Source of the DNA: a virus | DNA: 64,000 nt | Virus record (IMG/VR): IMGVR_UViG_3300021389_000005 | Span: 62,362-126,361 of that record | Reading direction: 5' to 3' (one strand) | Shown: piece after piece, positions 1-64,000 of the stretch | How positions within the stretch are numbered: the stretch's first letter is position 1 | Layout: each line of letters opens with the position of its first letter | Translations under genes and position numbers: made by a program | Notes under the pieces: generated by a model | Databases searched by the model: none | Told to the model about the DNA's origin: nothing | Seen by the model: the letters and a program-made list of their open reading frames with translations, nothing else

Positions 1-1
1 G

Positions 2-388
2 GTTAAAGTACTTATAAAAAGATACGAAGAAGAACTTATCGGATTAGGCATTAATAACATTGAAATTGTAAATGTTTTACCTATTGAAAACGAAAGTAGA
101 CCTTTACCAAAAACAGGGTACTATAAAGGAACACCTTTTGCTGGGACTTGGAATGAACGTACAGAATTAGTTAAAGAAATTAATACTGGAATAGAAGACA
201 TGGCACAAAGAAACAACTGGAAGGTTTATAAACACCCAGAAGTTTATTTTAACGCCAAAGGTGAATTAACTTTTGATGTAATGGAAAAACCTAAATCTGT
301 ACATATATCCAGAGAATATTATAGATGGAACATGGAAAAAAACGAAGCAAATAAAAATTTAATTAAACAAACACTATCTTTATTTTAA
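2..388 (+). CDS. 5'-truncated CDS, possible SGNH/GDSL-fold protein of the DNA-modification cluster
   Basis: The frame is open from base 2 (VKVLIKRYEEELIGLG...LPIENESRPLPKTGYYKGTPFAG...) through the listed 200..388 ORF. The C-terminal ...FNAKGELTFDVMEKPKSVHISREYY resembles the G-x-L...DxxH end of SGNH proteins. Confidence 0.45.
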   Translation, partial: VKVLIKRYEEELIGLGINNIEIVNVLPIENESRPLPKTGYYKGTPFAGTWNERTELVKEINTGIEDMAQRNNWKVYKHPEVYFNAKGELTFDVMEKPKSVHISREYYRWNMEKNEANKNLIKQTLSLF

Positions 389-537
389 TGAAAGCAGACG
401 AAAAATTCAACATAGAAATTACCTACAACGGATCAGGTAAAACCGAAACAATAGTAATAGAAACTAAAGACATCGAGTGGTCAATGACACAATTTCAAAG
501 AAATAGACCATCGTTTAATTGGAAAATTATAGATTAA
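388..537 (+). CDS. small hypothetical protein (49 aa, MKADEKFNIEITY...)
   Basis: Read manually. ATG overlaps the upstream TAA and the stop lies 1 nt before the next ATG. Confidence 0.6.
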   Translation: MKADEKFNIEITYNGSGKTETIVIETKDIEWSMTQFQRNRPSFNWKIID

Positions 538-538
538 A

Positions 539-1336
539 ATGCAAATATCTCCAAATGAAATAGCTAGAATAGCACAAATAGCATTTGTTCTAGAACCTAT
601 AGCTAATAAACCTGGATTAACAACTAGATATGCCGATAGGAATAGAAACTTAAAGCTAGAAAACTTCCTAGTAGCTGGTATTAATACAGGAGATTCATTT
701 AGAGAATTAGCAAAACGAGTTTACGAATCTAAAGATTTACCAATAACGTATGATATTGCACTACAAGCTCAAAAAGATTCATTTAAAAATAGACAAGGTA
801 GTAGACTTATATATGGCGGTATAATTAGTTTATTTCCATTGATCATAACACAAACACATATCCGGTCAACTGATCCATATGCAATTCTAAGCAATGTAGA
901 AGATGTATTAAAACAAACACACAGAGAAGATGCAGTACATCTTCAAGAGTTAGAAAACTATGCTTATAGTTTTGGTATTAATCATAAACAATATATGTTT
1001 GAAGTAAAGGATGAATATGAAAATGTCTGGGATTATTTAGAAAAAGATTTGATATCAATAGGAGAAATAACACAAACACATTGGAAGGACAGAGCTAAAA
1101 CAGGATCATCGAATAAAGAAATATTGAATGGATATCCTATTGTAAAGGCCATGTTAGATATTTATTACAGTACTATAAAAAATAAAGAATGGCGAGGAAT
1201 AAGTCAAACAACAGAAGAAATAGATTTCTTAATAAGAAGAGAATTTCCAAATGCACACATTCAGTGGTTAGCAGATCTACATGTATGTTTGATGTATTTG
1301 ATCTTATGTCATGAAAATAAAGAATTTTTTGTATAA
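539..1336 (+). CDS. CitG/MdcB-family (triphosphoribosyl-dephospho-CoA synthase-like) protein, archaeal-type, divergent
   Basis: The N-terminus EIARIAQIAFVLEPIANKPGLTTR..D....ENFL, central GIISLFPL, T.REDA, KEILNGYPI and C-terminal ADL match the CitG pattern (LLEV..PKPG.V...D....F; G...L..PL; E..NGF; PG..ADL). Confidence 0.65.
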   Translation: MQISPNEIARIAQIAFVLEPIANKPGLTTRYADRNRNLKLENFLVAGINTGDSFRELAKRVYESKDLPITYDIALQAQKDSFKNRQGSRLIYGGIISLFPLIITQTHIRSTDPYAILSNVEDVLKQTHREDAVHLQELENYAYSFGINHKQYMFEVKDEYENVWDYLEKDLISIGEITQTHWKDRAKTGSSNKEILNGYPIVKAMLDIYYSTIKNKEWRGISQTTEEIDFLIRREFPNAHIQWLADLHVCLMYLILCHENKEFFV

Positions 1337-1348
1337 AATAAAAAAGCA

Positions 1349-2557
1349 ATGAACATAACAACAACCAAATATTACGATGAATTCTTAAGATATTTTGAGC
1401 TAGCCAAAAAACAGCAAGATCTAAGTAATCTTGGTCATGTTCCACATGCAGAATCAAAACTAGATGACGAACTAATGCATCACATAGAATTATATGATGT
1501 AGTAGAACGTAAATATGCTGGATTTTCCCAAATAATCAATGACTGTTTTTATGGTTGGAATTCAGATCATCCATATTGGTCAAGAATGGAAGCAGGATTA
1601 TACACACCACAGCGAATGGAAGTGGCCACTAATTGGAATTCTAAGAGAGACGAATTTGGCTTAGAAGAATGGCTTTACATCTTTATACTTCACAGAGTAT
1701 GTGGATCTGCCATTAATTATGCTACTAAGCCTTCAGGATATCACAACACTATTTTATTTAATTTACACGAATGTGAAACTATAGAAGAAATGTGTGAAGT
1801 GATCAAACATCATCCTACACCCTTTTATACTTCAGTTGGTTATCAATTTCCAGCATTTCCAAAACCACCAAAACCAGAAGTTAATGAAGATTCATTCGTT
1901 GGCATGTCAGGTTTTACAAAACCAGAATATGTGTATAAAAGAGGTGGAGATTATTTCTTATGTGAATTTGCACCAAGAATGGCCAGAGACATGGCAAACT
2001 TCTTAAGAGAAGGTGGTAAAAAAGACTTAAGAGAATTGGGTGAATGGATGTTTAAGTGGAATGCAGATAATGGCTTAAGAGCTTATAGATTTCAATATGC
2101 TGCAGTTATTGCAGATGTTTGTGATTGGTACCCTGAATTTATGAATAGAGAATCAATGTTCTATTATGGTACTAACGCAGTGGAATGCATTGGCTATCTT
2201 GCAGATCCTGTAGAAAAGAAAGGTAAGAAGTCTGAAGAGTTTTTAGATGCAGTAATGACAAAGATTTATGAAGATACAGGCTCACTTCCGTATAATGCAG
2301 AAGATGTAGCATGTGACTTTATCAGATGGATAGAAAACTATTTGAGACCTGGAAAAGATTATGCACATATAAACATGGACACTTTGTGGAATTCTTCTTC
2401 GATTATAGATCATCCATATGGTAGGCAAAAAGCTATGTTAGATTTAGGTTTAGTAGAAACATTCAATGACATGACTCAATTTCCATCAGACGACAAAGTA
2501 TTACAAGGGGCAGGAGTCTCGGTTGAAGAGTATAAAAAAATGGTAGCAAAAATATGA
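1349..2557 (+). CDS. aGPT-PPlase / HhH-glycosylase-like DNA base hypermodification protein (paralog 1)
   Basis: Motifs YDVVERKYAGF, ILHRVCGS, FYTSVGYQ, FQYAAVIADV, YYGTNAVECI and YNAEDVACDFIRW parallel the F.N..R / GPGA..GL / D.E..LCEF.KY layout of the family. It is followed by a paralog and a PLP enzyme. Confidence 0.6.
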   Translation: MNITTTKYYDEFLRYFELAKKQQDLSNLGHVPHAESKLDDELMHHIELYDVVERKYAGFSQIINDCFYGWNSDHPYWSRMEAGLYTPQRMEVATNWNSKRDEFGLEEWLYIFILHRVCGSAINYATKPSGYHNTILFNLHECETIEEMCEVIKHHPTPFYTSVGYQFPAFPKPPKPEVNEDSFVGMSGFTKPEYVYKRGGDYFLCEFAPRMARDMANFLREGGKKDLRELGEWMFKWNADNGLRAYRFQYAAVIADVCDWYPEFMNRESMFYYGTNAVECIGYLADPVEKKGKKSEEFLDAVMTKIYEDTGSLPYNAEDVACDFIRWIENYLRPGKDYAHINMDTLWNSSSIIDHPYGRQKAMLDLGLVETFNDMTQFPSDDKVLQGAGVSVEEYKKMVAKI

Positions 2558-3660
2558 GTGAAGAAGTAAAAGAAATCAAAAAAGAAATTAAGCAAGCACC
2601 CGATCAAGGTGTTTTGTTTACATTTGATGATGATATCACACAAGAGTACAGTAACATCACTTATGACGGAACTAATACAAATATAAAATTTAAGAAGAAG
2701 AAACCTGCAGAAAGTTGGATGAAAGACTGGTCAGAAGAATTGAGATTAGCTAAATTCTTTGAATTCTGTCATGAGTTTGATAAGCGAGAAGATAGATTAC
2801 TATTAGAAGATTATCAAATATTTTCCCATAGATTACACTGGCATGAACATCCTTATTGTTATATGATGCAACATGAGACAGATCTAGAAAAATTACTTTA
2901 TTATACTATTGTGTTTTCATTCTCTAACGAACATTGGGGAACCATTACTAAATTAATTAATCAAGGTGAAGAAAAGACTAGAGCACATTTTGTAGAAAAT
3001 AGACATGCTAGGAATGATTTATTTCAGATCTATTATCCTAAAGGTACAATAGTTAAAGATTGGTTAATTGAAGGACCTAAAAAAGCAGCTAAAGACATGG
3101 CTCATATTCTAGAAGATTTAGAAAGACCATACACAATGATGGAGTTTGCTAAATTATTAGAAGCTTATTTTAAAGAACATCAAAACTTTAGATCACCTTT
3201 ATATCCATGCAAAAACACAGCAAGATATGTAGCTATGAGTAGACCAGATCTTGTTGATCCTGAATCTATTTTATTCGGAGGTACTGGACATTTTGATGGT
3301 ATGCAACAAATATTCGGTGGAGTTAATCTTAATGGTAAAGTAAAATATTCTATTGACTCAGATGGACAATTTATTGCAGAGAATAAACATGCTGAAGAAT
3401 GGCTAAGACAAATGGATGTACTTGTAAATCATCCAAATAATCCAATGGAAAGTCAAAAGTATTTAAACGTAGAAGATAAAACATGTTTCTTCTATAAACA
3501 CATTGCAATTAGTCATGGCATAAAATCACCAACAAAAAGAATTCCATATACATGGATATTTGATGGTAAATTTAATTTAGCTAAGAATCCAGATAAAGAA
3601 ATTAATGTTAACGCAGATACTACTCGACATTTATGGGGTAGAGATTATCCAAACGAATAA
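2554..3660 (+). CDS. aGPT-PPlase / HhH-glycosylase-like DNA base hypermodification protein (paralog 2)
   Basis: FFEFCHEFDKREDRLL..YQIFSHRLHWHEH, GGTGHFDGMQQIFGG and NVEDKTCFFYKH follow the same layout as paralog 1. ATGA overlap with the upstream gene. Confidence 0.55.
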   Translation: MSEEVKEIKKEIKQAPDQGVLFTFDDDITQEYSNITYDGTNTNIKFKKKKPAESWMKDWSEELRLAKFFEFCHEFDKREDRLLLEDYQIFSHRLHWHEHPYCYMMQHETDLEKLLYYTIVFSFSNEHWGTITKLINQGEEKTRAHFVENRHARNDLFQIYYPKGTIVKDWLIEGPKKAAKDMAHILEDLERPYTMMEFAKLLEAYFKEHQNFRSPLYPCKNTARYVAMSRPDLVDPESILFGGTGHFDGMQQIFGGVNLNGKVKYSIDSDGQFIAENKHAEEWLRQMDVLVNHPNNPMESQKYLNVEDKTCFFYKHIAISHGIKSPTKRIPYTWIFDGKFNLAKNPDKEINVNADTTRHLWGRDYPNE

Positions 3661-3663
3661 AAT

Positions 3664-4560
3664 ATGGCACACGATAAACACACAACAAGTTCAATGAATC
3701 AAGATTTAAATCTTATGATGCCTAATAGACAGGCATGGTTAGATTTAGCAGGAGATTGGCAAGATCCACTAGATGATCCAATTATTGTGAATCATGAAGG
3801 ATTTAATGTAGTAAGAGATGATATGATGGGCTTTGGATCTAAATGTAGATTTGGAGATATCTTAGTACAGAAAGCACCGACCGATACATTAGTATATGTA
3901 CAACCTAGATTTGGATTCGCAGGAATTTCTCTTGCATACTTAGCAAAAAAATATAATAAGAAATTAGTATTATTTATGCCATCTGGTAAAGTAATATCAG
4001 ATCATCAAGCCATATGTATTGAAAGAGGTGCTATTGCTAAATTTAGAAGAATCGCAGCAATGCCTAATTTAAATAGAATTGCAAAACAATGGGCAGAAGA
4101 TAACAACGCTACATTTATTCCACTAGGACTTAAACATGAATTGGTAACTGCAGCTGCGGTAAAAGTTGCATATGATGTAGCAGAAAAACACGGATATCCG
4201 GAAGAAGTATGGTCAGCAATATCAACTGGAGTTTTACAACGCTCTTTACAAATTGCATGGCCAGATGCTGAATTTAATGCAGTTGCAGTTTCTAGAAATA
4301 TTCAGAACGGTGAATTGGGTAGAGCTAAAGTTTGGTCTCATCCAAAGGCATTTGCATCAGATGTAAAACCAGAATTTGCCCCTCCGTTTCCATCAGCAAT
4401 GAACTACGATGCAAAAGCTTGGGAATTTATGGTTAAGCATGGAAATCAAGGAGCTTGGTTTTGGAATGTAGGTGGACAACCTTACCCAGAATCAGAAGAA
4501 ACTAAAGAAAAAACAAATTCAAAAAGAGAATGGGGAGAAGTTTTAGAAATAGACAAATAA
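3664..4560 (+). CDS. PLP-dependent enzyme, fold type II (like the PLP enzymes of phage thymidine-hypermodification clusters)
   Basis: VVRDDMMGFGSKCRF (PLP lysine), GFAGISLAYLA, WSAISTGVL and PPFPSAMNYDAKAW...FWNVG. Confidence 0.8.
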   Translation: MAHDKHTTSSMNQDLNLMMPNRQAWLDLAGDWQDPLDDPIIVNHEGFNVVRDDMMGFGSKCRFGDILVQKAPTDTLVYVQPRFGFAGISLAYLAKKYNKKLVLFMPSGKVISDHQAICIERGAIAKFRRIAAMPNLNRIAKQWAEDNNATFIPLGLKHELVTAAAVKVAYDVAEKHGYPEEVWSAISTGVLQRSLQIAWPDAEFNAVAVSRNIQNGELGRAKVWSHPKAFASDVKPEFAPPFPSAMNYDAKAWEFMVKHGNQGAWFWNVGGQPYPESEETKEKTNSKREWGEVLEIDK

Positions 4561-4611
4561 AAACTGAAACTATCTCAAATAAGATCATAGGAATAATATA
4601 CAAAAAAGAAC

Positions 4612-5076
4612 ATGGCGAACATAGACAACAAATGCGCAGATCTTGATATTCAAGATTATCACAAAGATACCAAAGACACTTTTGGTTTACTCTTTGACAA
4701 ACAAAAAGAATTACAAGCTAGATTAGGTTTTGACTTTAAAGGTTGGAGCATTAAAGAGATTGCAGATTTCTGGATGGTGAATAAACATGCAATGAGCGAC
4801 GAGCTTAATGAAATGTTTGATGCACTTGGAGGAATTAACGACGGAATCGGCAATGCAGGTTGGAAATATTGGAAAAAGGATAATGCTAAGACTCCTGAAA
4901 TGAAAATTGAAGATCTTAGTGAAGAAGACAAATTAGAGTTATTTTATGAGTGGATTGACGGTCTTCATTTTTATATGAACTTTGCAATTTCAATTGGCAT
5001 GACAAGTAAAGACATTGTTAACTTGTACATGGCAAAGAACGCAGAGAATCACGACAGACAAGAACGAGGATATTAA
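4612..5076 (+). CDS. dimeric dUTPase / dCTP pyrophosphatase (T4 gp56-like, all-alpha NTP-PPase)
   Basis: DELNEM..., WKYWK, EWIDGLHF and YMAKNAENHDRQERGY. Confidence 0.85.
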   Translation: MANIDNKCADLDIQDYHKDTKDTFGLLFDKQKELQARLGFDFKGWSIKEIADFWMVNKHAMSDELNEMFDALGGINDGIGNAGWKYWKKDNAKTPEMKIEDLSEEDKLELFYEWIDGLHFYMNFAISIGMTSKDIVNLYMAKNAENHDRQERGY

Positions 5077-5097
5077 TCAACCAACACACTCAATCAT

Positions 5098-6501
5098 ATG
5101 CTATTAGATATAGAGCAAAAAGAAAACGAAGTCATAATCAGTTATTACGATAAAGAAGGCAAAGTATCATTTAAAAGATATTCTGTTAACAAATTTGAAA
5201 ATTGGGTAGTTACTGAAGAAAAGGATCGTTGGAAAGATATTAAATTTAGAAACTGGGATAATCGCCCAATTAAGAGATCTATCTCAAGAAGTTTTAATAA
5301 ATTTAGTTTGCTCTATTTTATGGATTCTCTACCACAAAAGGATCAAGATGAAATCTTCGAATTTAATATGCCACGCACATACTTTGTGGATATTGAAACT
5401 GAAATTGTAGATGGTTTCCCAAAAGCAGAAGAAGCTAAAACCAGAATTCTATCATTCTCTATCATTACACCTGAACGTAAAGCAATTGTTTTAGGTTTAG
5501 AAGATATGAGTTCAGATCAAATCAAAAAGATTGAAGATGATACCAATGCTCATTTTAAAGATTATGATCAGGATTGGGAATTCAGTTATTACAAGTTTGA
5601 TGACGAGTATAACATGGTATATACATTCTTACATAAGTTTTTACCTAAGTTCCCAATGATGACTGGTTGGAATTTCATCAACTATGACTGGCAGTATATA
5701 GTTAATAGGTGTAAAAGATTACAAATAGACCTGACTGACGTGGCAATCACTGGATCTTTAGATAGAAACGATAGTAGACCATTACACATGGGAATATTAG
5801 ATTATATGCAGCTATATGATAAATATGATAGATCAGTTGCTGTAAAAGAATCTAATTCATTAGACTTTGTATCTAGCGCAGTATTAGATGTTGCAAAGAT
5901 TAAATACACTGGTGGTTTACAAGAACTATACGAAAATAACTTCCAAAAATATATTTACTATAACGTGGTCGATTCATGTTTAGTATATTATATAGATAAA
6001 CAACTTAGATCAATGGAAGTACTATTGACATTAGCAACTATAACTAGAATGCCACTTTACAAAGCAGCATCTCCAGTGGCAGTAACAGAAGCGCTTATAG
6101 CTAGAAAGCTAATCGGTCAAAATAAAAAAATTGGAATGGAATGGAATAAAGAAGATGCAAAGAAAGACGGTAAATTTGAAGGAGCATTCGTTAAACAACC
6201 AATTGTAGGTTATTACTCTGGAGTTTCAGCGTTTGATTTTGCATCTCTATATCCATCAATTATGCGTCAATTTAATATATCTCCGGATGCATTTGTTGAA
6301 CAAGTAAATGAAATGGATATTCCAGAAAGAAGAAAAGATAAAGACGTAATCGTCTGTGAAAACGGAGTTGTTTATAAGAAAGAAGATAGTATTCTTAAAA
6401 AAATATTGGCAGATTTATATGGCCAACGTAAAGAATATAAAAAGACTTCTTATGAATATTATGAAAAAGCCCACGAACTAGAAAAAAAATTAAAGTCATA
6501 A
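5098..6501 (+). CDS. gp43A: family B DNA polymerase, N-terminal subunit (3'-5' exonuclease, motif A, first fingers helix; gp43A-like)
   Basis: ExoI FVDIET, ExoII GWNFINYDWQYI, ExoIII YNVVDS and motif A FDFASLYPSIM. It ends after LKKILADLYGQRKEYKK and lacks motifs B and C. Confidence 0.9.
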   Translation: MLLDIEQKENEVIISYYDKEGKVSFKRYSVNKFENWVVTEEKDRWKDIKFRNWDNRPIKRSISRSFNKFSLLYFMDSLPQKDQDEIFEFNMPRTYFVDIETEIVDGFPKAEEAKTRILSFSIITPERKAIVLGLEDMSSDQIKKIEDDTNAHFKDYDQDWEFSYYKFDDEYNMVYTFLHKFLPKFPMMTGWNFINYDWQYIVNRCKRLQIDLTDVAITGSLDRNDSRPLHMGILDYMQLYDKYDRSVAVKESNSLDFVSSAVLDVAKIKYTGGLQELYENNFQKYIYYNVVDSCLVYYIDKQLRSMEVLLTLATITRMPLYKAASPVAVTEALIARKLIGQNKKIGMEWNKEDAKKDGKFEGAFVKQPIVGYYSGVSAFDFASLYPSIMRQFNISPDAFVEQVNEMDIPERRKDKDVIVCENGVVYKKEDSILKKILADLYGQRKEYKKTSYEYYEKAHELEKKLKS

Positions 6502-6527
6502 ATTTAGAATCTCATGAATAATAAGCC

Positions 6528-6535
6528 GATATATA
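6528..6535 (+). promoter_or_regulatory. putative late-type promoter GATATATA upstream of nrdB
   Basis: The same octamer precedes more than 10 structural genes in this window. Confidence 0.5.
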
Positions 6536-6661
6536 ATAACACTAGCAGCGCTGCTATTATTCTTACATACATCTAAATTATAGATTAGACTGGGTCTTAA
6601 CTAAAGGCCCATTGTAGTCTCAACTGGATTCTGTAAAAAAACTAAACAAAATAATAGCAAT

Positions 6662-7672
6662 ATGTCAAATCTCTTTAAAGAACGTCTAGAATATAAACCG
6701 TTCGAATACCCTGAATATTACACCGAAGGTTGGCTTAAACAAGCACAGGCTTTCTGGCTACACACTGAAATCTCAATGCAAGGTGATGTAAAAGACTGGA
6801 ATGAAAACCTAATGCCACATGAAAAGAACTTAGTAGGCAATATTCTTTTGGGTTTCGCCCAAACCGAATGCGCGGTATCTGATTACTGGACAAACATGGT
6901 TACCAGTTGGTTTCCTAAACATGAAATTAGACAAATGGCTATGATGTTCGGTTCACAAGAAACTATACACGCTGTTGCATATTCATATCTTAATGAAACT
7001 TTGGGTTTGGAGGATTTCGCAGCATTTCTTCATGAGCCTGCAACTGCCGAAAAATTTGAATTTTTAACTTCAACAACAGCTGATTACACACATGAAGATT
7101 TACAAACAAATCCTGTAGCAAGAAGGGAAGTAGCAAGATCATTGGCTATTTTCAGTGCATTTGCAGAAGGTGTTTCTTTATATTCATCGTTTGCAGTACT
7201 TTACTCGTTTCAAATGAGAAACTTATTAAAAGGTATTGGACAACAAATGAAGTGGTCTGTAAGAGATGAATCATTACATAGTAAAATGGGATGTCAGTTG
7301 TTTAGAGAGATGTGTAATGAATATCCTGAACTATTTGAAGAGATTCATGCAGATGTACTTAAAGCAGCCGAATACATGGTTGAAATGGAACACAAGTTTA
7401 TTGATAAAATGTTTGAGCAAGGGGATCTTGCAAATATGGAAGCAGAAAATCTAAAACATTTTATTGTTAAAAGAGCTAACGAAAAAATCGCTGAATTAGG
7501 ATATAAAGAAGGTCCATTTATGGAATTAGATAGTGAAAAGGCTAGTCATTTAGATTGGTTCTATCATTTAACAGGTGGACATACACACACAGACTTTTTT
7601 GCTATCAGACCTACTGATTATGCAAAAGCAGGAGAAGACGAGAATTGGGACGAGGACGACTTATTCGATTAA
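6662..7672 (+). CDS. nrdB: class Ia ribonucleotide reductase beta subunit
   Basis: QAFWLHTE, FAQTE, ETIHAVAYS (radical Tyr), EGVSLYSSF, RDESLH and HTDFFAIRPTDY. Confidence 0.95.
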   Translation: MSNLFKERLEYKPFEYPEYYTEGWLKQAQAFWLHTEISMQGDVKDWNENLMPHEKNLVGNILLGFAQTECAVSDYWTNMVTSWFPKHEIRQMAMMFGSQETIHAVAYSYLNETLGLEDFAAFLHEPATAEKFEFLTSTTADYTHEDLQTNPVARREVARSLAIFSAFAEGVSLYSSFAVLYSFQMRNLLKGIGQQMKWSVRDESLHSKMGCQLFREMCNEYPELFEEIHADVLKAAEYMVEMEHKFIDKMFEQGDLANMEAENLKHFIVKRANEKIAELGYKEGPFMELDSEKASHLDWFYHLTGGHTHTDFFAIRPTDYAKAGEDENWDEDDLFD

Positions 7673-7686
7673 TATAAATAATAAAA

Positions 7687-9519
7687 ATGAACAAAGAAGA
7701 TAAAGTAAATTACGGAGCGTCCTTAGGTTGGGAGCTAGGTGTAGATTTCCCAACATGGGGAAACACAGAGATATATGTTAAAACAATAAGCAAAGGATAT
7801 TGTTACCAAGATGAAACACCTAAAGATGCATACTGGAGAGTTGCAACTACGATTGCTAAAAGATTAGGCAAACCTGAACTTGCATCGAAATTCTTTGATT
7901 ATATATGGAAGGGTTGGTTAAATCTAGCCTCACCTGTGCTTTCAAATACTGGATTAGAAAGAGGTTTACCTATTTCATGTTTTGGTATTGATGTTGCGGA
8001 TTCAATTCACGATATCGGTGCTAAAAACCTAGAGATGATGCTACTTGCCAAACATGGCGGTGGTGTAGGTACAGGAATTAATCAAATTAGACCAGCGGGT
8101 GCAAAAATTACAGGAAACGGTACATCAGATGGAGTTGTACCTTTTTGCAAAATATTTGACTCTACGATACTTGCCACTAATCAGGGTTCTGTTCGTAGAG
8201 GAGCAGCAAGTGTTAACATTGATATTGAACATCCTGATTTCTGGGAATGGTTAGAAATTAGAGAACCTAAGGGTGATGTCAACAGACAATCATTAAATTT
8301 ACACCAATGTGCAGTAATACCAGATGGTTTTATGCAAAAAGTTGAAGCTGGTGATAAAGAGTCTCGCAAAAAGTGGGCTGCGCTCTTAAGGAAGCGTAGA
8401 TCTACAGGAGAGCCATATATCATGTACAAAGGAAATGTCAATAGAGCAAATCCAGAGGCATACTCTAAGAATGGATTAAAAGTTTATATGACTAACATTT
8501 GTTCAGAAATAACATTACATACTGACGAGAATCACTCATTTGTTTGTTGCCTTTCTTCTGTAAATTTAGCAAAGTATAATGAATGGAAAGATACTGATCT
8601 GATTTACACTGCAACTTGGTTTTTAGATGGCGTTATGGAAGAGTTTATCCAAAAGGCTAAATTTATGAGAGGCTTTGAAAACTCAATTAGATCTGCAGAA
8701 AAAGGTAGAGCTTTAGGGCTTGGTGTATTAGGATGGCATACATATTTACAAGAAAAGAACATTCCGTTTGATTCTTTATCAGCTCAATTCGAAACACGTA
8801 AAATCTTTTCACAATTAAAGATAGAATCTGAAAGAGCATCAAGAGATCTAGCTACAGAATATGGCGAACCATTATGGTGTGTAGGAACTGGAATGAGAAA
8901 TACTCACTTAAGAGCTATTGCTCCAACAGTAACTAATTCTAAACTTAGTGGAAATGTTTCTCCAGGTATTGAGCCATGGGCAGCAAATCTATTAACAGAA
9001 CAAACAGCTAAAGGTACTTTCATTAGAAAGAATCCAACATTAGAACAAGTTTTAGATACAATAGGTAAGAATACTAAATCAACATGGGATAAAATACTAG
9101 AAGATGGTGGATCAGTATTAGGATTACCATGGATTGAAGATTACTTTGTCTCATCATTTTCAGATAACGAAGGAACTTCAGGTATTCAAAAGCCACTAAC
9201 TAAAAAGCAATTAGAAAAACTACCAACATTAGAACAAGCTGATTATATTCCAATGTCTGATGTATTTAGAACCTTCAAAGAAATTAATCAATTAGATTTA
9301 GTAAGACAAGCAGGTATTAGACAACAATATGTTGATCAAGCTGCAAGTTTAAATCTAGCGTTTCCAAAAGAGGCAGAACCTAAATTTATTAATCAAGTAC
9401 ATTTAGAAGCATATAGAAAGGGTGTAAAAACACTTTACTACATGAGAACAGAATCAGTACTTAGAGGAGATATCGCTGCGGCAGCTACAGATCCAGATTG
9501 TGCTGCATGTGATGGATAA
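7687..9519 (+). CDS. nrdA: class Ia ribonucleotide reductase alpha subunit (short, no ATP cone)
   Basis: ASPVLSNTG..RGLPISCF, TNICSEI, CCLSSVNL, AIAPT, KTLYY and C-terminal CAACDG. Confidence 0.95.
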   Translation: MNKEDKVNYGASLGWELGVDFPTWGNTEIYVKTISKGYCYQDETPKDAYWRVATTIAKRLGKPELASKFFDYIWKGWLNLASPVLSNTGLERGLPISCFGIDVADSIHDIGAKNLEMMLLAKHGGGVGTGINQIRPAGAKITGNGTSDGVVPFCKIFDSTILATNQGSVRRGAASVNIDIEHPDFWEWLEIREPKGDVNRQSLNLHQCAVIPDGFMQKVEAGDKESRKKWAALLRKRRSTGEPYIMYKGNVNRANPEAYSKNGLKVYMTNICSEITLHTDENHSFVCCLSSVNLAKYNEWKDTDLIYTATWFLDGVMEEFIQKAKFMRGFENSIRSAEKGRALGLGVLGWHTYLQEKNIPFDSLSAQFETRKIFSQLKIESERASRDLATEYGEPLWCVGTGMRNTHLRAIAPTVTNSKLSGNVSPGIEPWAANLLTEQTAKGTFIRKNPTLEQVLDTIGKNTKSTWDKILEDGGSVLGLPWIEDYFVSSFSDNEGTSGIQKPLTKKQLEKLPTLEQADYIPMSDVFRTFKEINQLDLVRQAGIRQQYVDQAASLNLAFPKEAEPKFINQVHLEAYRKGVKTLYYMRTESVLRGDIAAAATDPDCAACDG

Positions 9520-9572
9520 AAAATAAAGGTGTGGTTAAATCCACGCTTTAGGACCGGGATAGTTCTCGGAAC

Positions 9573-9611
9573 GAGGCCAGACGTATCGCTACTGTCTGGC
9601 CTCACTTTTTT
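9573..9611 (+). terminator. rho-independent terminator after nrdA
   Basis: 10-bp stem GAGGCCAGAC/GTCTGGCCTC followed by a T6 run. Confidence 0.75.
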
Positions 9612-9663
9612 AGCACCAATTATCATATTAACAATTTAAGGTTAATAAAATTAGATAAAATGT

Positions 9664-9690
9664 GAAACCTTTTTTATTTAATGGGTATAA
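9664..9690 (+). promoter_or_regulatory. putative middle promoter GAAAC-N17-TATAA
   Basis: The motif recurs with 17-nt spacing at 10312, 12721, 21669, 49042, 58529 and 61236. Confidence 0.65.
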
Positions 9691-9834
9691 TAGTCCAATT
9701 AACAAAGAAAAATGAACACAATTTCATTATACTTATTAACAAAGTCTGCTAAAAATTACAGCAGCACGTCTATTTTTACTCCTAGAACTGTTATCACAGA
9801 CTAATAGACTTATTTTAACCAAAACAATTTTAAT

Positions 9835-10251
9835 ATGAAAAATTTTATTTTAACATTAGCCCTTGCGGCTTTAACGACATTCGGTGCTAATGCACAGAAT
9901 ACAAAAGGTGACTGGTACGTAGGTACTGGCGATATTGCTAACACGGCTTGGACTGAACTATCAATCCAACCAACAATCGGATATGCATTCTCTGACAACT
10001 ATATGGTTGGAATGAGTGTTGCACAGGCTGATTCAACTGAAGACATGGTCTTAGGTCTAGAAGGAAGATATTTCCACAAAGGATTCTTTGGATATGTAGC
10101 ACTAAACGATTTTGATTTTGATCAACTTCAATTAGGTGTAGGTAAAATGTTCGCGTTCCATAAAGGATCTATGTTTGTAGATCCAAAGATCGTTTACGAT
10201 TTAGGAATGGAAACAACGAACCTTCAAATCGGATTTGGTTTAAAGTTCTAA
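9835..10251 (+). CDS. outer-membrane beta-barrel protein (Bacteroidota OMP-like)
   Basis: Signal peptide MKNFILTLALAALTTFGANA-Q, alternating amphipathic strands (PTIGYAFSDNYMVG, GRYF) and C-terminal IGFGLKF with terminal Phe. Confidence 0.8.
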   Translation: MKNFILTLALAALTTFGANAQNTKGDWYVGTGDIANTAWTELSIQPTIGYAFSDNYMVGMSVAQADSTEDMVLGLEGRYFHKGFFGYVALNDFDFDQLQLGVGKMFAFHKGSMFVDPKIVYDLGMETTNLQIGFGLKF

Positions 10252-10276
10252 ACTAAAACTGATTTGGTTAAAAGTT

Positions 10277-10309
10277 AAGCCCAAGTTTCTAGGATCTTGG
10301 GCTTTTTTT
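10277..10309 (+). terminator. rho-independent terminator
   Basis: AAGCCCAAG/CTTGGGCTT stem followed by a T run. Confidence 0.8.
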
Positions 10310-10311
10310 AT

Positions 10312-10338
10312 GAAACCTTTCGAAGCAATTCTATATAA
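10312..10338 (+). promoter_or_regulatory. putative middle promoter GAAAC-N17-TATAA
   Basis: Exact motif and spacing, upstream of the clamp-like gene and the polymerase C-subunit. Confidence 0.65.
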
Positions 10339-10368
10339 TAATAAATCATTATCAAAAAACAAATAATT

Positions 10369-11112
10369 ATGAAACTTAAATTAGATCGTATTGACCAGCA
10401 TGCTTTAACAGCATTCATCAACCGAGTAAAGCCAATTGATTCTTTCATCTATATGAAAATTGCAGATGGAACAATTAATTCAACAGTTTATCTTCCACAA
10501 AGAGATGCAGTAAAACATCATTCTGTAGAAGCTAGCACCATTTTTCAAGTAGAAGCATGGCCAGAAACTGACAAAGAAATGAAAATTGCATTCTTTGAGG
10601 GAAACAAAGTTATTGAAGCTATTAAGCACTTCGATGCAGACGCAATTAAAGGTGAAATTGAATTCATCGAAAACGACAACGAATTAGTAGCAGCTTCGCT
10701 ACGTATTTTTAATGACGAACTAGAAATTACTCTAGCTTGTTCAGAACCATCACTTGGCTTTAAAGATCTTACTCAAGAGCAAATTGATGTAATCTTTGCA
10801 AAAGAAGATAGTAAGTTTGACTTTAGCTTTGACACTCACATGATTGGTAAAGTTAAAAACTTATTTTCACTTGACAAAGACGAAACATTTAGTATTAAAT
10901 CTGATGTTTCAGGTGTAAGTGTAAGTGGTAAATCATTTAGTGTTGTTATCAATCCAGATACAAGCGGAAATGGTGAAGTTACAGTATACAAAAAATACTT
11001 AAGCTTGCTTGACAAAGATGAACAAACAGTATATGTTTCAGGGTCAAAAGTTGTATTCAACTCAAATGACACAAACACATTACTAACAGTTTCAACTTGT
11101 CAAACAGCATAG
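10369..11112 (+). CDS. probable sliding clamp (gp45-like)
   Basis: 247 aa with a two-domain alpha/beta pattern, directly upstream of the polymerase subunit. No diagnostic motif was seen. Confidence 0.5.
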   Translation: MKLKLDRIDQHALTAFINRVKPIDSFIYMKIADGTINSTVYLPQRDAVKHHSVEASTIFQVEAWPETDKEMKIAFFEGNKVIEAIKHFDADAIKGEIEFIENDNELVAASLRIFNDELEITLACSEPSLGFKDLTQEQIDVIFAKEDSKFDFSFDTHMIGKVKNLFSLDKDETFSIKSDVSGVSVSGKSFSVVINPDTSGNGEVTVYKKYLSLLDKDEQTVYVSGSKVVFNSNDTNTLLTVSTCQTA

Positions 11113-11113
11113 T

Positions 11114-12322
11114 ATGAATATCGAAGAGCTAGAAAATAAATCTATCGAGGAATTAAATGATAATGAGGCGAAGCTGCTTGTAGATCACTACAAGCAGCTT
11201 TCAGCCAAATACACTGCATATGAACAAGCAGTTAAGTTAACACTAAACTCGATCTACGGAGCCTTCGGTAATAAGTGGTTCCACTTTTTTAATATTGACA
11301 TTGCCGAGTCAATTACAAAACAAGGTAAAAACGCAATTCTTTATTCAGAAACTATTCTCAACAAATATGTTAATGAGTTTTGGCACAAAGATGCTGCAGT
11401 ACATTCTCACTTTGGAATTAAAGTAAAAGGTAAAATAGAAAAGCCAGCAGTAATTTATATTGATACAGATTCATGTTATGTACAGTTTCAAGATTTATAT
11501 GAATCTATAATTTGGCCAGAAGAAACAGAGAAAATGGAAATCGATGTGTTTATTTTAGCACTTTATGGTTTCAGACTTAGAGATTACATTACTAAGTGTA
11601 TGGAGAAATATGCAGATAAAAGAAACTCAGATAATTATTTGATGTTTGAATTAGAAGCGCTTGCATATAATGGTATTTGGATGTCTAAGAAAAAGTATAT
11701 TCAGAACATTGCATGGGATGATAAATTAGAAACCACAGACAGGCATACTTCATTAAAGAAAATTAAAACAATTGGTTTTGATACTATTCAATCATCTACG
11801 CCTAAATTTGCAAGAGAGAAACTAGTTGAAGCTCTTAAAATTATATTTAAAAGTAGAGTAACTCCAACAGCAGAAGATCTTCAAACATTAGTTGTTTTCA
11901 TGAAAGAAACAAAAAAGCAATTTAAACTTGCAGATATTGACGAGATTTCTTTTAATAGAAGGACTAACAATATTGACAAATATATTGTTGATGATCAGAA
12001 AGAATTTCAAATAGGTCTAAAATGTCCAGCAAACGTTAAAGCAGCCGGATATTACAATTACTTATTGAATAACAATAAAAAATATAAAAACAAATATAAG
12101 GTTATCGGTAACGGTGAAAAACTAAAGATCTACAATTGTAAATCACCAATATCTGAAGTATATGCATATATGCCAGGAGATCATCCTTATGAAATTGCAC
12201 CAGAAATTGATTACGATACTCAATTTGAAAAAGCAATGATCGATCCTCTTAATAGAGTATTAACAGCGATTGGTCTACAAACACTAGATACTAACCTAAT
12301 TTACGCATCGTCGTTATTTTAA
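11114..12322 (+). CDS. gp43B: family B DNA polymerase, C-terminal subunit (motifs B and C, thumb; gp43B-like)
   Basis: Motif B QAVKLTLNSIYGAFGN, AESITKQG, motif C YIDTDS, KKKY, SSTP and C-terminal clamp-binding-like SSLF. Confidence 0.9.
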   Translation: MNIEELENKSIEELNDNEAKLLVDHYKQLSAKYTAYEQAVKLTLNSIYGAFGNKWFHFFNIDIAESITKQGKNAILYSETILNKYVNEFWHKDAAVHSHFGIKVKGKIEKPAVIYIDTDSCYVQFQDLYESIIWPEETEKMEIDVFILALYGFRLRDYITKCMEKYADKRNSDNYLMFELEALAYNGIWMSKKKYIQNIAWDDKLETTDRHTSLKKIKTIGFDTIQSSTPKFAREKLVEALKIIFKSRVTPTAEDLQTLVVFMKETKKQFKLADIDEISFNRRTNNIDKYIVDDQKEFQIGLKCPANVKAAGYYNYLLNNNKKYKNKYKVIGNGEKLKIYNCKSPISEVYAYMPGDHPYEIAPEIDYDTQFEKAMIDPLNRVLTAIGLQTLDTNLIYASSLF

Positions 12323-12333
12323 AAAGAATTATT

Positions 12334-12492
12334 ATGACACCAACATTTTACGAAACTATTTTGAGTTTAACAAAGCAAACACCAAATGACATGGAACTGG
12401 GTAATGCTCTTAGAAGATTAATTTGGAAGATAGAAACAGCAGAAGCTGCAGATCCAAACCAATTAACAATAAAATTTCCACAAGACAAATAA
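12334..12492 (+). CDS. small hypothetical protein (52 aa)
   Basis: Read manually (MTPTFYETILSLTKQTPNDMELGNALRR...). It fills the gap between two genes. Confidence 0.6.
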   Translation: MTPTFYETILSLTKQTPNDMELGNALRRLIWKIETAEAADPNQLTIKFPQDK

Positions 12493-12493
12493 C

Positions 12494-12703
12494 ATGCACG
12501 TAGAATTAACAGATAGGCAAAAAGAATACGTCGAACAATATCAATTTATTCTTAATAGACTTGGCCAAATACAAGAGGATCTTGCTGAATTGGGAAAAGA
12601 ATCATCTAGTCTTATAACAAGATTGCAAGAAATAAGAGACGCTGAATCTGTAGAATTTCCAAACTCAAATTTAATAGAAACTCTTAAAGAAGCCGACGAA
12701 TAA
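12494..12703 (+). CDS. hypothetical coiled-coil protein
   Basis: ORF track; heptad pattern. Confidence 0.6.
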   Translation: MHVELTDRQKEYVEQYQFILNRLGQIQEDLAELGKESSSLITRLQEIRDAESVEFPNSNLIETLKEADE

Positions 12704-12715
12704 GTCGGTTTTTTT
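12691..12715 (+). terminator. rho-independent terminator
   Basis: AGCCGAC/GTCGGTT stem followed by a T run. Confidence 0.65.
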
Positions 12716-12720
12716 ATTTA

Positions 12721-12747
12721 GAAACAAAATAGGTTATTGTGATATAA
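12721..12747 (+). promoter_or_regulatory. putative middle promoter GAAAC-N17-TATAA
   Basis: Exact motif upstream of uvsX. Confidence 0.65.
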
Positions 12748-12770
12748 CCTTAAACAAAAAGTATAATTAC

Positions 12771-13880
12771 ATGGCAAAGAAAGATTTTAGTTTTGAAGAC
12801 ATAAACTCAGAGTTAAAGACATTAAATCCAATGGGATCAATTATGGCTGACTCTACATTTAGTGAAGTTACAGAATGGATAGACACTGGTAACTATCACT
12901 TAAACGCATGTGTTAGTGGTTCACTATTCGGTGGATGGCCTAACAGTAGAACATGTTCAATAGCAGGACCATCAGGAACAGGTAAAACATTCTTAGTGTT
13001 GAATTCTGTTAGAAAGGCAATCGAAATGGGGTATAATGTAATATACTTTGATTCTGAAGCAGCTGTTGATAAAGATCAGATGGAAAAGTTTGGAATTGAC
13101 GTAACAAAAGTTAATTACCAGCCAATTAACACTGTTCAAGAATTTAGAACATCAGTTACTACACTTACTAGCAAAATGCAAGAAGTAAAACGTAATGGTG
13201 GAAAAACACCAAAGATCATGATGATTCTTGATTCTGCAGGTAACTTGGCAACACAAAAAGAAATTGACGATGCAAGATCAGGATCTGAGAAAGCAGATAT
13301 GACCAGATCTAAGGTTTTAAAATCTATTTTTAGAATCATCATGACACCATTGGCAGATCTTAAGATACCTTTTATTTTTACTAATCACACATATCAGACT
13401 CAAGACTTTATCTCAAGACAAGTCGCTGGTGGTGGAACTGGACCAGAATATGCAGCATCTATTGTTTTATATCTAGGAAAGGCACAGCTTAAAGAATCTA
13501 GTGGTGAAAAAGCAGGTATTATAGTAACAGCAAAACCTAACAAAAACAGATTCGCAAAGCCACACAATATTAAATTCCATTTACATTTTACTGAAGGTAT
13601 GAATGCATATGTCGGACTAGAACAATATATTGATTGGGAAGATATAGGTATTACTAAAGGTGTAATTGAAAAGGGTGAGAAGATCCCTAAGGCAACTTCA
13701 AGAAATTGGATCTGTAAGCATTTGGACAAAACAGTGCCTAACAAAGAATTCTTTTCAGAAAAAGTATTTACTCAAGAAGTCTTAGAGAAAATTGAAGAAA
13801 AGATTAAACACGTATTTAATTACAACACTGAAGAAAGAGAAATAGATTTAGATTCAATATTAGAAGAAGATGCAAATTAA
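12771..13880 (+). CDS. uvsX: RecA-like recombinase
   Basis: IDTGNYHLN, Walker A GPSGTGKT, YFDSE, ILDSAGNL, FTNHTY and GGGTGPEYAAS. Confidence 0.92.
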   Translation: MAKKDFSFEDINSELKTLNPMGSIMADSTFSEVTEWIDTGNYHLNACVSGSLFGGWPNSRTCSIAGPSGTGKTFLVLNSVRKAIEMGYNVIYFDSEAAVDKDQMEKFGIDVTKVNYQPINTVQEFRTSVTTLTSKMQEVKRNGGKTPKIMMILDSAGNLATQKEIDDARSGSEKADMTRSKVLKSIFRIIMTPLADLKIPFIFTNHTYQTQDFISRQVAGGGTGPEYAASIVLYLGKAQLKESSGEKAGIIVTAKPNKNRFAKPHNIKFHLHFTEGMNAYVGLEQYIDWEDIGITKGVIEKGEKIPKATSRNWICKHLDKTVPNKEFFSEKVFTQEVLEKIEEKIKHVFNYNTEEREIDLDSILEEDAN

Positions 13881-14169
13881 CCAGGATAATCTACCCATAA
13901 AATACATTATGGGCATTGAAAAAGATTTACCTGAATATCCAACCGGCTTCGATATACTTTACAAAGAGATTCAATTGTGTGTTAGAATGCCAGATAGACA
14001 TAAAGGCAACTTTACACTACATGCTCTAAAAACCTATAGGTTCCAAGAAACAGAAGAGTCTAAATTATTAGATTCTATAAATGATCTAATAAACTTAGGT
14101 ATAGTAGAAACAGTAAACACTGAGAAAGGTAAACTTTCTTGGAAAATAATTCAAAATCCATTCCAATGA
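13870..14169 (+). CDS. hypothetical protein (possible winged helix)
   Basis: ORF track; LLDSINDLINLGIVE followed by a beta hairpin. Confidence 0.5.
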   Translation: MQINQDNLPIKYIMGIEKDLPEYPTGFDILYKEIQLCVRMPDRHKGNFTLHALKTYRFQETEESKLLDSINDLINLGIVETVNTEKGKLSWKIIQNPFQ

Positions 14170-14750
14170 TAGCAGTATTTGATAATTTTATAAAAGATGA
14201 ATCTCTTTTAGCAGAGATAAGATCCAACATACCATATTTATTTAATGATCCAGGTGTATACAAGTGGTATGACGGATGGTTTAATAATTCTCCTGCAAAT
14301 AATACTGCAAAGAAAATAATTAAACAGATATGGGCCGATAATTGTCCAATAACTGAAACATTCAATATTTCAGGTTTTGAATATTGGACCGGAATTCAAG
14401 AAGCTAAAGGAATGAGCGATGAATGGGAAGATAATTTAGAAATGCATTTTGATAAAGATGAAGCTTGGTTTGAAAAAACAGGAGAAGTAAAAGCACCCAT
14501 AATAGGTTCTATTTATTATCCAGACCAAGAAGAATTTGAAGGAGGCATGCTAGAAATTTATACTAATGGTGAAGAGAATCCGCCTGAAATTGTTTACGCA
14601 AAACCAAATAGATTAATAATATTCAACGCAGGAAAAGATGTACATAGGGTTACAGTTGTTACAAAAGGCCAAAGGCTGGCAATTGCCATAAATTTATGGG
14701 AAGAAATACCTTATAGTAAACAAATCGGTAGGTTTAACATAGAAGGATAA
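14166..14750 (+). CDS. 2OG-Fe(II) oxygenase (prolyl-hydroxylase-like)
   Basis: HFD (HxD), FEGGMLEI, PNRLIIF and HRVTVVTKGQRLAIAINLW. The ATG at 14166 overlaps the upstream stop. Confidence 0.85.
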   Translation: MIAVFDNFIKDESLLAEIRSNIPYLFNDPGVYKWYDGWFNNSPANNTAKKIIKQIWADNCPITETFNISGFEYWTGIQEAKGMSDEWEDNLEMHFDKDEAWFEKTGEVKAPIIGSIYYPDQEEFEGGMLEIYTNGEENPPEIVYAKPNRLIIFNAGKDVHRVTVVTKGQRLAIAINLWEEIPYSKQIGRFNIEG

Positions 14751-14760
14751 ACAATAATAT

Positions 14761-16077
14761 ATGCAATTCGGTCAAGATTTTGAAAAAATATTCTTTAGGT
14801 TATCTTTAGTAAAGCCTAAATACTTACAAGCTATTAATAAAGGCTTTTATACATCTGAAGAGATAGATCTATTAAGTTATTTGTCTAATAAGTTTTATGA
14901 TAAATTTCATGAGACTCCAAGTAAAGATCAATTATGGCTATTAATAGGCAGACATCCAAGAGCTAAAGAAAAAATTAATGAAGATTTACTAGATTTAGTT
15001 TTTAAAACAGATCTTGATCAATACGATGAAGAATGGTTAACTACTACAGCTGAATCTTGGATCAAATGGCGCACATTTGACACTACACTAATAGATACTA
15101 TAGAATTTATTAAGACTACTAAGGTAACACCTGAGAACGCAGATACTGTGATCCAAAAGGTTAAAAGTCTTATTAATGATAGAAACAATATATCATTCAA
15201 CTCTGATCTTGGTCTAGATTTCTTTGATGTTGATGCACATGATCAAAAAGAAACAGAAAAGGTAAGCTCAGGATATAACTTTATAGATAGAATGCTAGGA
15301 GGTGGATATGATAAGGGAGGTAATCTTATTGTATATGCAGGTGAACAAAACATCGGTAAGTCAATATACTTGGCAAACGATGCAGCTAACTTTGTAAAAA
15401 TGGGAACCAATACTGTAGTAATTACCGCAGAAATGGCTGCACATAAATTTGTAAAAAGAATTGGATCAAATTTACTTAGTGTTAATATCAGTGAATATCC
15501 AGAAAAAGCAAAGAATAAAGATCACATTAAAAGAAGATTAGAAACCGTTGGTGATGGATTTACACCACCTGGACAATTATTCATTAAGCAAATGCCAACA
15601 TCTCAGGCTACAGTATTAGATATTGAAGCATATGTTAGTCAAATTGAAGAAGAGCGTCAAATAAAAGTTGGTGCAGTAGTAATTGATTATATCAATATTC
15701 TTGCCAATTATAGAAATCTAAATACTGAAAATACTTATATGAAGATCAAGCAGATTGCAGAAGATCTTAGAGCTATGGGTATTAGAAATGATTGGTTAAT
15801 AGTTACTGCAACGCAGATAAACAGAAATGGCTATAACTCATCAGATATTACAATGACAGATATTGCAGAATCAGCTGGACTTTCTCATACAGCAGATATA
15901 ATGTTTGGTATTATTCAAGATGATTTAATGAGAGCAAATTCAGAGTATTGGCTAAAGGTCTTAAAGATCAGAGATGGTGAAGGTAAGGGTACCAAATGTA
16001 AATTGAATATTAATTGGAATTACATGAGGCTTATTGAGACAGATGACATTACTAATTCAAATTTACACGGAATATAA
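14761..16077 (+). CDS. gp41: replicative DnaB-like helicase
   Basis: GEQNIGKS, ITAEMA, VIDYINI, TATQINR and AESAGLSHTAD. Confidence 0.92.
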   Translation: MQFGQDFEKIFFRLSLVKPKYLQAINKGFYTSEEIDLLSYLSNKFYDKFHETPSKDQLWLLIGRHPRAKEKINEDLLDLVFKTDLDQYDEEWLTTTAESWIKWRTFDTTLIDTIEFIKTTKVTPENADTVIQKVKSLINDRNNISFNSDLGLDFFDVDAHDQKETEKVSSGYNFIDRMLGGGYDKGGNLIVYAGEQNIGKSIYLANDAANFVKMGTNTVVITAEMAAHKFVKRIGSNLLSVNISEYPEKAKNKDHIKRRLETVGDGFTPPGQLFIKQMPTSQATVLDIEAYVSQIEEERQIKVGAVVIDYINILANYRNLNTENTYMKIKQIAEDLRAMGIRNDWLIVTATQINRNGYNSSDITMTDIAESAGLSHTADIMFGIIQDDLMRANSEYWLKVLKIRDGEGKGTKCKLNINWNYMRLIETDDITNSNLHGI

Positions 16078-16086
16078 AAAACAACT

Positions 16087-16524
16087 ATGGCAGCAAACGA
16101 CAAAATATTTAATAATTCATTCGACTCACCCGACTTCGAATTAACAGACATAACTTTTGATTTAGATCCATCTTTTAAAGATAATCGAGATGAAGAAATA
16201 AAAATTCATTTCGAAATGATATCTACTAAGATTCATGAACTAATTGAAACATCTAGATTTAAAAGCTTTAATAAAGTAGATGATTTGGGAAGATGTAATA
16301 AACTAAAGAAATCTGATATCAACGATGTATACGGATATATCTCAGACGAGATGGCTGCTAAATTTAGCCGTATAGATTTATTCAGTGAACTTTGTGTTTA
16401 TTTCGATATTAACCCAACCAAATTTTATAGCTCGCTCTCTAACGTATATAAAGAAGATCTTATACAAGAATTAGATAAGAAAACAGGAATTTTAGGAAAA
16501 AAGAACATTAATAAATTATTTTAA
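16087..16524 (+). CDS. possible late transcription co-activator (gp33-like)
   Basis: The C-terminal IDLFSELCVYFDINPTKFYSSLSNVYKEDLIQEL resembles the gp33 core (YIDAI..YCEE..IE.E....LIS..LKEKI..EA). Confidence 0.4.
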   Translation: MAANDKIFNNSFDSPDFELTDITFDLDPSFKDNRDEEIKIHFEMISTKIHELIETSRFKSFNKVDDLGRCNKLKKSDINDVYGYISDEMAAKFSRIDLFSELCVYFDINPTKFYSSLSNVYKEDLIQELDKKTGILGKKNINKLF

Positions 16525-17639
16525 TGATTGATCAAAAGACGTTAGGTCAAGAGGTCAATAGAGTTTGGGTTCTTGGCGATTTACATTTTGGTGTAAGAGC
16601 CAATTCAATGGAGTGGTTAGATATTCAAAAAGATTTCTTTGAGAATTTATTTATACCTACATTAAAGGAACACGTAAAGCCTGGAGATGTTCTAGTACAA
16701 GTAGGCGATACATTTGATAATAGACAATCAATCAATATCAAAGTATTAAATTATGCAGTTAATCTATTTGAAAGACTAGGTGAAATATTGCCAGTCCATA
16801 TTATATGTGGTAATCACGATATATGGGCTAAAAAATCGAATGAGATAACATCAATCGATAGTTTAAAATGGATTCCTAATGTTCAAATCTATAAAGAACC
16901 TGAATTATTAAATTGGAATAATAGAAAGATATTAATGATGCCATGGAGAAGAGACGCAGAGCATGAAACTCAAACTCTAGCAGATTTCCCACAAACAGAT
17001 ATTGTATTTTGTCATTCTGAGGTTAAGGGCATTTATCTTAACGCTAAAGTTAAGAACGAACATGGTACAGATTCTAATGTATATGATAAATACACACGAG
17101 TATACTCAGGACACATCCACTTTAGACAAGAACGTGGTAAGTTATTAATGGTTGGAACACCATATCAGTTGACCAGATCTGACGCAAATAACTCTAAGGG
17201 CTTTGATCTTGTAGATTTATCAAATATGGAAGAATCATTTTTTGAGAATCATATTTCCCCCAAATTTCTTAAGTACAATGTAACACAATTATTTGACATT
17301 ACTTTAGGAACGTTCAAATCACAAATTAAAAATAATTTTGTTGATTTATTTGTACCCAGCCAGATAGCTACGACAAATGCACTTAGTCAATTGATTAATA
17401 AAATACAACACATTAGTCGTAAATTAGAGCCAAATATTTATCAAGAAGAAAATTACATTGATAAAGACTTTCATGACATAGAAGAAATAGAAGAGATGTA
17501 TAAAAATTACAATATCTTAAATCTATGTGATATGTATGTTGATAGCATTGGCGATGATGAAGAGATGAAACAAAAGCTTAAAGCAAAGTTAAAACAATTG
17601 TACACTCAATGTGCATACAACTACGATACTGAAGCATGA
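16524..17639 (+). CDS. gp47: Mre11/SbcD-like recombination nuclease
   Basis: GDLHFG, GDTFDNR, GNHD and SGHIH. Confidence 0.92.
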   Translation: MIDQKTLGQEVNRVWVLGDLHFGVRANSMEWLDIQKDFFENLFIPTLKEHVKPGDVLVQVGDTFDNRQSINIKVLNYAVNLFERLGEILPVHIICGNHDIWAKKSNEITSIDSLKWIPNVQIYKEPELLNWNNRKILMMPWRRDAEHETQTLADFPQTDIVFCHSEVKGIYLNAKVKNEHGTDSNVYDKYTRVYSGHIHFRQERGKLLMVGTPYQLTRSDANNSKGFDLVDLSNMEESFFENHISPKFLKYNVTQLFDITLGTFKSQIKNNFVDLFVPSQIATTNALSQLINKIQHISRKLEPNIYQEENYIDKDFHDIEEIEEMYKNYNILNLCDMYVDSIGDDEEMKQKLKAKLKQLYTQCAYNYDTEA

Positions 17640-19306
17640 GAATAGATTTTATAGAATTTAAGAACTTTGCAAGTTATGGAAACCAATTACAGAGAATAGA
17701 TTTTGAAAAAACAAATTCAGAATTATTCTTAACACTTGGTAAAAACGGTGATGGTAAAACTACTATTGCTAACGCCATGATATATGCTCTTTATGGTAAA
17801 GTAGAAGGTGTTAAATTATCAGATTTACCAAACAGAATTAACAAAGAACTTTACGTACGTATAGGTTTAAAATGCGGTGCGCTTCACATAGAAATAGAAA
17901 GAGGTTTAATGCCAAATAAATTTAGTGTTAAATTAAATGGAGTTGAATTCGATAAGGCAGGTAAAAAATCTGTACAGGACTATTTAGAAGAAGAGGTATT
18001 TGGTATTCCATATCATGTATTTAAAAACATAATTATTTTATCAGTAAATGATTTTAAATCATTTTTAACGATGTCTAATCAAGATAAAAAACAAATTATC
18101 GATAAGATGTTTGGTTTTTCTATTCTTAATGATATGCAGCGTCAAATAAAGGACGAGCGTAGACAAGTTAAGATGGATATTGATTCATATGAAAGTGAAC
18201 TTAATGAAATAATGAATTCTATTGGCTCTGTTAGAGGCAGACTTAACACACTTCTAGAAGAATCAAACACTGCTAATAAATCAAAAATAGAAGAATTAAA
18301 AACAAGTTTATTATCACTGAAATCTAGCGTAGAAACACTAGACACAGAGCGAACTAGTGCTGAAGGTGAAATGAATAAATTCAACACACAATATAACGAT
18401 AAACATTCTGACGCTAAAGATATTAAAAGAGAAATAGATTATCTAAATAAAAAACTCAAACTGTATGAAAGCGGTCATTGTCCAACATGTGAAACCAAAT
18501 TAGATTCAGAATGGCACACAAACCAAAAGTGTGAATTTGAAGAAAATATCAAAACTAACATGGACAGTATCAAATCTCTTAAAACAGAGATGGATGTTTT
18601 ATCAGAAAAGGTAACAGATGCAAGATACGCTAAACTAGATTTAGAAGGACAAATATCAGATCACAAGGTCACAATGCGTGGACTTAAAGAAGAACTAATG
18701 AAATTAAAGAATACTTCAGGTGGTAAAGACTTTGATCATTTAAGAAATCTTATTACTGAGTTCGAAGAAAAAGAAGCTACTAAATCCAAAAGCAAAGACA
18801 CTTTAAATGGTGATTATAGTTTTATGGAAGTAGTAGAACAAATATTAGGAGAGGACGGAGTTAAAAACTTAGCTGTTAAGACTATTTTACCAGGACTTAA
18901 TACCAATATCGCTGCGATGGCACAAACAATGCACTTACCGTTTCATATTAGATTTGATGAGAAGTTCAATTGTATTATTAATCATTTAGGCGAGGACATT
19001 AATCCAATGACTTTATCTACAGGTGAGAGAAAGAAAGCAGATTTTATTATTATCATTGCGATCATCAAAATACTTAAATTAAGATTTCCGCAATTAAATA
19101 TGTTATTCTTAGATGAATTATTATCATCAGTTGATCATGACGGTGTTTACAATATACTTAAGATATTAAATCAGGTAATTAAAGAAAATAAGATCAATAC
19201 GTTTGTGATCAATCACACAGTATTGCCACATGAAATCTTTGATAAAAAGATTCAGATATACAGAGAAAATGGCTTTTCAAAATTATCTATAGAAAGCATA
19301 GAATAA
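17636..19306 (+). CDS. gp46: Rad50/SbcC-like recombination ATPase
   Basis: GKNGDGKTT, coiled coil with CPTC hook, LSTGE and LFLDE. Confidence 0.92.
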   Translation: MRIDFIEFKNFASYGNQLQRIDFEKTNSELFLTLGKNGDGKTTIANAMIYALYGKVEGVKLSDLPNRINKELYVRIGLKCGALHIEIERGLMPNKFSVKLNGVEFDKAGKKSVQDYLEEEVFGIPYHVFKNIIILSVNDFKSFLTMSNQDKKQIIDKMFGFSILNDMQRQIKDERRQVKMDIDSYESELNEIMNSIGSVRGRLNTLLEESNTANKSKIEELKTSLLSLKSSVETLDTERTSAEGEMNKFNTQYNDKHSDAKDIKREIDYLNKKLKLYESGHCPTCETKLDSEWHTNQKCEFEENIKTNMDSIKSLKTEMDVLSEKVTDARYAKLDLEGQISDHKVTMRGLKEELMKLKNTSGGKDFDHLRNLITEFEEKEATKSKSKDTLNGDYSFMEVVEQILGEDGVKNLAVKTILPGLNTNIAAMAQTMHLPFHIRFDEKFNCIINHLGEDINPMTLSTGERKKADFIIIIAIIKILKLRFPQLNMLFLDELLSSVDHDGVYNILKILNQVIKENKINTFVINHTVLPHEIFDKKIQIYRENGFSKLSIESIE

Positions 19307-19312
19307 TATTAT

Positions 19313-19320
19313 GATATATA
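19313..19320 (+). promoter_or_regulatory. putative late promoter GATATATA
   Basis: Octamer upstream of the gp15-like gene. Further copies at 20413, 23161, 25214, 27564, 29169, 35453, 37489, 40038, 42938, 45076 and 62009. Confidence 0.7.
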
Positions 19321-19350
19321 GAATAACTATTAAATATACAATTTAACTAA

Positions 19351-20406
19351 GTGGCTACGTATAATCTCAAATACAACAAAGACGATAGTGTTATCAGGCA
19401 TATTATTATAGGTCTATTAGCAGATCTTAATAGTAAATTAAGTTTTAAAAGACAATTAAGCAATGATAATAGAGTTATCATTGACGTGCCGTTTTTTTAT
19501 TCGGTAAGCGGTGATGAGAACTTTTTAAAAGATGCTTTTTTATTTTCTAATGCTAACGGAATTGGGTGTGATCCAGATGGAGAATATGCAGATGGAAATT
19601 ATGATAAAGTACCAAGAGGTATTGTAAACTTAACTTCATTTGCTGTAGATCCTTCTAAATTAGTTAATAAAAGAAATTTAGGTAACTACAATAGGATCAA
19701 TGATGAAGGATTTATGGAAGGATTTGTTGCAGAATTTCAAATGATTCCAGTTGTCGTAGGTGTCGACATTGAAATTTTAGTTTCTAGTCAGTTAGATTTA
19801 TTTAAAGTAACTGAAGCATTAATTAAAAAAATGTATAAGGCTAATTTCTATCATGTAGATGCTGGTCATATTGAAGACGGAACTTATAGAATAAGCTCTC
19901 AATATATGATGCCAGATGATTACACACAAGAAAGACCAGTTGAATATGGTTTTGACGATAAGGGTAATCATAAAGTAACATTCTCACTAGAGATAAACTC
20001 ATTTCTCCCTGACTTTAATTTTGAAGAAGATCAAATTAGAAAATACACTACAGATTACTTTGCACTTGGTGCAATTGGTGATTATGTAGATCCTAATGGA
20101 TTTATTTCAGGCGTATCAGTTGGTCACATATATTGTGATAATGGAACAGGTGCAAAATGGGAATATAATGGAACAGCTTGGATTCAAATAGGTATATGTG
20201 GAGATGACGAGAATCAAAACCTTGGTGAGAAACTAGAAACAAAAGAAGAGGTTGTTAATGTAACCAGAAGAAGAAAACAAAGTAACAGAATGTTTACACT
20301 TGGTAACTCTTCAATAAACTTAGAAGATAAGCTAACAGATCAAGAAAGAACAATGTTAGGCGATAATTATAAGGTCACAGGACGTGACTTACCATTCAAA
20401 GAATAA
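19351..20406 (+). CDS. gp15: tail sheath stabilizer / tail terminator (gp15-like)
   Basis: DVPFFY, VPRGIVNLTSFAVDPSK and IPVVVGVDIEILVSSQLDLFKVTEAL match the gp15 layout. GTG start. Confidence 0.65.
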   Translation: MATYNLKYNKDDSVIRHIIIGLLADLNSKLSFKRQLSNDNRVIIDVPFFYSVSGDENFLKDAFLFSNANGIGCDPDGEYADGNYDKVPRGIVNLTSFAVDPSKLVNKRNLGNYNRINDEGFMEGFVAEFQMIPVVVGVDIEILVSSQLDLFKVTEALIKKMYKANFYHVDAGHIEDGTYRISSQYMMPDDYTQERPVEYGFDDKGNHKVTFSLEINSFLPDFNFEEDQIRKYTTDYFALGAIGDYVDPNGFISGVSVGHIYCDNGTGAKWEYNGTAWIQIGICGDDENQNLGEKLETKEEVVNVTRRRKQSNRMFTLGNSSINLEDKLTDQERTMLGDNYKVTGRDLPFKE

Positions 20407-20445
20407 TAGAATGATATATAAAGTAAATAAAAAATCTTAAACAAG

Positions 20446-21633
20446 ATGGCAAAATTAAATAAAAACATTATTTCACCAGTATTAGAGCATACAAACGGGT
20501 ATGTTTTCAACGTTGCTGGCCAAAATTTCAAAGTAGTTGGGAGCCACATAGGTATGTTCAACGAATCAAATTCGGCTTTTGCAGATTTACTTTCTGGTCA
20601 GAAAATGTTTAACATCAGTGAAAACACTGTTGATTTCATATATGACTATAATAGAAAAAGCATAGTTTCTTCAATAGACGAAAATGCATTCGATAACTTT
20701 AATAAAACACTCGAGGCTCAAGAAAAATTAGCGTTTCTAAAAGAAAGTACTAAAACCGTAAAACTAGGAGGAGGATCTAGCGCAGATGCTTTAAACGAAG
20801 CAAAGAATGAAGTGGCTCTTTTAGAAGCATTTCTTTCTACAATGAATAAATCTCCTAGAGGAATAAAGTTTACATACAACGTTAACGAAAATAGATATTT
20901 TGCAAATAACGTTGAGTTATTAAATCACAGTAATTCTATAGTAGAAACAATCGTAGCTTCAGGTTATATCAAATACCAAGACAAATCATTATTTAGTTTA
21001 TTTGAAAATACTTGTAAAAACCACGGATCTTACAAAAGATTAGATTTTTTAGTAGAATCAAGAAATAACAACATATCTGTTACTACTATGAAGGCAGGTC
21101 ACAACGTGTATGTTTGGAGAATGAATGAAACTACGACTCTTGGTAAATTTAGTAAATTTTTACCTGACACTGCAATAGAATACGTATCAGAACAAACAGG
21201 AGCTGATGTAACATATTTAGTTGAAGATTTATTAGAATCTTTTTCAGAAAGAAGAGAAGCTAAAAGAAATAAGATTTCGCTAATGCATGAAATGATTGCT
21301 TTCTTAAAGGATCAAAAGGGTAGAATTGCAGAAGCAGACAGAAATCTTCCAGATATTAAAGCAGCTGATCAGTTGATCAATACAGAAATCACTAGATTAA
21401 GTGAAGAACTTACAGACGCACAAAACGAAGAATTACTTGGACTTTCTGATGGTTATTTAGATGCTACAGTTTCTAGAGAAGCAGAAGGTTTAAAAGAAGG
21501 TGATCCAATTAAAGTAGATGCAGTAGAATATGCTTCAGCTGGAAAAGATGACACATTAACTGTTTTTGCAAACGACGAGCCTCTTAGAATTGAGAAATTC
21601 AAAGTTGCCTTAGAAGCAGGTGCAGGAGTTTAA
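20446..21633 (+). CDS. hypothetical late (probably virion) protein
   Basis: Long ORF preceded by GATATATA at 20413. Confidence 0.6.
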   Translation: MAKLNKNIISPVLEHTNGYVFNVAGQNFKVVGSHIGMFNESNSAFADLLSGQKMFNISENTVDFIYDYNRKSIVSSIDENAFDNFNKTLEAQEKLAFLKESTKTVKLGGGSSADALNEAKNEVALLEAFLSTMNKSPRGIKFTYNVNENRYFANNVELLNHSNSIVETIVASGYIKYQDKSLFSLFENTCKNHGSYKRLDFLVESRNNNISVTTMKAGHNVYVWRMNETTTLGKFSKFLPDTAIEYVSEQTGADVTYLVEDLLESFSERREAKRNKISLMHEMIAFLKDQKGRIAEADRNLPDIKAADQLINTEITRLSEELTDAQNEELLGLSDGYLDATVSREAEGLKEGDPIKVDAVEYASAGKDDTLTVFANDEPLRIEKFKVALEAGAGV

Positions 21634-21656
21634 TACTCATATATAAATTATTAATT

Positions 21657-21687
21657 AAAGCCCGTTTGGAAACAAATGGGCTTTTTT
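21657..21687 (+). terminator. rho-independent terminator overlapping a middle promoter
   Basis: AAAGCCCGTTTG-GAAA-CAAATGGGCTTTTTT. Confidence 0.8.
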
Positions 21688-21695
21688 GTGTATAA
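21669..21695 (+). promoter_or_regulatory. putative middle promoter GAAAC-N17-TATAA upstream of gp55
   Basis: Exact motif and spacing. Confidence 0.65.
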
Positions 21696-21716
21696 ACTTA
21701 AACTAAAAGGAATTAA

Positions 21717-22094
21717 ATGCCTAGAAAAAAGAATTACCTCAATAACAAAGATCTTTATAACGCAATAGTAGAATCTAAAGATCAAGATAAGTTAACACCT
21801 ACAGCAGAGAAGATGTTAATATTACTTGCAGAAAGAGCAATAAATAAATTAACATACGTAAATAGCGACGATAGAGATGATTGCTTACAATTTGCCATGT
21901 TAGATTTACTAAAATACTGGCGTAATTTCAATCCCAAGTATACTAATGCATTTGCATATTTTACAGAGATAGCAAAAAGAGGATATGCTAAAGGTTGGAA
22001 TAAAATACACCCACAAAAATATAAAAACACACTTTCTATGGATAAGATTTCTTCAAAGGATTCTAGTGGAGACGGTGGAATGTTCAATATCTAA
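21717..22094 (+). CDS. gp55: late transcription sigma factor
   Basis: NYLNNKDLY and KYWRNFNPKYTNAFAYFTEIAKRGY. Confidence 0.88.
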   Translation: MPRKKNYLNNKDLYNAIVESKDQDKLTPTAEKMLILLAERAINKLTYVNSDDRDDCLQFAMLDLLKYWRNFNPKYTNAFAYFTEIAKRGYAKGWNKIHPQKYKNTLSMDKISSKDSSGDGGMFNI

Positions 22095-22567
22095 TGTCAA
22101 TAAAAAATGTCAAGCCAACTAATAATTCAGGATTTGTACAAGGATATTTTATTCCAACAAACCCAGAAAAATATATTGGCCCGACACCCATTATATACAG
22201 ATCATCTTGGGAAAGAAAGTTCATGATAATGTGTGATACTAAAGATAATGTCGTTAAGTGGGCAAGCGAGCCTGTTGAGATTAAGTATATATGGTCTTTT
22301 GATAAAAGAGAACATAAGTATTATCCTGACTTCTATATGAAAACAAAAACAGAAGAAGGTTTTGAAGAGTTTCTAGTTGAAATAAAACCCGAAGCTCAGA
22401 TAAAAAAACCCCAGCCTCCTAAAAAAAGAAGCAAGGGTGCCATTAAATCATATAAGTTTTTAGCAGAACAGTATGTTAAGAATATGGATAAATATAAGTA
22501 CGCCAGAGCTTGGTCAGAAAACCGAGGATGGAGATTTATCGTACTTACAGAAAAGTCACTTAAATAA
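22094..22567 (+). CDS. gp4: head completion nuclease
   Basis: NPEKYIG, IIYRSSWERKFM, WASE, YYPDF, VEIKP and FIVLTE. Confidence 0.9.
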   Translation: MSIKNVKPTNNSGFVQGYFIPTNPEKYIGPTPIIYRSSWERKFMIMCDTKDNVVKWASEPVEIKYIWSFDKREHKYYPDFYMKTKTEEGFEEFLVEIKPEAQIKKPQPPKKRSKGAIKSYKFLAEQYVKNMDKYKYARAWSENRGWRFIVLTEKSLK

Positions 22568-23160
22568 TGGGTCAAATTAAAAAGGACATAAAACAATTAT
22601 CTAAAAATGCCGGTAGCATGAATAAAGCTATTAATGAGGCTAAAAAATGGTTTGATAAAGGCAAGACAAAAAGTATCGCAGATACTCGTAGGCCATTTGA
22701 ACCGGGTAAGATATATGTCTTTGAATATAAAAAACCTAAACACATTGACAGGATCGCATGGTTTGATGCTAATCCTGTTGTTCTAGCATTAGATCCAACA
22801 GATTTTGGAAACGATTGTGGCATTAACTTAAACCTTTTACCCCCTAAAATTAAAGAAGATTTATTGGATTTTGTATATGAACAAATGAAAGGACAAATAG
22901 AGAATCAAAAAAAGGGAGGTACTGCAGATAACGCAAAAAAACAAAGTGAACTTAAGTTTACATATGAAGGTGCAAAGAGATTTTTAAAAGATTATGGTTT
23001 TGATTTTGCAATAAGACAGTATATTCCAAACCTTAAGTCAAATCAAAAAGTTGTTTCCTATGAAAGTTGGGCGAAGATAGCGATTTTAGACTTTGCAGAC
23101 ATAAATGGTAGCGACTTGAATAAGATCCAGGAAGCATTTAGAAACCACTTAAAGAAATGA
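22567..23160 (+). CDS. gp2: DNA end protector protein
   Basis: PGKIYVFEY, WFDANPVVL, GINLNLLPP and IRQY. Confidence 0.75.
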   Translation: MGQIKKDIKQLSKNAGSMNKAINEAKKWFDKGKTKSIADTRRPFEPGKIYVFEYKKPKHIDRIAWFDANPVVLALDPTDFGNDCGINLNLLPPKIKEDLLDFVYEQMKGQIENQKKGGTADNAKKQSELKFTYEGAKRFLKDYGFDFAIRQYIPNLKSNQKVVSYESWAKIAILDFADINGSDLNKIQEAFRNHLKK

Positions 23161-23190
23161 GATATATAAAACATAACATAAATTAAAAGT

Positions 23191-24789
23191 ATGGCAGGAT
23201 TTACAGAAAAAAGAAACGGGCCATTGAGCGTCAATACAAAACCGTTTAGCCTCTCAAGCGCACTTAAAACCTTGAGTAGCTTCGGTATGCGCTATGATGA
23301 TTTAGTACTTAGACAGTCACAAGCCATTGGTCCAATGGAGGACCAGATCGGTTATGGGGAAATGAACCCATTCGGTTTCGACAACGATGATATTTACGGA
23401 GCATTTGCAGCAATGTCAATGACCGATATTAATCTTAAGAAGAATATACCATTCTTTGATAAAGATTACATAAGTAAGAGAGATGAATTGAGAAGATTCT
23501 CAACCAACGATGAGATCGAAGATATTTTAGATATTCTTTGTGATGAGACTATAGTATACGATGAGAAGAATTTCTTCGCTCAACCTGAAGTTTTAGGACT
23601 TGATATATCTGATAAAGTAAATAAAGACCTTAACAGATATTTCAGACAGATCTATCACTACTTTGGTTTTACAGAAGATCAATCAGCATGGTACTATTAT
23701 AGAAAATTCTTAATAGACGGTTACTTATCATTTGAGATAATTTATTCCCCAGACCAAAAAGAGATTATAGGTTTTAAAGAACTTGATCCTGTTACGTTAA
23801 TCCCTGGATATAATAACGACGATGGTAAAAAAGTTTGGGTACAATATAAAGATGATCCAGTAAAAGAAAGAAAGCTTTATGATTCACAGATCATATACAT
23901 ATCTTATTCTTCTATTACAACAGCATCGAGAGTCTCTTACTTAGAAAGATTAGTAAGAGCATTTAACCTACTTAGAATTATGGAACACACTAGAGTGATC
24001 TGGTCTGTTACCAATGCTTCATTTAGAATGAAGTTTATTATCCCAGTTGGTGGTAAATCTAAAACAAGAGCAAAGCAATCACTTTCTCAGTTAATGAATT
24101 CTTATAAAGAACAGGTTGATTTTGATTGGGACTCAGCTTCTCTCTCAACTGATGGTAAACCTATGCTCCAGTTTAGTAAAGAATATTGGTTACCTTCTAA
24201 AGACGGTGATTCACCAGAAATCGAAACACTTGGTGGTGAAGGTCCAGAATTAAATGATACAGAAGCACTTAAATATTTCTCAGATAAATTAAAACATGTA
24301 TCTAAGATTCCGTTTAATAGATTCTTGTATGAAGATGGTGGTGGGGAATTTAACCTTGCAGCCGACGGTATGATTAGAGATGAGATCAAGTTTGGTAAAT
24401 TTATTAAGCGTTTAAGATCTACATTCCAAGAAATATTAGTTAAGCCATTGTATTTACAAATCTGTTTAAAATATCCAGAATTTGTAGATGATCCACAATT
24501 TAAAACTCAAGTAGCTCTAAGATTCAACGAAGAAAATATGTTTGCAGAAATGAAGCATATGGAAATCATGGAAAAAAGACTTGAATTTATTGGTAACATG
24601 AGAGATAGTTTAATGACAACTAATCAAGAAACTATGGAAGAAGAGTATTACTTCGACCAAGAATACCTAGTCAAAAAGTACTTAAAGCTATCTGACGACG
24701 AAATAAGATCTAACGAAGCAGCCAAAGCTGCAAAAGCTAGAGAAGAAGCAGAAGAACCAGAGGAAGAAGACGATGGAATGGGCATCTAA
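23191..24789 (+). CDS. gp20: portal vertex protein
   Basis: FLIDG, SYLERLVRAFNLLRIME, EYWLP...EIETLGG, IRDEIKFGKFIKRLR. Confidence 0.93.
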   Translation: MAGFTEKRNGPLSVNTKPFSLSSALKTLSSFGMRYDDLVLRQSQAIGPMEDQIGYGEMNPFGFDNDDIYGAFAAMSMTDINLKKNIPFFDKDYISKRDELRRFSTNDEIEDILDILCDETIVYDEKNFFAQPEVLGLDISDKVNKDLNRYFRQIYHYFGFTEDQSAWYYYRKFLIDGYLSFEIIYSPDQKEIIGFKELDPVTLIPGYNNDDGKKVWVQYKDDPVKERKLYDSQIIYISYSSITTASRVSYLERLVRAFNLLRIMEHTRVIWSVTNASFRMKFIIPVGGKSKTRAKQSLSQLMNSYKEQVDFDWDSASLSTDGKPMLQFSKEYWLPSKDGDSPEIETLGGEGPELNDTEALKYFSDKLKHVSKIPFNRFLYEDGGGEFNLAADGMIRDEIKFGKFIKRLRSTFQEILVKPLYLQICLKYPEFVDDPQFKTQVALRFNEENMFAEMKHMEIMEKRLEFIGNMRDSLMTTNQETMEEEYYFDQEYLVKKYLKLSDDEIRSNEAAKAAKAREEAEEPEEEDDGMGI

Positions 24790-24813
24790 AATAAATTGAA
24801 TATATAAATTATT

Positions 24814-25182
24814 ATGAAAGTAATTAAAACAATCGAATCATTTGCAAAAGAATCTCGCTACAATAGAGTTATTGAAGCGGCAGTAAAGGCAGGTGAAGAA
24901 TCTAAAGTCTATGTCGACGATATCGATACAGACTCTGGTAAAACAGTAAAAGCTGTTGAAATCATCGGAGCTATTGCAGCTTATCCTACAGAGAAAGAAT
25001 TTAAAAAGTATTTCTATGATCAATACGGAGAAAATGCATTTGGTGAAGGTGAAATTGAAGTGATTATTAAATATTACAATGACGTCAAAGCCGAACAAGC
25101 TGAAGCTGAAAAAGAAGCTGAAAAAGAAGAAGGCGGAGAAGGTGAAGAAGGTGGTGAAGATGATCCACTGGCAGACATCTAA
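24814..25182 (+). CDS. probable prohead core/internal protein (gp67/68 position)
   Basis: Between portal and protease; acidic tail; N-terminus MKVIKTIESF. Confidence 0.55.
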   Translation: MKVIKTIESFAKESRYNRVIEAAVKAGEESKVYVDDIDTDSGKTVKAVEIIGAIAAYPTEKEFKKYFYDQYGENAFGEGEIEVIIKYYNDVKAEQAEAEKEAEKEEGGEGEEGGEDDPLADI

Positions 25183-25244
25183 AGGTAATAAGATAATTAC
25201 ATAATAACTAAAGGATATATATTAAAAATAGAAAATCCATAAAT

Positions 25245-27560
25245 ATGAAAAAAGCAAAGGATTTGCTAATCGTTGAAATGTCGTCAAAGGCTCTGAATGT
25301 AACATCATCAGAGGAGAAAGATTATGTTCTCGAAGGAGTATTTGGTCAAATTGATCAAAAAAATAGAAACAATAGAATCTACACTGAAGATGAGTATGTT
25401 CCTCAAATTGAGGCTCTTCAGCAGAAAATTGAATCTTCTAAATTGTTAGGTGAATTAGATCATCCACAGCAATTTGATACTTCATTGAAAAACGTATCAC
25501 ACATCGTTGAAGAACTTTTTTATGATAAAGAAAGCAAAGAAGTAAGAGGTAAAATCAGATTATTAGATACTGATGCAGGTAGACAAGCTAAAGCATTAGT
25601 TGATGCTGGTGTACCATTACAAATCTCATCAAGAGCAGCAGGAGCTGTCGAATCAAACGGTAAAGTAAAAATCAAGCAATTATTCACTTATGATCTAGTA
25701 GCTGACCCAGGTTTTGAAAATGCAGAACTTAAGAGAGTTAATGAATCTTATGGATATACAACAGATAATGGTTTGTACATTTATGAAATGGGCGAAGCAA
25801 ATGTTACCGAAAATATTGAAACTCAAAACACAAACATAGAAATAAAAGAAAATAAAAACATGGAGGAATTCGTAAAAGCCGAAGACTTTAATAGATATTC
25901 TGAATATCTAGCAAAAGAAATTAAAGGCATAAAAGAGTCAATGGACGCTAAAGCTGCCGATGCTAGTGAAGACATGACTGTAGAAAACATTAAATCTCAC
26001 AATGATCATATCGCTGATAACGTTAATACATTATCAGAGTATGTTACTTATTTAGCTGAGAAATTAGACCAATCTATTCAATATTCTGAGCATGTTGCTG
26101 AGAAAGCAGATCAAGGTATATCATATACTGAGAACATTGCTGAGAAAGTAGATCAAGGCATTCAATATTCTGAGCATTTAGCTGAGTCTATTACTAAAGT
26201 AAAAGATTTCGCTAACTATTTAGCAGAATCTCATAACGAAGGTGCTGATTCATCAGCTAATCTTTTAGGTTATGTAGAATATTTAAGAGAAAACTTACAA
26301 TCTATTTCAGAATACGCAGAATACATTGCAGAATCAATCAACGAAAACTTAGTAGTTGAAGATGGTGCAGGTGTAGATGCAGAAGATATGGAAGACGAAA
26401 CTGTTGATGAAACGCCAGACGTTGTTGATGGTGACGGAGAAGAGTACGCAAAAGCTGACGATAGAGCAGAAGATAATTCAGACGAATTAGAAGATGAAAT
26501 CGAAGCAGGTGAAGAAGGTGCTAAAGAAGTTACTGAAGACGAAGGTGAAGAAGCTGGTAAAGAAGTTGAAGAAATCGAAGATGATGCAGCTGAAGAGCTT
26601 GAAGAAGACAAAGCTGAAGAAATTGAAGACGACATTAACGATAAAGGTGAAGTTGAAGATCTAGACGACAAAGTAGAAGATACTGAAGAAGAAGTTGAAA
26701 ATGCAGAAGATCACGTAGACGAAGAAGACGAAGCTGCTGAAGAAGAATCTGAAGAATCTGAAGAAGCTGAAGGCGAAGAAGCAACTGAAGAAGTTGAAGA
26801 GTCTGAAGAAGGTGCAAAAGATTTAGAAGAAATTGAAGGTGAAGAAGTTGAAGCTGGTGATAATTCAGAAGAAGGCGACGTTGATGCACATGAAGCTGGA
26901 GAAGAAGCTGAAGATTTAGAATCTGATTTAGATAACAGTGATCAAGAAATTCCACCAACAGGTAATACTGACGAAGTAGAATCTGGTGAAGGTGAAGAAG
27001 AAGCAGAAGGTGAAGATGGAGCACAAGATCCATTAGAAGCTTATAAAAGTGAAATCTCTGCAAAACTAAACAATTTGATTGAAACTGCTCAAATTAAAGA
27101 AAATGAAAATCCATCTTTCTTTAGAGTTGTATCATCATCTACAATAGAAAAGTACAATGCTCTTAACGAGGACGCTAAAACAGAAGTTAGATCAGCAGTA
27201 TCTAAAAGAGGTTTTATGACTGAAAGAGAAATTACATCTATTATTGAATCATCTCAATTAATCGTTGAGAATAAAAACGCTGAACCATTTTTCTTAGCGG
27301 CTATGCCACTAGAATATAAAGAAACATGGACAAACTTAAGCGAAGCTAAGCAAAATCAAGTTGCTGCACAATCAAAGTATCATACTTTAAATACTGAGTA
27401 TCAAGTAAGAAACTTCTGGCAAACTAGAGATCTTAGAGAAACTAAAGTTGATTTAGATAAAGTAGCAATGGTTACAGAATCCAAAAAAGAAGACAAGCCA
27501 ACGCTTGGATATGACGCTGGAATCTACGCTGATGCTATGAAGAAAAGATTCAAGAAATAA
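25245..27560 (+). CDS. gp21: prohead protease fused to an acidic scaffold/core domain (gp21 + gp22-like)
   Basis: N-terminal NRNNRIY, LGELDHP, ISSRAAG and YDLVADPG, then 14-aa repeats and a long E/D-rich tract. Confidence 0.85.
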   Translation: MKKAKDLLIVEMSSKALNVTSSEEKDYVLEGVFGQIDQKNRNNRIYTEDEYVPQIEALQQKIESSKLLGELDHPQQFDTSLKNVSHIVEELFYDKESKEVRGKIRLLDTDAGRQAKALVDAGVPLQISSRAAGAVESNGKVKIKQLFTYDLVADPGFENAELKRVNESYGYTTDNGLYIYEMGEANVTENIETQNTNIEIKENKNMEEFVKAEDFNRYSEYLAKEIKGIKESMDAKAADASEDMTVENIKSHNDHIADNVNTLSEYVTYLAEKLDQSIQYSEHVAEKADQGISYTENIAEKVDQGIQYSEHLAESITKVKDFANYLAESHNEGADSSANLLGYVEYLRENLQSISEYAEYIAESINENLVVEDGAGVDAEDMEDETVDETPDVVDGDGEEYAKADDRAEDNSDELEDEIEAGEEGAKEVTEDEGEEAGKEVEEIEDDAAEELEEDKAEEIEDDINDKGEVEDLDDKVEDTEEEVENAEDHVDEEDEAAEEESEESEEAEGEEATEEVEESEEGAKDLEEIEGEEVEAGDNSEEGDVDAHEAGEEAEDLESDLDNSDQEIPPTGNTDEVESGEGEEEAEGEDGAQDPLEAYKSEISAKLNNLIETAQIKENENPSFFRVVSSSTIEKYNALNEDAKTEVRSAVSKRGFMTEREITSIIESSQLIVENKNAEPFFLAAMPLEYKETWTNLSEAKQNQVAAQSKYHTLNTEYQVRNFWQTRDLRETKVDLDKVAMVTESKKEDKPTLGYDAGIYADAMKKRFKK

Positions 27561-27663
27561 AAAGATATATAATAATATAATCGACGAAACGGGTGACAGA
27601 AGCAGAAAACCCAAGCATGTCGAGTTTAACTATAAACACAAACAAAAAAAGAACATTTACAAA

Positions 27664-29085
27664 ATGGCAAATTTAATTAATGAATCTGAAATCAGAGGTA
27701 CTTGGGCTCCTATTATTGAGGAAGCAACAGGGATCAATGAATCAGAAAAGCTAGCTTGGATGTCGACTTACTGTCACAATCACAAGCTTTATGAAGACGC
27801 TCAAATGATGGCGTTAAACCCAAATAGCCCAGGATCTATGAATATAGGTGGTATGGGTAGTGTATCTTTTCCTTCACAAGTTGGAAACGGTGCCGATGTA
27901 GGAACTAACGGTTCTGGTGACAAGTCTCCAACGTTATTACCTTTAGCAATGCAAGTTGCTGCACAAACTATCGCACTAGACTTAGTACCAGTTGTACCAA
28001 TGGCTGGACCAATGGGTCTTTTATCTTACCTAGACTTCGTATACGAAGGAGGTAGATTAGATGGTGGTGTTGCTCCAACTTACATTAAGTCAGAAAGTAC
28101 TGACGGTGCAGCTGAAGCAGACGGTTACAAATTCACTAAATTAGACAAAGCATCAAGAATTGATGGTTTTGCTATCTATGAAGTTGAAGAGACAGGTGTA
28201 CACGCTGGTACTTTACTAGCTGCATTCGAAGCAGGTACTGCTGCAGATAAAGGTATCGAATTAGTAAAAGCGTTAGAAGATCACATTCCAGGATTCTCAG
28301 GTGCAACAGGTGATACTGTTAAGCCAATGTCAAGAGAAGTTGGTGAAAGAACTCCGGACAAATTAATGGGTCTATCTTTATTCTCTAAAAGTGTTGCTGC
28401 TGAAACTTTCCAAGTTGCTGCTGCAGTTACTAGAGAGCAAGTACAAGATCTTAAACAATTCGGTGTTGACGCTGTTGCTCAAGTAGAAGCAGTTTTAACT
28501 AACGAATTGACTCAGTCTATTAACCAACACATCTTAGCAGAAATGAGAAGATTAGGTGGTGTATCTCCAGCTTCTGCTGAAATGACTGCTGTAACATTGG
28601 ATTATGATATGGTTGGTGGAAACACTTTCGGTGATCATAACAGAAGAATCTTAACATACATCTTAGCTCACGCTAACTTTATTGCTAATAAAGGTAGAAG
28701 AGGTGCTGGTAACTTCGCAGTTGTTTCTGCAAAGGTTGCTTCAGTATTACAAGGTGTTGCAGGTTTCGTACCTAACCCAATGGCTAATACAATTAACCAA
28801 GTTGCAGGTGCAATCTATCCATTAGGTTCAGTTGCAGGTATCAACATTTACACTGATCCAACGCAAGCGTTTGAATCAGGTGAAATTTTAGTTGGTAGAA
28901 AAGGTGACGGTAATTCTCCTGGACTAGTATTCATGCCATATTTAATGGCTGAATCAGTTCAAACTATCGCAGAAGGTACTATGGCTCCGAAAGTAGCTGT
29001 AAAATCTAGATATGCTTTAGTTGAGGCTGGATTCCATCCTGAAACTCAATATTCTTCATTCGAAGTGACTGGTGTACAACTATAA
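27664..29085 (+). CDS. gp23: major capsid protein
   Basis: DLVPVVPMAGPMG, RRGAGNFAVVS, GLVFMPY and KVAVKSRYAL. Confidence 0.95.
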   Translation: MANLINESEIRGTWAPIIEEATGINESEKLAWMSTYCHNHKLYEDAQMMALNPNSPGSMNIGGMGSVSFPSQVGNGADVGTNGSGDKSPTLLPLAMQVAAQTIALDLVPVVPMAGPMGLLSYLDFVYEGGRLDGGVAPTYIKSESTDGAAEADGYKFTKLDKASRIDGFAIYEVEETGVHAGTLLAAFEAGTAADKGIELVKALEDHIPGFSGATGDTVKPMSREVGERTPDKLMGLSLFSKSVAAETFQVAAAVTREQVQDLKQFGVDAVAQVEAVLTNELTQSINQHILAEMRRLGGVSPASAEMTAVTLDYDMVGGNTFGDHNRRILTYILAHANFIANKGRRGAGNFAVVSAKVASVLQGVAGFVPNPMANTINQVAGAIYPLGSVAGINIYTDPTQAFESGEILVGRKGDGNSPGLVFMPYLMAESVQTIAEGTMAPKVAVKSRYALVEAGFHPETQYSSFEVTGVQL

Positions 29086-29110
29086 TCTTTGAATAGCAAT
29101 ATTTAATATT

Positions 29111-29141
29111 AAAAGGCCCTCTTTTTGAGGGTCTTTTTTTT
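29111..29141 (+). terminator. rho-independent terminator after the capsid gene
   Basis: AAAAGGCCCTC/GAGGGTCTTTT stem followed by a T run. Confidence 0.85.
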
Positions 29142-29206
29142 GCTTTAAACTTTAGGCTTATTTAAGAAGATATATAAACCATAGACATTTTAAAAAATAC
29201 ACATAA

Positions 29207-31336
29207 ATGATGAAACTTAATAAAAAAATCATGCTGCTTGAAGATTTCGCAGGAACTGCAATGGACTCTTCAAATAATACAGCGCCAGCTTCTAAAACCG
29301 TAACAGGTTCAGTTGCCGTTGATAAGACTAATGTTAAATCAGACGATGCTGTTAAAAAAGCAGAAGGTGAAAAAGTAAGAGCCGACGTTATTAAAGACGT
29401 AGATGCAATCCTAAATAATTTATCTAAATTATCAAACCAGATCAAAGAACATTATATGATCAATGAAGAGGTTTCTGTGGAAAGCGTTTTAACTTCTCTT
29501 AAATCTTCTTATGCTATCGCTAAATGTGAAACTAAACTAGGAAAGTATAAAAAGATTGCATTGATGGCAAATAGCAATCAACAAGCTGCAGACAATATGC
29601 AGGCTGAATTTAAAACAATGACTAAGTTTGATAAGAAAATAGAAGCAGCAGAAGGTGAAAAAAAGGTAAAACTTAAAGAAGCTAGAGCCAATGCTAAAAC
29701 AGAATTAGACCATTCTAAAGATGTTAACGCTGAAAAATTAAAAAATGCTCTTAGCGAATTCGAAACTGAATTAGGAGAATCTGAAGCAAACATAGCTAAA
29801 GACAGTCCTTTGGGAAAGGTATATTTTAAAAGAAAACAAGTTTTAAAGAATATGGTCGCAGAAGAAGGTTTAGAGAATAAGGCGAAGGTACTTAAAGCTA
29901 TGGGTAAAAAAGATGCTGCACTAGCTGCCGCAGGAGAATTAAAACAAGTTCAACAAAAAGGAAAAGATTTAGCTAAAGCAATTGCAGATGGTGAAAAAGA
30001 AGCATCTGACGATCTTAAAGATTTAGAAGGTGTTAAAGCATTCCTTCCTGAAATTGAAGCTATTCAAAAAACTTCGGTTGCTATAAAGAAAATTGGAGAT
30101 CAAGCAGACGCACATATAAATAAATTAAAACCTAAGAAGGAGGAAGAAAAGGAAGAAACACCAGAAGAAAAAACAGCTAGAGAAGAAAAAGAAGCAGCGG
30201 CTAAAACAGATGATGTTAAAACAGATGATGGTAAAACAGACGATGGTAAAACAGGTGAAACAGATGATGCAGCGGCTAAAGAAGCTGCTGAAGCAGAGGT
30301 TACTAAAGCTAAAGCTGATTATGATAATGTAAAAGACGGCGAAGATGAAAAGGCCAAATTACAAGCAGAGATTAAATTTAAACAAGCACAGCAGAAAAAA
30401 GCTAAGCTAGAAGGCGACGATGAATTATATCAAGGTTTAGGAGATGACATCGGAGAGATAATGAAAAAGATAGAAGACGCTGGTAAAGTAAAAGAAGAAT
30501 CATTAGACATAGACAATGTTGTAGAAAATGCTAAAGTAGAAGATCTTTATTCTGCGGCAAAAGGTGCTAATGATGAAGGAGCTTTAAACAAAGCTAAAGA
30601 ATTAGCATCATCTTTAAAGGCAGCTGCAGCTGAAGAACTTGCTGCAAAAACTGAATTAGCAAACAAAATTTCAGGAAAAGAAGTTCCTAAAACTATTATA
30701 ATTCTAGCAGGTGGAGATGATGAGTCTGCAAAAGAAGGTGAGGATGGCTACACATTAGGTAATTTTATTGACAAATATGGAGGTGGATCTTCCATAGTCG
30801 GTAAAGAAGATTATTCACCCATTAAAATAGCAGATGAAATTTTAGCTAGCGTAGATGACGCAATTGCAAGTGCTACCGGTAAATCAGAAGACGACACTAC
30901 CACCGATGATGACACTAAAGGTGACAATAAGAAAAATCTAGGTGCTGATGGTGAAAAACTAGGCGATGAAGATAACGATGATAAAAGAAAAGCGTTTGAT
31001 GATCAAATAGAAGCGCTTACTGCAAAAATTAAAAGTGCAGAAGATAAATTAGCAACTGGAAAAGATGGAGATAAAGAAATTCCAGAAAAAGCTAAAGAAG
31101 GTATTAAAAAGAATATTGAATCATTAAAGGCTAAAATAGAAGATTTTAAAACTAAAAAATCTGAAGTAGGAGAAGCATATGATACTGTAATGTTAGATAT
31201 GAAATCTCTTGAAGAAGAGATCGATACTTTGATAGATGAAATGTTTACAGTTGTAAATGAATCAGAAGAACTACCTAAGAAAGTTAAGCTTTATGTGGGT
31301 ATGTCAATTGCTGATAGATTTAAAGCATTAATGTAA
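29207..31336 (+). CDS. large K/E/A-rich helical late protein, probable internal head protein
   Basis: Late promoter at 29169, N-terminus KKIMLLEDF, KTDDG repeats, several I/L/V-x-E sites. Confidence 0.55.
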   Translation: MMKLNKKIMLLEDFAGTAMDSSNNTAPASKTVTGSVAVDKTNVKSDDAVKKAEGEKVRADVIKDVDAILNNLSKLSNQIKEHYMINEEVSVESVLTSLKSSYAIAKCETKLGKYKKIALMANSNQQAADNMQAEFKTMTKFDKKIEAAEGEKKVKLKEARANAKTELDHSKDVNAEKLKNALSEFETELGESEANIAKDSPLGKVYFKRKQVLKNMVAEEGLENKAKVLKAMGKKDAALAAAGELKQVQQKGKDLAKAIADGEKEASDDLKDLEGVKAFLPEIEAIQKTSVAIKKIGDQADAHINKLKPKKEEEKEETPEEKTAREEKEAAAKTDDVKTDDGKTDDGKTGETDDAAAKEAAEAEVTKAKADYDNVKDGEDEKAKLQAEIKFKQAQQKKAKLEGDDELYQGLGDDIGEIMKKIEDAGKVKEESLDIDNVVENAKVEDLYSAAKGANDEGALNKAKELASSLKAAAAEELAAKTELANKISGKEVPKTIIILAGGDDESAKEGEDGYTLGNFIDKYGGGSSIVGKEDYSPIKIADEILASVDDAIASATGKSEDDTTTDDDTKGDNKKNLGADGEKLGDEDNDDKRKAFDDQIEALTAKIKSAEDKLATGKDGDKEIPEKAKEGIKKNIESLKAKIEDFKTKKSEVGEAYDTVMLDMKSLEEEIDTLIDEMFTVVNESEELPKKVKLYVGMSIADRFKALM

Positions 31337-31338
31337 GA

Positions 31339-31839
31339 TTAAAGAGAGCGCTTAGCGTTCTTTTTAGCCAACTTAAGAAACTCCTCTCGTTCTGCGAGCA
31401 GGAGTTTTTTACATTCTTTACGAAACTCAATTGAAGATTTAAGTATACGACTATCAACCATCGGCGCATCGAGTGCTTCGTAATATTCTGGATGAACAAA
31501 GTTTTCTAAATCAAAGTTCATAAATTTAGACTTAATTGGTTTTAGACTTATCGCACAGATCCAGTCCACTGTATTATAAGATCGATGCAATGTCTCAATA
31601 TCGACGACCTCGTTGGTGCTATGATCCCAATATAATTTTAAACTACTAGCAGATCTATTGGTAGTTTTTTCCATTCTTAAAATACATCCTATAAATTGAT
31701 CATCTTTAGACCATTTCTTAATGTGTCTATGTTCTATTAAGAATTTGCGATGATGTTTCTTAAGACAACCCAATATAATCCCATATCTGTTTCTAGGGTT
31801 TGGTCCATTGGTTCTTACTATTTTAGGTGGTGTTGCCAT
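31339..31839 (-). CDS. basic hypothetical protein (the only credible minus-strand gene)
   Basis: Fills a gap with no + strand ORF. GATAAATA lies on the minus strand at 31846-31853. Confidence 0.7.
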   Translation of the reverse strand: MATPPKIVRTNGPNPRNRYGIILGCLKKHHRKFLIEHRHIKKWSKDDQFIGCILRMEKTTNRSASSLKLYWDHSTNEVVDIETLHRSYNTVDWICAISLKPIKSKFMNFDLENFVHPEYYEALDAPMVDSRILKSSIEFRKECKKLLLAEREEFLKLAKKNAKRSL

Positions 31840-31856
31840 ATATTATATTTATCTTT

Positions 31857-31884
31857 GAAACTTTAACGCGGTTAAGGTGTATAA
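31857..31884 (+). promoter_or_regulatory. putative middle promoter GAAAC-N18-TATAA
   Basis: Motif upstream of the clamp loader; spacer is 1 nt longer than in the other copies. Confidence 0.5.
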
Positions 31885-31902
31885 TTACCAAAACATACAT
31901 AT

Positions 31903-32859
31903 ATGCAATCAATAAATCAACTCTTTACAGAGAAGTATCGTCCAAAAAACTTAGATGATTTGATCTTACCAGATCGAGTAATGGCAAAATTCAAAGATGG
32001 ATTAGTCCAAAACATGTTATTGTCAGGTTCTCCTGGAACTGGTAAAACTTCATGTGCAAAGGCAATTGTAAATCAATTTGAATTACCGTACCTTTATATA
32101 AATGCATCTACAGATACTTCAGTTGATGTTATTCGTACCAGAATTACAGATTTTTGTTCAACTGTTTCTATTATGGATAAGCCTGGAATGTTTAAGGTAG
32201 TAATACTTGATGAGGTTGATGGTGTATCAGATCAATTCTTTAAAGCATTACGTGCTACAATGGAAACATTTGCATCTAATTCTAGATTTATTGCAACGTG
32301 TAATTACATTAATAAATTACCAGATCCTATTTTATCTAGGTTTGAAGTTATTAACTTTGACTTTGATAAAGAAGAAGAATCTGAATTAACTAAGAAATAT
32401 ATTAAAAGAGTTTATCAGATATGTGGAAATGAAGATATGACAATTGAAAAGCCAGCATTGGTAGAATTTGTCAGACGTAATTTTCCAGATTTAAGAACTA
32501 CACTTAATAAATTACAAGGATATAAAACTCAAGGTACTTCTAATATTACAGTAGAAGATGTTAAGAAGTTTAATTCTGTTTATAAAGATGTATTCGAGCT
32601 TATATTTAATGAGACTGATCCTGCTAAAAATTACCAGTTACTTGTTAGTAATTATGGAAATAAAGTAGATGATGTTTTACAAACATTAGGCGAAGAATTT
32701 GTTGAATATATACAACAAGAGAAATTACAACATGTTAAACACATTCCTCAAATTATCATTACCGTTGCTAAACATCAAGCACAAAGAGTACATGTTATTG
32801 ATCCAGTGATTACAATGTTAAGTTGTGTATATGAAATACAATCTATTGTTAACTCTTAA
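31903..32859 (+). CDS. gp44: clamp loader large subunit (AAA+)
   Basis: EKYRP, GSPGTGKT, INAS, ILDEVD, ILSRF and FPDLR. Confidence 0.92.
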   Translation: MQSINQLFTEKYRPKNLDDLILPDRVMAKFKDGLVQNMLLSGSPGTGKTSCAKAIVNQFELPYLYINASTDTSVDVIRTRITDFCSTVSIMDKPGMFKVVILDEVDGVSDQFFKALRATMETFASNSRFIATCNYINKLPDPILSRFEVINFDFDKEEESELTKKYIKRVYQICGNEDMTIEKPALVEFVRRNFPDLRTTLNKLQGYKTQGTSNITVEDVKKFNSVYKDVFELIFNETDPAKNYQLLVSNYGNKVDDVLQTLGEEFVEYIQQEKLQHVKHIPQIIITVAKHQAQRVHVIDPVITMLSCVYEIQSIVNS

Positions 32860-32883
32860 AAATAAGTTAGTATAAATTTTTTA

Positions 32884-32908
32884 TTGTCATTTATTTTTAG
32901 TATATTGG
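32884..32908 (+). promoter_or_regulatory. putative early promoter (TTGTC...TAGTATATTGG)
   Basis: Variant of the motif at 50695, 53081, 53403, 60266 and 60568. Confidence 0.5.
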
Positions 32909-32931
32909 CAGTAGATAAAAGAAATAAAGAT

Positions 32932-34203
32932 ATGAAAGTGGGAAAACACACATTATTGATTGACGGTAACTATTTTGTATTTAGTAGATTATTTGTCCTA
33001 CCTAAACCAAAGAATGGCGAATTGCTATTAGGTGATGATAAGCAAAAATCTCAATTTATGCGAAAATTGGCCATTGACTTTGCATCAGAGATGCGTAAGT
33101 TAAAAATGTTCGTAGATGACGTTGTATTAACGGTTGATTCTAAATCGTGGCGTAAGGATCTATATCCTGAGGCAGATTACAAAGGCACTAGAAAACAAAG
33201 TTCATCTGTAGATTGGACTGCAGTTTACAGTGTATATGAAGAATTCCAAAAAATTGTTGCCAAAAAAGGTGTTACTGTACATCAAATACAAGGCGCAGAA
33301 GCAGATGATGTTATCTTCGGATGGTCTACGATGCTTAATGCACGTGGTAAATCATGTATTGTGTGGTCTGGTGATAAAGATCTTATTCAGTTAGTTAACT
33401 ACTCTAACACTAATGACGCACATACATTATGGTACTACAATACTAGAAAACAGTTGTATGCATACAAAGGATTCGAACAAGATATGGCAACCTCAGCCGC
33501 TGCAGATTTATCTACCGATGATATGTTATTTAACATGGGCGGACAAACAATGCTTAGAGACAATTATCAAGGAGATATTGTCGGTTGGATTAATGCTAAT
33601 AAAATTTCTATAGAAGAGATTGACTGTGACGAGTTTATTCTTAAGAAGATTTTAACTGGAGATAAGTCAGATAATATTCCAGCATGTGTTACGTGGCAGA
33701 AAGAAATGAAAACAGGTAAGATGCGTAATTATTCATTAACTATGAAACACGCAGATACTATATATGAGCAGTTTCTTAAAGAATACGATAACTTTATCAT
33801 AGATCACCTGTTCTCTTCTGAATACAAAGATAAGTTATCTGATATAATTTATCGTGTAGTAGGACATAGCTCACCCACACTCATCAAAGTAGCTCTGTCA
33901 ACTAACATTGCTTTAATGCTTTTGCATAATAAAACTATTCCAGATGCAATTCAACGTGCTATTTACGATTCTATCGAAAAGGATTGGGAAGGTGCTATAG
34001 ATAATAAAGATTCTATCATGGAAATGGATAAAATATTAGAAGGTACACATTGGTTAGATAAGTCAGGTGGATTTGGGCCAGATGCGTTTGCAGGTATAGA
34101 TATACCTAAAGAAAATACACCTACAAAGAAAAAGCCTATGAAATTAGTAGGTAAAAAAACTAAAAAGACAATATCAAAGGATCCAACCAAAAAGTTATTC
34201 TAA
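32932..34203 (+). CDS. rnh: 5'-3' exonuclease / T4 RNase H-like flap nuclease
   Basis: LLIDGN, SWRK..YP..YKGTR, EADD, SGDKDLIQL and GDKSDNIP. The ATG at 32932 is preferred over the TTG. Confidence 0.9.
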   Translation: MKVGKHTLLIDGNYFVFSRLFVLPKPKNGELLLGDDKQKSQFMRKLAIDFASEMRKLKMFVDDVVLTVDSKSWRKDLYPEADYKGTRKQSSSVDWTAVYSVYEEFQKIVAKKGVTVHQIQGAEADDVIFGWSTMLNARGKSCIVWSGDKDLIQLVNYSNTNDAHTLWYYNTRKQLYAYKGFEQDMATSAAADLSTDDMLFNMGGQTMLRDNYQGDIVGWINANKISIEEIDCDEFILKKILTGDKSDNIPACVTWQKEMKTGKMRNYSLTMKHADTIYEQFLKEYDNFIIDHLFSSEYKDKLSDIIYRVVGHSSPTLIKVALSTNIALMLLHNKTIPDAIQRAIYDSIEKDWEGAIDNKDSIMEMDKILEGTHWLDKSGGFGPDAFAGIDIPKENTPTKKKPMKLVGKKTKKTISKDPTKKLF

Positions 34204-34204
34204 T

Positions 34205-34366
34205 ATGACGCTGACGGATTATATTCAAATAGAAGAAATATTAGCAGAAGCCAATGCACATGGCATGAAGCTAGAGGTTATGGACTTGGCTAATAAAATA
34301 GAGGCGTTACATGATATGTCAAAAGTAGATGCACATCAACATGCATTTAACACTCTTATAGGGTAA
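34205..34366 (+). CDS. small hypothetical protein (53 aa)
   Basis: Read manually (MTLTDYIQIEEILAEANAHG...). Confidence 0.6.
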   Translation: MTLTDYIQIEEILAEANAHGMKLEVMDLANKIEALHDMSKVDAHQHAFNTLIG

Positions 34367-34395
34367 ACTTTCTTACCTAACAACATATAACAAAT

Positions 34396-34827
34396 ATGCT
34401 AGACGAAACTAAATTATTCGACTTCGTGAAAATAATGTTTACGAAGAAGAATCAATACGAAAAAATAAAGAATCACAACAAGAAGCGCCATCATTTTATG
34501 ATCAATAGATTTATGGCCATTAAATATCCAGCTAACGCTCAGATGTTTAATATTAATGGTATTAGCGGCGCAAGTGTTGTAGAATCATGGGCAATGGTAG
34601 CTCAACGATTTAAATCAGTACCTGGGTGGTTTTACACCAAAACAAAGAAATCTGCTGCAAAAAATAAAGCAGATAAATATATTCCAACAGAGCAAGCTGT
34701 TCAAATCTATCTCACTAAGAATGAAATAGGTATGCGAGAGTTTAATGATCTTAAATTATTCGCAAAAGAAGATCTTTATTCTGATTTGAAAAAAATAGAA
34801 ACCCAGGTCGATGTCTACAGGAAATAG
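34396..34827 (+). CDS. probable clamp loader small subunit (gp62-like)
   Basis: LFDFVKIMFTKK, FMINRFMA and ANAQMFN resemble gp62. TAAAC-N17-TATAA lies at 34364-34390. Confidence 0.55.
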   Translation: MLDETKLFDFVKIMFTKKNQYEKIKNHNKKRHHFMINRFMAIKYPANAQMFNINGISGASVVESWAMVAQRFKSVPGWFYTKTKKSAAKNKADKYIPTEQAVQIYLTKNEIGMREFNDLKLFAKEDLYSDLKKIETQVDVYRK

Positions 34828-35461
34828 AGATACATTTTCAGAAGTTATAGATATTACTTTACATAAGTATAATTCTATTGATTTAAGGTTGTGGGGAATA
34901 ATTACTAGATTTTCTACCACAAAAACCCTAAATGAATCAGAAGTACTTATTGATGTTAATGATCTTAAGAGAATCGTGTATTCTTCTTTTAAATCTGAAA
35001 TTTCAAGATTTAAAGCTATCAGTGATGTTGCGATACATAAAGAAGCCACATCAATATACTTTATAAATCAAATTTTTGACACCATGAGCAATTTAAGATG
35101 GGTCAAATTTACTCTTAATAAAAACGCGAGCTATAGTAGAATTATTAATGTAGATCAAATTAAAACTATCAAATATAGTACTAAGACACTGAGAGGTAGC
35201 ATCAGATTATTTGATATATTTAATGAACATGAAACTGAAGTAGCTAGTATGCTTTTAAGAAGGGCTAAACTAATGGGAGAAGAAGAACACTTTACTGTTA
35301 TTAGAATTAGAAAGTTTTTATCAGTACTAGATATATTCTTATCTGAAAATAATACAACTGAGGTTTTTAATATAATTAATGCAATTATTCAAAGGGTAGA
35401 GGTATATGAATCTGATAATCCAGAGATGCTTTTAATCACTGATAAAAAATCAGATATATAA
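34811..35461 (+). CDS. hypothetical protein
   Basis: ORF track. Confidence 0.6.
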   Translation: MSTGNRDTFSEVIDITLHKYNSIDLRLWGIITRFSTTKTLNESEVLIDVNDLKRIVYSSFKSEISRFKAISDVAIHKEATSIYFINQIFDTMSNLRWVKFTLNKNASYSRIINVDQIKTIKYSTKTLRGSIRLFDIFNEHETEVASMLLRRAKLMGEEEHFTVIRIRKFLSVLDIFLSENNTTEVFNIINAIIQRVEVYESDNPEMLLITDKKSDI

Positions 35462-35491
35462 ATAAAAATAAGTCGTAGACTCTAACCGTTA

Positions 35492-37453
35492 ATGGTAACT
35501 AATTTTACAGCAAATCAAATAGGTGATTATATGTTCGCCAAGCTCGTAGATCCTTACGAGAGTATTACAAATGTCACTGGATGGAACGTAACCGCTGGTG
35601 TTACAACTCCAAATACAACTGGGTTACTTGCTATGAATTTAGGTGAAAATACTATTACAGGTATTAATACAAACTTAGATTTAGTAGTTGGAGAAAAGAT
35701 TCTTATTTCTAATTACACAGTAACCGTTGATGCATTACTTAGCCCAACACAATTTACTATATTAGAAGGAGCACCTATATCATCAACAGGTATTAGATTT
35801 TATAAAAAACCAGATGCTAATAATCACTTTGACTATTCATATAGATGGTCTCAGAATGGATCTAGCACAGATGGTGGCCAAATGTCCCCAGCTAGACCAC
35901 TTAACATGGCAACTGGACCTAATGATCTACTAGGTCAAACTTTTGATGCTTCTAAACCTCTTTGGTTAGATGTTAAAGCCGAGGTTAATAGATTAGGAGA
36001 TTACAATACAATAACCCTATTAAGTGTTACTTTTGAATTACTTTCTGAAAATGGAGTAATTGAAAGTTGTCCACAATTTTGTGGAGATTGTACTGATCCT
36101 TGGTCTATGAGCGGATGTGCTAACATAGTTATAGATTGTGAAGGCGATCTATATGATCCTTATAATTTACAGAGACCTGTAGATACTTATAGAGATTTAA
36201 GTGAATTGTCTTCAGAGATGTGGGGACACCCTGTAAAATATTTTAGAGTAGAACCAGATAAAAGATCAAGTGATGTTGTATTAATGGAATATTCATTATA
36301 TAATGTAACAGATTCTTCGGATTTAAAGATAATGGTACCTGATAATGCAATGCCAACACAAGAATTTCAATATGATATTTTTGGAATGGGATTTGAAGAT
36401 TTTGAAGTACACCTTACACAAGGTCAATTTAAAACAGCATTTGGTTTAGGTCCTAGTCCAAGATCTAGAGATTACTTATATTTCCCTTTAATGAATAGAA
36501 TGTACGAAGTACGATCAGTTTCATTTGCAGATGAATTCAATATGGATATGACATATTGGAGATTAATGTTAACTAAATACGAAGAAAGAACAAGTAACAT
36601 ACATACCGATACTGCAATTGAACAGCAAGTTGATGATCTAGTTACAGGAATTGAAGAAGTATTTGGAGAAGAAATACAAGCAGAGCAAGATAAAGTAACA
36701 AAACCTCAGCAATATAAAACAATATTTAGCGAAGTTAACGACGGTACTAGATATAAGATTCACAATGATTTAAAAATCAAAGACACTGAAATTAGAAATC
36801 AATGGACTATGGTTTCTAAAAACTGTTATGATATGTCAAGCATTAAAGATATTGGCGTTGAAGCATTACAGTATGTGAGAAAATCTGAATTATCTTCAAC
36901 TAAGAATATGGCAATGACCCTTTGGTTTAGACCTACTGCAAACGCATTTAGTCCAAATAAACCTAAACTAAATTTAGTTAAAGGTAGAACGGGCTCTAAA
37001 GGTTTAAATATTGAAACTAGCAAATCTGCAATTACATTAAATATAAATGACGATACACATACGTTTAACTATGCATCGGATTTAGAAATCGGAACATGGT
37101 ACGGTGTAGTGATTAATCTAAGCAATACATATAGCACACTAAGTGCAGACGTTTATAGATTAGATCCAATGAGTAATTACCAGAACGGTCAAACAGTGCA
37201 ACAAACTTTAGCGTCTGTATTATCTGAGAAAGTAAATAACATTACACCATATGGTTGGACAACTACAGATAAATGGGCATTAATGCCAGGTAAACATGAA
37301 ATAACAAATATTAGATTGTTTAATAAAGTTATTGGAGATGAGCAACATATTAATCTTTTACAACAGTATGTGGTTAGAGATAATCAATATGCACATATCA
37401 TCGATAACGCAATACCTTCTATCCAACTAAGACGCTACAATCAAGCTAGATAA
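35492..37453 (+). CDS. gp14: neck protein (gp14-like core) with extra N-terminal and LamG-like C-terminal domains
   Basis: Central WGHPVKYFR, FGMGF and PRSRDYLYFPLMNRMYEV. C-terminal MTLWFRP...WYGVVI...ITNIRLFNK. Confidence 0.65.
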   Translation: MVTNFTANQIGDYMFAKLVDPYESITNVTGWNVTAGVTTPNTTGLLAMNLGENTITGINTNLDLVVGEKILISNYTVTVDALLSPTQFTILEGAPISSTGIRFYKKPDANNHFDYSYRWSQNGSSTDGGQMSPARPLNMATGPNDLLGQTFDASKPLWLDVKAEVNRLGDYNTITLLSVTFELLSENGVIESCPQFCGDCTDPWSMSGCANIVIDCEGDLYDPYNLQRPVDTYRDLSELSSEMWGHPVKYFRVEPDKRSSDVVLMEYSLYNVTDSSDLKIMVPDNAMPTQEFQYDIFGMGFEDFEVHLTQGQFKTAFGLGPSPRSRDYLYFPLMNRMYEVRSVSFADEFNMDMTYWRLMLTKYEERTSNIHTDTAIEQQVDDLVTGIEEVFGEEIQAEQDKVTKPQQYKTIFSEVNDGTRYKIHNDLKIKDTEIRNQWTMVSKNCYDMSSIKDIGVEALQYVRKSELSSTKNMAMTLWFRPTANAFSPNKPKLNLVKGRTGSKGLNIETSKSAITLNINDDTHTFNYASDLEIGTWYGVVINLSNTYSTLSADVYRLDPMSNYQNGQTVQQTLASVLSEKVNNITPYGWTTTDKWALMPGKHEITNIRLFNKVIGDEQHINLLQQYVVRDNQYAHIIDNAIPSIQLRRYNQAR

Positions 37454-37513
37454 TCTATTGTCGCATTAATTTGTAACACGATTTCCTAGATATATAGATT
37501 ATAATATAATAAT

Positions 37514-38179
37514 ATGAGTGAAGATAAAAAGAAGAGTATTTCAGATCAAGCTGACGAAATCAGAAAAGAACTAGATGCTTTAATAGGTGAAAATCAAATG
37601 GATGTAGAGACAGATCCAACCGATTTACCAATGATACAGAGAGAAACTAGCTTGGCTCCTGTAAATTATACAGAATTAAAATCCTCATCTGCAAAAAAAG
37701 CTAAGAAGACTATAGAAAGTCTTATGAAGTTTTATCTAGATGCAGATATTATAGAAAAAGATGATTACATCAAAGCTAAGAAAGCTATGGATGAAATGAC
37801 AATGTCATCTTTAATATATCAATTACAAGCGGGTGAAAGAGCACTTACTACTCTATTAGAAACAATAGAAGGTGGAGAATTAGCTCCTAGAATGTTTGAA
37901 GTTTTAGCTACTTTACAAAAATCAATGTTAGATATTATTAAGTCACAGACAATGTATTTAATGGCAGCAGAAGAATCTACAAAAAGAATAGCTAGAGATA
38001 TTGAGATATACAGAAAAAGAGATGATGTTACAGAAATTGAATCTTCTGGTGGTGATGTATCAGATAGAAATGTACAAAGAGGTACTAAAGATTTAATGGC
38101 GGCAATTCAAGCAGGTATAAATAATCAAGATAATCAAGAAGATATAGAAGACGTCGATATAGAAGAATCTTCAGAATAA
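37514..38179 (+). CDS. gp16: terminase small subunit
   Basis: APRMFEVLATLQKSM and RGTKDLM; immediately upstream of the large terminase. Confidence 0.7.
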   Translation: MSEDKKKSISDQADEIRKELDALIGENQMDVETDPTDLPMIQRETSLAPVNYTELKSSSAKKAKKTIESLMKFYLDADIIEKDDYIKAKKAMDEMTMSSLIYQLQAGERALTTLLETIEGGELAPRMFEVLATLQKSMLDIIKSQTMYLMAAEESTKRIARDIEIYRKRDDVTEIESSGGDVSDRNVQRGTKDLMAAIQAGINNQDNQEDIEDVDIEESSE

Positions 38180-38186
38180 CTAATAT

Positions 38187-40019
38187 ATGAGTGACTACGT
38201 AGGAGATAATAAATGGATCCCAAAGGAAGATACAGCGCAAGCTGCTTCCGAAAGAATTGTTTGGTCTACCAAACAAGTAGATGATCTTATGCTTGCGCTT
38301 GATCAAGGTTATAGACCAAAGGTTGCAATGCCTTTTTATGAAGGTAAACAATTTTTACGTAAAGGTAATATTGTATTTGAATATACTGACGAAGAAATAG
38401 GAGAATTGGCCAGATGTGCTCAAGACATTGTCTATTTTGCAGAAAAGTATGCGGTAGTAATGACAGATGAAGGTATTCAACAAGTTAAGCTTAGAGAATA
38501 TCAAAAGAAAATGCTTAGAAATTTTCAAGACGAAAGATTTAATATTGTTCTTGCTGCCCGACAAATGGGTAAAACAGTAACCGCAAGTATTTTTAATGCA
38601 TGGTATGTTACCTTTAATACAGATAAGAACACACTACTTCTTGCTAATAAATCAGATTCAACTAAAGAAATTATCGATAAGGCTAAAATTGTAGTTGAAA
38701 ACCTACCTTTCTTTATGAAACCAGGTATTATTAAATATGACGTGATGAATGTTAGATGTGATAATGGTTGTCGTCTTATAGGTCAATCAACTACCGCAAA
38801 ATCAGGTATTGGATTTACAATTCATAATTTATATCTTGATGAGTTTGCACACATTCACCCCTCTATCGCAGATGCATTTTACGAGAACGTATATCCTACG
38901 TTATCCTCGTCTAAAGTTTCAAGAATTACTATTACTTCTACACCAAACGGGTTTAATAAATTTTATAATATTTACGCTGCTGCTGAAAGAGGAGATAATG
39001 AATATAATGCAATGCGTGTCGATTGGTGGGAACACCCAGACAGAGACGATGCATGGTATGAAAGAGAATTGGCAAACCTTGGTACAATTGAAGCATTTAA
39101 TAAACAATATGGAAATGAGTTTGTCTCGTCTTCAAATCTTTTATTAGATCCTGTAGATATGAAGAAAATGAGAAAGCGTATGAAAAAATACGTTTCTCAT
39201 GAAATAGATCAATTTGATTATATTAGCATAGATGTAAAAGACACTTTATTCTGGGACCCAGATTTTGACGTAGAGACATGTAAAGATACTGAAAACTTTT
39301 GGTTATTCTCAGTAGATATTGCGGAAGGTAATGGCGGTGATTACTCTGTAATTAATATTTTTAAATTAGATCACATGAATCCTCAAGAAATTGAGAACGT
39401 AATAAATCCAGGTGCAATGTATGATTTCTTTAAATTTAATCAAGTTGCAGTTTTTAGATCAAATGAACATGTCATAGAAGATTTTGCAAAGGTTTTATAT
39501 ACACTATCAGTTGATGTGTTTAATGCAGAGAATGTTAAAATGGTAGTAGAGTATAATACATATGGTACTATTCTATTTCAATACTTAGGAACTGTATTCC
39601 CACAAAGAAACGATTTTGATGAAGAAATGATAGTTAGATTTAAACATAGACATGATAGTAAAACACTAAAACCAGGAATAAAATTAAAAACAGATAATAA
39701 AGCAGTATTCTGCCAGAATTTTGCAAAATTATACAAGATAAATAGATTAGATTTGACAGATGAATCAACAATAGTAGAAGCCAGTTTATTTGGTACATTA
39801 AGAAACGGAAGTTACGGAGCTCAAATGGGAAATGATGATACAATCATGACAGCTATTACCGCTACTGAATTTTTTAACACAACAGACTATGCAGATTACG
39901 TTGAAGAGTTATTAGATGTCATCGACCCAGATGTCCACGACGCAATGGAAAGGATCTTATTCAAAGATACCACAGAGCAAGGGGATTTACAGTTTGACAT
40001 TTATGATCTGCTTAAATAA
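38187..40019 (+). CDS. gp17: terminase large subunit
   Basis: LREYQ, ARQMGKT, LYLDEFAH, ITSTPNG, VDIAEGNGGDYS and NDDTIM. Confidence 0.95.
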   Translation: MSDYVGDNKWIPKEDTAQAASERIVWSTKQVDDLMLALDQGYRPKVAMPFYEGKQFLRKGNIVFEYTDEEIGELARCAQDIVYFAEKYAVVMTDEGIQQVKLREYQKKMLRNFQDERFNIVLAARQMGKTVTASIFNAWYVTFNTDKNTLLLANKSDSTKEIIDKAKIVVENLPFFMKPGIIKYDVMNVRCDNGCRLIGQSTTAKSGIGFTIHNLYLDEFAHIHPSIADAFYENVYPTLSSSKVSRITITSTPNGFNKFYNIYAAAERGDNEYNAMRVDWWEHPDRDDAWYERELANLGTIEAFNKQYGNEFVSSSNLLLDPVDMKKMRKRMKKYVSHEIDQFDYISIDVKDTLFWDPDFDVETCKDTENFWLFSVDIAEGNGGDYSVINIFKLDHMNPQEIENVINPGAMYDFFKFNQVAVFRSNEHVIEDFAKVLYTLSVDVFNAENVKMVVEYNTYGTILFQYLGTVFPQRNDFDEEMIVRFKHRHDSKTLKPGIKLKTDNKAVFCQNFAKLYKINRLDLTDESTIVEASLFGTLRNGSYGAQMGNDDTIMTAITATEFFNTTDYADYVEELLDVIDPDVHDAMERILFKDTTEQGDLQFDIYDLLK

Positions 40020-40077
40020 ATTTACTAAACGGAAACGGATATATAATAAAAGAACAAAAAAATAAACTAGAAAAATT

Positions 40078-42930
40078 ATGGCATTAAGTCCTCAATTACA
40101 ACAGTTCAAAAGCTCAGGCGTATATCGCTTAGAGTTTGACAAATCACAAACTGTTAACATCCCAGCTGAAACTATTAGATTAGTTGTAGGAAGATCAAAA
40201 AAAGGTCCTTACAACACTCCAGTATTCATTGAAGATGTTGAACAGTTTACAGCAGTTTTTGGCGGTGTAGATAAATCTTTAGAAAAGAAAGGAATGTTTT
40301 TCCACAGATCTGCAATCGAAACTCTATCTAGAGGCCCAATCTTAGCATTAAATTTAACTGAAGCTGATAACGCTGATCTCGTATCAATCGTATCACCTTC
40401 TACTAATTCAGGTCAAGAAGGCGGAACGCACATTAACTTATCAAAACAATATAGTACAGTTTTCGACACAGATAAATTCTGGACGCCAGCTGACTACAAA
40501 TTGTTATCAGCTGCAAATAACGAAGCAGATACTTCTGACAACGCAATATCATTTGTAAACATCAAGCAAGATCCTATTACTATTATTGTTAGACAAGCGG
40601 CTAACACTGACGGTTTTAATTTAACTGCTAGAGAATGGTACGGAGAAGCTAACATTCCAGAAGGAATCGAAGAATTAGAATACGTATCAGATTACATGGT
40701 AGACGTAATGATCTTCAAAGGTAAATTCGATGCAGCTACATTAAACAACGACCCAACATATGGTGAAATGTTTGATACTCCAGGTCTTAAAAGATCTGAG
40801 CTTGCAAAGTTTGCTGCTTTAAGAGAAGTTAGTTTACTAGCACAATACACTGGATCATTAATTCCTGATTTTATGGATAATGAAGGTCGTCAATTATACA
40901 TTGAGACTTTAATTAACTTAGAAGCAAGAAGAACAGGTTTATTCTGTGCAATTAACGAAGAAGCATTAGAAAGAATCGATTTAGTAGGTGAAAACTTTAA
41001 TATCTACCAAGATTATCAAGTACTTTCACATAGAGTTGATCAAACTGTAACCTCTACTGCTACAGCTATAAGCGCTGTAATGAAAGTAGATGGAAATGGT
41101 AACTTATTTGTTGAAGGTCTAGACGCAACTGATTTAGCAGATATCTTTATTGAAGATGGTAAATTCTTAAATTCATCAGTAAGTGGAGAATGGTTAAGAA
41201 TATCAGATGTAGTAAATGATGGATCAGGTAACTGTACAATAGAAACTGAAGATGCAGGATCTTTCGACAAAGAATCACATGAAGCATATGACGGTGATCC
41301 ACTAAACGTTGCACCAGCAACATGGACATCAGCAGCTACTATGACAGTTGATAGTGACGGTTCAATAATCATTGACTCTAACGCATGGACACAAGGAGCT
41401 GTATTAGCAGGTGCTTTCTTAGACAGCGCTTCTAATGGAGAATATGTAAAAATATCAGGTGTAGATGTAAGTTACGGTGTAGACGGAGATAAGATTAGAC
41501 TTGCTCCTGAAGGTGGAGAAGCTTTTTCACAAAACTACCACAATCTTTCAATAACATCTTTACAGCCTTTTGTTAGAATGGCAACTGCTTCTATTGATGT
41601 ATCAGTAATTAATCCTAATAATAGAGCAGTTCTTTTACCAGATGCAACTACAGGTTGGACATTTGACGACGCAGGAGCAGGTAACATTATCTACTCTAGA
41701 ACAAGTTTAGTTGCAGATGCTTTCGATTGGTCAGACGTTAAAGTTGGAATGTATATGCCAACTGCAGCTGGAAAATTAGCTAAGATTACAAGAAAGGTTA
41801 AAGAAGTAGATGGATCAACAACTAAGTATAAATTAACAGTACACAGAGACGTTGGTAACATAAGACCTGGTCACGTACTTAGAAGATACGAAGAGTCTAC
41901 AGAACATTACACTATGTTCCCATTAAGTGGAGCAACTCATACGCCTAAGAAAATTGCAGAATTAATGTCAGCAATCAAGCCAGGTACAGGTTTAGGTAAT
42001 GCTTTAGTCGATAAAGATAATATCACATTCAGATATGTAGTTGATACATTTGGATCATTAGAAGATGGTACTATCTTAAATAAAGAAGAATTAACACTTC
42101 TTTGTAAAGAAAGACAAAACGCGTCAGCTATATTAAACGCTCCGATGGTTAAAGAATTGAAGAAATCAACAAATCCTTCTTTCATGAACACGCTATCTAA
42201 CGCATTTGATGTTAACACAGTAGCAACTGGTGGTAATTTAGATTTAAATCCATCATTATTGTATACGCTTCCTTCAATCAATGAAGGTGCTAACTACGGA
42301 TTCTATTATGGTCCTGGTTTAAATGTACTTGAGAACGGTAAAACGTTGGTAATTCCACCAGCAGCTTACGTATCTAACAATTACATCGATAAGTATACAA
42401 GCGCATTACCATGGTCAATCATCGCAGGTCCAAGAAGAGGAGTTGTAGGAGGTACAGGTGTACAAGGTTTAGAATTTGCATTCGATAAGAATGACAGAGA
42501 CGTACTTGAGCCATTTGGTTATAACCCAATCGTATTCGAAAGAGGCGTTGGTTTAACGATTAAAGGTAACAAAACTGCACAGCAAGGAATTCAATCAGCA
42601 TTATCTTCTGCACACGTTAGAGAAGCAATGATCTACATCGAAGATGGTTTAGCTGAGATATTAAAGAACTACTTGTTCGAGTTTAATACTGCTCAAACTA
42701 GATTAGAGATTAAAACTTTAGCAGACAACTTTATGGAGTCAGTTAAGAAAGATCAAGGTGTTTACGATTACAGAAACATCATGGACGGAACTAACAACAC
42801 TAACGAAGTTATTGACAACAACATGGGTATTTTAGATACTTACGTTGAGCCAGTTAAAGGTCTTGAAATCTTAGTATCGAGAGTAACAATCTTGAATACA
42901 GGAGAAATCGCAACCGGCAACTTTGCATAA
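40078..42930 (+). CDS. gp18: contractile tail sheath protein with a large central insertion
   Basis: SSGVYRLEFDKS, PWSIIAGPRRG, NPI, LFEFN and NNTNEVIDNN. Confidence 0.92.
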   Translation: MALSPQLQQFKSSGVYRLEFDKSQTVNIPAETIRLVVGRSKKGPYNTPVFIEDVEQFTAVFGGVDKSLEKKGMFFHRSAIETLSRGPILALNLTEADNADLVSIVSPSTNSGQEGGTHINLSKQYSTVFDTDKFWTPADYKLLSAANNEADTSDNAISFVNIKQDPITIIVRQAANTDGFNLTAREWYGEANIPEGIEELEYVSDYMVDVMIFKGKFDAATLNNDPTYGEMFDTPGLKRSELAKFAALREVSLLAQYTGSLIPDFMDNEGRQLYIETLINLEARRTGLFCAINEEALERIDLVGENFNIYQDYQVLSHRVDQTVTSTATAISAVMKVDGNGNLFVEGLDATDLADIFIEDGKFLNSSVSGEWLRISDVVNDGSGNCTIETEDAGSFDKESHEAYDGDPLNVAPATWTSAATMTVDSDGSIIIDSNAWTQGAVLAGAFLDSASNGEYVKISGVDVSYGVDGDKIRLAPEGGEAFSQNYHNLSITSLQPFVRMATASIDVSVINPNNRAVLLPDATTGWTFDDAGAGNIIYSRTSLVADAFDWSDVKVGMYMPTAAGKLAKITRKVKEVDGSTTKYKLTVHRDVGNIRPGHVLRRYEESTEHYTMFPLSGATHTPKKIAELMSAIKPGTGLGNALVDKDNITFRYVVDTFGSLEDGTILNKEELTLLCKERQNASAILNAPMVKELKKSTNPSFMNTLSNAFDVNTVATGGNLDLNPSLLYTLPSINEGANYGFYYGPGLNVLENGKTLVIPPAAYVSNNYIDKYTSALPWSIIAGPRRGVVGGTGVQGLEFAFDKNDRDVLEPFGYNPIVFERGVGLTIKGNKTAQQGIQSALSSAHVREAMIYIEDGLAEILKNYLFEFNTAQTRLEIKTLADNFMESVKKDQGVYDYRNIMDGTNNTNEVIDNNMGILDTYVEPVKGLEILVSRVTILNTGEIATGNFA

Positions 42931-42966
42931 GAAACTAGATATATAAAATAAACAAAGATAAAAATT

Positions 42967-43524
42967 ATGGCTTTACCACATTATTCAGAGGATCAAACTC
43001 AAAAGAAAGGTAGAAATTTTGAAGCTGTACAGGCTAACCTGTTCGAAGTAACAATCCTGCCACCAGATGGTGTAACAGGACAAGGAATGTTATTACAGCA
43101 CATTAACTCTATCTCAGGGCTAGATACTCTACACAGGGAAGTAGCTGCAGTTGAACAAAAGTACAAGTTTGCTACCAGATCATTTGCTGGTATGCCTGAC
43201 GGAACTGCGATCGACGTGACAGTTAACTTTACATTAAACTTAAACGATTCTAACCAAGCGTATTTATATAAAACTATAAGACAATGGTACAGATCTCAAT
43301 ACAATCCAGAAACTGGTGAATTAGGTCTTAAAAAGAATTACGTAGGTACAATTGTAATAGTACAATTCAACAGAGAAGGAGACATTTACAGAAAGGTAAC
43401 ACTTGATGATTGTTTCATTACTTCTGGAGTTGGTTTCACAGGAGAATTAAACTATGAAACTGCGGATCCACAAACGTTAGAGATCACTTGGAGAGCTGAT
43501 GTTTGGGCTGAAGAACTAAACTAA
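42967..43524 (+). CDS. gp19: tail tube protein
   Basis: Follows the sheath gene; NLFEV, QWYRSQYNPETG..GLKKNY and QFNREG. Confidence 0.85.
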   Translation: MALPHYSEDQTQKKGRNFEAVQANLFEVTILPPDGVTGQGMLLQHINSISGLDTLHREVAAVEQKYKFATRSFAGMPDGTAIDVTVNFTLNLNDSNQAYLYKTIRQWYRSQYNPETGELGLKKNYVGTIVIVQFNREGDIYRKVTLDDCFITSGVGFTGELNYETADPQTLEITWRADVWAEELN

Positions 43525-43533
43525 GATAAATTT

Positions 43534-43571
43534 AAAGGAGAGGATGCTTCTGTATCTTCTCCTTTTATTTT
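43534..43571 (+). terminator. rho-independent terminator
   Basis: AAAGGAGAGGATGC/GTATCTTCTCCTTT stem with a T-rich tail. Confidence 0.7.
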
Positions 43572-43611
43572 GCACAGAAAATATATTATATTATTAACAT
43601 ATCAAAATATT

Positions 43612-43833
43612 ATGAATAACAATAAATTAACCAAAAAGCTCCAAGTGCTTCTAACAGAGGCAGAAGTAAGAGAGGTTAATCGGGTTATTTTAAATGAAGC
43701 TTTAGAAACAGAAACTCGACCAGTGTCAGTAAGTGCATGGATAAGAGATCTAATTCAAAAAGAATTATCACGCAAAACACCCGATCAAAAATCAATATTA
43801 AAACAAACACTGAAAAACCTAAAAGACAAATAA
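43612..43833 (+). CDS. ribbon-helix-helix-like DNA-binding protein
   Basis: KLQVLLTEAE...SVSAWIRDLIQKEL (beta-alpha-alpha). Confidence 0.5.
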   Translation: MNNNKLTKKLQVLLTEAEVREVNRVILNEALETETRPVSVSAWIRDLIQKELSRKTPDQKSILKQTLKNLKDK

Positions 43834-43834
43834 C

Positions 43835-44830
43835 ATGAGTGAAGAAAATAACAAAAGAGAAGAAGCGGCTAAAAGGGCTTTAGAGTCAAAAGACGCTATC
43901 AACAGACCATCTATTCCAGAATCAAAAGAAGAAGTTTCTAGTATGGAAGCGGTTATCGATGAGAACGGTTTAGGTAAGGTTAGTATGGGATCATTTACTC
44001 CCCCAAAAGCAGCACCATCTGATGATTTATTAGGATGGCACGTTGAAAATCTAGATAATTTACCATCAAAAGGTAAATTCTATCCAGCTGACACTATCAT
44101 TAAGATCAGATCTGCAAAGGCAGCTGAGATTAGACATTTTTCTACCATGGATGATAATAATTACATCGACATGGAAGATAAGTTAAACGCTATCGTAGAA
44201 TCATGTGCAAGAATTATGTCAGGGGACAGAAGATTATCTTATAAAGATATTTTAGAAGAAGATAGAATTGTACTTCTTTTAAGTATTAGAGATTTAACTT
44301 TTCCAGAACCAGAAAATAAGTTGATACTTAAGGGTAGAACTAAGAAGGGTAAAAAGTCAGTTGATATCGAATTAGCAACTAAAAATTTGGTACCTACTAT
44401 AATTGAACCAGAAATTGAAAAATATTACAATTCAGGTGAAAGAATCTATACTATCCAAACTAGATCAGCTGGTGAAATCAGAATGAAACCACCTACAATT
44501 GGTGTTATGGAAGAAGTAACTGCGTATTTACAAGACAGACAAGAAAAAGAAGTCGAACTAGATAAAGCATTTATTCAAGTATTACCATATATTGTATCTG
44601 ATTGGAGAGGATTATCTCTTGCCAAAATATTTCAACTAGAAGTTGATTATAAAGGATGGGACGATAGAAAATATATGATAGTTTATAGATTAGCAGAAAA
44701 AATGAGAATTGGTGTACAAACAACACTTGAAATGGAAATCGATGGGGAGATCGCAACGGCCCCTCTTGACTTCCCAGGTGGCATCAAAAGTCTTTTCATT
44801 ATTTCAGATCTCTCTGCAGAACTACTTTAA
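43835..44830 (+). CDS. gp26: baseplate hub / tail assembly chaperone (gp26-like)
   Basis: LPSKGKFY, DRIVLLLSIR and IRMKPPTI; lies between tube and tape measure. Confidence 0.6.
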   Translation: MSEENNKREEAAKRALESKDAINRPSIPESKEEVSSMEAVIDENGLGKVSMGSFTPPKAAPSDDLLGWHVENLDNLPSKGKFYPADTIIKIRSAKAAEIRHFSTMDDNNYIDMEDKLNAIVESCARIMSGDRRLSYKDILEEDRIVLLLSIRDLTFPEPENKLILKGRTKKGKKSVDIELATKNLVPTIIEPEIEKYYNSGERIYTIQTRSAGEIRMKPPTIGVMEEVTAYLQDRQEKEVELDKAFIQVLPYIVSDWRGLSLAKIFQLEVDYKGWDDRKYMIVYRLAEKMRIGVQTTLEMEIDGEIATAPLDFPGGIKSLFIISDLSAELL

Positions 44831-45074
44831 GACTAAGTTCTACCTGGGTATACATCTTAGAATGCAACCCTCGGAGATTGAAGAAATGTACTACTATGAA
44901 TATTGGTATTATGTTCAAAATCTTCAAGAGTACATTAAGGCTAAGAATAAACAAACATCGGAACAATCAGAACAACAGGAGAAACAATCGGCTGCTATGA
45001 GATCGCAGTCCTCTCCTAAGATGCCCAAAGTTCCTTCAATGAAAGCACCTACATTTAAGATGCCGAAATTGTAA
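44793..45074 (+). CDS. gp51-like baseplate assembly segment, possibly expressed by frameshift from the upstream gene
   Basis: ISLQNYFKTKFYL..HLRMQPSEIEEMYYYEYWYYVQNLQEYIK resembles the short gp51 of T4-like phages. It is in the +1 frame, overlaps the end of gp26, and its start is uncertain. Confidence 0.55.
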   Translation, partial: FSLFQISLQNYFKTKFYLGIHLRMQPSEIEEMYYYEYWYYVQNLQEYIKAKNKQTSEQSEQQEKQSAAMRSQSSPKMPKVPSMKAPTFKMPKL

Positions 45075-45150
45075 AGATATATAGTATGAGAGACGGTGTG
45101 CTGGTTTAGCGATCAGCACACCACATACTTAAAAAATATTTCTCGAAGAC

Positions 45151-48100
45151 TTGAACTTAAATTTTATGAAAAGCGCCTTTGATAGGATGGGTGCTCAAAG
45201 CAAAGCGATAGAAGAACTCAATGAGTCTGCTAAAGTAACCGCAGCATCGGTTACTGTTGGTGGAGATTTGTATTCGAGAATAGACGCACTTGTTACTGTA
45301 CTGGAAGATATGGCCACTGGTAAATCCGGAGGTGGAGGTAATAAGACAAGTATTAAAGAAGCTATGGCCATGGCAATCATGGCACCCACACTAAAGCCAA
45401 TAGGTACAGGTTTGGGCTATATAGTAGAAGCACTTAACAAATTAGGACCTGACGGAGAGAAAAAAGCTAAGGCAATGGAAGGCATTGCTGGCGCTTTATC
45501 AAAACTCGGGGCAGTCGGTAAGTCTATATTCGCATTCGCAGGGTATATGGCACTTTCAATTCCACTTTTAATAATAACAGCAATGGCATCGCCCTTAATA
45601 GCGATAGCTCTTTTTGCGACAATTGGTGCAGTGATGTTAGTGGCCAAAATACTAGATAAAAAGAAATTAAAGGCATTAGCACAACTTAAAAAAGTAGGTT
45701 TAGCCCTTTTGGTTTTTGCTGGATCATTAGCTTTAATATCTTTATTTATAGGACCTGCAATTAAAGGAGCTATAGGAGTTGCTATTATGTTAGGTATAAT
45801 AGGTATAACCCTGAAACTACTTGATATGTTAGGCATTTTAGATGGTAAGAGGTTAAAAGAATTCGGAACAGGAATGATGTTATTAGGACTTGGTATATTA
45901 GCCATGGCTATTTCATTCGCATTAGTTCAATTAATAATGCCACAAGCAATGAAAGGTGCCTTATGGGCATTGGGTATTATATTAGTAATGGGATTAATGT
46001 TCTGGATGCTAGACAAAATGGGAGTCGATAAGAGCATGCGAGAAGGTATTATGGCAATTGCCATGGCCGGTATTGCTATTGTCGGTTTAGGTCTTGCATT
46101 TGCGATATTTAAGTATTTGATTCCAGATATGGAAACAATTTGGGCAGCTATTAAAATGTTAGCAATTATCGGTGGAACATTTATGGTAATAGGATTAATG
46201 CAAAAACCAATTATGACAGGTGCTAAAGCTCTATTATGGGCTTCATTAGCGATAGTAGTTGTAGCTCTTTCATTTATAATCTTAAATGCATTAATTCCAC
46301 CTGGAGAAATGACACTTGAATCGTTTATGCCTCTTTTAGTAGTAGCTGGAATAGCAGCGGCTTTTGTGATCATAGGTTTAGGTGCTAGTTTAATTCAACA
46401 AGGTGCTATCGCAATGATATTAGCAGGTGTTTCTGTTATACTAATAGCTCTTGCAGTAAGAATGATTGCCAAACCTTTACAAAAAGGAGGATGGGAACTT
46501 ATTGGCCAAATAGGAGCTTTAATAGCAATGTTAGGTATAGAATTTGGTTTATTCGGTTTAGCAGCTCCGTTTATTTTAGCGGGTGCAGCAGCGATGTTAG
46601 TCGCTGGTGTAGCGATGATAGCAATAGCTGGAGGTACCGCAGCGATGGGTGCAGTATTAAACAAAAGTAAAAAATTATTAGAACCTGCTCCTTCTGGTGA
46701 AGGATCAAACTTGTCTGTTTTACTAAATACAATTGGCGACGCATTTAGTATGTGGCCATGGAGAGCAGCAGGTATATTAGTTGGTGCAGCTGCAATGTTA
46801 ACTGCAGGTCTTGCATTAATATCAATCGGAGCCGGTATTAGTAAATTCCAGGTAATTTCTGAGAAAGCTGATTTACCTAAATTGGCTGAGAATATAGCAT
46901 TTATGGTCGGTTCATTAGCCGTTCCTTTTAATTTAATAGGTGGAGGTGGAACACTTTCAGTTAAGGATCCAATGACTGGGAAGATGGTAGACATTAAATT
47001 CACTGGCGGTGGAGGTGGTTTCTTCGGCTTAGGTGGTAGTAATCCAGTAGCTATGGGTATTTCTTCTGTACATGGTATGGGAGCTGCATTAACTGGAATT
47101 GCTAAAGGTGTTCAGAACATGGCTAATCTTAAATTTCCAACAGGATTTGATAAAGACGGTAATGCAACTGGATATGAAACACTATCAGGAGACATTTGGA
47201 AAACAGTTATCGAAAACACCGTAACTATGGTCGGTTCATTAGCAGTTCCATTTGCTATGATAGGTAACGGCCTTACAATAACAGATCCAGAAACTGGTCA
47301 ACAAATTAAATTACCAGGTGGGGGTAAAAAAGGACTTTTAGCTTCTATATTCGGTGGAGGTGAATCTAACCCGGTAGCAGATGGTATTTCTTCTGTACAA
47401 GGTATGGGTGAAGCTTTAACTGGTATAGCTATGGGTGTACAAGCCATGGCGATGCTTAAAATGCCAACAGGTTTTGATCCAGAAACTGGCGAGCCAACAG
47501 GTTTTGAGCCCTTTAATTTAGAGCACGCTAAAACAGTAACCGCAAACACTAAGACATTAATAACAGCACTATCTGGTACTTTTGCACAAGTAGGTAATTC
47601 ACCCGATGCTAAAACTAGTTGGTGGGGAGGAAAGTCTACAATACAAAAAGGTATTGATCTCGTACAGGGTATGGGAACACCTCTTAAAAATTTAGCAACA
47701 GGTGTTCAAGATATGGCCAATTTAAAATTCGCCAAAGGATATGATGCTGAAGGTAAAGCCACAGGGTATTACACTATTTCAGATCTAGATAAAATTGTAC
47801 CTAAAATTGAAAGTAATTCACAGATGTTAATTAAAGCACTTACAAATGTATTTACTACTATAGGTGGTAGTGACGCTGCTAAGGGCAGAGGATGGACATT
47901 CTGGAAACCTACCAAATTTGAAAAAGGTATTAAATTAGTTGAAAAAATTGCAGATCCATTTAAAAAATTAGCGGGAGCTGCTAAGAATGCTGCAAATATA
48001 GTTAAAGACATTTCGAACGCACAAGAGGTTCAAGAAAAGGTTAAAGCTATGATTCAAGCTATTACTGAGGCAGGTGGAGAAAGATCAGAATCAGAAATAG

Positions 48101-49035
48101 AAACTTCAATTAGAATGGTAAATGCACTAGGGCACAACTACGATATATTTAGTTATGCTATACCTAAAATAGTATCAGCCGTGAATAGCTTCCAAGCTAA
48201 ACAAGGTAGAGCATTTATGAGCATTTTTGGTGGCGAATCAACACCCAAAACTCTTGTTCCAAAGCTAATGATGTTAAAGGGACTTAGCACAGCATATGGT
48301 AAAATGTCTTGGGCAATTCCAAAAATGACAGCAGCTATTAATGGTTTAGTACCAGAAGCTATGACTTCATTTGTTAAAATAATAGGTGGTTCCACATTCT
48401 TCCCAGGACAAGCTGAAGCAAAAACAAAAATGTTCATTGTTATAGGTAAAACTTTCTCACGCATGGGCGATGCTGTTCCTAAGATTTCATCAGCTGTTAA
48501 TCAACTAGATCCATTTAAGGCAACTATTATGAAAAATATGTTTATGGGTCCAGTTAGTAAAATAAGACCGATAGCAGGTTACACTGCTCAAGCATTATTA
48601 TGGAGATCTATTGGTAGAAATATGGAAGCTAATGCTAAATCTTTTCCTGAAGTTGCTAGTGCTATTAATTCAATGGATCTTACCAAACTAAAAGAATCTC
48701 GTCAAATGTTCGAGGCACTTGCAGTTCTTTCTAGTGCAGATAGTCCAGATGATATATTAGAGGCAATGGGTGAATCTCTTGAAAAGGCTTTAGAGAATTT
48801 GGCAGAGATGATTGAGAAATTTAAAACTTCCGTAAGTGAAGGTAACGCTGAAAATGCCGGCATATTGGAAAAAGCAGCAGGTGGACTAGGAAGAACAATA
48901 GGTGCATTTGCTTCTGGAGTTACTGGAGGTGGAAGTGGAGGAGATTCAGCACAGGTTGTTGCAGCTATTAACAAAATGCATAGATCATTATCCGGTTCTG
49001 GTATTAGAATCAAAAATGTAGATGAACTAGGATAA
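45151..49035 (+). CDS. tape measure protein
   Basis: 1294 aa, A/G/M-rich, long hydrophobic block and internal repeats (GVQNMANLKF..G.D..G..TG), directly after the tail chaperones. Confidence 0.75.
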   Translation: MNLNFMKSAFDRMGAQSKAIEELNESAKVTAASVTVGGDLYSRIDALVTVLEDMATGKSGGGGNKTSIKEAMAMAIMAPTLKPIGTGLGYIVEALNKLGPDGEKKAKAMEGIAGALSKLGAVGKSIFAFAGYMALSIPLLIITAMASPLIAIALFATIGAVMLVAKILDKKKLKALAQLKKVGLALLVFAGSLALISLFIGPAIKGAIGVAIMLGIIGITLKLLDMLGILDGKRLKEFGTGMMLLGLGILAMAISFALVQLIMPQAMKGALWALGIILVMGLMFWMLDKMGVDKSMREGIMAIAMAGIAIVGLGLAFAIFKYLIPDMETIWAAIKMLAIIGGTFMVIGLMQKPIMTGAKALLWASLAIVVVALSFIILNALIPPGEMTLESFMPLLVVAGIAAAFVIIGLGASLIQQGAIAMILAGVSVILIALAVRMIAKPLQKGGWELIGQIGALIAMLGIEFGLFGLAAPFILAGAAAMLVAGVAMIAIAGGTAAMGAVLNKSKKLLEPAPSGEGSNLSVLLNTIGDAFSMWPWRAAGILVGAAAMLTAGLALISIGAGISKFQVISEKADLPKLAENIAFMVGSLAVPFNLIGGGGTLSVKDPMTGKMVDIKFTGGGGGFFGLGGSNPVAMGISSVHGMGAALTGIAKGVQNMANLKFPTGFDKDGNATGYETLSGDIWKTVIENTVTMVGSLAVPFAMIGNGLTITDPETGQQIKLPGGGKKGLLASIFGGGESNPVADGISSVQGMGEALTGIAMGVQAMAMLKMPTGFDPETGEPTGFEPFNLEHAKTVTANTKTLITALSGTFAQVGNSPDAKTSWWGGKSTIQKGIDLVQGMGTPLKNLATGVQDMANLKFAKGYDAEGKATGYYTISDLDKIVPKIESNSQMLIKALTNVFTTIGGSDAAKGRGWTFWKPTKFEKGIKLVEKIADPFKKLAGAAKNAANIVKDISNAQEVQEKVKAMIQAITEAGGERSESEIETSIRMVNALGHNYDIFSYAIPKIVSAVNSFQAKQGRAFMSIFGGESTPKTLVPKLMMLKGLSTAYGKMSWAIPKMTAAINGLVPEAMTSFVKIIGGSTFFPGQAEAKTKMFIVIGKTFSRMGDAVPKISSAVNQLDPFKATIMKNMFMGPVSKIRPIAGYTAQALLWRSIGRNMEANAKSFPEVASAINSMDLTKLKESRQMFEALAVLSSADSPDDILEAMGESLEKALENLAEMIEKFKTSVSEGNAENAGILEKAAGGLGRTIGAFASGVTGGGSGGDSAQVVAAINKMHRSLSGSGIRIKNVDELG

Positions 49036-49041
49036 TCTTAT

Positions 49042-49068
49042 GAAACCTTTATTTTTTGTAAAGTATAA
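49042..49068 (+). promoter_or_regulatory. putative middle promoter GAAAC-N17-TATAA
   Basis: Exact motif. Confidence 0.65.
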
Positions 49069-49084
49069 CTACTAAACAAGATAA

Positions 49085-49363
49085 ATGATTACAAGTACAA
49101 CATCACATTACAAGAGCTCAACTATCGATGCAGCATCGTATAACTTTGCAGATAAGACCTTAACTGTGGTTTTTAAATGGGCAACTTATGTTTATGAAGC
49201 AGTTGATGTAGCAACATGGGTTAACTTCAATTCAGCAGAATCTCAAGGTAAAGCACTCAATGAGTATATTAAGGGTGAATTTGAATATACTAAACACGAA
49301 GACAACCCTCCGGGTAGTCTTTTAGATGAACTACCACCAGCCGATTATCAATTAGATAATTAA
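49085..49363 (+). CDS. KTSC domain protein
   Basis: SSTIDAASYN...LTVVFK..TYVY..V......F..AESQGKALNEYIKG. Confidence 0.85.
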   Translation: MITSTTSHYKSSTIDAASYNFADKTLTVVFKWATYVYEAVDVATWVNFNSAESQGKALNEYIKGEFEYTKHEDNPPGSLLDELPPADYQLDN

Positions 49364-49374
49364 TATATTAAATC

Positions 49375-49569
49375 ATGACAAAAGCAAGCATCGTACAGAG
49401 ATTGTTAGACAAAGGTACAATCACAGCGGAAGAAGCAGTAATTCTATTAAAAACAGAAACTATAAATATTCCAATGTATACACCTAATCCTTATTATTCT
49501 AGTCCAGATTGGACTGGAACTCCACCGGTTTGGTGCGAAGACAATACTACAACAAGCAACATCGATTAA
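49375..49569 (+). CDS. hypothetical protein
   Basis: ORF track; SHOCT-like LLDKGTITAEEA. Confidence 0.55.
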   Translation: MTKASIVQRLLDKGTITAEEAVILLKTETINIPMYTPNPYYSSPDWTGTPPVWCEDNTTTSNID

Positions 49570-49580
49570 ATAACTTTCTA

Positions 49581-49736
49581 ATGAAAAAGCGTAATCAATC
49601 ACGTGAGGATATTAATCCCGAAGATCGTAAGCGAAAGCTTAATTTTAAAAAGAAACGACAGCGTAATCAAGAACCAACATTTGATCATCGCCGCGTTAGA
49701 AATCTAAAAGACTTAGAAGACTATGAAGAAATCTAA
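49581..49736 (+). CDS. small basic hypothetical protein
   Basis: In-frame ATG at 49581 within the listed ORF. Confidence 0.5.
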   Translation: MKKRNQSREDINPEDRKRKLNFKKKRQRNQEPTFDHRRVRNLKDLEDYEEI

Positions 49737-49823
49737 AATAAATTGGACACTTATTATTACATGGTCTGCTGTTATCACGGTAGCATATTTAATTTGGTCA
49801 AATGTCTATAAAATTGTTATAAC

Positions 49824-50039
49824 ATGAATGGATTACCCGGATATTACATAAGCGACGAGTTCAGAACTAATTCAAAAAGTCTTGTTCCAGGAGGATGGGA
49901 TGTTGAAGTAGAATTTGATAGTTTCGAAAAAAGAATTTATTCTAACATTAAAAACACAGAAGCATACGCTAAACATATATTGGCAAATGATAAAAGTGTG
50001 AAATCAGTGACAGTAATCGGAGAAAGTAAAACACAATGA
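49824..50039 (+). CDS. hypothetical protein
   Basis: ORF track; tightly packed. Confidence 0.6.
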   Translation: MNGLPGYYISDEFRTNSKSLVPGGWDVEVEFDSFEKRIYSNIKNTEAYAKHILANDKSVKSVTVIGESKTQ

Positions 50040-50245
50040 AAGAAGAAGATTTTATACACAGACACATTGAGAGCATATTAGATGTTCCTGGTGATCTTAG
50101 TTCTGGGATCAACGGTTGTATACTCGCAAGCGTATTCGATAGAGCATGTGACATCCTAGAATCAAATGGATCTAAGAAACCAAACATTGTAGATGTAATC
50201 GATGATCCAGAATGCGAATTAACATATTTAGTAGAAAATGGATGA
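50036..50245 (+). CDS. hypothetical protein
   Basis: ORF track; ATGA overlap. Confidence 0.55.
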   Translation: MKEEDFIHRHIESILDVPGDLSSGINGCILASVFDRACDILESNGSKKPNIVDVIDDPECELTYLVENG

Positions 50246-50310
50246 TGATATGATATTTTGGGATGATATGTGGAACATGTCAAGTAAGAAACTAAAAAAA
50301 GCAACTAAAA

Positions 50311-50643
50311 ATGAAGATACTACAAAAGATAGCGTGGAAGACACGCAAGTGGAACCTGAAGATTAATTTATTCGATCTATTTTTACATGACGGCGACGGA
50401 TGCTGGGGATTTACTTTATTAGAAATAGTTCATAACTTCGAAACAAGATCTTTACTTGCATTTGAATTTAGACTACCAAATGGAGGTAATATTAAAAAAT
50501 TTAGCATTGACAATTGGGATTTCTTATTTCTTAGAGGTTATATGTATAAGCAGTGGGAAAAGTTAGATGATAGAAAAATGTGGTCAGGTCCTCTTTCTAG
50601 ATGGGACGAGATGAAATTAAAGATACTTGGAAAAATACTTTAA
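50311..50643 (+). CDS. hypothetical protein
   Basis: ORF track. Confidence 0.6.
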   Translation: MKILQKIAWKTRKWNLKINLFDLFLHDGDGCWGFTLLEIVHNFETRSLLAFEFRLPNGGNIKKFSIDNWDFLFLRGYMYKQWEKLDDRKMWSGPLSRWDEMKLKILGKIL

Positions 50644-50653
50644 ACTTTTTTGA

Positions 50654-50705
50654 AAATAATCAGCCAAATATTTTTTTATTTGGCTTTTTTTTGGTATATT
50701 AGTAG
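50654..50705 (+). promoter_or_regulatory. putative early promoter (AAATAATC...T-run...TGGTATATTAGTA)
   Basis: Repeated intergenic motif resembling the Bacteroidota -7 element TAnnTTTG. Confidence 0.6.
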
Positions 50706-50736
50706 AGTAATTAAATTATTAACTAAAACAAAAATT

Positions 50737-51174
50737 ATGCCTTACATTACAAAAGAACAAGTTAAAGCAAAGAGAAAAGCTCTTAAAGAAGCTCTTCCTG
50801 AGTACAAATTATCTATTACTACTGAACACTATAGTGGTATTAAAGTAGCTATCATGAGAGGTCCGAGTATGCTCCATGGATCTACATACGAGCAATTGAA
50901 TCCTTATATGGATTATAGAGAAGAGAGATGGGACAGAGATCTTGAAGATCATGTTTCTTATCCTGAGATTGCTGACCTAATGGAGGTTATTATGCCTATA
51001 CTGAATGAAGGTATTGGTGAAGGCTTTCAAGACTCTGACTATGGTCATGTACCTGATTATTATACTTGGGTCCATATTGGTAAATGGGACAAACCTTATG
51101 TCTGTACTAAAATTGCAGGTGTAGATTTTTCTGAATCTCTTAATCAATTGGATAACTTATCAATCCTTTCATAA
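50737..51174 (+). CDS. early hypothetical protein (MPYITKEQVKAKRKALK...)
   Basis: ATG at 50737 downstream of the early promoter. The longer TTG start runs through the promoter. Confidence 0.65.
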   Translation: MPYITKEQVKAKRKALKEALPEYKLSITTEHYSGIKVAIMRGPSMLHGSTYEQLNPYMDYREERWDRDLEDHVSYPEIADLMEVIMPILNEGIGEGFQDSDYGHVPDYYTWVHIGKWDKPYVCTKIAGVDFSESLNQLDNLSILS

Positions 51175-51176
51175 AA

Positions 51177-51347
51177 ATGACATTTGAAGAAAGGTCTTTA
51201 GAAGCTGTAGACATTTTTGGAAAAGATGTGGTTGACGAGGTTATTGCCATCGTCAGCCTTTCTGATCCTGATGCAGCGTATGTTCAATTTGAAGACGAAG
51301 GTTTAAGCAACCACGTCTCATGTGTAGAATTTATTTACTTTAATTAA
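51177..51347 (+). CDS. small hypothetical protein (56 aa)
   Basis: Read manually. Confidence 0.55.
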   Translation: MTFEERSLEAVDIFGKDVVDEVIAIVSLSDPDAAYVQFEDEGLSNHVSCVEFIYFN

Positions 51348-51353
51348 AATATT

Positions 51354-51467
51354 ATGAATAAAATTAAAAATATCATTAGAAGTATTGAAAGCGTAGACAT
51401 CGTTCTTATAACAGCATTTTGTTTATACTTAACATTGCTAATTTCTAATGTTGCAAAAATGTTTTAA
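51354..51467 (+). CDS. small membrane peptide (37 aa)
   Basis: Read manually; hydrophobic IVLITAFCLYLTLLI. Confidence 0.45.
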   Translation: MNKIKNIIRSIESVDIVLITAFCLYLTLLISNVAKMF

Positions 51468-51884
51468 ATGAGATCACTTATTTTTATAACGCTTGCATTA
51501 TTTACATGTGTTTTAGTAAATGCCCAATCGGTAAAAACTAAAAGTGCATATGGTGATGCCATCGTATATGTTGATGGTAATACACTAAAATCTAAAAACA
51601 TGTATGGTGAAGCATTATTATACAATGACCATGGTACTATTAAAACTAAAAACTCTTATGGTAATGCAATCTATTATTTAGATGGTAATACTGTAAAACA
51701 TAAAAATAATTACGGTGCTCATGTTTTTTATTTTGACAACAACACAATTAGAAGTAAAAACAAGTACGGTGAAGCACTTTATTATTTAGATGGAAATACG
51801 TTAAGATATAAGAACAAATACGGTAGAGCTATTTATTATTTTGAAGGTATTCCAAAACGATGGGTGATAATTTGTTTGATATAA
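51468..51884 (+). CDS. secreted protein with six 18-aa repeats
   Basis: Signal peptide ...VLVNA-Q; repeats K(N/S)xYG(E/D/N)A(I/L)YY(L/F)DGNT. Confidence 0.75.
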   Translation: MRSLIFITLALFTCVLVNAQSVKTKSAYGDAIVYVDGNTLKSKNMYGEALLYNDHGTIKTKNSYGNAIYYLDGNTVKHKNNYGAHVFYFDNNTIRSKNKYGEALYYLDGNTLRYKNKYGRAIYYFEGIPKRWVIICLI

Positions 51885-51920
51885 ATGTAAATTTACCATA
51901 AAGTGTGTAATTATACTTAT

Positions 51921-52106
51921 ATGGAAAACAAAATTAAAACACCGATCACCGAATTGATAGAACAATTCGAGTCCGAGCTACATCACGATAACGTGAATTC
52001 AGGTTTACGATATGCTATCGCGATTTCAAAGAGAATGCTCAAGAAAGAACAAAAAATAATGTGCTGGTTTGCTAGAGAATGGCACGCAATTAAAAAAGAA
52101 TACTAA
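51921..52106 (+). CDS. hypothetical protein
   Basis: In-frame ATG at 51921. Confidence 0.55.
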   Translation: MENKIKTPITELIEQFESELHHDNVNSGLRYAIAISKRMLKKEQKIMCWFAREWHAIKKEY

Positions 52107-52534
52107 TGAAAGAACTATTTAAAGAAAGAGTTAATTATAACAAACTTGGAGGAAAAGAACAAGAAGTATATAATTTTGCTAAAACTGCAGCAGTTCTCGT
52201 AGAATACGGCTTTGCATGCTCTCAGATCACAGCAGATAAGCATGGTGCAGACATGATAGCATATCATATAGATACAGCTACACCATATTCAATTCAGTTA
52301 AAAGGATCAAGGGCAACTCTAGATCGTAAGTACTCTGGTAAGAATATTTGGATAGCATATACTGATCGTAAAACAAATGAACTCTGTTTGTATAATCATG
52401 ATCAAGCAGTTGAGATATTTGAAAAAACTAAATCAGGCCAATGCGATACTTGGAAAAATAAAGGATGGTATAGCGGAATGAGCATGCATAAACATTTTGA
52501 AGAAATAATAACAAGACTAAAATTAAATGAATAA
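52106..52534 (+). CDS. PD-(D/E)xK nuclease-like protein
   Basis: GADMIAY...SIQLKG motif. Confidence 0.55.
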   Translation: MKELFKERVNYNKLGGKEQEVYNFAKTAAVLVEYGFACSQITADKHGADMIAYHIDTATPYSIQLKGSRATLDRKYSGKNIWIAYTDRKTNELCLYNHDQAVEIFEKTKSGQCDTWKNKGWYSGMSMHKHFEEIITRLKLNE

Positions 52535-52691
52535 ACTAAGAAGAAGTACATCGAACAAATATATCGGCGGAGTTTGTGGAGGATTAGCTGAATGGACAGA
52601 TACATCACCATTAGCATGGCGAATTATATTCTTATTAATACCCAGTGGTCTAATAATATATATTGTAGCATGGATGTTAATTAAAAAATAG
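52527..52691 (+). CDS. pspC: PspC domain membrane protein (54 aa, not in the ORF track)
   Basis: Read manually: MNKLRRSTSNKYIGGVCGGLAEWTDTSPLAWRIIFLLIPSGLIIYIVAWMLIKK, a typical PspC motif. Confidence 0.85.
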   Translation: MNKLRRSTSNKYIGGVCGGLAEWTDTSPLAWRIIFLLIPSGLIIYIVAWMLIKK

Positions 52692-52694
52692 ATC

Positions 52695-52802
52695 ATGAAG
52701 GATAAATTCGACATAGACAGAAAGCTATCAATACTTATAGGACTTTGGATATTAGATAAGCTTATTATTTTAGCAATGTTTTATTGGTTTGATTACAAAT
52801 GA
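52695..52802 (+). CDS. small membrane peptide (35 aa)
   Basis: Read manually; ATGA overlap with the next gene. Confidence 0.45.
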   Translation: MKDKFDIDRKLSILIGLWILDKLIILAMFYWFDYK

Positions 52803-53053
52803 AGGAATGGTATGTTTATATCGTACAGTGTTCTGATGGTTCCTTATATACTGGCATCACAGTTGATCTAGATCGTAGATTAAATGAACACAATACTTCT
52901 AATAAAGGAGCCAAGTACACGAGATCAAGGCGCCCTGTCCAGATGATGTATTCAGAAACCCATGAAACCAGATCTCTAGCATCTAAGAGAGAATACGCCA
53001 TAAAACAGTTAACCAGAAAAGAAAAGTTAAATTTATTGAAAATAAACGCGTAA
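52799..53053 (+). CDS. GIY-YIG nuclease (UPF0213-like)
   Basis: WYVYIVQCSDGSLYTGIT.DL.RRL.EHN...GAKYTR.RRPV...E..IK. Confidence 0.9.
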   Translation: MKEWYVYIVQCSDGSLYTGITVDLDRRLNEHNTSNKGAKYTRSRRPVQMMYSETHETRSLASKREYAIKQLTRKEKLNLLKINA

Positions 53054-53064
53054 AAGTTTTTTAT

Positions 53065-53090
53065 TGTCGATTATTTGTGGTATATTAGTA
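53065..53090 (+). promoter_or_regulatory. putative early promoter TGTCGATTATTTGTGGTATATTAGTA
   Basis: An identical 26-mer occurs at 60250-60275. Confidence 0.7.
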
Positions 53091-53135
53091 GTATACTAAT
53101 GGAGGTTACTACCTCTTTCACTAAAAAACAAAATT

Positions 53136-53354
53136 ATGACAGTAGAACAAAGATTATCAAATTTAGAAGTATCATACATTAAGTGGTCAGAAAAAGAAAA
53201 CGGTTTTGAAGATGCTGGTTATATTTGGTGGGAGAGAGAAAAAGATTGCCAAGAATGGTGTAACAAAGAAAAGACGTATGTGCCTATGAGTACTACTAAA
53301 ACACTTGTTACTATGAGAGCTTGGGTAAAAAGACAAAAATCATTTTGTTCGTAA
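53136..53354 (+). CDS. early hypothetical protein
   Basis: ORF track; follows the early promoter. Confidence 0.6.
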   Translation: MTVEQRLSNLEVSYIKWSEKENGFEDAGYIWWEREKDCQEWCNKEKTYVPMSTTKTLVTMRAWVKRQKSFCS

Positions 53355-53413
53355 CTTTTAAAAATAAACAGTAAAAAGCTTTCCCCTTTAAAATAAAAGT
53401 GGTATATTAGTAC
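53345..53413 (+). promoter_or_regulatory. putative early promoter with upstream TTGTTCGTAACTTTT element
   Basis: TGGTATATTAGTA ends at 53412; the 15-mer also occurs at 60206-60220. Confidence 0.6.
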
Positions 53414-53439
53414 TGTAATTAAAAACTAAAAAAAAATAT

Positions 53440-54735
53440 ATGTACACAGATTTTCAACTCATATCAGATTTCGTTGAAGCATCAAATGCTTCTAATTCTA
53501 ACACAGCTAAATTAGAAGTGCTAAAAACATACACTCAATACGAGACAGTATGTAAAGCACTTAATTATACCTATGACACATATAAACAATATGGTGTTAC
53601 TTCTAAAAATTGTAAAAAGAATTCTGATTTAACTGGGCATCCTAACACATACGGAGATTTCTTTCTTTTACTTGATGATCTGAATGACAGAGTGGTCACA
53701 GGGCACAACGCAATTGCAAACGTTAATCAATACGTTAAAGAAAACCCGCTGTTTGAGGACTTAATCTGGAACATTCTGGATCGTAATCTTAAGACTAGAT
53801 CTACTGCATCTATGATTAATAAAGTAAAACCCGGCCTAATTCCTACATTCGATGTTGCACTCGCTCAAGCATATGACGAGAAGACTAAGAAAAAAGTAAA
53901 TTGGAATGATGGTTGGTATGTAAGTCGTAAACTTGATGGAGTTAGATGTCTTGGTATTATAGATGATCGCGGTGCAGTTAAATTTTACTCTAGACAAGGT
54001 AAAGAATTCTTAACATTAGATTCTCTTAAGCCTTCTATTGAAGCTCTCGGTCTTTCGAATATGGTATTTGATGGCGAAGTTTGTATGGTAGATGAAAATG
54101 GCAACGAAGATTTCCAAGGTATTATTAAAGAGATCAAAAGAAAAGATCACACTATTGCAAATCCATTCTATCACATTTTTGATTTATTGACAATTAAAGA
54201 ATTTAACGATAAAGAATCTATTACTACATTCAGTGAAAGATACACTAACATTAGATCTTATATTCTAGACGGTGATGAATTCATTAGTTGTCTTGATCAA
54301 GTCTTAGGAGATGACATGGTTATGGAAAGAATGATGGAATTATCTAAAGAAGGTGGATGGGAAGGACTAATGCTTCGTAAGAATACAACATATAAAGGTA
54401 AGCGTTCTAACGATGTTCTTAAAGTTAAGAAATTCTATGACGAAGAATACACAGTTGTTGATCTTGAAAATGATACACACCGAGTTATTGTTGATGGTAC
54501 AGAAGTAGAAGAAGAGATGCTAAAGAACGTTATCATTGAACATAAAGGAAATCGAGTTCAAGTTGGTAGTGGCTTTAATCATGAACAACGTAGACATTAT
54601 TTTCAAAATCCTAATCAGATTTTAGGAAAACAAATCACAGTTCAATACTTTGAAGAAACAACAAATATGAATGGAACTCACTCACTAAGATTTCCAGTAA
54701 TTAAAGCGGTGTATGAAACACCAAGAGATATTTAA
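53440..54735 (+). CDS. gp30: ATP-dependent DNA ligase
   Basis: SRKLDGVR, FDGEV, EGLML, YKGKRS..LKVK, VGSGF and SLRFP. Confidence 0.93.
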   Translation: MYTDFQLISDFVEASNASNSNTAKLEVLKTYTQYETVCKALNYTYDTYKQYGVTSKNCKKNSDLTGHPNTYGDFFLLLDDLNDRVVTGHNAIANVNQYVKENPLFEDLIWNILDRNLKTRSTASMINKVKPGLIPTFDVALAQAYDEKTKKKVNWNDGWYVSRKLDGVRCLGIIDDRGAVKFYSRQGKEFLTLDSLKPSIEALGLSNMVFDGEVCMVDENGNEDFQGIIKEIKRKDHTIANPFYHIFDLLTIKEFNDKESITTFSERYTNIRSYILDGDEFISCLDQVLGDDMVMERMMELSKEGGWEGLMLRKNTTYKGKRSNDVLKVKKFYDEEYTVVDLENDTHRVIVDGTEVEEEMLKNVIIEHKGNRVQVGSGFNHEQRRHYFQNPNQILGKQITVQYFEETTNMNGTHSLRFPVIKAVYETPRDI

Positions 54736-54746
54736 ATATAAATAAC

Positions 54747-54971
54747 ATGAGATATACAGTAACTTACGAAGTTTACATTGAAGGCGACAATGACAAACAT
54801 GCTCTTTCTAAAGCAGAACTAATAGCCAAAAATCAAAACGCATTACACCCAAGTCAAAGATGGGATGTACATAAATTACATATCACCCCATTTGCATCAT
54901 TAGATATAAAAGAAGTTGATATAGAAGCGATCAGAACAGAAAAATTATTAAAAGAAGATTTACCATTTTAA
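54747..54971 (+). CDS. hypothetical protein
   Basis: ORF track. Confidence 0.6.
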   Translation: MRYTVTYEVYIEGDNDKHALSKAELIAKNQNALHPSQRWDVHKLHITPFASLDIKEVDIEAIRTEKLLKEDLPF

Positions 54972-54973
54972 TT

Positions 54974-55825
54974 ATGCCAGAATTAGCCGAACTTAAATTA
55001 ACATCAGATTACGTAAACACATGTTCAGAAGGGGCAACATATACACGTGTAGAAAAGAATCCTCAACATAAAGGGGCAGAACTAGATATTCCGTTTAAAT
55101 ACTTTAGTATTAAATCAGAAAGTAAAGGTAAAGAAATTGTACTAACCATCAAAGATGAAGATAGTAAAGCCTTTATTCCTATTCGCATTACTATGGGAAT
55201 GTCAGGGCATTTTCAATTAACAAATACTGGCCAGGAACCTAAACATGCACATCTCAAGTTTCATCGTAAAGATGGCACTACACTGTCATTTGTAGATGTA
55301 CGCAGATTTGGTAAATGGACACAAGGTGTAGCATGGAATGAGGGTAGAGGACCAGATCCAACATCAGATTTTGATGCTTTCTTTTTAAACATTATGACCA
55401 ACCTTACAAAAAGAACATTTCGCAAACCACTTTATGAAGTTCTTATGGATCAAAAATGGTTTAATGGTATTGGCAATTATTTAAGAGCTGAAATTATATT
55501 CAGAGCAGAGAACGTTGATCCATTTCTTCCAGCTTCTCAACAAATTGCAAAATACCCAAAGATCTTGGAATTGTGTAGAGATATTCCAATGTTGGCATAT
55601 GCCAAAGGTGGTGGAAGCATTAGAGATTGGGACAATCCATTTGGATCTGATGCAATTCAAGAAAAATTTATGCTCTGTTATGGAAACAAAACCATGGAAA
55701 CTCGTATAGATTCTAAGAAGCGTAGATTTTGGTATGATTCTAAATGGAACGCACCTATGCATAGAGACGATTTAAAGGATTGGGATTACTATAGCGGCTT
55801 ACCAAGCCCAGCAGCATATAAATAA
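54974..55825 (+). CDS. Fpg/Nei DNA glycosylase/AP lyase, NEIL1-like (zincless finger)
   Basis: N-terminal MPE, KGKE, GMSG, FVDVRRFGKW, GRGP and H2TH DQKWFNGIGNYLRAEI; no Cys4 zinc finger. Confidence 0.9.
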   Translation: MPELAELKLTSDYVNTCSEGATYTRVEKNPQHKGAELDIPFKYFSIKSESKGKEIVLTIKDEDSKAFIPIRITMGMSGHFQLTNTGQEPKHAHLKFHRKDGTTLSFVDVRRFGKWTQGVAWNEGRGPDPTSDFDAFFLNIMTNLTKRTFRKPLYEVLMDQKWFNGIGNYLRAEIIFRAENVDPFLPASQQIAKYPKILELCRDIPMLAYAKGGGSIRDWDNPFGSDAIQEKFMLCYGNKTMETRIDSKKRRFWYDSKWNAPMHRDDLKDWDYYSGLPSPAAYK

Positions 55826-55945
55826 AACAAATATGAGTAACGAAGAAATTAGTACAGTAGCAGAAAAAATAGTAGCAGCAATAAATAAGACTACTAATGA
55901 TTACGATGCTAGAGAAAAAGTTTCAGAAATATTATCAAAACAAAG

Positions 55946-56182
55946 ATGAAAAAGTATTTAATTAAGTTAAAGTCTTTATTTACAAAGACACCTGAAAGAG
56001 AATTCACATGGACAGTAGAAGATTTTGAAGCTGCTAAAAAATGGGCTAAATCTCAACCAGATCCTGAAGATCCAAGCAGAACATTATGGGAAAGGGCATA
56101 TGTTTCTAATTGGAATGAATCAGCGTACATATTATCAGAAATTAATAAACAAATTCAAATTCAACATGAGAAACACAGTTAA
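55946..56182 (+). CDS. hypothetical protein
   Basis: ORF track. Confidence 0.55.
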   Translation: MKKYLIKLKSLFTKTPEREFTWTVEDFEAAKKWAKSQPDPEDPSRTLWERAYVSNWNESAYILSEINKQIQIQHEKHS

Positions 56183-56411
56183 ATTACCACAGCCGCAAAA
56201 GGATATTATTGTAAAAGCGTTACAGGTTTACCAAACTGCATTAAGAACATTAGAAGATAAAACTGATGATCAAGAATATACTGACTTTGATATTACTGCT
56301 TTAACTGGAATGTTTAAGGATAGTGACGTTGATGTAAGAATTGAATTAGATGAAGACGTACACAACTCATTTGTACATCGACATGGTGTAGATTTTCCAA
56401 TGTACGTTTAA
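56166..56411 (+). CDS. hypothetical protein
   Basis: In-frame ATG at 56166 (MRNTVKLPQ...). Confidence 0.55.
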   Translation: MRNTVKLPQPQKDIIVKALQVYQTALRTLEDKTDDQEYTDFDITALTGMFKDSDVDVRIELDEDVHNSFVHRHGVDFPMYV

Positions 56412-56633
56412 CACTAAAGAGAAATGAGAAAAGGATTTCACATCATAATGAAATAACATTTAACACCAAAGAGAAATGAAAATAACAGTTGAACATTACG
56501 ATGAAAAGGTTTCTATCGAAAGAAAAAACGATGACCTTGACTTCAACGAGTTTATGGGATTAGTGAGAAAGATTGCTCACGGTGTTGGATATGCTGATGG
56601 AACAATAAACGAATGGTTTAACACCGAAGAGAG

Positions 56634-57119
56634 ATGAAATACTGGTTTAAACGAAAATATAGACAAGTTAAGAGAGTCTTAGACTTCCTACCTATCATTT
56701 GGAGAGGATTTGATTTTGATTATAGATATGCGATTGATTTATTTAAACATCAATTAACACGTACTGAGAAATTCATGTCTTCTTCAAATGCGCATACAGT
56801 AAATGCCAATATTAGAGCTAGAAGAATTAAAACTGCCATTGAACTTCTTGATAAAGTTTACGATGAAGAATATGGTTGTGAATATCAAAAGCAGATGAAA
56901 TCAATATATGGTGACAATGTGTTAGATTGGAATTTTGAAGACACCGGAAGAGGGGATGGAACTTCATATCTTAATTATGAATATGAGAAGTGGGAAAATA
57001 AAGATGAAGTTAAAGAAACATTTGATAGGCTATTTAAACAGTCTAAACAAAAGCAAATTAAAGCTGAAAAATTAGTATGGGAATTTATATCTCATAACAT
57101 CCGAAGATGGTGGGATTAA
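56634..57119 (+). CDS. hypothetical protein
   Basis: ORF track; ends in RRWWD. Confidence 0.65.
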   Translation: MKYWFKRKYRQVKRVLDFLPIIWRGFDFDYRYAIDLFKHQLTRTEKFMSSSNAHTVNANIRARRIKTAIELLDKVYDEEYGCEYQKQMKSIYGDNVLDWNFEDTGRGDGTSYLNYEYEKWENKDEVKETFDRLFKQSKQKQIKAEKLVWEFISHNIRRWWD

Positions 57120-57160
57120 AAAAATATTATGAAAGAAGAAACACAATTTAACCAATATTT

Positions 57161-57778
57161 ATGAAGAAGCTAGAAAGAATGCAGAACTTGATTGTTGTAG
57201 GTCACCCAGATCAAGAATCTTTCTGTTACAATGGTATTTTTAAAACAATTCAGAAAACTCTATTAGATAGCGATTACCTAAATGAGGTAGAAGTTATTGA
57301 TCTATATAGAGATGATTTCGCTAGACCAAGAACGGATCTTATTGAAAGATATAAAGAACTAGTAACTTGGGCAGATAGAATTTATTTTGTATCTCCAGTT
57401 TGGTGGTTTAGATTAACACCAAGAACTGAAATCTTTTTCGATGAGGTGTTTACACCAGGATTTGCATATAAATTTGAGCCAATAATGGGACCATATGCAT
57501 ATCCTAAGCCATTTTTAAGTGATAAAAAAGTAAGAACTTATATCACACATGGTGCACCTTCATTACCAGTTAAGACTCTTTATTTAAACTCAGTTAAACT
57601 AAGATTAGTGATGGGAGTATTTACATTTGTATTTGGGTGGAAACTATCCAGATGGTTTAAAACAAAACAATTTTGGTCAGTACCATTTGCAAGTGCAGAA
57701 AAAAGAGCTAAGTATTTAGAAACAGTTCGCAAAGATGTTGTAAAAGACTTAAGGAAACACCAAACGCCGGTTAAATAA
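57161..57778 (+). CDS. flavodoxin-fold NAD(P)H:quinone oxidoreductase (Flavodoxin_2)
   Basis: VGHPDQESF, IDLY, WAD.I.FVSPVWW and FFDEVFTPGFAY. Confidence 0.85.
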   Translation: MKKLERMQNLIVVGHPDQESFCYNGIFKTIQKTLLDSDYLNEVEVIDLYRDDFARPRTDLIERYKELVTWADRIYFVSPVWWFRLTPRTEIFFDEVFTPGFAYKFEPIMGPYAYPKPFLSDKKVRTYITHGAPSLPVKTLYLNSVKLRLVMGVFTFVFGWKLSRWFKTKQFWSVPFASAEKRAKYLETVRKDVVKDLRKHQTPVK

Positions 57779-58546
57779 ATGAAAATTGATAAAATTTACA
57801 TATTAGCAATAGATCATACTCCTGAAAAAGTAAAGTCTATTGAAAATAAATTAGAGACTATCGGCTTTGATGACAATACGCCATATGAGATTTTATACGG
57901 ACACAATGGTTGGAAATCAGAACTACCTGATAATTGCAATGTTTATAAGAATTGGGCCCAACCAGAAAGTTGGAATGATTTTTGGAAATTAGAACCTCAA
58001 CCTGGTGAAATAGGATGTGCACTTTCACATAATATGGCTTGGAAAAAAATCATAGAAGATAATATTTCCAGAGCATTAATCTTAGAAGAAGATTTTGTTT
58101 TTAAAAAATCATTTAAAGACTTAGAAGAACCTTCTGAAGGTTGGCCTTATAAATGGGATTATTTGACACTAGGAAGATATGTATTTAATTATGATAACGA
58201 TATTAAGTTAAACGATACCTATTGTATTCCTTCTTTACATTATAATATGCACGCATATGTGTTAACACACTTAGGAGCTCAAAAGCTTATAAGTTATAAA
58301 TTAGAAGAAAACATATTTCCATGTGATGAATTCATAACAGCTACTTACATGAATCACAGGAGATGGGATATTGAAGAAATGTTCCCCGTTAAATTGATCA
58401 ATGCACTTGCTACAAATGAAAAGTGGATAGGACAAACTTCAGATGCAGAATCTACAACAGTAAGTGCTCACACCAAAACATTTGAAAATAAAGATAGAAA
58501 TTCTTTATTAGAAAGATCTCGACTAAAAGAAACAAACAAAAACTAG
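57779..58546 (+). CDS. glycosyltransferase family 25
   Basis: GEIGCALSH..AW..I, ALILEEDF, HAYVLT..GAQKL and PCDEF. Confidence 0.85.
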   Translation: MKIDKIYILAIDHTPEKVKSIENKLETIGFDDNTPYEILYGHNGWKSELPDNCNVYKNWAQPESWNDFWKLEPQPGEIGCALSHNMAWKKIIEDNISRALILEEDFVFKKSFKDLEEPSEGWPYKWDYLTLGRYVFNYDNDIKLNDTYCIPSLHYNMHAYVLTHLGAQKLISYKLEENIFPCDEFITATYMNHRRWDIEEMFPVKLINALATNEKWIGQTSDAESTTVSAHTKTFENKDRNSLLERSRLKETNKN

Positions 58547-58555
58547 CACATATAA
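58529..58555 (+). promoter_or_regulatory. putative middle promoter GAAAC-N17-TATAA
   Basis: Exact motif upstream of the kinase gene. Confidence 0.55.
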
Positions 58556-58560
58556 TACAC

Positions 58561-59034
58561 ATGAAAATAATACTTGTAGGCAAGGCAGCTGCCGGAAAAG
58601 ACTTTTTAAAAAACAAACTTTCTCGCAAAGGATTTAAAGCGGGAGTAAGTCACACTACGAGATTGCCTAGAGAAAATGAAAAGAATGGCGAAGATTATTG
58701 GTTTATATCTCAAGAAAGATTTAAGACAATGATCGACGAAGGTAAATTCATTGAACACATGGAATTCAATGGTTGGTTTTATGGCCAAACTGAAGAAGAT
58801 TTTAATACTTCAGATGTTATGATCATGAGCAAAGACGGTTTAGATATGTTACCAAAAAAATACAGAAACGAATGTATTGTAATTTATTTAGATCCATCAA
58901 GAATAGAAAGATTTAATAGATTAGAATCTAGAAATGATTTAAACGATACTATTGTAAGACGAATGAACACAGATGATGAACAATTCAAAAGCTTTAGGGA
59001 TTATGACATCCGAATCTCTAACGCTGATTTTTAA
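58561..59034 (+). CDS. gmk: guanylate kinase-like nucleotide kinase
   Basis: GKAAAGKD, SHTTRLPRENE.NGEDYWF and FNGWFYG. Confidence 0.85.
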   Translation: MKIILVGKAAAGKDFLKNKLSRKGFKAGVSHTTRLPRENEKNGEDYWFISQERFKTMIDEGKFIEHMEFNGWFYGQTEEDFNTSDVMIMSKDGLDMLPKKYRNECIVIYLDPSRIERFNRLESRNDLNDTIVRRMNTDDEQFKSFRDYDIRISNADF

Positions 59035-59069
59035 TTAGGATAAATAATAAAACACTTAAATATTTTAAA

Positions 59070-59600
59070 ATGAGTAAAGAAAAAACAAACGATCAATTAA
59101 TTCAAGAACGCGTTGAATTAGAAAAGAAAGCTGAAACACTACAAGTTGAGGCAGCTGAACGTAAATTTGAAATTAATTTTTCAGATCAGAGAATGATCAA
59201 AACTGTAATGGAACATCTTGACAAGCACTATACTTGGAAAACAGCAGATGCTGCAGTATTAGTAACTTTATATGAAAACATCAAGAAGCAAAATAAAGAG
59301 TATACTACTTCTAACGAAACACCAGAAGTATATGCAATTGGTCTTAGAGGTCATGAATTAAATGCACTTTATCAAGCATTGTTAAATGTTACTGGAACTG
59401 GTGTTGCAAATGCTAAGAAGTTTATCACCATGTTAACACATGTTGGTGAAACTGTTTCAACTGCGATGCAAGATCTTGCTAGTGTTAATACTGAAATCAA
59501 TGGCGTACACACAAGATTGGCCGAATTAGATGCTGAAATTGTAACTGAACAAATTGAAGCAGAGCTAGAAGATAAGGAAACTGCAGAAGCAGGTAACTAA
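59070..59600 (+). CDS. hypothetical helical protein (late-type GATAAATA at 59039)
   Basis: ORF track. Confidence 0.65.
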   Translation: MSKEKTNDQLIQERVELEKKAETLQVEAAERKFEINFSDQRMIKTVMEHLDKHYTWKTADAAVLVTLYENIKKQNKEYTTSNETPEVYAIGLRGHELNALYQALLNVTGTGVANAKKFITMLTHVGETVSTAMQDLASVNTEINGVHTRLAELDAEIVTEQIEAELEDKETAEAGN

Positions 59601-59686
59601 TCACTTATTCTAATATTTTGAGTCCCTTAATTTTTTAAGGGGCTCAAATAAGGATATATTTATTTTAAACAAATTATAGTAACTCA

Positions 59687-60205
59687 ATGGCAATATACGT
59701 AACATCTAATTTACAACTTGGAAGACCTGGTGCAATTAAAAAATACAACAGGGATTACGAGCATGTTGATCAAATGACAGAAGACTTAATTCTAAAATGG
59801 AATGAAGTTGTAAAACAAGAAGATACCGTGTATCATTTGGGTAACTTTGCATGGGACCCTAAAACTGCACAAGATGCTTTGCTAAGACTTAACGGCACAA
59901 TTTATTTTACACGTGGAGAACACGATGCTGCTTTAGAGGTTTTAGATAGTAAAGGTATGCTTAGGAACAGAGTTAAAATGATCGATTGTTTAACTACTCT
60001 CCCAGAACTTAACCTTAGTATGACTTATTGGCCTCTTAAGGTGTGGCCTAATAAAAAGGGTAAAAAATCTTATAATATTATAGGTTATCCAGAAAAGAAA
60101 TTTAAGTCAGATCCCAAAGATAGAATCATTAATGTATCAACAGATCTTTGGAAAAACCAACCACAAGACCTACATAAACTACTAGAAATATTTTCAGATT
60201 TCTAA
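59687..60205 (+). CDS. calcineurin-like metallophosphoesterase homolog with degenerate metal ligands
   Basis: The scaffold M...LI.KWNEVV...DTVYHLG is intact, but the motifs read SNLQ, GNF, GEHD, TYWP and GYP. Confidence 0.75.
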   Translation: MAIYVTSNLQLGRPGAIKKYNRDYEHVDQMTEDLILKWNEVVKQEDTVYHLGNFAWDPKTAQDALLRLNGTIYFTRGEHDAALEVLDSKGMLRNRVKMIDCLTTLPELNLSMTYWPLKVWPNKKGKKSYNIIGYPEKKFKSDPKDRIINVSTDLWKNQPQDLHKLLEIFSDF

Positions 60206-60275
60206 TTGTTCGTAACTTTTAGCTAAATAATCGTCATATAATTTTTTTATGTCGATTATTTGTGGTATATTAGTA
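60206..60275 (+). promoter_or_regulatory. putative early promoter
   Basis: Carries both repeated elements (TTGTTCGTAACTTTT and TGTCGATTATTTGTGGTATATTAGTA). Confidence 0.7.
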
Positions 60276-60297
60276 CTGTATTTAAAAAGCTAAAGAT

Positions 60298-60522
60298 ATG
60301 ATCAGAACAAAACAACCAAAATCAGAAATAATTATCGATTTAACAGGACCACAGGGTAATGCATTTAATTTAATAGCATTAGCTAGTAATTTTGGAAAGC
60401 AACTTGGAATGAGTAATTCTTATATCAAGGAAATTCAAGCTAACATGATGAGTGGAGATTACGAAAATCTAATCAAAGTATTTGATAATGAATTCGGATC
60501 AGTTGTTATCCTAGAAAGATAA
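60298..60522 (+). CDS. small phage hypothetical protein
   Basis: IDLTGPQGNAF...MMSGDYENL. Confidence 0.7.
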   Translation: MIRTKQPKSEIIIDLTGPQGNAFNLIALASNFGKQLGMSNSYIKEIQANMMSGDYENLIKVFDNEFGSVVILER

Positions 60523-60526
60523 TTAA

Positions 60527-60575
60527 AAATAATTCAGCCCAGATTTTTTTATGTCAAAAAGATTTGGTATATTTA
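60527..60575 (+). promoter_or_regulatory. putative early promoter of the sigma gene
   Basis: AAATAATTC...TTTTTTTATGTC...TTGGTATATTTA. Confidence 0.55.
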
Positions 60576-60605
60576 CATCAGTTAATCATTAAAAAAACAA
60601 AACAT

Positions 60606-61220
60606 ATGTCTAAAAAAACAAAAGAGCTAAGCTACCGTCAGTTGTCAGAAAACTTTATTAATTCTAAATCAGAAAAAGATTACAATGCACTTTATCAGCG
60701 TGTAAAACCTGGTCTAAGGAATTATATCTATAATGTATGTAAAGATAATGAAGCTACAGACGATATCTTAACTAATACTCTAACCAAAATGTGGACTAAG
60801 ATTGATCAATATGATCCTAAGTACCAAATTACAACTTGGTTATACCGTATTGCATTCAATGAATGTCTAGGTTGGATTCGTCAGCGTAATCGTAAATACA
60901 GCATTGACGCAATGAAAGAATATGGTATTGAGATTTCAGAACATTATTCACATACATCTGCACATGATCTTCTTATTGAGATCGAAAGCAAAACCGAAGC
61001 AGATTTTATTGAAGAAGATGAAGCGCTTATGAATTCATATGAGTTAGCACTAAAGGCTATTCAAGAACTTAAACCAATGTATCGTGATATTATCGAAGAT
61101 CGTCTACTTAACAATATGAAGTATGAAGATATTGCAGACAAATATAATGTACCTCTTCAGACAGTTAAGAATCGTATTCGTAGAGGTAAGATTCTAATTC
61201 AAGAATCAATGGTAAAATAA
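60606..61220 (+). CDS. ECF-type sigma-70 factor
   Basis: Region 2 DDILTNTLTKMWTKIDQYD...TWLYRIAFNEC and region 4 MKYEDIADKYNVPLQTVKNRIRRGK. ATG at 60606. Confidence 0.9.
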   Translation: MSKKTKELSYRQLSENFINSKSEKDYNALYQRVKPGLRNYIYNVCKDNEATDDILTNTLTKMWTKIDQYDPKYQITTWLYRIAFNECLGWIRQRNRKYSIDAMKEYGIEISEHYSHTSAHDLLIEIESKTEADFIEEDEALMNSYELALKAIQELKPMYRDIIEDRLLNNMKYEDIADKYNVPLQTVKNRIRRGKILIQESMVK

Positions 61221-61235
61221 ACCCAATTACCTATT

Positions 61236-61262
61236 GAAACCTTACAATTGATGTAAGTATAA
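61236..61262 (+). promoter_or_regulatory. putative middle promoter of the tRNA cluster, GAAAC-N17-TATAA
   Basis: Exact motif. Confidence 0.65.
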
Positions 61263-61326
61263 AGATAGCAATCAGCAACGGCAGATTGAATGAAGAAAGA
61301 TTGAAATGTAGGAGATAAGTATTAAT

Positions 61327-61411
61327 GCCGTTGTGATGGAATTGGTAGACATGACAGACTTAAAATCTGTTGGGCTGAAAGCCCGTGGCGGTTCGAGCCC
61401 GCCCAGCGGTA
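61327..61411 (+). tRNA. tRNA-Leu(TAA)
   Basis: Cloverleaf; ACAGA-CT TAA AA-TCTGT; long variable arm; GTTCGAG T-loop; no encoded CCA. Confidence 0.92.
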
Positions 61412-61420
61412 CTTAGATAT

Positions 61421-61494
61421 GGACCAGTAGCACAACTGGATAGTGCAGCACCCTTCTAAGGTGCCGGTTATAGGTTCGAATCCTATCTGGTTCA
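61421..61494 (+). tRNA. tRNA-Arg(TCT)
   Basis: GCACC-CT TCT AA-GGTGC; GTTCGAAT; no encoded CCA. Confidence 0.92.
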
Positions 61495-61499
61495 CAAAT

Positions 61500-61578
61500 G
61501 GTCTGGTAGTTCAGTTTTGGTTAGAATACTTGCCTGTCACGCAAGGGGTCGCGAGTTCGAGTCTCGTCCAGACCGCCA
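61500..61578 (+). tRNA. tRNA-Asp(GTC)
   Basis: CTTGC-CT GTC AC-GCAAG; ends G-CCA. Confidence 0.93.
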
Positions 61579-61585
61579 ATAACTT

Positions 61586-61657
61586 GCTCCGTTCGTCTAA
61601 CGGTTAGGACATCAGGTTTTCATCCTGAAAATAGGAGTTCGATTCTCCTACGGAGTA
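61586..61657 (+). tRNA. tRNA-Glu(TTC)
   Basis: TCAGG-TT TTC AT-CCTGA; no encoded CCA. Confidence 0.9.
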
Positions 61658-61666
61658 CTAATTAAA

Positions 61667-61739
61667 TGTGCCTTGGTGTAATTGGCAACACGTCGGTTTT
61701 TGGTACCGAAGAGTCGGGGTTCGAGCCCCTGAGGCACAA
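61667..61739 (+). tRNA. tRNA-Gln(TTG)
   Basis: TCGGT-TT TTG GT-ACCGA; T1-A72 pair; no encoded CCA. Confidence 0.9.
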
Positions 61740-61825
61740 CTTTTTAAACGTTATTTGACTTACCGAAAAAAATAGATCATAGATCGAGTCTTGCACCTCT
61801 ACATAGATTAAGGTGTTTTCAACAT

Positions 61826-61899
61826 GGGGATGTAGCTCAGTTGGTTAGAGCAGGACTCTTATATAGTCAAGGTCGTGGGTTCGATTCCCGCCATCCCTA
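61826..61899 (+). tRNA. tRNA-Ile(TAT)
   Basis: Acceptor GGGGATG/CATCCCT, D arm GCTC/GAGC, anticodon arm GACT-CT TAT AT-AGTC, T arm GTGGG-TTCGATT-CCCGC. Confidence 0.85.
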
Positions 61900-61924
61900 C
61901 CCAAAGACAACTATGATTTATTAA

Positions 61925-61997
61925 GATCTCTTAGCTCAGTTGGTAGAGCATCACACTTTTAATGTGAGGGTCCAGGGTTCGAGCCCCTGAGGGATCA
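61925..61997 (+). tRNA. tRNA-Lys(TTT)
   Basis: TCACA-CT TTT AA-TGTGA; no encoded CCA. Confidence 0.92.
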
Positions 61998-62008
61998 CAG
62001 GTTACGAA

Positions 62009-62016
62009 GATATATA
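62009..62016 (+). promoter_or_regulatory. putative late promoter GATATATA upstream of the CCA-adding enzyme
   Basis: Same octamer as before the structural genes. Confidence 0.6.
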
Positions 62017-62038
62017 ATATGAAAAATAAAGTATAATA

Positions 62039-63184
62039 ATGCAACTACAAAAATTCAGTAATTTTATGCTTTTGAAAGAAGCTGAAACAAAACTCCAAGT
62101 TAATGTACCCTCGGATATATTAGACTTGTACACACTGTTCAAAAAGAATGGCAAGGAATTGTACATTGTTGGCGGTGCAGTAAGAGATGCGTTATTGGGT
62201 AAAAAGCCAAAAGATTTTGATTTGGCTACCGATGCATTTCCAGCAGAAGTTATTGATATCGTTACTAAAGGAGGTTATTCAACAACAGGTGAAGTTGGAC
62301 ACCAATTTGGTGTAGTTATTGTAAATGTACCTTCAGATCCAGCTGGTGTTGAAATTGCCACTTTCAGAGAAGACATTGGAAAAGGTAGAAGACCAGATGC
62401 AGTTGAGTATTCCACAATAGATAAAGATGTATTAAGACGTGATTTAACAATTAATGCTTTATTCTATGATATGGGCAGAAATGAAGTTGTCGATTTAGTT
62501 GGAGGTCTAGATGATATAAAGAATTCAAAGATTAGAACTGTCGGTGTTGCTGCTGATAGATTTGCTGAGGATCCACTAAGAAAACTAAGAGCATTAAGAT
62601 TTGCTGGTAGAACTGGTTCAAATCTGGAAGAAGAGACAGCAAACGCAATTTTAACAGATAACAGTTTAGAAGGTATCAGCGCAGAGAGAATTAGAGATGA
62701 GTTTAAAAAATCTATTGTTTCTGCTAAGTCCGCTAAGAAGTACTTAGAGATGGTCTCTGAATTTAATCTATGGTCTATTATGTTTCCTACATTAGAGATC
62801 AATAAAAAATTCATAGATACTAATACTTGGCTTGTTCAATTAGGTACTCTGTTCATGAATAATGAACATAAGAAAGAAATGAATAAGTTAACATTTACTA
62901 ATGACGAAATAGACGCTTGTATTTTCTTAAACAAGATAATGACGTTTGATGTTAATGATGTGTTTGATTTACATAAACAATTTAAGAATGCCAAAATAGA
63001 TAAAAAAGATGTTTTAGAATTTGCAAAGATTCATAAGTTAGATGTAAAAACTCTAAAGGCATTCTTTAAATATAAACCATCAACCAATGGCAAAGATGTG
63101 ATGAAGCAGTTTGGTGTAAAAGGCCCAGAGGTTGCGCTTAAAATTAAACAAATTGAATCTGATAAATTTCAGAAATTGATTTAA
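62039..63184 (+). CDS. cca: class II tRNA nucleotidyltransferase (CCA-adding enzyme)
   Basis: VGGAVRDALLG..PKDFDLAT, EIATFR, RRDLTINAL, EDPLRKLRALRF and SAERIRDEF. Confidence 0.9.
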   Translation: MQLQKFSNFMLLKEAETKLQVNVPSDILDLYTLFKKNGKELYIVGGAVRDALLGKKPKDFDLATDAFPAEVIDIVTKGGYSTTGEVGHQFGVVIVNVPSDPAGVEIATFREDIGKGRRPDAVEYSTIDKDVLRRDLTINALFYDMGRNEVVDLVGGLDDIKNSKIRTVGVAADRFAEDPLRKLRALRFAGRTGSNLEEETANAILTDNSLEGISAERIRDEFKKSIVSAKSAKKYLEMVSEFNLWSIMFPTLEINKKFIDTNTWLVQLGTLFMNNEHKKEMNKLTFTNDEIDACIFLNKIMTFDVNDVFDLHKQFKNAKIDKKDVLEFAKIHKLDVKTLKAFFKYKPSTNGKDVMKQFGVKGPEVALKIKQIESDKFQKLI

Positions 63185-63238
63185 TATATACTAGTCGTAA
63201 CTTTTTTGGTTGCGTGCAACTAAGAAACAAATTAAATA

Positions 63239-63382
63239 ATGGAATCAACACAACAAGCAAACGGTAACACACAGTTAAACAACGATAGAAATGCGTTTAA
63301 CCAAAGAGTTAGTAGATTAACGATGTTAGGTAGAACTAAGAAAGTTCAATGGTCTAATAGACGTAGATGGAGAAACGTATAA
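63239..63382 (+). CDS. small basic hypothetical protein (47 aa)
   Basis: Read manually (MESTQQANGNTQLN...RRRWRNV). Confidence 0.5.
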   Translation: MESTQQANGNTQLNNDRNAFNQRVSRLTMLGRTKKVQWSNRRRWRNV

Positions 63383-63396
63383 ATAACTAAACTTTC

Positions 63397-63990
63397 ATGG
63401 AATTCATATTAAATGTATTAACAGTATTTTTGACACTGTTCGCTGTCATAGATATGCCAGGTAATGTACCTTTGATCATCAAGCTACGTAAAGAGAATGG
63501 TGAAATAGAATCTTTAAAATCTACAATAATAGCAACAGTTATTATGATTTCTATTCTATTTGTGGGACAAACCTTATTTAGGCTCTTAGGAATAGAAACT
63601 TTTCATTTTGCATTAGCAGGCGCAATGTTACTTCTGTATTTTGGAGTAAAAATGGTATTAGGTATCGAATCAGAATCTACGTCTGAACCAATGTCAGCAA
63701 CTATATTTCCAATAGCGTTTCCTATTATTGCAGGTCCTGGTACATTATCAACTATTATGTCATTGACACAAGATCTAAGTAATATAGAGATTATTTTAGG
63801 TATTATACTAAATGCTATAATGATTTATGTATTCTTAAAGACTGCACCTTGGATTCAAGGTAAACTAGGCAAAGTAGGTATTACTATTATGGAAAGAGTT
63901 TTTGGAATCTTACTCGTCGCAATAGGAATGAAAATACTAATTAATTCTTTAGTATTAAGTGTAGTTGCAGCTCAAGCTGCAATTGGTTAG
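63397..63990 (+). CDS. marC: MarC family integral membrane protein
   Basis: LFAVIDMPGNVP, LGI....F.LAG..LL, PIAFPIIAGPGTLST and ERVFGILLVAIG. Confidence 0.9.
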   Translation: MEFILNVLTVFLTLFAVIDMPGNVPLIIKLRKENGEIESLKSTIIATVIMISILFVGQTLFRLLGIETFHFALAGAMLLLYFGVKMVLGIESESTSEPMSATIFPIAFPIIAGPGTLSTIMSLTQDLSNIEIILGIILNAIMIYVFLKTAPWIQGKLGKVGITIMERVFGILLVAIGMKILINSLVLSVVAAQAAIG

Positions 63991-64000
63991 CTAACAGCTA

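Follow-up and report, generated by a model that had tools for sequence, protein, structure and literature searches.

A candidate DNA-hypermodification cassette of marine T4-like jumbo phages, with a CitG-like gene recently inserted in one sub-lineage

The 5-hydroxymethylcytosine (5-hmC) pathway of phage T4 is made up of gp42, gp56, gp1, and the alpha- and beta-glucosyltransferases. CitG (MdcB) is an ATP:dephospho-CoA triphosphoribosyl transferase (PF01874). Phages M6, PaMx11, ViI, and PhiW-14 hypermodify thymidine by pathways that, as described in PMC8989533 and PMC11472151, comprise a dUMP hydroxymethylase, a 5-hmdU DNA kinase, an aGPT-Pplase2/amino-acid:DNA transferase, and a PLP decarboxylase. 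A Cys and a Glu are reported to be essential in M6 gp51 and ViI gp247 (PMC8989533), and Cys247 is described as the proposed nucleophile of PaMx11 gp46, a solved amino-acid:DNA transferase (5-PmdU glycinyltransferase) (PMC11472151).

Our analysis concerns a 64,000-nt stretch of DNA (the window) from an uncultured marine T4-like jumbo phage with a T4-like core (gp23, gp20, gp32, gp44, and UvsW), whose own record spans 126 kb and is 43% complete. The six-ORF run that the original prediction placed directly upstream of the DNA polymerase gene was recovered there, with all ORFs on the + strand. The run is tightly spaced, with 12 nt between the CitG-like gene and ORF3, a 4-nt overlap of ORF3 and ORF4, and gaps of 3 nt between ORF4 and the PLP gene, 51 nt between the PLP gene and ORF6, and 21 nt between ORF6 and the polymerase gene. 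An apparent 150-nt gap at 389-538, between ORF1 and the CitG-like gene, is occupied by a conserved 49-aa ORF (388..537, +) with no PHROG match; its frame is intact in all four aligned sequences, and it differs by two residues from the copy in the related locus L096. The N-terminal part of a split family-B DNA polymerase (5098..6501, +; DNA_pol_B_exo1 and DNA_pol_B; phrog_2062, E 2.5e-80) forms the downstream boundary, and the C-terminal part lies at 11114-12322.

Across 80 related IMG/VR loci, ORF1 was found in 79, ORF3 in 79, the PLP gene in 58, ORF6 in 51, and ORF4 in 43, counts that are lower bounds because many of the loci are cut contigs. The linkage outlasts rearrangement, as the order is ORF3-ORF4-PLP-ORF1 in L081 and L083-L085. 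ORF1, the 49-aa ORF, ORF3, ORF4, ORF5, and ORF6 together make up a cassette that is conserved among marine T4-like jumbo phages, with ORF4 as an optional member.

ORF3 (1349..2557, +; 402 aa) and ORF4 (2554..3660, +; 368 aa) had been called aGPT-PPlase-like, and this was borne out by the predicted fold of ORF3 and by a motif in both rather than by Pfam, no model of which matches either protein. The top structural match of the ORF3 AF2 model (pLDDT 94.6) among 48,161 PDB chains is PaMx11 gp46 (8z2m; Z 9.7, rmsd 4.1, 210 aligned), a Z score that is middling for a helical protein, and it is followed by other HhH glycosylases (OGG, AGOG, AlkA, and EndoIII; Z 5-8). A homolog of ORF3 in BFVD (57% identity) is annotated as "Amino acid:DNA transferase domain-containing". 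Residues E318, C322, and D323 of ORF3 are nearly invariant in 69 sequences, and E307, D308, and C311 of ORF4 are invariant in 40, so that each protein has a Glu-x3-Cys motif (E318/C322 and E307/C311, respectively). The motif recurs in all six known transferases, where it includes Cys247 of PaMx11 gp46, and in two of three clade-1/PF18723 proteins, Pam3_50 being without it. Glu318 and Cys322 are the putative catalytic residues of ORF3, and motif and range suggest that C322 is equivalent to Cys247.

No link of ORF3 or ORF4 to PF18723 or PF18724 was found by hmmscan, hmmsearch, or hhalign (against the six transferases and three clade-1 proteins), and neither family gave a hit at E <= 10 in the phage's own 126-kb record. 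In the Atlas clusters nearest ORF4, PF18723 is found in 19-36% of members or PF18724 in 12-57%. The two ORFs were predicted to be paralogs, a claim that now has moderate support at the level of sequence: BLASTP between them gives E 0.21, but hhalign gives a probability of 83% (E 9e-6, 130 columns), and ORF4 would be a distant paralog of ORF3.

ORF5 (3664..4560, +; 298 aa), a fold-type-II PLP enzyme, matches PALP below the Pfam cut-off (E 1.2e-4) and phrog_7093 at E 4.6e-39, a family that also takes M6 gp52 (3.6e-159) and Pam3 gp43 (1.1e-71). Its alignment keeps the Ser-Lys-x-Arg PLP site and a C-terminal PFP..YD.KAW..FWN.G motif, and by profile match ORF5 belongs to the family of the characterised M6 gp52 PLP decarboxylase.

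The window holds the C-terminal 128 aa of the 353-aa ORF1 (2..388, +), the gene for which begins 673 nt 5' of the window. The AF2 model (pLDDT 92.4) predicts an N-terminal alpha/beta domain followed by an SGNH/GDSL domain. Residues 155-342 resemble GDSL esterases and acyltransferases, with a VIA Z of 13.2 to 4rsh (rmsd 2.9, 153 aligned) and a Foldseek match to 3p94 (E 3e-5). G162-D-S-H-S166, G208-N-I-D211, and H326 are invariant, and what had been described as SGNH-like is by this fold and by the GDSHS and GNID motifs a true SGNH domain. ORF1 is the constant partner of ORF3, and parts resembling the two are fused in 7 of 139 ORF3-family representatives. As far as we are aware, DNA is not a known substrate of any SGNH enzyme.

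With relatives of amino-acid:DNA transferases and an M6 gp52-type PLP enzyme side by side, the locus does look like the DNA-base hypermodification pathway that was predicted. A fold common to OGG, AGOG, AlkA, and EndoIII, the lack of Pfam membership of ORF3 and ORF4, and the replication genes that flank the cassette would also suit HhH-fold proteins with no DNA-modifying role, such as DNA glycosylases, proteins that act in repair or against restriction, or DNA-binding proteins with no catalytic activity, in a run of ordinary nucleotide-pool and replication genes that lies beside the polymerase by chance. We consider this very unlikely, given that the top structural match of ORF3 is a transferase and not a glycosylase, that Glu-x3-Cys, the motif of the transferases, is nearly invariant, and that linkage with a gp52-type PLP enzyme and an SGNH protein is conserved, gene fusions included.

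ORF6 (4612..5076, +; 154 aa), a gp56-type all-alpha dCTPase/dUTPase, matches Pfam dUTPase_2 above the cut-off (E 1.1e-8) and phrog_173 (E 9.5e-23). A tblastn search with ORF6 matched 1,446 phage records, with T-even-type proteins named dCTPase, dCTP pyrophosphatase, or gp56 at 34-41% identity, and ORF6 is nearest to the gp56 dCTPases. A second thymidylate-synthase-like gene in three relatives (G001, G003, and G010) encodes, in all three, the Asp found at the corresponding position of the T6 and T4 gp42 dCMP hydroxymethylases, where canonical thymidylate synthase and all four aligned dUMP hydroxymethylases have Asn, a distinction that consists of one alignment column. Of the records of 10 relatives that were searched, nearly all of which are fragments, 3 have this gene (2 in one set of five and 1 in another). 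None was found in the phage's own 126-kb record, and it is seen only in relatives because that record is 43% complete. The passages of PMC2993671 on Aeromonas phages 44RR, 31, and 25 give these phages genes 42 and 56 and no glucosyltransferase; all three also have an ORF1-like gene.

These data suggest that the modified base is probably cytosine rather than thymine, and they run counter to the original framing, a thymidine pathway starting from 5-hmdU as in ViI, M6, PhiW-14, and SP10, in which CitG and the SGNH protein would both be integral new steps. In favor of that framing, the characterised transferases of the superfamily all act on 5-PmdU as PMC8989533 describes them, and ORF5 falls in the M6 gp52 family. 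The CitG-like gene is also in line, 12 nt 5' of ORF3, and the genome has a dCMP deaminase gene at positions 1670-2176, although T4 has a dCMP deaminase too and this gene therefore does not discriminate. The dCMP-type Asp of the extra synthase-like copy and the resemblance of ORF6 to gp56 dCTPases weigh against a thymidine pathway, as does the CitG-like gene being missing from all 80 related loci. The hydroxymethylase and kinase expected elsewhere in the genome were recovered in part, the former in relatives only, while neither the 126-kb record nor a complete relative of 256 kb yielded a 5-hmdU DNA kinase (5-HMUDK). A kinase HMM built from four sequences gave one weak match in G001 (E 0.0011), and G001 encodes small AAA_33 P-loop proteins of 128 aa and 239 aa, one of which could be a base kinase. 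Taken together, we judge the thymidine scheme with both new steps to be unlikely.

The CitG-like protein (539..1336, +; 265 aa) matches Pfam CitG (PF01874) at E 8.2e-11, scoring 42.5 bits where the cut-off is 27, over residues 9-213 and profile positions 1-195 of 284, and has no NCBIfam (equivalog) match at E <= 0.01. Only two near-identical contigs, L096 and L097, carry the gene, in the identical slot and at 92% identity, and the predicted place of CitG in the pathway is not supported by this distribution; the gene was gained recently, by insertion, in a single sub-lineage and in no other. Between the window and L096, synonymous and non-synonymous codon changes number 21:21 in CitG, compared with 57:7 in ORF3 and 39:3 and 37:1 in other neighbors, and CitG is changing faster than the genes around it. 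The slot is filled by other accessory genes in other lineages. Two readings of CitG present themselves: a tailoring enzyme added onto the pathway, or a passenger unrelated to it.

As an add-on it would carry out an ATP-dependent 5-triphosphoribosyl transfer with release of adenine, as CitG does with dephospho-CoA, the acceptor being a hydroxyl group on the modified base or the small-molecule nucleophile, and the sub-lineage would then have a ribosyl-phosphate-bearing variant of the modification. Several observations favor this: the Pfam match is above cut-off, the inserted gene sits precisely at the start codon of ORF3, reads in the same direction, and is separated from it by a 12-nt spacer, and the gene recurs, its 90%-identity cluster having 24 members on many contigs. 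Sugar- or ribose-handling genes also occur in the cassettes of other lineages (GT2 with UDP-galactopyranose mutase in 5 loci, a LOG-type phosphoribohydrolase in 11). Furthermore, no CitX/MdcG, acyl carrier protein, citrate lyase, or malonate decarboxylase gene was found among the 121 ORFs scanned, and in the absence of a CitX or ACP partner there CitG cannot serve its usual pathway. Against it are the unrelated cargo in the same slots (a homing endonuclease, a NUDIX protein, and a DAHP-synthase-family protein), the 21:21 codon ratio, and the lack of an NCBIfam match, and we hold a working add-on to be possible but doubtful.

We favor, with some reservation, a cassette that hypermodifies a 5-hydroxymethylpyrimidine of the phage's own DNA after replication, most likely 5-hmC, which judging by sequence would probably be decorated with an undescribed group. 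From the observed folds, motifs, families, linkage, and fusions we infer the chemical steps, the base, and the nucleophile as follows. A gp42-like dCMP hydroxymethylase, seen only in relatives, and the gp56-like dCTPase ORF6 would place 5-hmC in DNA. ORF3, with ORF4 where present, would flip the base into an HhH-glycosylase-like pocket, where its conserved Cys would attack C6, as with Cys247 of PaMx11 gp46; the 5-methylene would lose its leaving group and take up in its place a small nucleophile, which is probably an amino acid. The gp52-type PLP enzyme ORF5 would trim the adduct, probably by decarboxylation. The leaving group is prepared by a P-loop DNA kinase in the known pathways, and the SGNH protein ORF1 may stand in the kinase's place here, either O-acylating the hydroxymethyl group or processing an ester intermediate.

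We found no paper that connects SGNH or CitG proteins with the characterised hypermodification pathways, in agreement with the original prediction that both lie outside them. The CitG-like protein scores above the Pfam gathering score like CitG/MdcB but, unlike these, is phage-borne within a DNA-modification cassette and without their partner genes among the ORFs scanned. ORF1-like tblastn matches were obtained at 30-38% identity in 43 phage records. In ORF233c of Aeromonas phage 31, with relatives in 44RR2.8t, 25, and Aes508 (phrog_17781/phrog_13881; uncharacterised), homology to ORF1 extends over the N-terminal 345 aa (HMM E 1.1e-95). Unlike the cassette, ORF233c joins this part to a C-terminal half that is weakly PF18723-like (E 0.0036) and is missed by the ORF3-family HMM, and it has no adjacent PLP gene in a 13-kb region. 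The cassette is like the thymidine pathways in its HhH-fold transferase with Glu-x3-Cys, in a PLP enzyme from the PHROG of M6 gp52, in transferase-like genes that can be a paralog pair, and in its combinatorially variable accessory genes. It differs in lacking Pfam-level membership and a detected 5-HMUDK, in having an SGNH-domain protein as its constant and sometimes fused partner, and in precursor enzymes of dCMP rather than dUMP type, in a phage that is a T4-like jumbo myovirus. Like the T4 5-hmC pathway, it has a gp56-like dCTPase, with a gp42-like hydroxymethylase bearing the dCMP-type Asp in relatives, and the phage shares the T4 core. The T4 beta-glucosyltransferase family PF09198 had no match at E <= 10, and, unlike T4, whose tailoring enzymes are glucosyltransferases, the cassette has transferase-like, PLP, and SGNH proteins as its tailoring enzymes.

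The record from which the window comes (126,361 bp, with the window at bases 62362-126361) is 43% complete by CheckV, and Pfam searches of its 121 ORFs mark it as a T4-like myovirus with gp23, gp20, gp32, the gp44 clamp loader, UvsW, ribonucleotide reductase (RNR), a RecA/UvsX-like protein and a T4-type terminase; a dCMP deaminase and a split family-B DNA polymerase are encoded as well. The capsid protein is closest to those of huge uncultured phages and of phages of Bacteroidota. An ORF check found the six cassette ORFs of the original prediction present and in their places, all on the plus strand. Only the C-terminal 128 aa of ORF1 (2-388) lie in the window, as the start of this 353-aa gene precedes it. 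The sole large gap in the cassette (389-538) is filled by a conserved 49-aa ORF (388-537) between ORF1 and the CitG-like gene, which shares one base with the ORF1 stop codon, is kept in relatives and gave no match in a family search. A promoter and terminator scan of window positions 1-6700 was uninformative, with 25 promoter-like sites, fewer than the 34.9 in shuffled sequence, and no intergenic terminator within the cassette. The polymerase downstream is encoded in two ORFs (5098-6501 and 11114-12322), between which lie the small (6662-7672) and large (7687-9519) RNR subunits and two unknown ORFs; the order of polymerase N-part followed by RNR recurs in related loci. The window also encodes a 2OG-Fe(II) oxygenase (14139-14750), an Fpg/Nei-type DNA glycosylase (54974-55825), a GT25 glycosyltransferase (57779-58546) and a guanylate-kinase-like protein (58561-59034), any of which could be relevant to the modification of nucleotides or of DNA, and a cluster of seven tRNA genes (61327-61998: Leu-taa, Arg-tct, Asp-gtc, Glu-ttc, Gln-ttg, Ile-tat, Lys-ttt).

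The description of ORF3 (1349-2557) and ORF4 (2554-3660) as aGPT-PPlase-like stands as regards fold and motif but not as regards recognizable family membership. Neither protein matches Pfam or PHROGs (for PF18724, the ADDT family, nothing at E ≤ 0.1), and PF18723 and PF18724 found nothing at E ≤ 10 across the whole 126-kb record; as positive controls, PF18724 finds M6 gp51 at E 1.4e-46 and PF18723 readily finds the M6 PF18723 protein. ORF3 has 939 homologs among metagenome proteins (139 representatives at 50% identity). PF18724 matched none of 30 diverse homologs at E ≤ 0.01, and Pfam searches of these 30 left 29 without a family and one with a sub-threshold MGDG_synth match. A tblastn search of 50,697 phage records with ORF3 gave no match, HMMs of the ORF3 and ORF4 families gave no link to known transferases among M6 and Aeromonas proteins, and the ORF3 family profile had 0 matches at E ≤ 10 among all PDB sequences. 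When the profiles were compared by hhalign with M6 gp51 alone or with small alignments of six transferases or three clade-1 proteins, the probability stayed below 1%.

Structure prediction was more informative. The AlphaFold model of ORF3, built from 69 sequences, is confident (pLDDT 94.6), and a Foldseek-independent search of 48,161 chains placed first 8z2m_A, the PaMx11 gp46 5-PmdU glycinyltransferase (Z 9.7, rmsd 4.1, 210 aligned residues, model 10-333 against chain 8-258), followed by DUF2419, AGOG, OGG, AlkA and EndoIII at Z 5-8.7; a Z of 9.7 is middling for a helical protein, and for this predicted model it is the ranking that carries the weight. Foldseek found nothing in the PDB at E ≤ 0.001 (8z2n at probability 0.18), and in BFVD it matched the model to a 57%-identical uncultured-phage protein named in UniProt "Amino acid:DNA transferase domain-containing", with weaker matches to endonuclease III, the SP10 5-hmdU DNA kinase and "Pplase1" proteins. 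The predicted fold is thus an HhH-glycosylase-like, two-lobe helical one, nearest to PaMx11 gp46; ORF4 is tied to it via hhalign, which aligns ORF3 with ORF4 over VDPxS...G...EDxxC at a probability of 83% (E 9e-6), where BLASTP alone gives E 0.21.

Both proteins also have the transferase feature of a Cys with a Glu four residues earlier in the C-terminal helix, as E318-D-V-A-C322 in ORF3 (nearly invariant across 69 sequences) and E307-D-K-T-C311 in ORF4 (invariant across 40). E-T-x-x-C occurs in all six known transferases compared (M6 gp51, PaMx11 gp46, where the Cys is Cys247, PhiW-14 gp109, Pam3 gp47, Rhodoferax gp14 and an Acinetobacter protein), and E-H-T-L-C in two of three clade-1/PF18723 proteins. 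Judging from the aligned ranges, the motif of ORF3 and ORF4 would be positionally equivalent to that of the known transferases. In the available text of the two studies, the Cys and Glu are essential in M6 gp51 and ViI gp247 (PMC8989533), and Cys247 of PaMx11 gp46 is the proposed C6 nucleophile (PMC11472151). Protein-atlas neighbours of ORF3 and ORF4 include a minority of members with PF18723 or PF18724, which is a lead only. Because of the fold ranking, the Glu-x3-Cys motif and the lack of a Pfam match, we file ORF3 and ORF4 as a putative new, distant clade that would work like amino-acid:DNA transferases, outside the Pfam families.

The SGNH-like call on ORF1 is upheld. In its model (pLDDT 92.4), residues 155-342 at the C-terminal end form an SGNH/GDSL domain that matches GDSL esterases (VIA Z 13.2-13.9; Foldseek E 3e-5), and the superfamily blocks are invariant as GDSHS (block I GDS), GNID (block III GxND) and H326 (the late block V His); Pfam Lipase_GDSL gives E 0.024. 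Matches in the fold searches were taken up by this domain and not by the N-terminal 150 residues, and a PF09198 search bearing on the N-terminal domain returned none at E ≤ 10. A predicted complex of ORF1 with ORF3 scored 0.00, which gives no answer and weighs neither way.

ORF5 (3664-4560) matches phrog_7093 at E 4.6e-39, a family that also takes in M6 gp52, the characterised PLP decarboxylase (3.6e-159), and Pam3 gp43 (1.1e-71). The Ser-Lys-x-Arg motif with the PLP-binding Lys and the C-terminal PFP..YD.KAW..FWN.G motif align, so that both profile and lysine are those of an M6 gp52-type PLP enzyme; the match to Pfam PALP (fold type II) lies below the cut-off (22 bits against 35), and PDB searches gave nothing beyond weak cysteine-synthase matches (E 0.02). 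The ORF5 PLP family has a second, different DNA-modification context: in Erythrobacter phage R6L gp1 the domain lies inside an 810-aa "DNA modification methylase" with a PAPS-reductase-like gene nearby, and in Microcystis phage Mae-JY30 it comes after two ParB/sulfiredoxin genes. ORF6 (4612-5076) is by sequence a gp56-type dCTPase/dUTPase, with 36 bits to dUTPase_2 (PF08761; cut-off 22.9) and tblastn matches of 34-41% identity, the best at E 1e-23, to proteins named "dCTPase / gp56" in T-even-type and Aeromonas phages; phmmer against PDB sequences found no match.

The original prediction inferred modified pyrimidines by comparison with phages that convert 5-hmdU to modified thymidines, a framing that the TS-like genes of related phages do not support. 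No PF00303 (TS-fold) protein was found among the 121 ORFs of the 43%-complete record. A second, divergent TS-like gene occurs in three of ten relatives' records searched, G001 (256,444 bp with terminal repeats, 100% complete), G003 and G010; a canonical ThyA is encoded by G001 and G003 as well. In tblastn comparisons the G001 TS-like protein has about 30% identity to gp42 dCMP hydroxymethylases (E 7e-15; Aeromonas L9-6 3e-18), and gives E 2e-14 against the SP10 dUMP hydroxymethylase; its resemblance to td is weaker (E 1e-6). The base-recognition position, which we take to discriminate dCMP from dUMP in T4 gp42 and TS, is Asp in T6 gp42 (NDY) and the Aeromonas protein, and Asn in canonical TS (FNI) and in four of four dUMP hydroxymethylases (SP10, PaMx11, Pam3 and Rhodoferax). 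All three TS-like proteins of the relatives have Asp (FDA in G001 and G003, TDI in G010). As read from these sequences, the modified base is most likely cytosine.

The known transferases act downstream of a P-loop 5-hmdU DNA kinase encoded by the same phage, and searches for such a kinase found no clear candidate in the 43%-complete record or in G001. PF18723 gave nothing at E ≤ 10 in the former, and a four-sequence kinase HMM matched none of its ORFs and gave one weak match (E 0.0011) in the complete G001; this HMM is weakened because one of its four sequences is a mis-called N-terminal stretch of an M6 ORF. G001 has 206 ORFs without a homolog in the window's record; in a Pfam scan of the 150 of these with at least 113 aa, the only kinase candidates were two small AAA_33 proteins, one of which might conceivably phosphorylate DNA. 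Of the enzymes expected elsewhere in the genome, the dCMP deaminase was present in the 43%-complete record, but PF00303 and a kinase were not detected there. Other products of G001 are anti-defence proteins of the Acb1-like and Tad3-like kinds and an O-carbamoyltransferase (L114:8665-9201, L114:9516-10292 and L117:4458-6122 in stretches of this relative), together with NAMPT, Thg1, RNA ligases and ClpB/ClpP.

An IMG/VR scan with the ORF3 family confirmed 588 ORF3-encoding stretches, from which 80 loci were kept. BLASTP over these loci found ORF1 and ORF3 in 79 each, the PLP enzyme in 58 and ORF6 in 51; it found the polymerase in 49 and ORF4 in 43, and CitG in none. Because many of the loci come from short contigs, the counts for downstream genes are lower bounds. 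The genes are usually ordered as DUF6378, ORF1, a small ORF, ORF3, (ORF4), PLP, gp56-like and polymerase; four loci (L081 and L083-L085) have the order ORF3-ORF4-PLP-ORF1 and two (L070-L071) a different rearrangement, and cassette linkage therefore survives shuffling. DUF6378 (103 aa; L005:2972-3280 in the stretch upstream, genome 61372-61683) lies directly before ORF1 in 71 of the 80 loci and may belong to the cassette; the PHROGs label of its family, "phosphofructokinase", looks like a misnomer. In 7 of the 139 ORF3-family representatives, proteins of 639-790 aa, an ORF1-like part is fused to an ORF3-like part, and the N-terminal half matches the ORF1 fragment of the window at E 2e-36 to 2e-13. 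Among cultured phages, 43 records contain ORF1 homologs (38 from Aeromonas, 3 from Tenacibaculum and 2 from Stenotrophomonas phages), and in Aeromonas phage 31 the homolog forms the N-terminal half of ORF233c (795 aa), a protein with a tail that matches PF18723 weakly (E 0.0036). The cassette is widespread, as there are 939 ORF3 and 842 ORF1 homologs among metagenome proteins besides the 588 IMG/VR stretches.

The cassette is also an insertion hot spot. A LOG/TIGR00730-type phosphoribohydrolase lies between ORF4 (ORF3 where ORF4 is absent) and PLP in 11 loci (e.g., locus L034:3943-4665), a GT2 glycosyltransferase with a UDP-galactopyranose mutase lies between PLP and the gp56-like gene in 5 (e.g., locus L076 / G001:C1:72122-74399), and one cassette (L057) has an FkbM methyltransferase. 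Other loci carry a homing endonuclease, or a NUDIX protein with a DAHP-synthase-family protein, so that the cargo is a mixture of tailoring-like genes and clearly unrelated ones.

The CitG-like gene (539-1336) belongs with these extras. Its Pfam CitG match (PF01874) is sound (E 8.2e-11 and 42.5 bits, with the cut-off at 27; residues 9-213 on profile 1-195 of 284); it matched no NCBIfam equivalog, no phage record among 50,697 by tblastn and no PDB sequence by phmmer, and the 121 ORFs of the 126-kb record include no CitX/MdcG transferase or acyl carrier subunit at E ≤ 0.001. The original prediction counted it as a cassette component, which its absence from all 80 related loci does not support: only two IMG/VR contigs (L096 and L097) carry it, in the same slot, with 92% identity to the copy in the window and 97-100% in the flanking genes. 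CitG is missing from close relatives such as L013 (ORF1 99%, ORF3 98%, ORF4 100% identical). The ORF3 of L013 starts with ATGCAAATA; in the window these nine bases open CitG instead, and 12 nt past the CitG stop codon ORF3 starts anew with ATGAACATA, so that the insert landed at the ORF3 start codon. Synonymous to non-synonymous codon changes relative to L096 are 21:21 in CitG and 57:7, 39:3 and 37:1 in ORF3, PLP and polymerase; CitG is constrained, yet much less than its neighbours. Clustered at 90% identity, it belongs to a group of 24 members spread over many marine contigs, and it is therefore a real gene, one that is a lineage-specific extra to the cassette. As slot cargo is partly tailoring-like and partly clearly unrelated, participation of CitG in the modification is possible but rather doubtful. 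A specific role, with quite long odds against it, would be that CitG uses ATP as ribosyl donor and places 5-triphosphoribosyl on the hydroxyl of 5-hmC or of the amino-acid-derived side chain, later trimmed to phosphoribosyl or ribosyl, yielding a ribosyl-phosphate-decorated cytosine in this sub-lineage. If so, DNA would be glycosylated without a nucleotide-sugar pool, and the CitG variant would be one more alongside those with GT2/UDP-galactofuranose and of LOG type that sister lineages have in the same cassette. A 614-aa protein encoded upstream of the cassette (L004:15345-17186; genome 54045-55889), with a cytidylyltransferase-like domain at its C-terminal end and a weak match to Citrate_ly_lig, was considered as a CitG partner and rejected, since it occurs in 34 related loci, all of which lack CitG.

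The cassette is best read as a variant form of hypermodification pathway, one that most likely has cytosine as its target and dispenses with the kinase; the original reading as such a pathway is upheld in part, but its thymidine framing and CitG as a shared component are not. Open-access literature searches returned no report combining triphosphoribosyl-dephospho-CoA, phage and hypermodification, or hydroxymethylcytosine, hypermodification, phage and SGNH; a CitG search gave unrelated matches only, and the 15 of 21 matches listed for "cytosine hypermodification" and phage concern TET or glycosyl routes, going by title and abstract. The variable slots (CitG, LOG, GT2 with UDP-galactopyranose mutase, FkbM) suggest a family of related yet distinct bases, which is of interest both for restriction evasion and for tools to label DNA enzymatically. 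The ORF1-like gene is carried by Aeromonas phages 44RR, 31 and 25; these have genes 42 and 56 and no glucosyltransferase, and whether they otherwise modify Hm-dCMP is stated to be unknown in the available text of Petrov et al. 2010 (PMC2993671). The cassette offers an answer to the question of how their DNA is protected, and the idea is testable because these phages are cultured.

In the available text of PMC8989533 and PMC11472151, post-replicative pyrimidine hypermodifications all take 5-hmdU as their starting point and depend on a dedicated DNA kinase. The cassette would carry that chemistry over to cytosine, with a different activation of the hydroxymethyl group. PF18723 is named "5-hmdU DNA kinase, helical domain", and the 637-aa SP10 5-hmdU DNA kinase is among the PF18723-type BFVD matches; by analogy, the ORF1-ORF3 fusions may mirror the design that this suggests for the known system, in which a helical domain that flips the base would be linked to a catalytic module.

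Follow-up and report, generated by a model that had tools for sequence, protein, structure and literature searches.

A divergent CitG-like gene occurs as a rare single-gene insertion in a phage operon

The window analysed here comprises 64,000 nucleotides of DNA from a marine phage (positions 62,362 to 126,361 of the IMG/VR record IMGVR_UViG_3300021389_000005). Close to its start a CitG-like open reading frame is packed tightly between two other genes, 1 nt downstream of orf49 and 12 nt upstream of a gene for a 402-residue protein (Table 1). The latter opens a conserved cassette that continues with a 368-residue protein, a 298-residue PLP-fold enzyme (phrog_7093, E 5e-39) and a 154-residue dUTPase_2-like NTP pyrophosphohydrolase; the 402- and 368-residue proteins show no detectable paralogy by BLASTP (E 0.21).

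Table 1. Features at and around the CitG-like gene, in window coordinates.
Feature	Position	Strand	Remarks and source
orf49, last gene before the insert	388..537	+	Adjoins the 402-residue gene directly in relatives
CitG-like ORF, 265 residues	539..1336	+	ATG start; stop codon within end coordinate; ORF list
5′ junction ATGCAAATA, 9 nt	539..547	+	DNA alignments
Single-gene insert, 810 nt, relative to related phages	545..1354	+	X5 contig; locus alignments
LEPIANKPGL, residues 18–27	590..619	+	T28 and R30 just after; opposite E. coli CitG NLSPKPGLVDR
RLIY-GGIISLFPL, residues 89–101	803..841	+	Opposite E. coli NTHKGSIFSLG and 3h9p NVHFGAFLLLVPL
KEILNGYPI, residues 193–201	1115..1141	+	E194, G198 and P200 conserved in subfamily
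HIQWLADL, residues 240–247	1256..1279	+	Opposite E. coli SPGGSADL
A-rich 12-nt spacer, 3′ junction region	1337..1348	+	From CitG-like stop to rebuilt 402-residue start ATGAACATA
402-residue gene, start codon region took the insert	1349..2557	+	939 homologous clusters; without Pfam match
Rest of conserved cassette (368-residue, PLP-fold and dUTPase_2-like genes)	2554..5076	+	Family-B DNA polymerase next

The CitG-like ORF is a real gene that encodes a divergent member of the CitG/MdcB superfamily. Its product matches PF01874 (CitG) in a Pfam search at 42.5 bits (E 8e-11; gathering cut-off 27), and a six-frame profile search scored the same ORF at 42.1 bits. The match covers residues 9–213 of the protein and, unlike that of CitG/MdcB, is limited to positions 1–195 of the 284 in the profile; an NCBIfam search returned no family at E ≤ 0.1, and so neither a CitG nor an MdcB model. 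The AlphaFold model (pLDDT 71, pTM 0.76) has an all-helical fold, as in CitG/MdcB, and its low-confidence segments (residues 17–37, 87–90 and 172–194) are putative active-site loops. Superposition of such a model on the family had been proposed as a check by an earlier, sequence-only reading of this DNA, and the CitG assignment withstood it. The top three Foldseek matches are all 3h9p (E 0.04, probability 1.00, TM 0.42–0.52). VIA-align superposes model residues 16–261 on 3h9p_A with 181 residues aligned, an rmsd of 3.5 Å and a Z of 11.8, the second-best entry reaching 6.3; this Z lies below the value of ~13 under which, the tool cautions, helical proteins may match by arrangement alone. The only solved CitG-type structure, 3h9p is an Archaeoglobus fulgidus ‘putative triphosphoribosyl-dephospho-CoA synthase’, its function being putative by its own title, and it ranks first while no other structure matches clearly, although identity is 14–17% and the sequence-profile match has an E of 0.23. 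E. coli CitG reaches no better than E 0.05 against a subfamily HMM and is missed by an HMM of the window's clade; profile comparison with the single E. coli sequence was weak (E 0.27 and 0.1) and served for lining up motifs only.

The CitG-type motifs named in the sequence-only reading (LEPIANKPGL, G..SLFPL, KEILNGYPI and ADL) are all present in the translation, and the altered motifs that it reported (RLIY and HIQWLAD) are real. Conservation was assessed in an alignment of 84 sequences, made up of the window protein and the 83 of 158 matched proteins that span the profile end to end; a FastTree tree with midpoint root was used solely to group the window's clade. Residues E19, K24, T28, R30, N49, G93, D131, A245 and D246 are each found in 77–83 of the 84 sequences, with E19 and K24 kept in 82, G93 in 83, A245 in 81 and D246 in 80, and the window retains them all. 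The N-terminal E...K-x-G-L-x-x-R motif is present as LEPIANKPGLTTR, opposite E. coli NLSPKPGLVDR, and the protein shares with CitG/MdcB the elements E-x4-K-x-G-L-x-x-R, G-x-I-x-S-L, E-x3-G-Y-P and a C-terminal A-D-L (residues 245–247). In contrast, the canonical N-[TV]-H-x-G motif (NTHKG in E. coli, NVHFG in 3h9p) is missing, and the window reads RLIYG where RLIY (residues 89–92) meets GGIISLFPL (residues 93–101). Phage SRLIYG lines up with VNTHKG of E. coli CitG by hhalign, and HMMER places the RLIY region opposite ENVHFG of 3h9p, setting Arg-Leu-Ile against Asn-Val-His. The canonical P-G-G-S-A-D motif is also missing: IQWLAD, part of HIQWLAD (residues 240–246), keeps Ala-Asp and loses Pro-Gly, while the subfamily consensus ‘pgilAD’ lines up with E. 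coli SPGGSAD. At position 91, 61 of the 84 aligned sequences (73%) carry Asn, and at position 242 Gly occurs in 60 (71%), as against Ile and Gln in the window. Position 91 is Ile, Val or Ala within the window's clade, which supplies 13 of the 15 subfamily sequences lacking both Asn91 and Gly242. The loss of two residues that are conserved also in E. coli CitG and 3h9p could mean lost activity and not a new specificity; in the reading favoured below, their replacement would mark a changed substrate pocket.

CitG/MdcB is an ATP:dephospho-CoA 5-triphosphoribosyl transferase (EC 2.4.2.52), and to our knowledge its chemistry, with ATP as ribose donor and formation of a ribose-O-glycosidic bond, has not been described outside the prosthetic groups of citrate lyase and malonate decarboxylase. 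Membership of PF01874 would fit a canonical auxiliary metabolic gene, making the dephospho-CoA-derived prosthetic-group precursor for a host citrate lyase or malonate decarboxylase, and CitX or MdcG and the carrier protein could then come from the host. We regard this role as very improbable in view of the missing NCBIfam match, the failure of the clade HMM and near-failure of the subfamily HMM to recover E. coli CitG, and the altered NTHKG and PGGSAD motifs; in addition, fusion to HD or HAD domains or a place in a glycan-type gene cluster is seen elsewhere in the subfamily. Profiles for CitX (PF03802), ACP (PF06857) and MdcG (PF10620) match nothing at E ≤ 1 in the 126,361-base viral record, which extends to the whole record the lack of CitX and ACP noted earlier for the window; because the record is ~43% complete (CheckV), their absence from the phage is not proven. 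Unlike CitG/MdcB, then, this is a lone inserted phage gene, in a record without CitX/MdcG, carrier, lyase or decarboxylase genes. Since the motifs diverge and citrate-lyase and malonate-decarboxylase partners are missing from the record, a non-canonical acceptor is plausible, and to this extent the substitute acceptor suggested in the sequence-only reading stands.

The CitG-like gene is a discrete single-gene insertion and not a regular component of the operon. Alignment with the insert-free loci L024, L027, L030 and L033 places the junctions as in Table 1, with boundaries that microhomology leaves uncertain by a few bases. The 9-nt sequence ATGCAAATA is found at the start of the 402-residue gene in insert-free relatives and recurs inside donor-like CitG-like genes (L006). 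At the 3′ end, likeness to the CitG-like genes of a set termed group A stops just past the CitG-like stop codon in the DNA alignment. In run X5, one DNA contig joins position 544 to 1355 and skips exactly the 810 nt (depth 81) and another runs into the insert (depth 13.8), so that both forms exist in one metagenome, which is all that these depths serve to show, no ranking being implied; runs X1, X2 and X4, possible sources of the window DNA, were excluded from the run comparison. Viral loci encoding the 402-residue neighbour number 80, with at least 899 nt of upstream DNA in 78, and the CitG-like gene lies upstream in two of these 78 (about 3%); these two contigs are those of L001 and L002, which nearly duplicate the window phage. 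Recombination at these 9 nt of microhomology placed a single 810-nt ORF at the start of the cassette's first gene.

These findings bear on a functional link to neighbouring modification genes, which the sequence-only reading had drawn. The neighbours themselves may tentatively be called modification genes. An atlas search places the 402-residue protein near PF18723 (HMUDK_hel) clusters and the 368-residue protein near PF18723/PF18724 clusters, with scores of 0.93–0.98, and PF18723 occurs in 11–36% and PF18724 (ADDT) in 12–57% of the members of their nearest viral clusters; however, the PF18723 and PF18724 HMMs match nothing in the record at E ≤ 10, and Pfam finds nothing on either protein. Together with the PLP-fold enzyme and the pyrophosphohydrolase downstream, these two proteins would give the cassette a likeness to the thymidine hypermodification clusters (5-HMUDK, AADT/aGPT-Pplase, PLP decarboxylase), for which AADT paralogue pairs and a PLP enzyme are typical according to PMC8989533. 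With gaps of 1 nt and 12 nt to its neighbours, the CitG-like gene could accordingly be taken for a hypermodification step, the ATP-dependent ribosylation of a modified thymine or of a nucleotide precursor. That role seems to us quite unlikely for a discrete insertion present in just two of 78 cassettes, both near-copies of the window phage. The 402- and 368-residue proteins have 939 and 478 homologous clusters, respectively, compared to 17 for the CitG-like gene among 5.8 billion clusters. Furthermore, no CitG or ribosyl step appears in the main text of PMC8989533, where citg, triphosphoribosyl and ribosyl have 0 occurrences, and, like PF18723 and PF18724, the thymidylate synthase family (PF00303; dUMP hydroxymethylase) has no match in the ~43% complete 126-kb record (E ≤ 1). 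Co-occurrence with the aGPT-PPlase pair across phages, the earlier reading's own check, therefore came out negative, and the proposed link to modification genes does not hold, although selection for a function is still conceivable for a gene inserted within a putative DNA-modification operon. As the CitG-like gene occurs in ~3% of such operons, it should not be annotated as a pathway member; the case shows the limits of guilt-by-association, the gene in a tightly packed operon being a recent single-gene insertion.

The wider distribution is patchy and points the same way. The subfamily comprises 144 clusters among 1.84 billion representatives, and its members come from marine phages and from archaea and bacteria with small genomes (0.7–2.2 Mb). 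Homologues at unrelated loci without modification genes, which the sequence-only reading had itself listed as evidence against it, were found in four neighbourhoods: relatives at 29–83% identity occupy four other, unrelated phage contexts, and the DNA fetched around these contains no homologue of the 402-residue, 368-residue or PLP-fold proteins, nor does the whole 118.6-kb record of L023 contain a 402-residue homologue. Across the five phage contexts compared, all of them contig fragments, no gene is held in common besides the CitG-like gene and the nucleotidyltransferase-like (NTase-like) partner families described below, and 21 neighbour proteins from the other loci have no match in the 126-kb record save for one terminase-like protein. 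Searches of 50,697 catalogued phage records by DNA and tblastn gave no match to the window region, the 402-residue neighbour or the CitG-like protein, and no CitG-family protein was met in them. PHROGs queried with the CitG-like clades and partner proteins returned nothing but two unrelated weak matches, the BFVD fold library gave a best E of 0.92 for the CitG-like model, and tblastn of the CitG-like protein against a plasmid collection found no match at E ≤ 10. In the literature, no report of a phage CitG was found, judging by titles and the first part of abstracts, and no relevant work turned up on archaeal homologues, on CitG in connection with methanopterin or on CitG-like proteins. The subfamily is thus rare and uncharacterised, and the CitG-like gene is horizontally mobile in phages.

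Elsewhere in the subfamily, relatives of the phage version are wired to phosphohydrolases and to nucleotidyltransferase-like proteins. Among ten long members scanned, HD domains were found in three, a HAD domain in one and a cNMP-binding domain in one; L117 is a further HD fusion and L016 a HAD fusion, and of 18 N-terminal extensions, 12 fall into one cluster with these HD fusions. A NUDIX gene abuts the CitG-like gene in L004, and a Walker-A kinase-like (P-loop) gene overlaps it in L023. In group A, L018, L019, L020 and L015, the CitG-like gene is linked to small proteins that bear a G[GS]...DxD signature. G[GS]-x(9-13)-DxD-like signatures are a nucleotidyltransferase motif, and this short signature is what the partner alignments A6 and A7 display; the two families align on it by hhalign (E 0.04), with weak reciprocal HMM matches. 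Profile searches of Pfam, PHROGs and the PDB with both families yielded nothing, including no solved nucleotidyltransferase, and the predicted model of the group A partner has a pLDDT of 41.5. In group A the arrangement is a module, seen in 5/5 loci with upstream DNA, in which an NTase-like protein of ~180 residues and a 78-residue protein precede the CitG-like gene; the former has no similarity to CitX and the latter none to E. coli CitD.

The same associations could be read as those of a nucleosidase or effector, with water as the acceptor, that would convert ATP to adenine and ribose 5-triphosphate. We judge such an activity improbable, and equally so its conceivable purposes (host shut-off, nucleotide salvage or interference with signalling, with fused HD or HAD domains clearing the sugar triphosphate). 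The gene stands alone in the window phage without a transferase or carrier, phosphohydrolase fusions and small genomes are features of the subfamily, and one archaeal member has an N-terminal cNMP-binding domain that PADLOC matches best to Pycsar effector models, in their sensor region (E 1e-9). However, this match rests on a generic cNMP-binding domain, and for the CitG-like domain itself PADLOC returns no defence model. The known chemistry of the CitG family is transfer, not hydrolysis, and a transfer pathway accounts better for the NTase-like partners of three phage lineages.

Selection on the gene was evaluated against a further alternative, in which its function in the home phage needs the NTase-like partner and the 78-residue protein, so that in the window phage it would be a passenger with little or no function, drifting. 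HMMs of both partner families and of the 78-residue protein find nothing in the 126-kb record (best E 0.22), and with its partners missing from the record the window's gene may be an orphan; this agrees with the constancy of the three-gene module in group A. Between the window and L001, moreover, dN of the CitG-like gene (0.042) is 5–45 times that of the flanking genes (0.001–0.008), and the window protein lacks 4 N-terminal residues that group A proteins have. Nevertheless, the CitG-like gene is under purifying selection: dN/dS is 0.09–0.26 in 21/21 pairs within the clade and 0.24 between the window and L001, at a dS of 0.175, and the gene has therefore been kept since before the window and L001 phages split. 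The ORF is also intact in the window, L001, L002 and the independent run X3, all core signature residues are retained, and in a record of ~43% completeness the partners could lie elsewhere. Drift of a functionless passenger hence appears unlikely.

On balance, we lean towards a divergent, working CitG-type enzyme, carried as a mobile accessory gene and acting on a non-CoA acceptor. From family membership we infer ATP use, adenine release and ribosyl transfer: the enzyme would cleave the adenine–ribose bond of ATP and move the 5-triphosphoribosyl group to an acceptor hydroxyl. Dephospho-CoA on its way to an acyl carrier protein is an improbable acceptor; a small molecule of host or phage is the probable one, and not a modified base in the phage DNA. 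Elsewhere in the subfamily, the fused or adjacent phosphohydrolase (HD, HAD or NUDIX) would probably trim the resulting triphosphate or, alternatively, the small NTase-like partner would pass it on; the window phage would have taken the CitG-like gene alone. A rare phage version of CitG, kept by selection and moving horizontally, points to a ribosylation reaction that is so far unexplored. More speculatively, and in our estimate doubtfully, the subfamily could lie at the heart of a system for ATP-driven (phospho)ribosylation, as yet undescribed and exchanged among phages as a cassette. Such a system would put 5-triphosphoribosyl on a non-CoA acceptor, followed by HD/HAD/NUDIX trimming or by NTase-like handover to the 78-residue Ser-Gly protein, the handover being the viral equivalent of the step in which MdcG/CitX attaches a prosthetic group. 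For the window enzyme, its pocket remodelled through Ile91 and Gln242, the ribosylation target would then be a host metabolite or a nucleotide of immune signalling.

For expression, the CitG-like gene would borrow the start codon of the 402-residue gene and, without a promoter of its own, be read with the operon. There is no terminator-like site on the + strand at or beside the insert (539–1348), and promoter-like sites are not enriched (26 compared to a shuffle mean of 35.7); both scans were uninformative. RNA-library contigs cover positions 484–630, across the junction of orf49 and the CitG-like gene, and 880–1029, and 15 of 30 bins of the gene have such coverage; because such libraries can contain DNA, this coverage is a weak hint and no proof of transcription. 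Finally, the CitG-like gene is 92% identical to that of L001 and the flanks are 97–100% identical, which could indicate separate exchange of the CitG-like allele, yet its dS of 0.175 resembles that of the flanks (0.16–0.31), and a separate exchange was therefore rejected.

The CitG-like ORF contains all the peptide strings quoted for it in the sequence-only reading, and it matches the Pfam CitG model PF01874 at 42.5 bits (cut-off 27; 42.1 bits when all six frames are searched), with the match confined to profile positions 1-195 of 284. Searches of PHROGs and NCBIfam with the 265-aa protein gave no match. An AlphaFold model built from an alignment of 15 homologues is all-helical (pLDDT 71, pTM 0.76) and least confident in the motif loops (17-37, 87-90 and 172-194). 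The three best Foldseek matches in the PDB are the three chains of 3h9p (E 0.04, probability 1.00, TM 0.42-0.52), a 'putative triphosphoribosyl-dephospho-CoA synthase' from Archaeoglobus fulgidus. The structural comparison proposed in that reading likewise favoured the CitG family, with VIA-align ranking 3h9p first at Z 11.8 (rmsd 3.5 Å, 181 residues aligned, model 16-261) against 6.3 for the next entry, although helical proteins may score such Z from arrangement alone. Because 3h9p is the only solved PF01874 member, lies far above other entries and spans the C-terminal third missed by Pfam, the predicted structure has the CitG fold along its whole length. The protein belongs to the CitG superfamily and would work like it; it departs from canonical EC 2.4.2.52 enzymes in two motifs, in NCBIfam recognition and in partner genes.

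The motif changes described earlier were confirmed by alignment with E. coli CitG, with 3h9p and within the subfamily (84 sequences: 83 end-to-end members plus the window's protein). Phage SRLIYG lies opposite VNTHKG of E. coli K-12 CitG, a reference taken from the annotated cit operon (hhalign), and opposite ENVHFG of 3h9p (HMMER), and the subfamily consensus 'pgilAD' aligns with E. coli SPGGSAD. The subfamily is small, only 144 cluster representatives (25 at E ≤ 1e-30) emerging from a deep profile search of 1.84 billion that reached no canonical CitG/MdcB enzyme; nor did an HMM of the window's clade find E. coli CitG. The window's protein retains E19 and K24 (82/84 each), T28 (77/84), R30 and N49 (79/84 each), G93 (83/84), D131 and D246 (80/84 each) and A245 (81/84). 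It carries Ile at position 91, Asn in 61/84, and Gln at position 242, Gly in 60/84. On a quick tree of the subfamily, Gly242 is already replaced in a wider phage-associated clade (representative proteins P0019, P0021, P0022 and P0027), and loss of Asn91 is confined to the window's own clade, which supplies 13 of the 15 sequences lacking both. All 21 pairs within that clade have dN/dS of 0.09-0.26, indicating purifying selection. By this tree placement and selection, the altered motifs mark what sequence comparison identifies as a derived but maintained state.

DNA alignments reveal how the gene came to lie where it does. In insert-free relatives the 402-aa gene begins with ATGCAAATAACAACG, 1-2 nt past the orf49 stop. 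The window has the same ATGCAAATA at the beginning of its CitG-like ORF, whose stop is followed by an A-rich spacer of 12 nt and then by a rebuilt 402-aa start, ATGAACATAACAACA. Within donor-like genes of other phages (locus L006), ATGCAAATATC is internal, four codons into the ORF, and similarity to the window stops just past the stop codon. A single ORF of ~810 nt thus entered by recombination through a 9-nt microhomology, capturing the recipient's start codon and carrying no promoter with it. A site scan found no plus-strand terminator-like site at or beside the insert and no enrichment of promoter-like sites. In marine DNA run X5, one contig runs from 544 straight to 1355, leaving out exactly 810 nt (depth 81), and another passes from orf49 into the CitG-like gene (depth 13.8); the independent run X3 contains the entire stretch without difference. 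Short contigs from RNA library X15 over 484-630 (one difference, spanning the junction) and 880-1029 hint weakly at transcription. When the window is compared with L001, a near-copy of its phage, the insert has a dS (0.175) like that of its flanking genes (0.16-0.31), by which measure the insertion is older than their split; insert dN (0.042) is 5-45 times theirs.

The genes that follow the insert are a reasonable lead for a DNA-hypermodification cassette, as an atlas search found the 402-aa and 368-aa proteins adjoining viral clusters with PF18723 (HMUDK_hel) or PF18724 (ADDT) in 11-57% of members (scores 0.93-0.98). The cassette is held at the level of a lead because those two Pfam HMMs match nothing in the 126 kb record and the two proteins have no detectable paralogy to each other. 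The CitG-like gene is not part of it. Homologous clusters number 939 for the 402-aa protein, 478 for the 368-aa protein and 17 for the CitG-like protein; among 80 fetched viral loci that encode the 402-aa protein, 78 extend 899 nt or more upstream of its gene, and the CitG-like gene occurs in two of these, both contigs (L001, L002) near-copies of the window's phage. Loci L024 and L027, with 402-aa genes 98-99% identical to the window's, are without it. The genes typically run DUF6378, SGNH-like, orf49, 402-aa, (368-aa), PLP, dUTPase-like and polymerase, orf49 abutting the 402-aa gene. The sequence-only reading had drawn a function from putative modification genes next door and proposed this co-occurrence test; with the gene absent from 76/78 loci, that striking interpretation is largely refuted. 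A DNA-modification role, possible only as a lineage-specific add-on, is very improbable.

The cassette itself recurs very widely among marine viral contigs, and its make-up varies: the 368-aa gene has no match in 22/80 loci, some of which end early, and orf49 is merely 40-73% identical among close relatives. The window's polymerase looks split or interrupted, since its ORF ends at 467 aa and matches DNA_pol_B profile positions 23-137 of 453.

Features of the window and of related loci (L, fetched loci or contigs; P, representative proteins of homologous clusters)
Feature	Location	Strand	Remarks
CitG-like ORF, 265 aa	window 539-1336	+	ORF list
Cassette, DUF6378 to polymerase	window 1349-5076; L024-L103
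402-aa and 368-aa neighbours			no Pfam, PHROG or NCBIfam match
PLP-fold enzyme	downstream of 402-aa and 368-aa genes		phrog_7093, E 5e-39
dUTPase_2-like pyrophosphohydrolase, then family-B DNA polymerase	end of neighbouring cassette
Family-B DNA polymerase ORF	window 5098-6501
Group A	L006, L008, L009, L011, L013		56-83% identical to window's protein
Group A three-gene unit	e.g. L008:717-2327
HAD-fusion context	L015/L016		39% identical; N-terminal HAD phosphatase domain fused to CitG-like domain, PF25109 E 7e-9
223-aa-protein context	L018/L019/L020		29% identical; cluster with 223-aa protein overlapping CitG-like start
L023 context	L023:7517-7999 (160-aa protein)		42% identical; 160-aa protein overlaps CitG-like start
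MGS/CitG-like ORF, 311 aa (P0013)	L014:2327-3262
N-terminal phosphohydrolase fusions	L016:113-1318; L117:5195-6637; P0021, P0030, P0033, P0043		HAD_PNKP in phage, HD in cellular members
B12-binding radical SAM gene, ~515 aa	L116:4262-5818; L003:11070-12611		archaeal-phylum loci, small genomes
SGNH/GDSL-type esterase	window 2-388 (full gene L001:8789-9850)		weak GDSL match
SGNH/GDSL-type esterase	L009:6486-7451		GSCFA family, E 3e-44
Cytidylyltransferase-like protein	L001:2399-4243		PF01467 E 4e-9, marginal Citrate_ly_lig C-terminal match
Cytidylyltransferase-like protein	L008:2806-5253		weak match, alongside DUF6267
Seven-tRNA array	window 61327-61998		Leu-taa, Arg-tct, Asp-gtc, Glu-ttc, Gln-ttg, Ile-tat, Lys-ttt

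Scans of viral, metagenome and genome collections yielded loci at several degrees of relatedness and, besides the window's own, four other phage contexts. In the stretches retrieved for these, the window's neighbours have no homologues, and of 21 neighbour proteins taken from them, 20 are unmatched in the 126 kb record. All five group A loci with upstream DNA share the order ~180-aa protein, 78-aa protein, CitG-like gene, with a large DUF6267 protein and then terminase and T4-type portal a few kb away; this three-gene unit is conserved in other marine phages. Downstream of the HAD fusion in L015/L016 lie a methyltransferase, DUF6071, a sulfotransferase, a GT8-like protein and a 178-aa protein. 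The last is homologous to the 223-aa protein of L018/L019/L020, whose cluster also encodes a 2OG-Fe(II) oxygenase, a glycosyltransferase-like protein and an NAD-dependent epimerase/dehydratase. In L023 the N-terminus of the 160-aa protein resembles a Walker A motif and the protein weakly matches a thymidylate-kinase PHROG, and no 402-aa homologue occurs in that locus's 118.6 kb viral record. Separately, P0013 combines an MGS-like domain (PF02142, E 1e-23) with the C-terminal 154 residues of a CitG-like protein, 87% identical to the window's, and may reflect a genuine fusion, a truncation or chimeric assembly.

Both the ~180-aa protein of group A and the 178-223-aa protein (L015/L016, L018-L020) carry a G-[GS] followed, after a short spacer, by D-x-D, a pattern typical of Pol-beta-type nucleotidyltransferases, a superfamily that includes MdcG. 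hhalign aligned the two families on exactly this segment (E 0.04), and the HMM of each has the other as best or near-best foreign match (E 0.009-0.4). Searches of Pfam, PHROGs and PDB profiles returned no match for these partners, and the predicted fold of the group A protein has pLDDT 41.5; the shared pattern is suggestive of nucleotidyltransferase-like proteins. The 78-aa protein is Asn/Ser/Gly-rich; its N-terminal Pro-x-Ser-Gly is invariant, it shows no resemblance to E. coli CitD, and its middle position is reminiscent of a transferase, carrier, CitG gene order.

Beyond phages, the subfamily was found in 4/301 and 4/201 genomes sampled from the phyla of two cellular matches, all of 0.7-2.2 Mb. 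N-terminal extensions of at least 90 aa occur in 18/144 representatives, 12 of the 18 clustering with HD fusions (BLAST); among 10 long members scanned, three carry HD, one HAD, one a cyclic-nucleotide-binding domain and five no recognisable domain. Locus L117 holds a further HD fusion. The CitG-like gene is directly adjoined by a NUDIX gene in a Saccharibacteria MAG and by a radical SAM gene in two archaeal-phylum loci. In P0084 (677 aa, from a Candidatus Woesearchaeota MAG) the cyclic-nucleotide-binding domain lies upstream of the CitG-like domain. Its best PADLOC matches are Pycsar effector models, in their sensor region, which makes the architecture reminiscent of a signal-activated effector. 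No source gives any subfamily member a functional name.

The recurrent associates (HD, HAD, NUDIX, kinase-like and nucleotidyltransferase-like proteins) all handle phosphate esters or nucleotides, as expected around an enzyme whose product would be an ATP-derived 5-triphosphoribosyl group on an acceptor, then trimmed or transferred onward by associated proteins. Beyond the demonstrated family, fold, insertion and distribution of the gene, these associates, along with selection and the conservation of core residues, lead us to infer, at slightly better than even confidence, CitG-type chemistry on a non-CoA acceptor. In line with the claimed absence of citrate-lyase partners, CitX, citrate-lyase/malonate-decarboxylase ACP and MdcG all go undetected at E ≤ 1 in the 126,361-base viral record (~43% complete by CheckV), of which the window is the second half. 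Because the CitG-like gene stands alone in this phage, its acceptor would be something already inside the infected cell, unless the gene is an orphan; HMMs detect neither the partner families nor the 78-aa protein in the 126 kb record, as an orphan would have it, and we regard that alternative as unlikely. With CitG-type chemistry on a non-CoA acceptor as the preferred reading, the gene comes out as a rare viral relative of CitG that is mobile, under selection and suggestively partnered. No CitG-family protein was found among 50,697 phage records, PHROGs and BFVD, literature searches on phage CitG-like proteins found no paper, and the main text of a reference work on thymidine hypermodification (PMC8989533) contains no CitG or ribosyl terms.

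Three minor observations concern the surroundings. Immediately before the CitG-like gene, both the window and the unrelated L009 context carry an SGNH/GDSL-type esterase gene, possibly by coincidence. Large proteins with cytidylyltransferase-like domains likewise occur near the gene in two unrelated contexts, the near-identical phage L001 (~6 kb upstream of the gene) and L008, with no detectable homology between the two proteins. The window also carries an array of seven tRNA genes.
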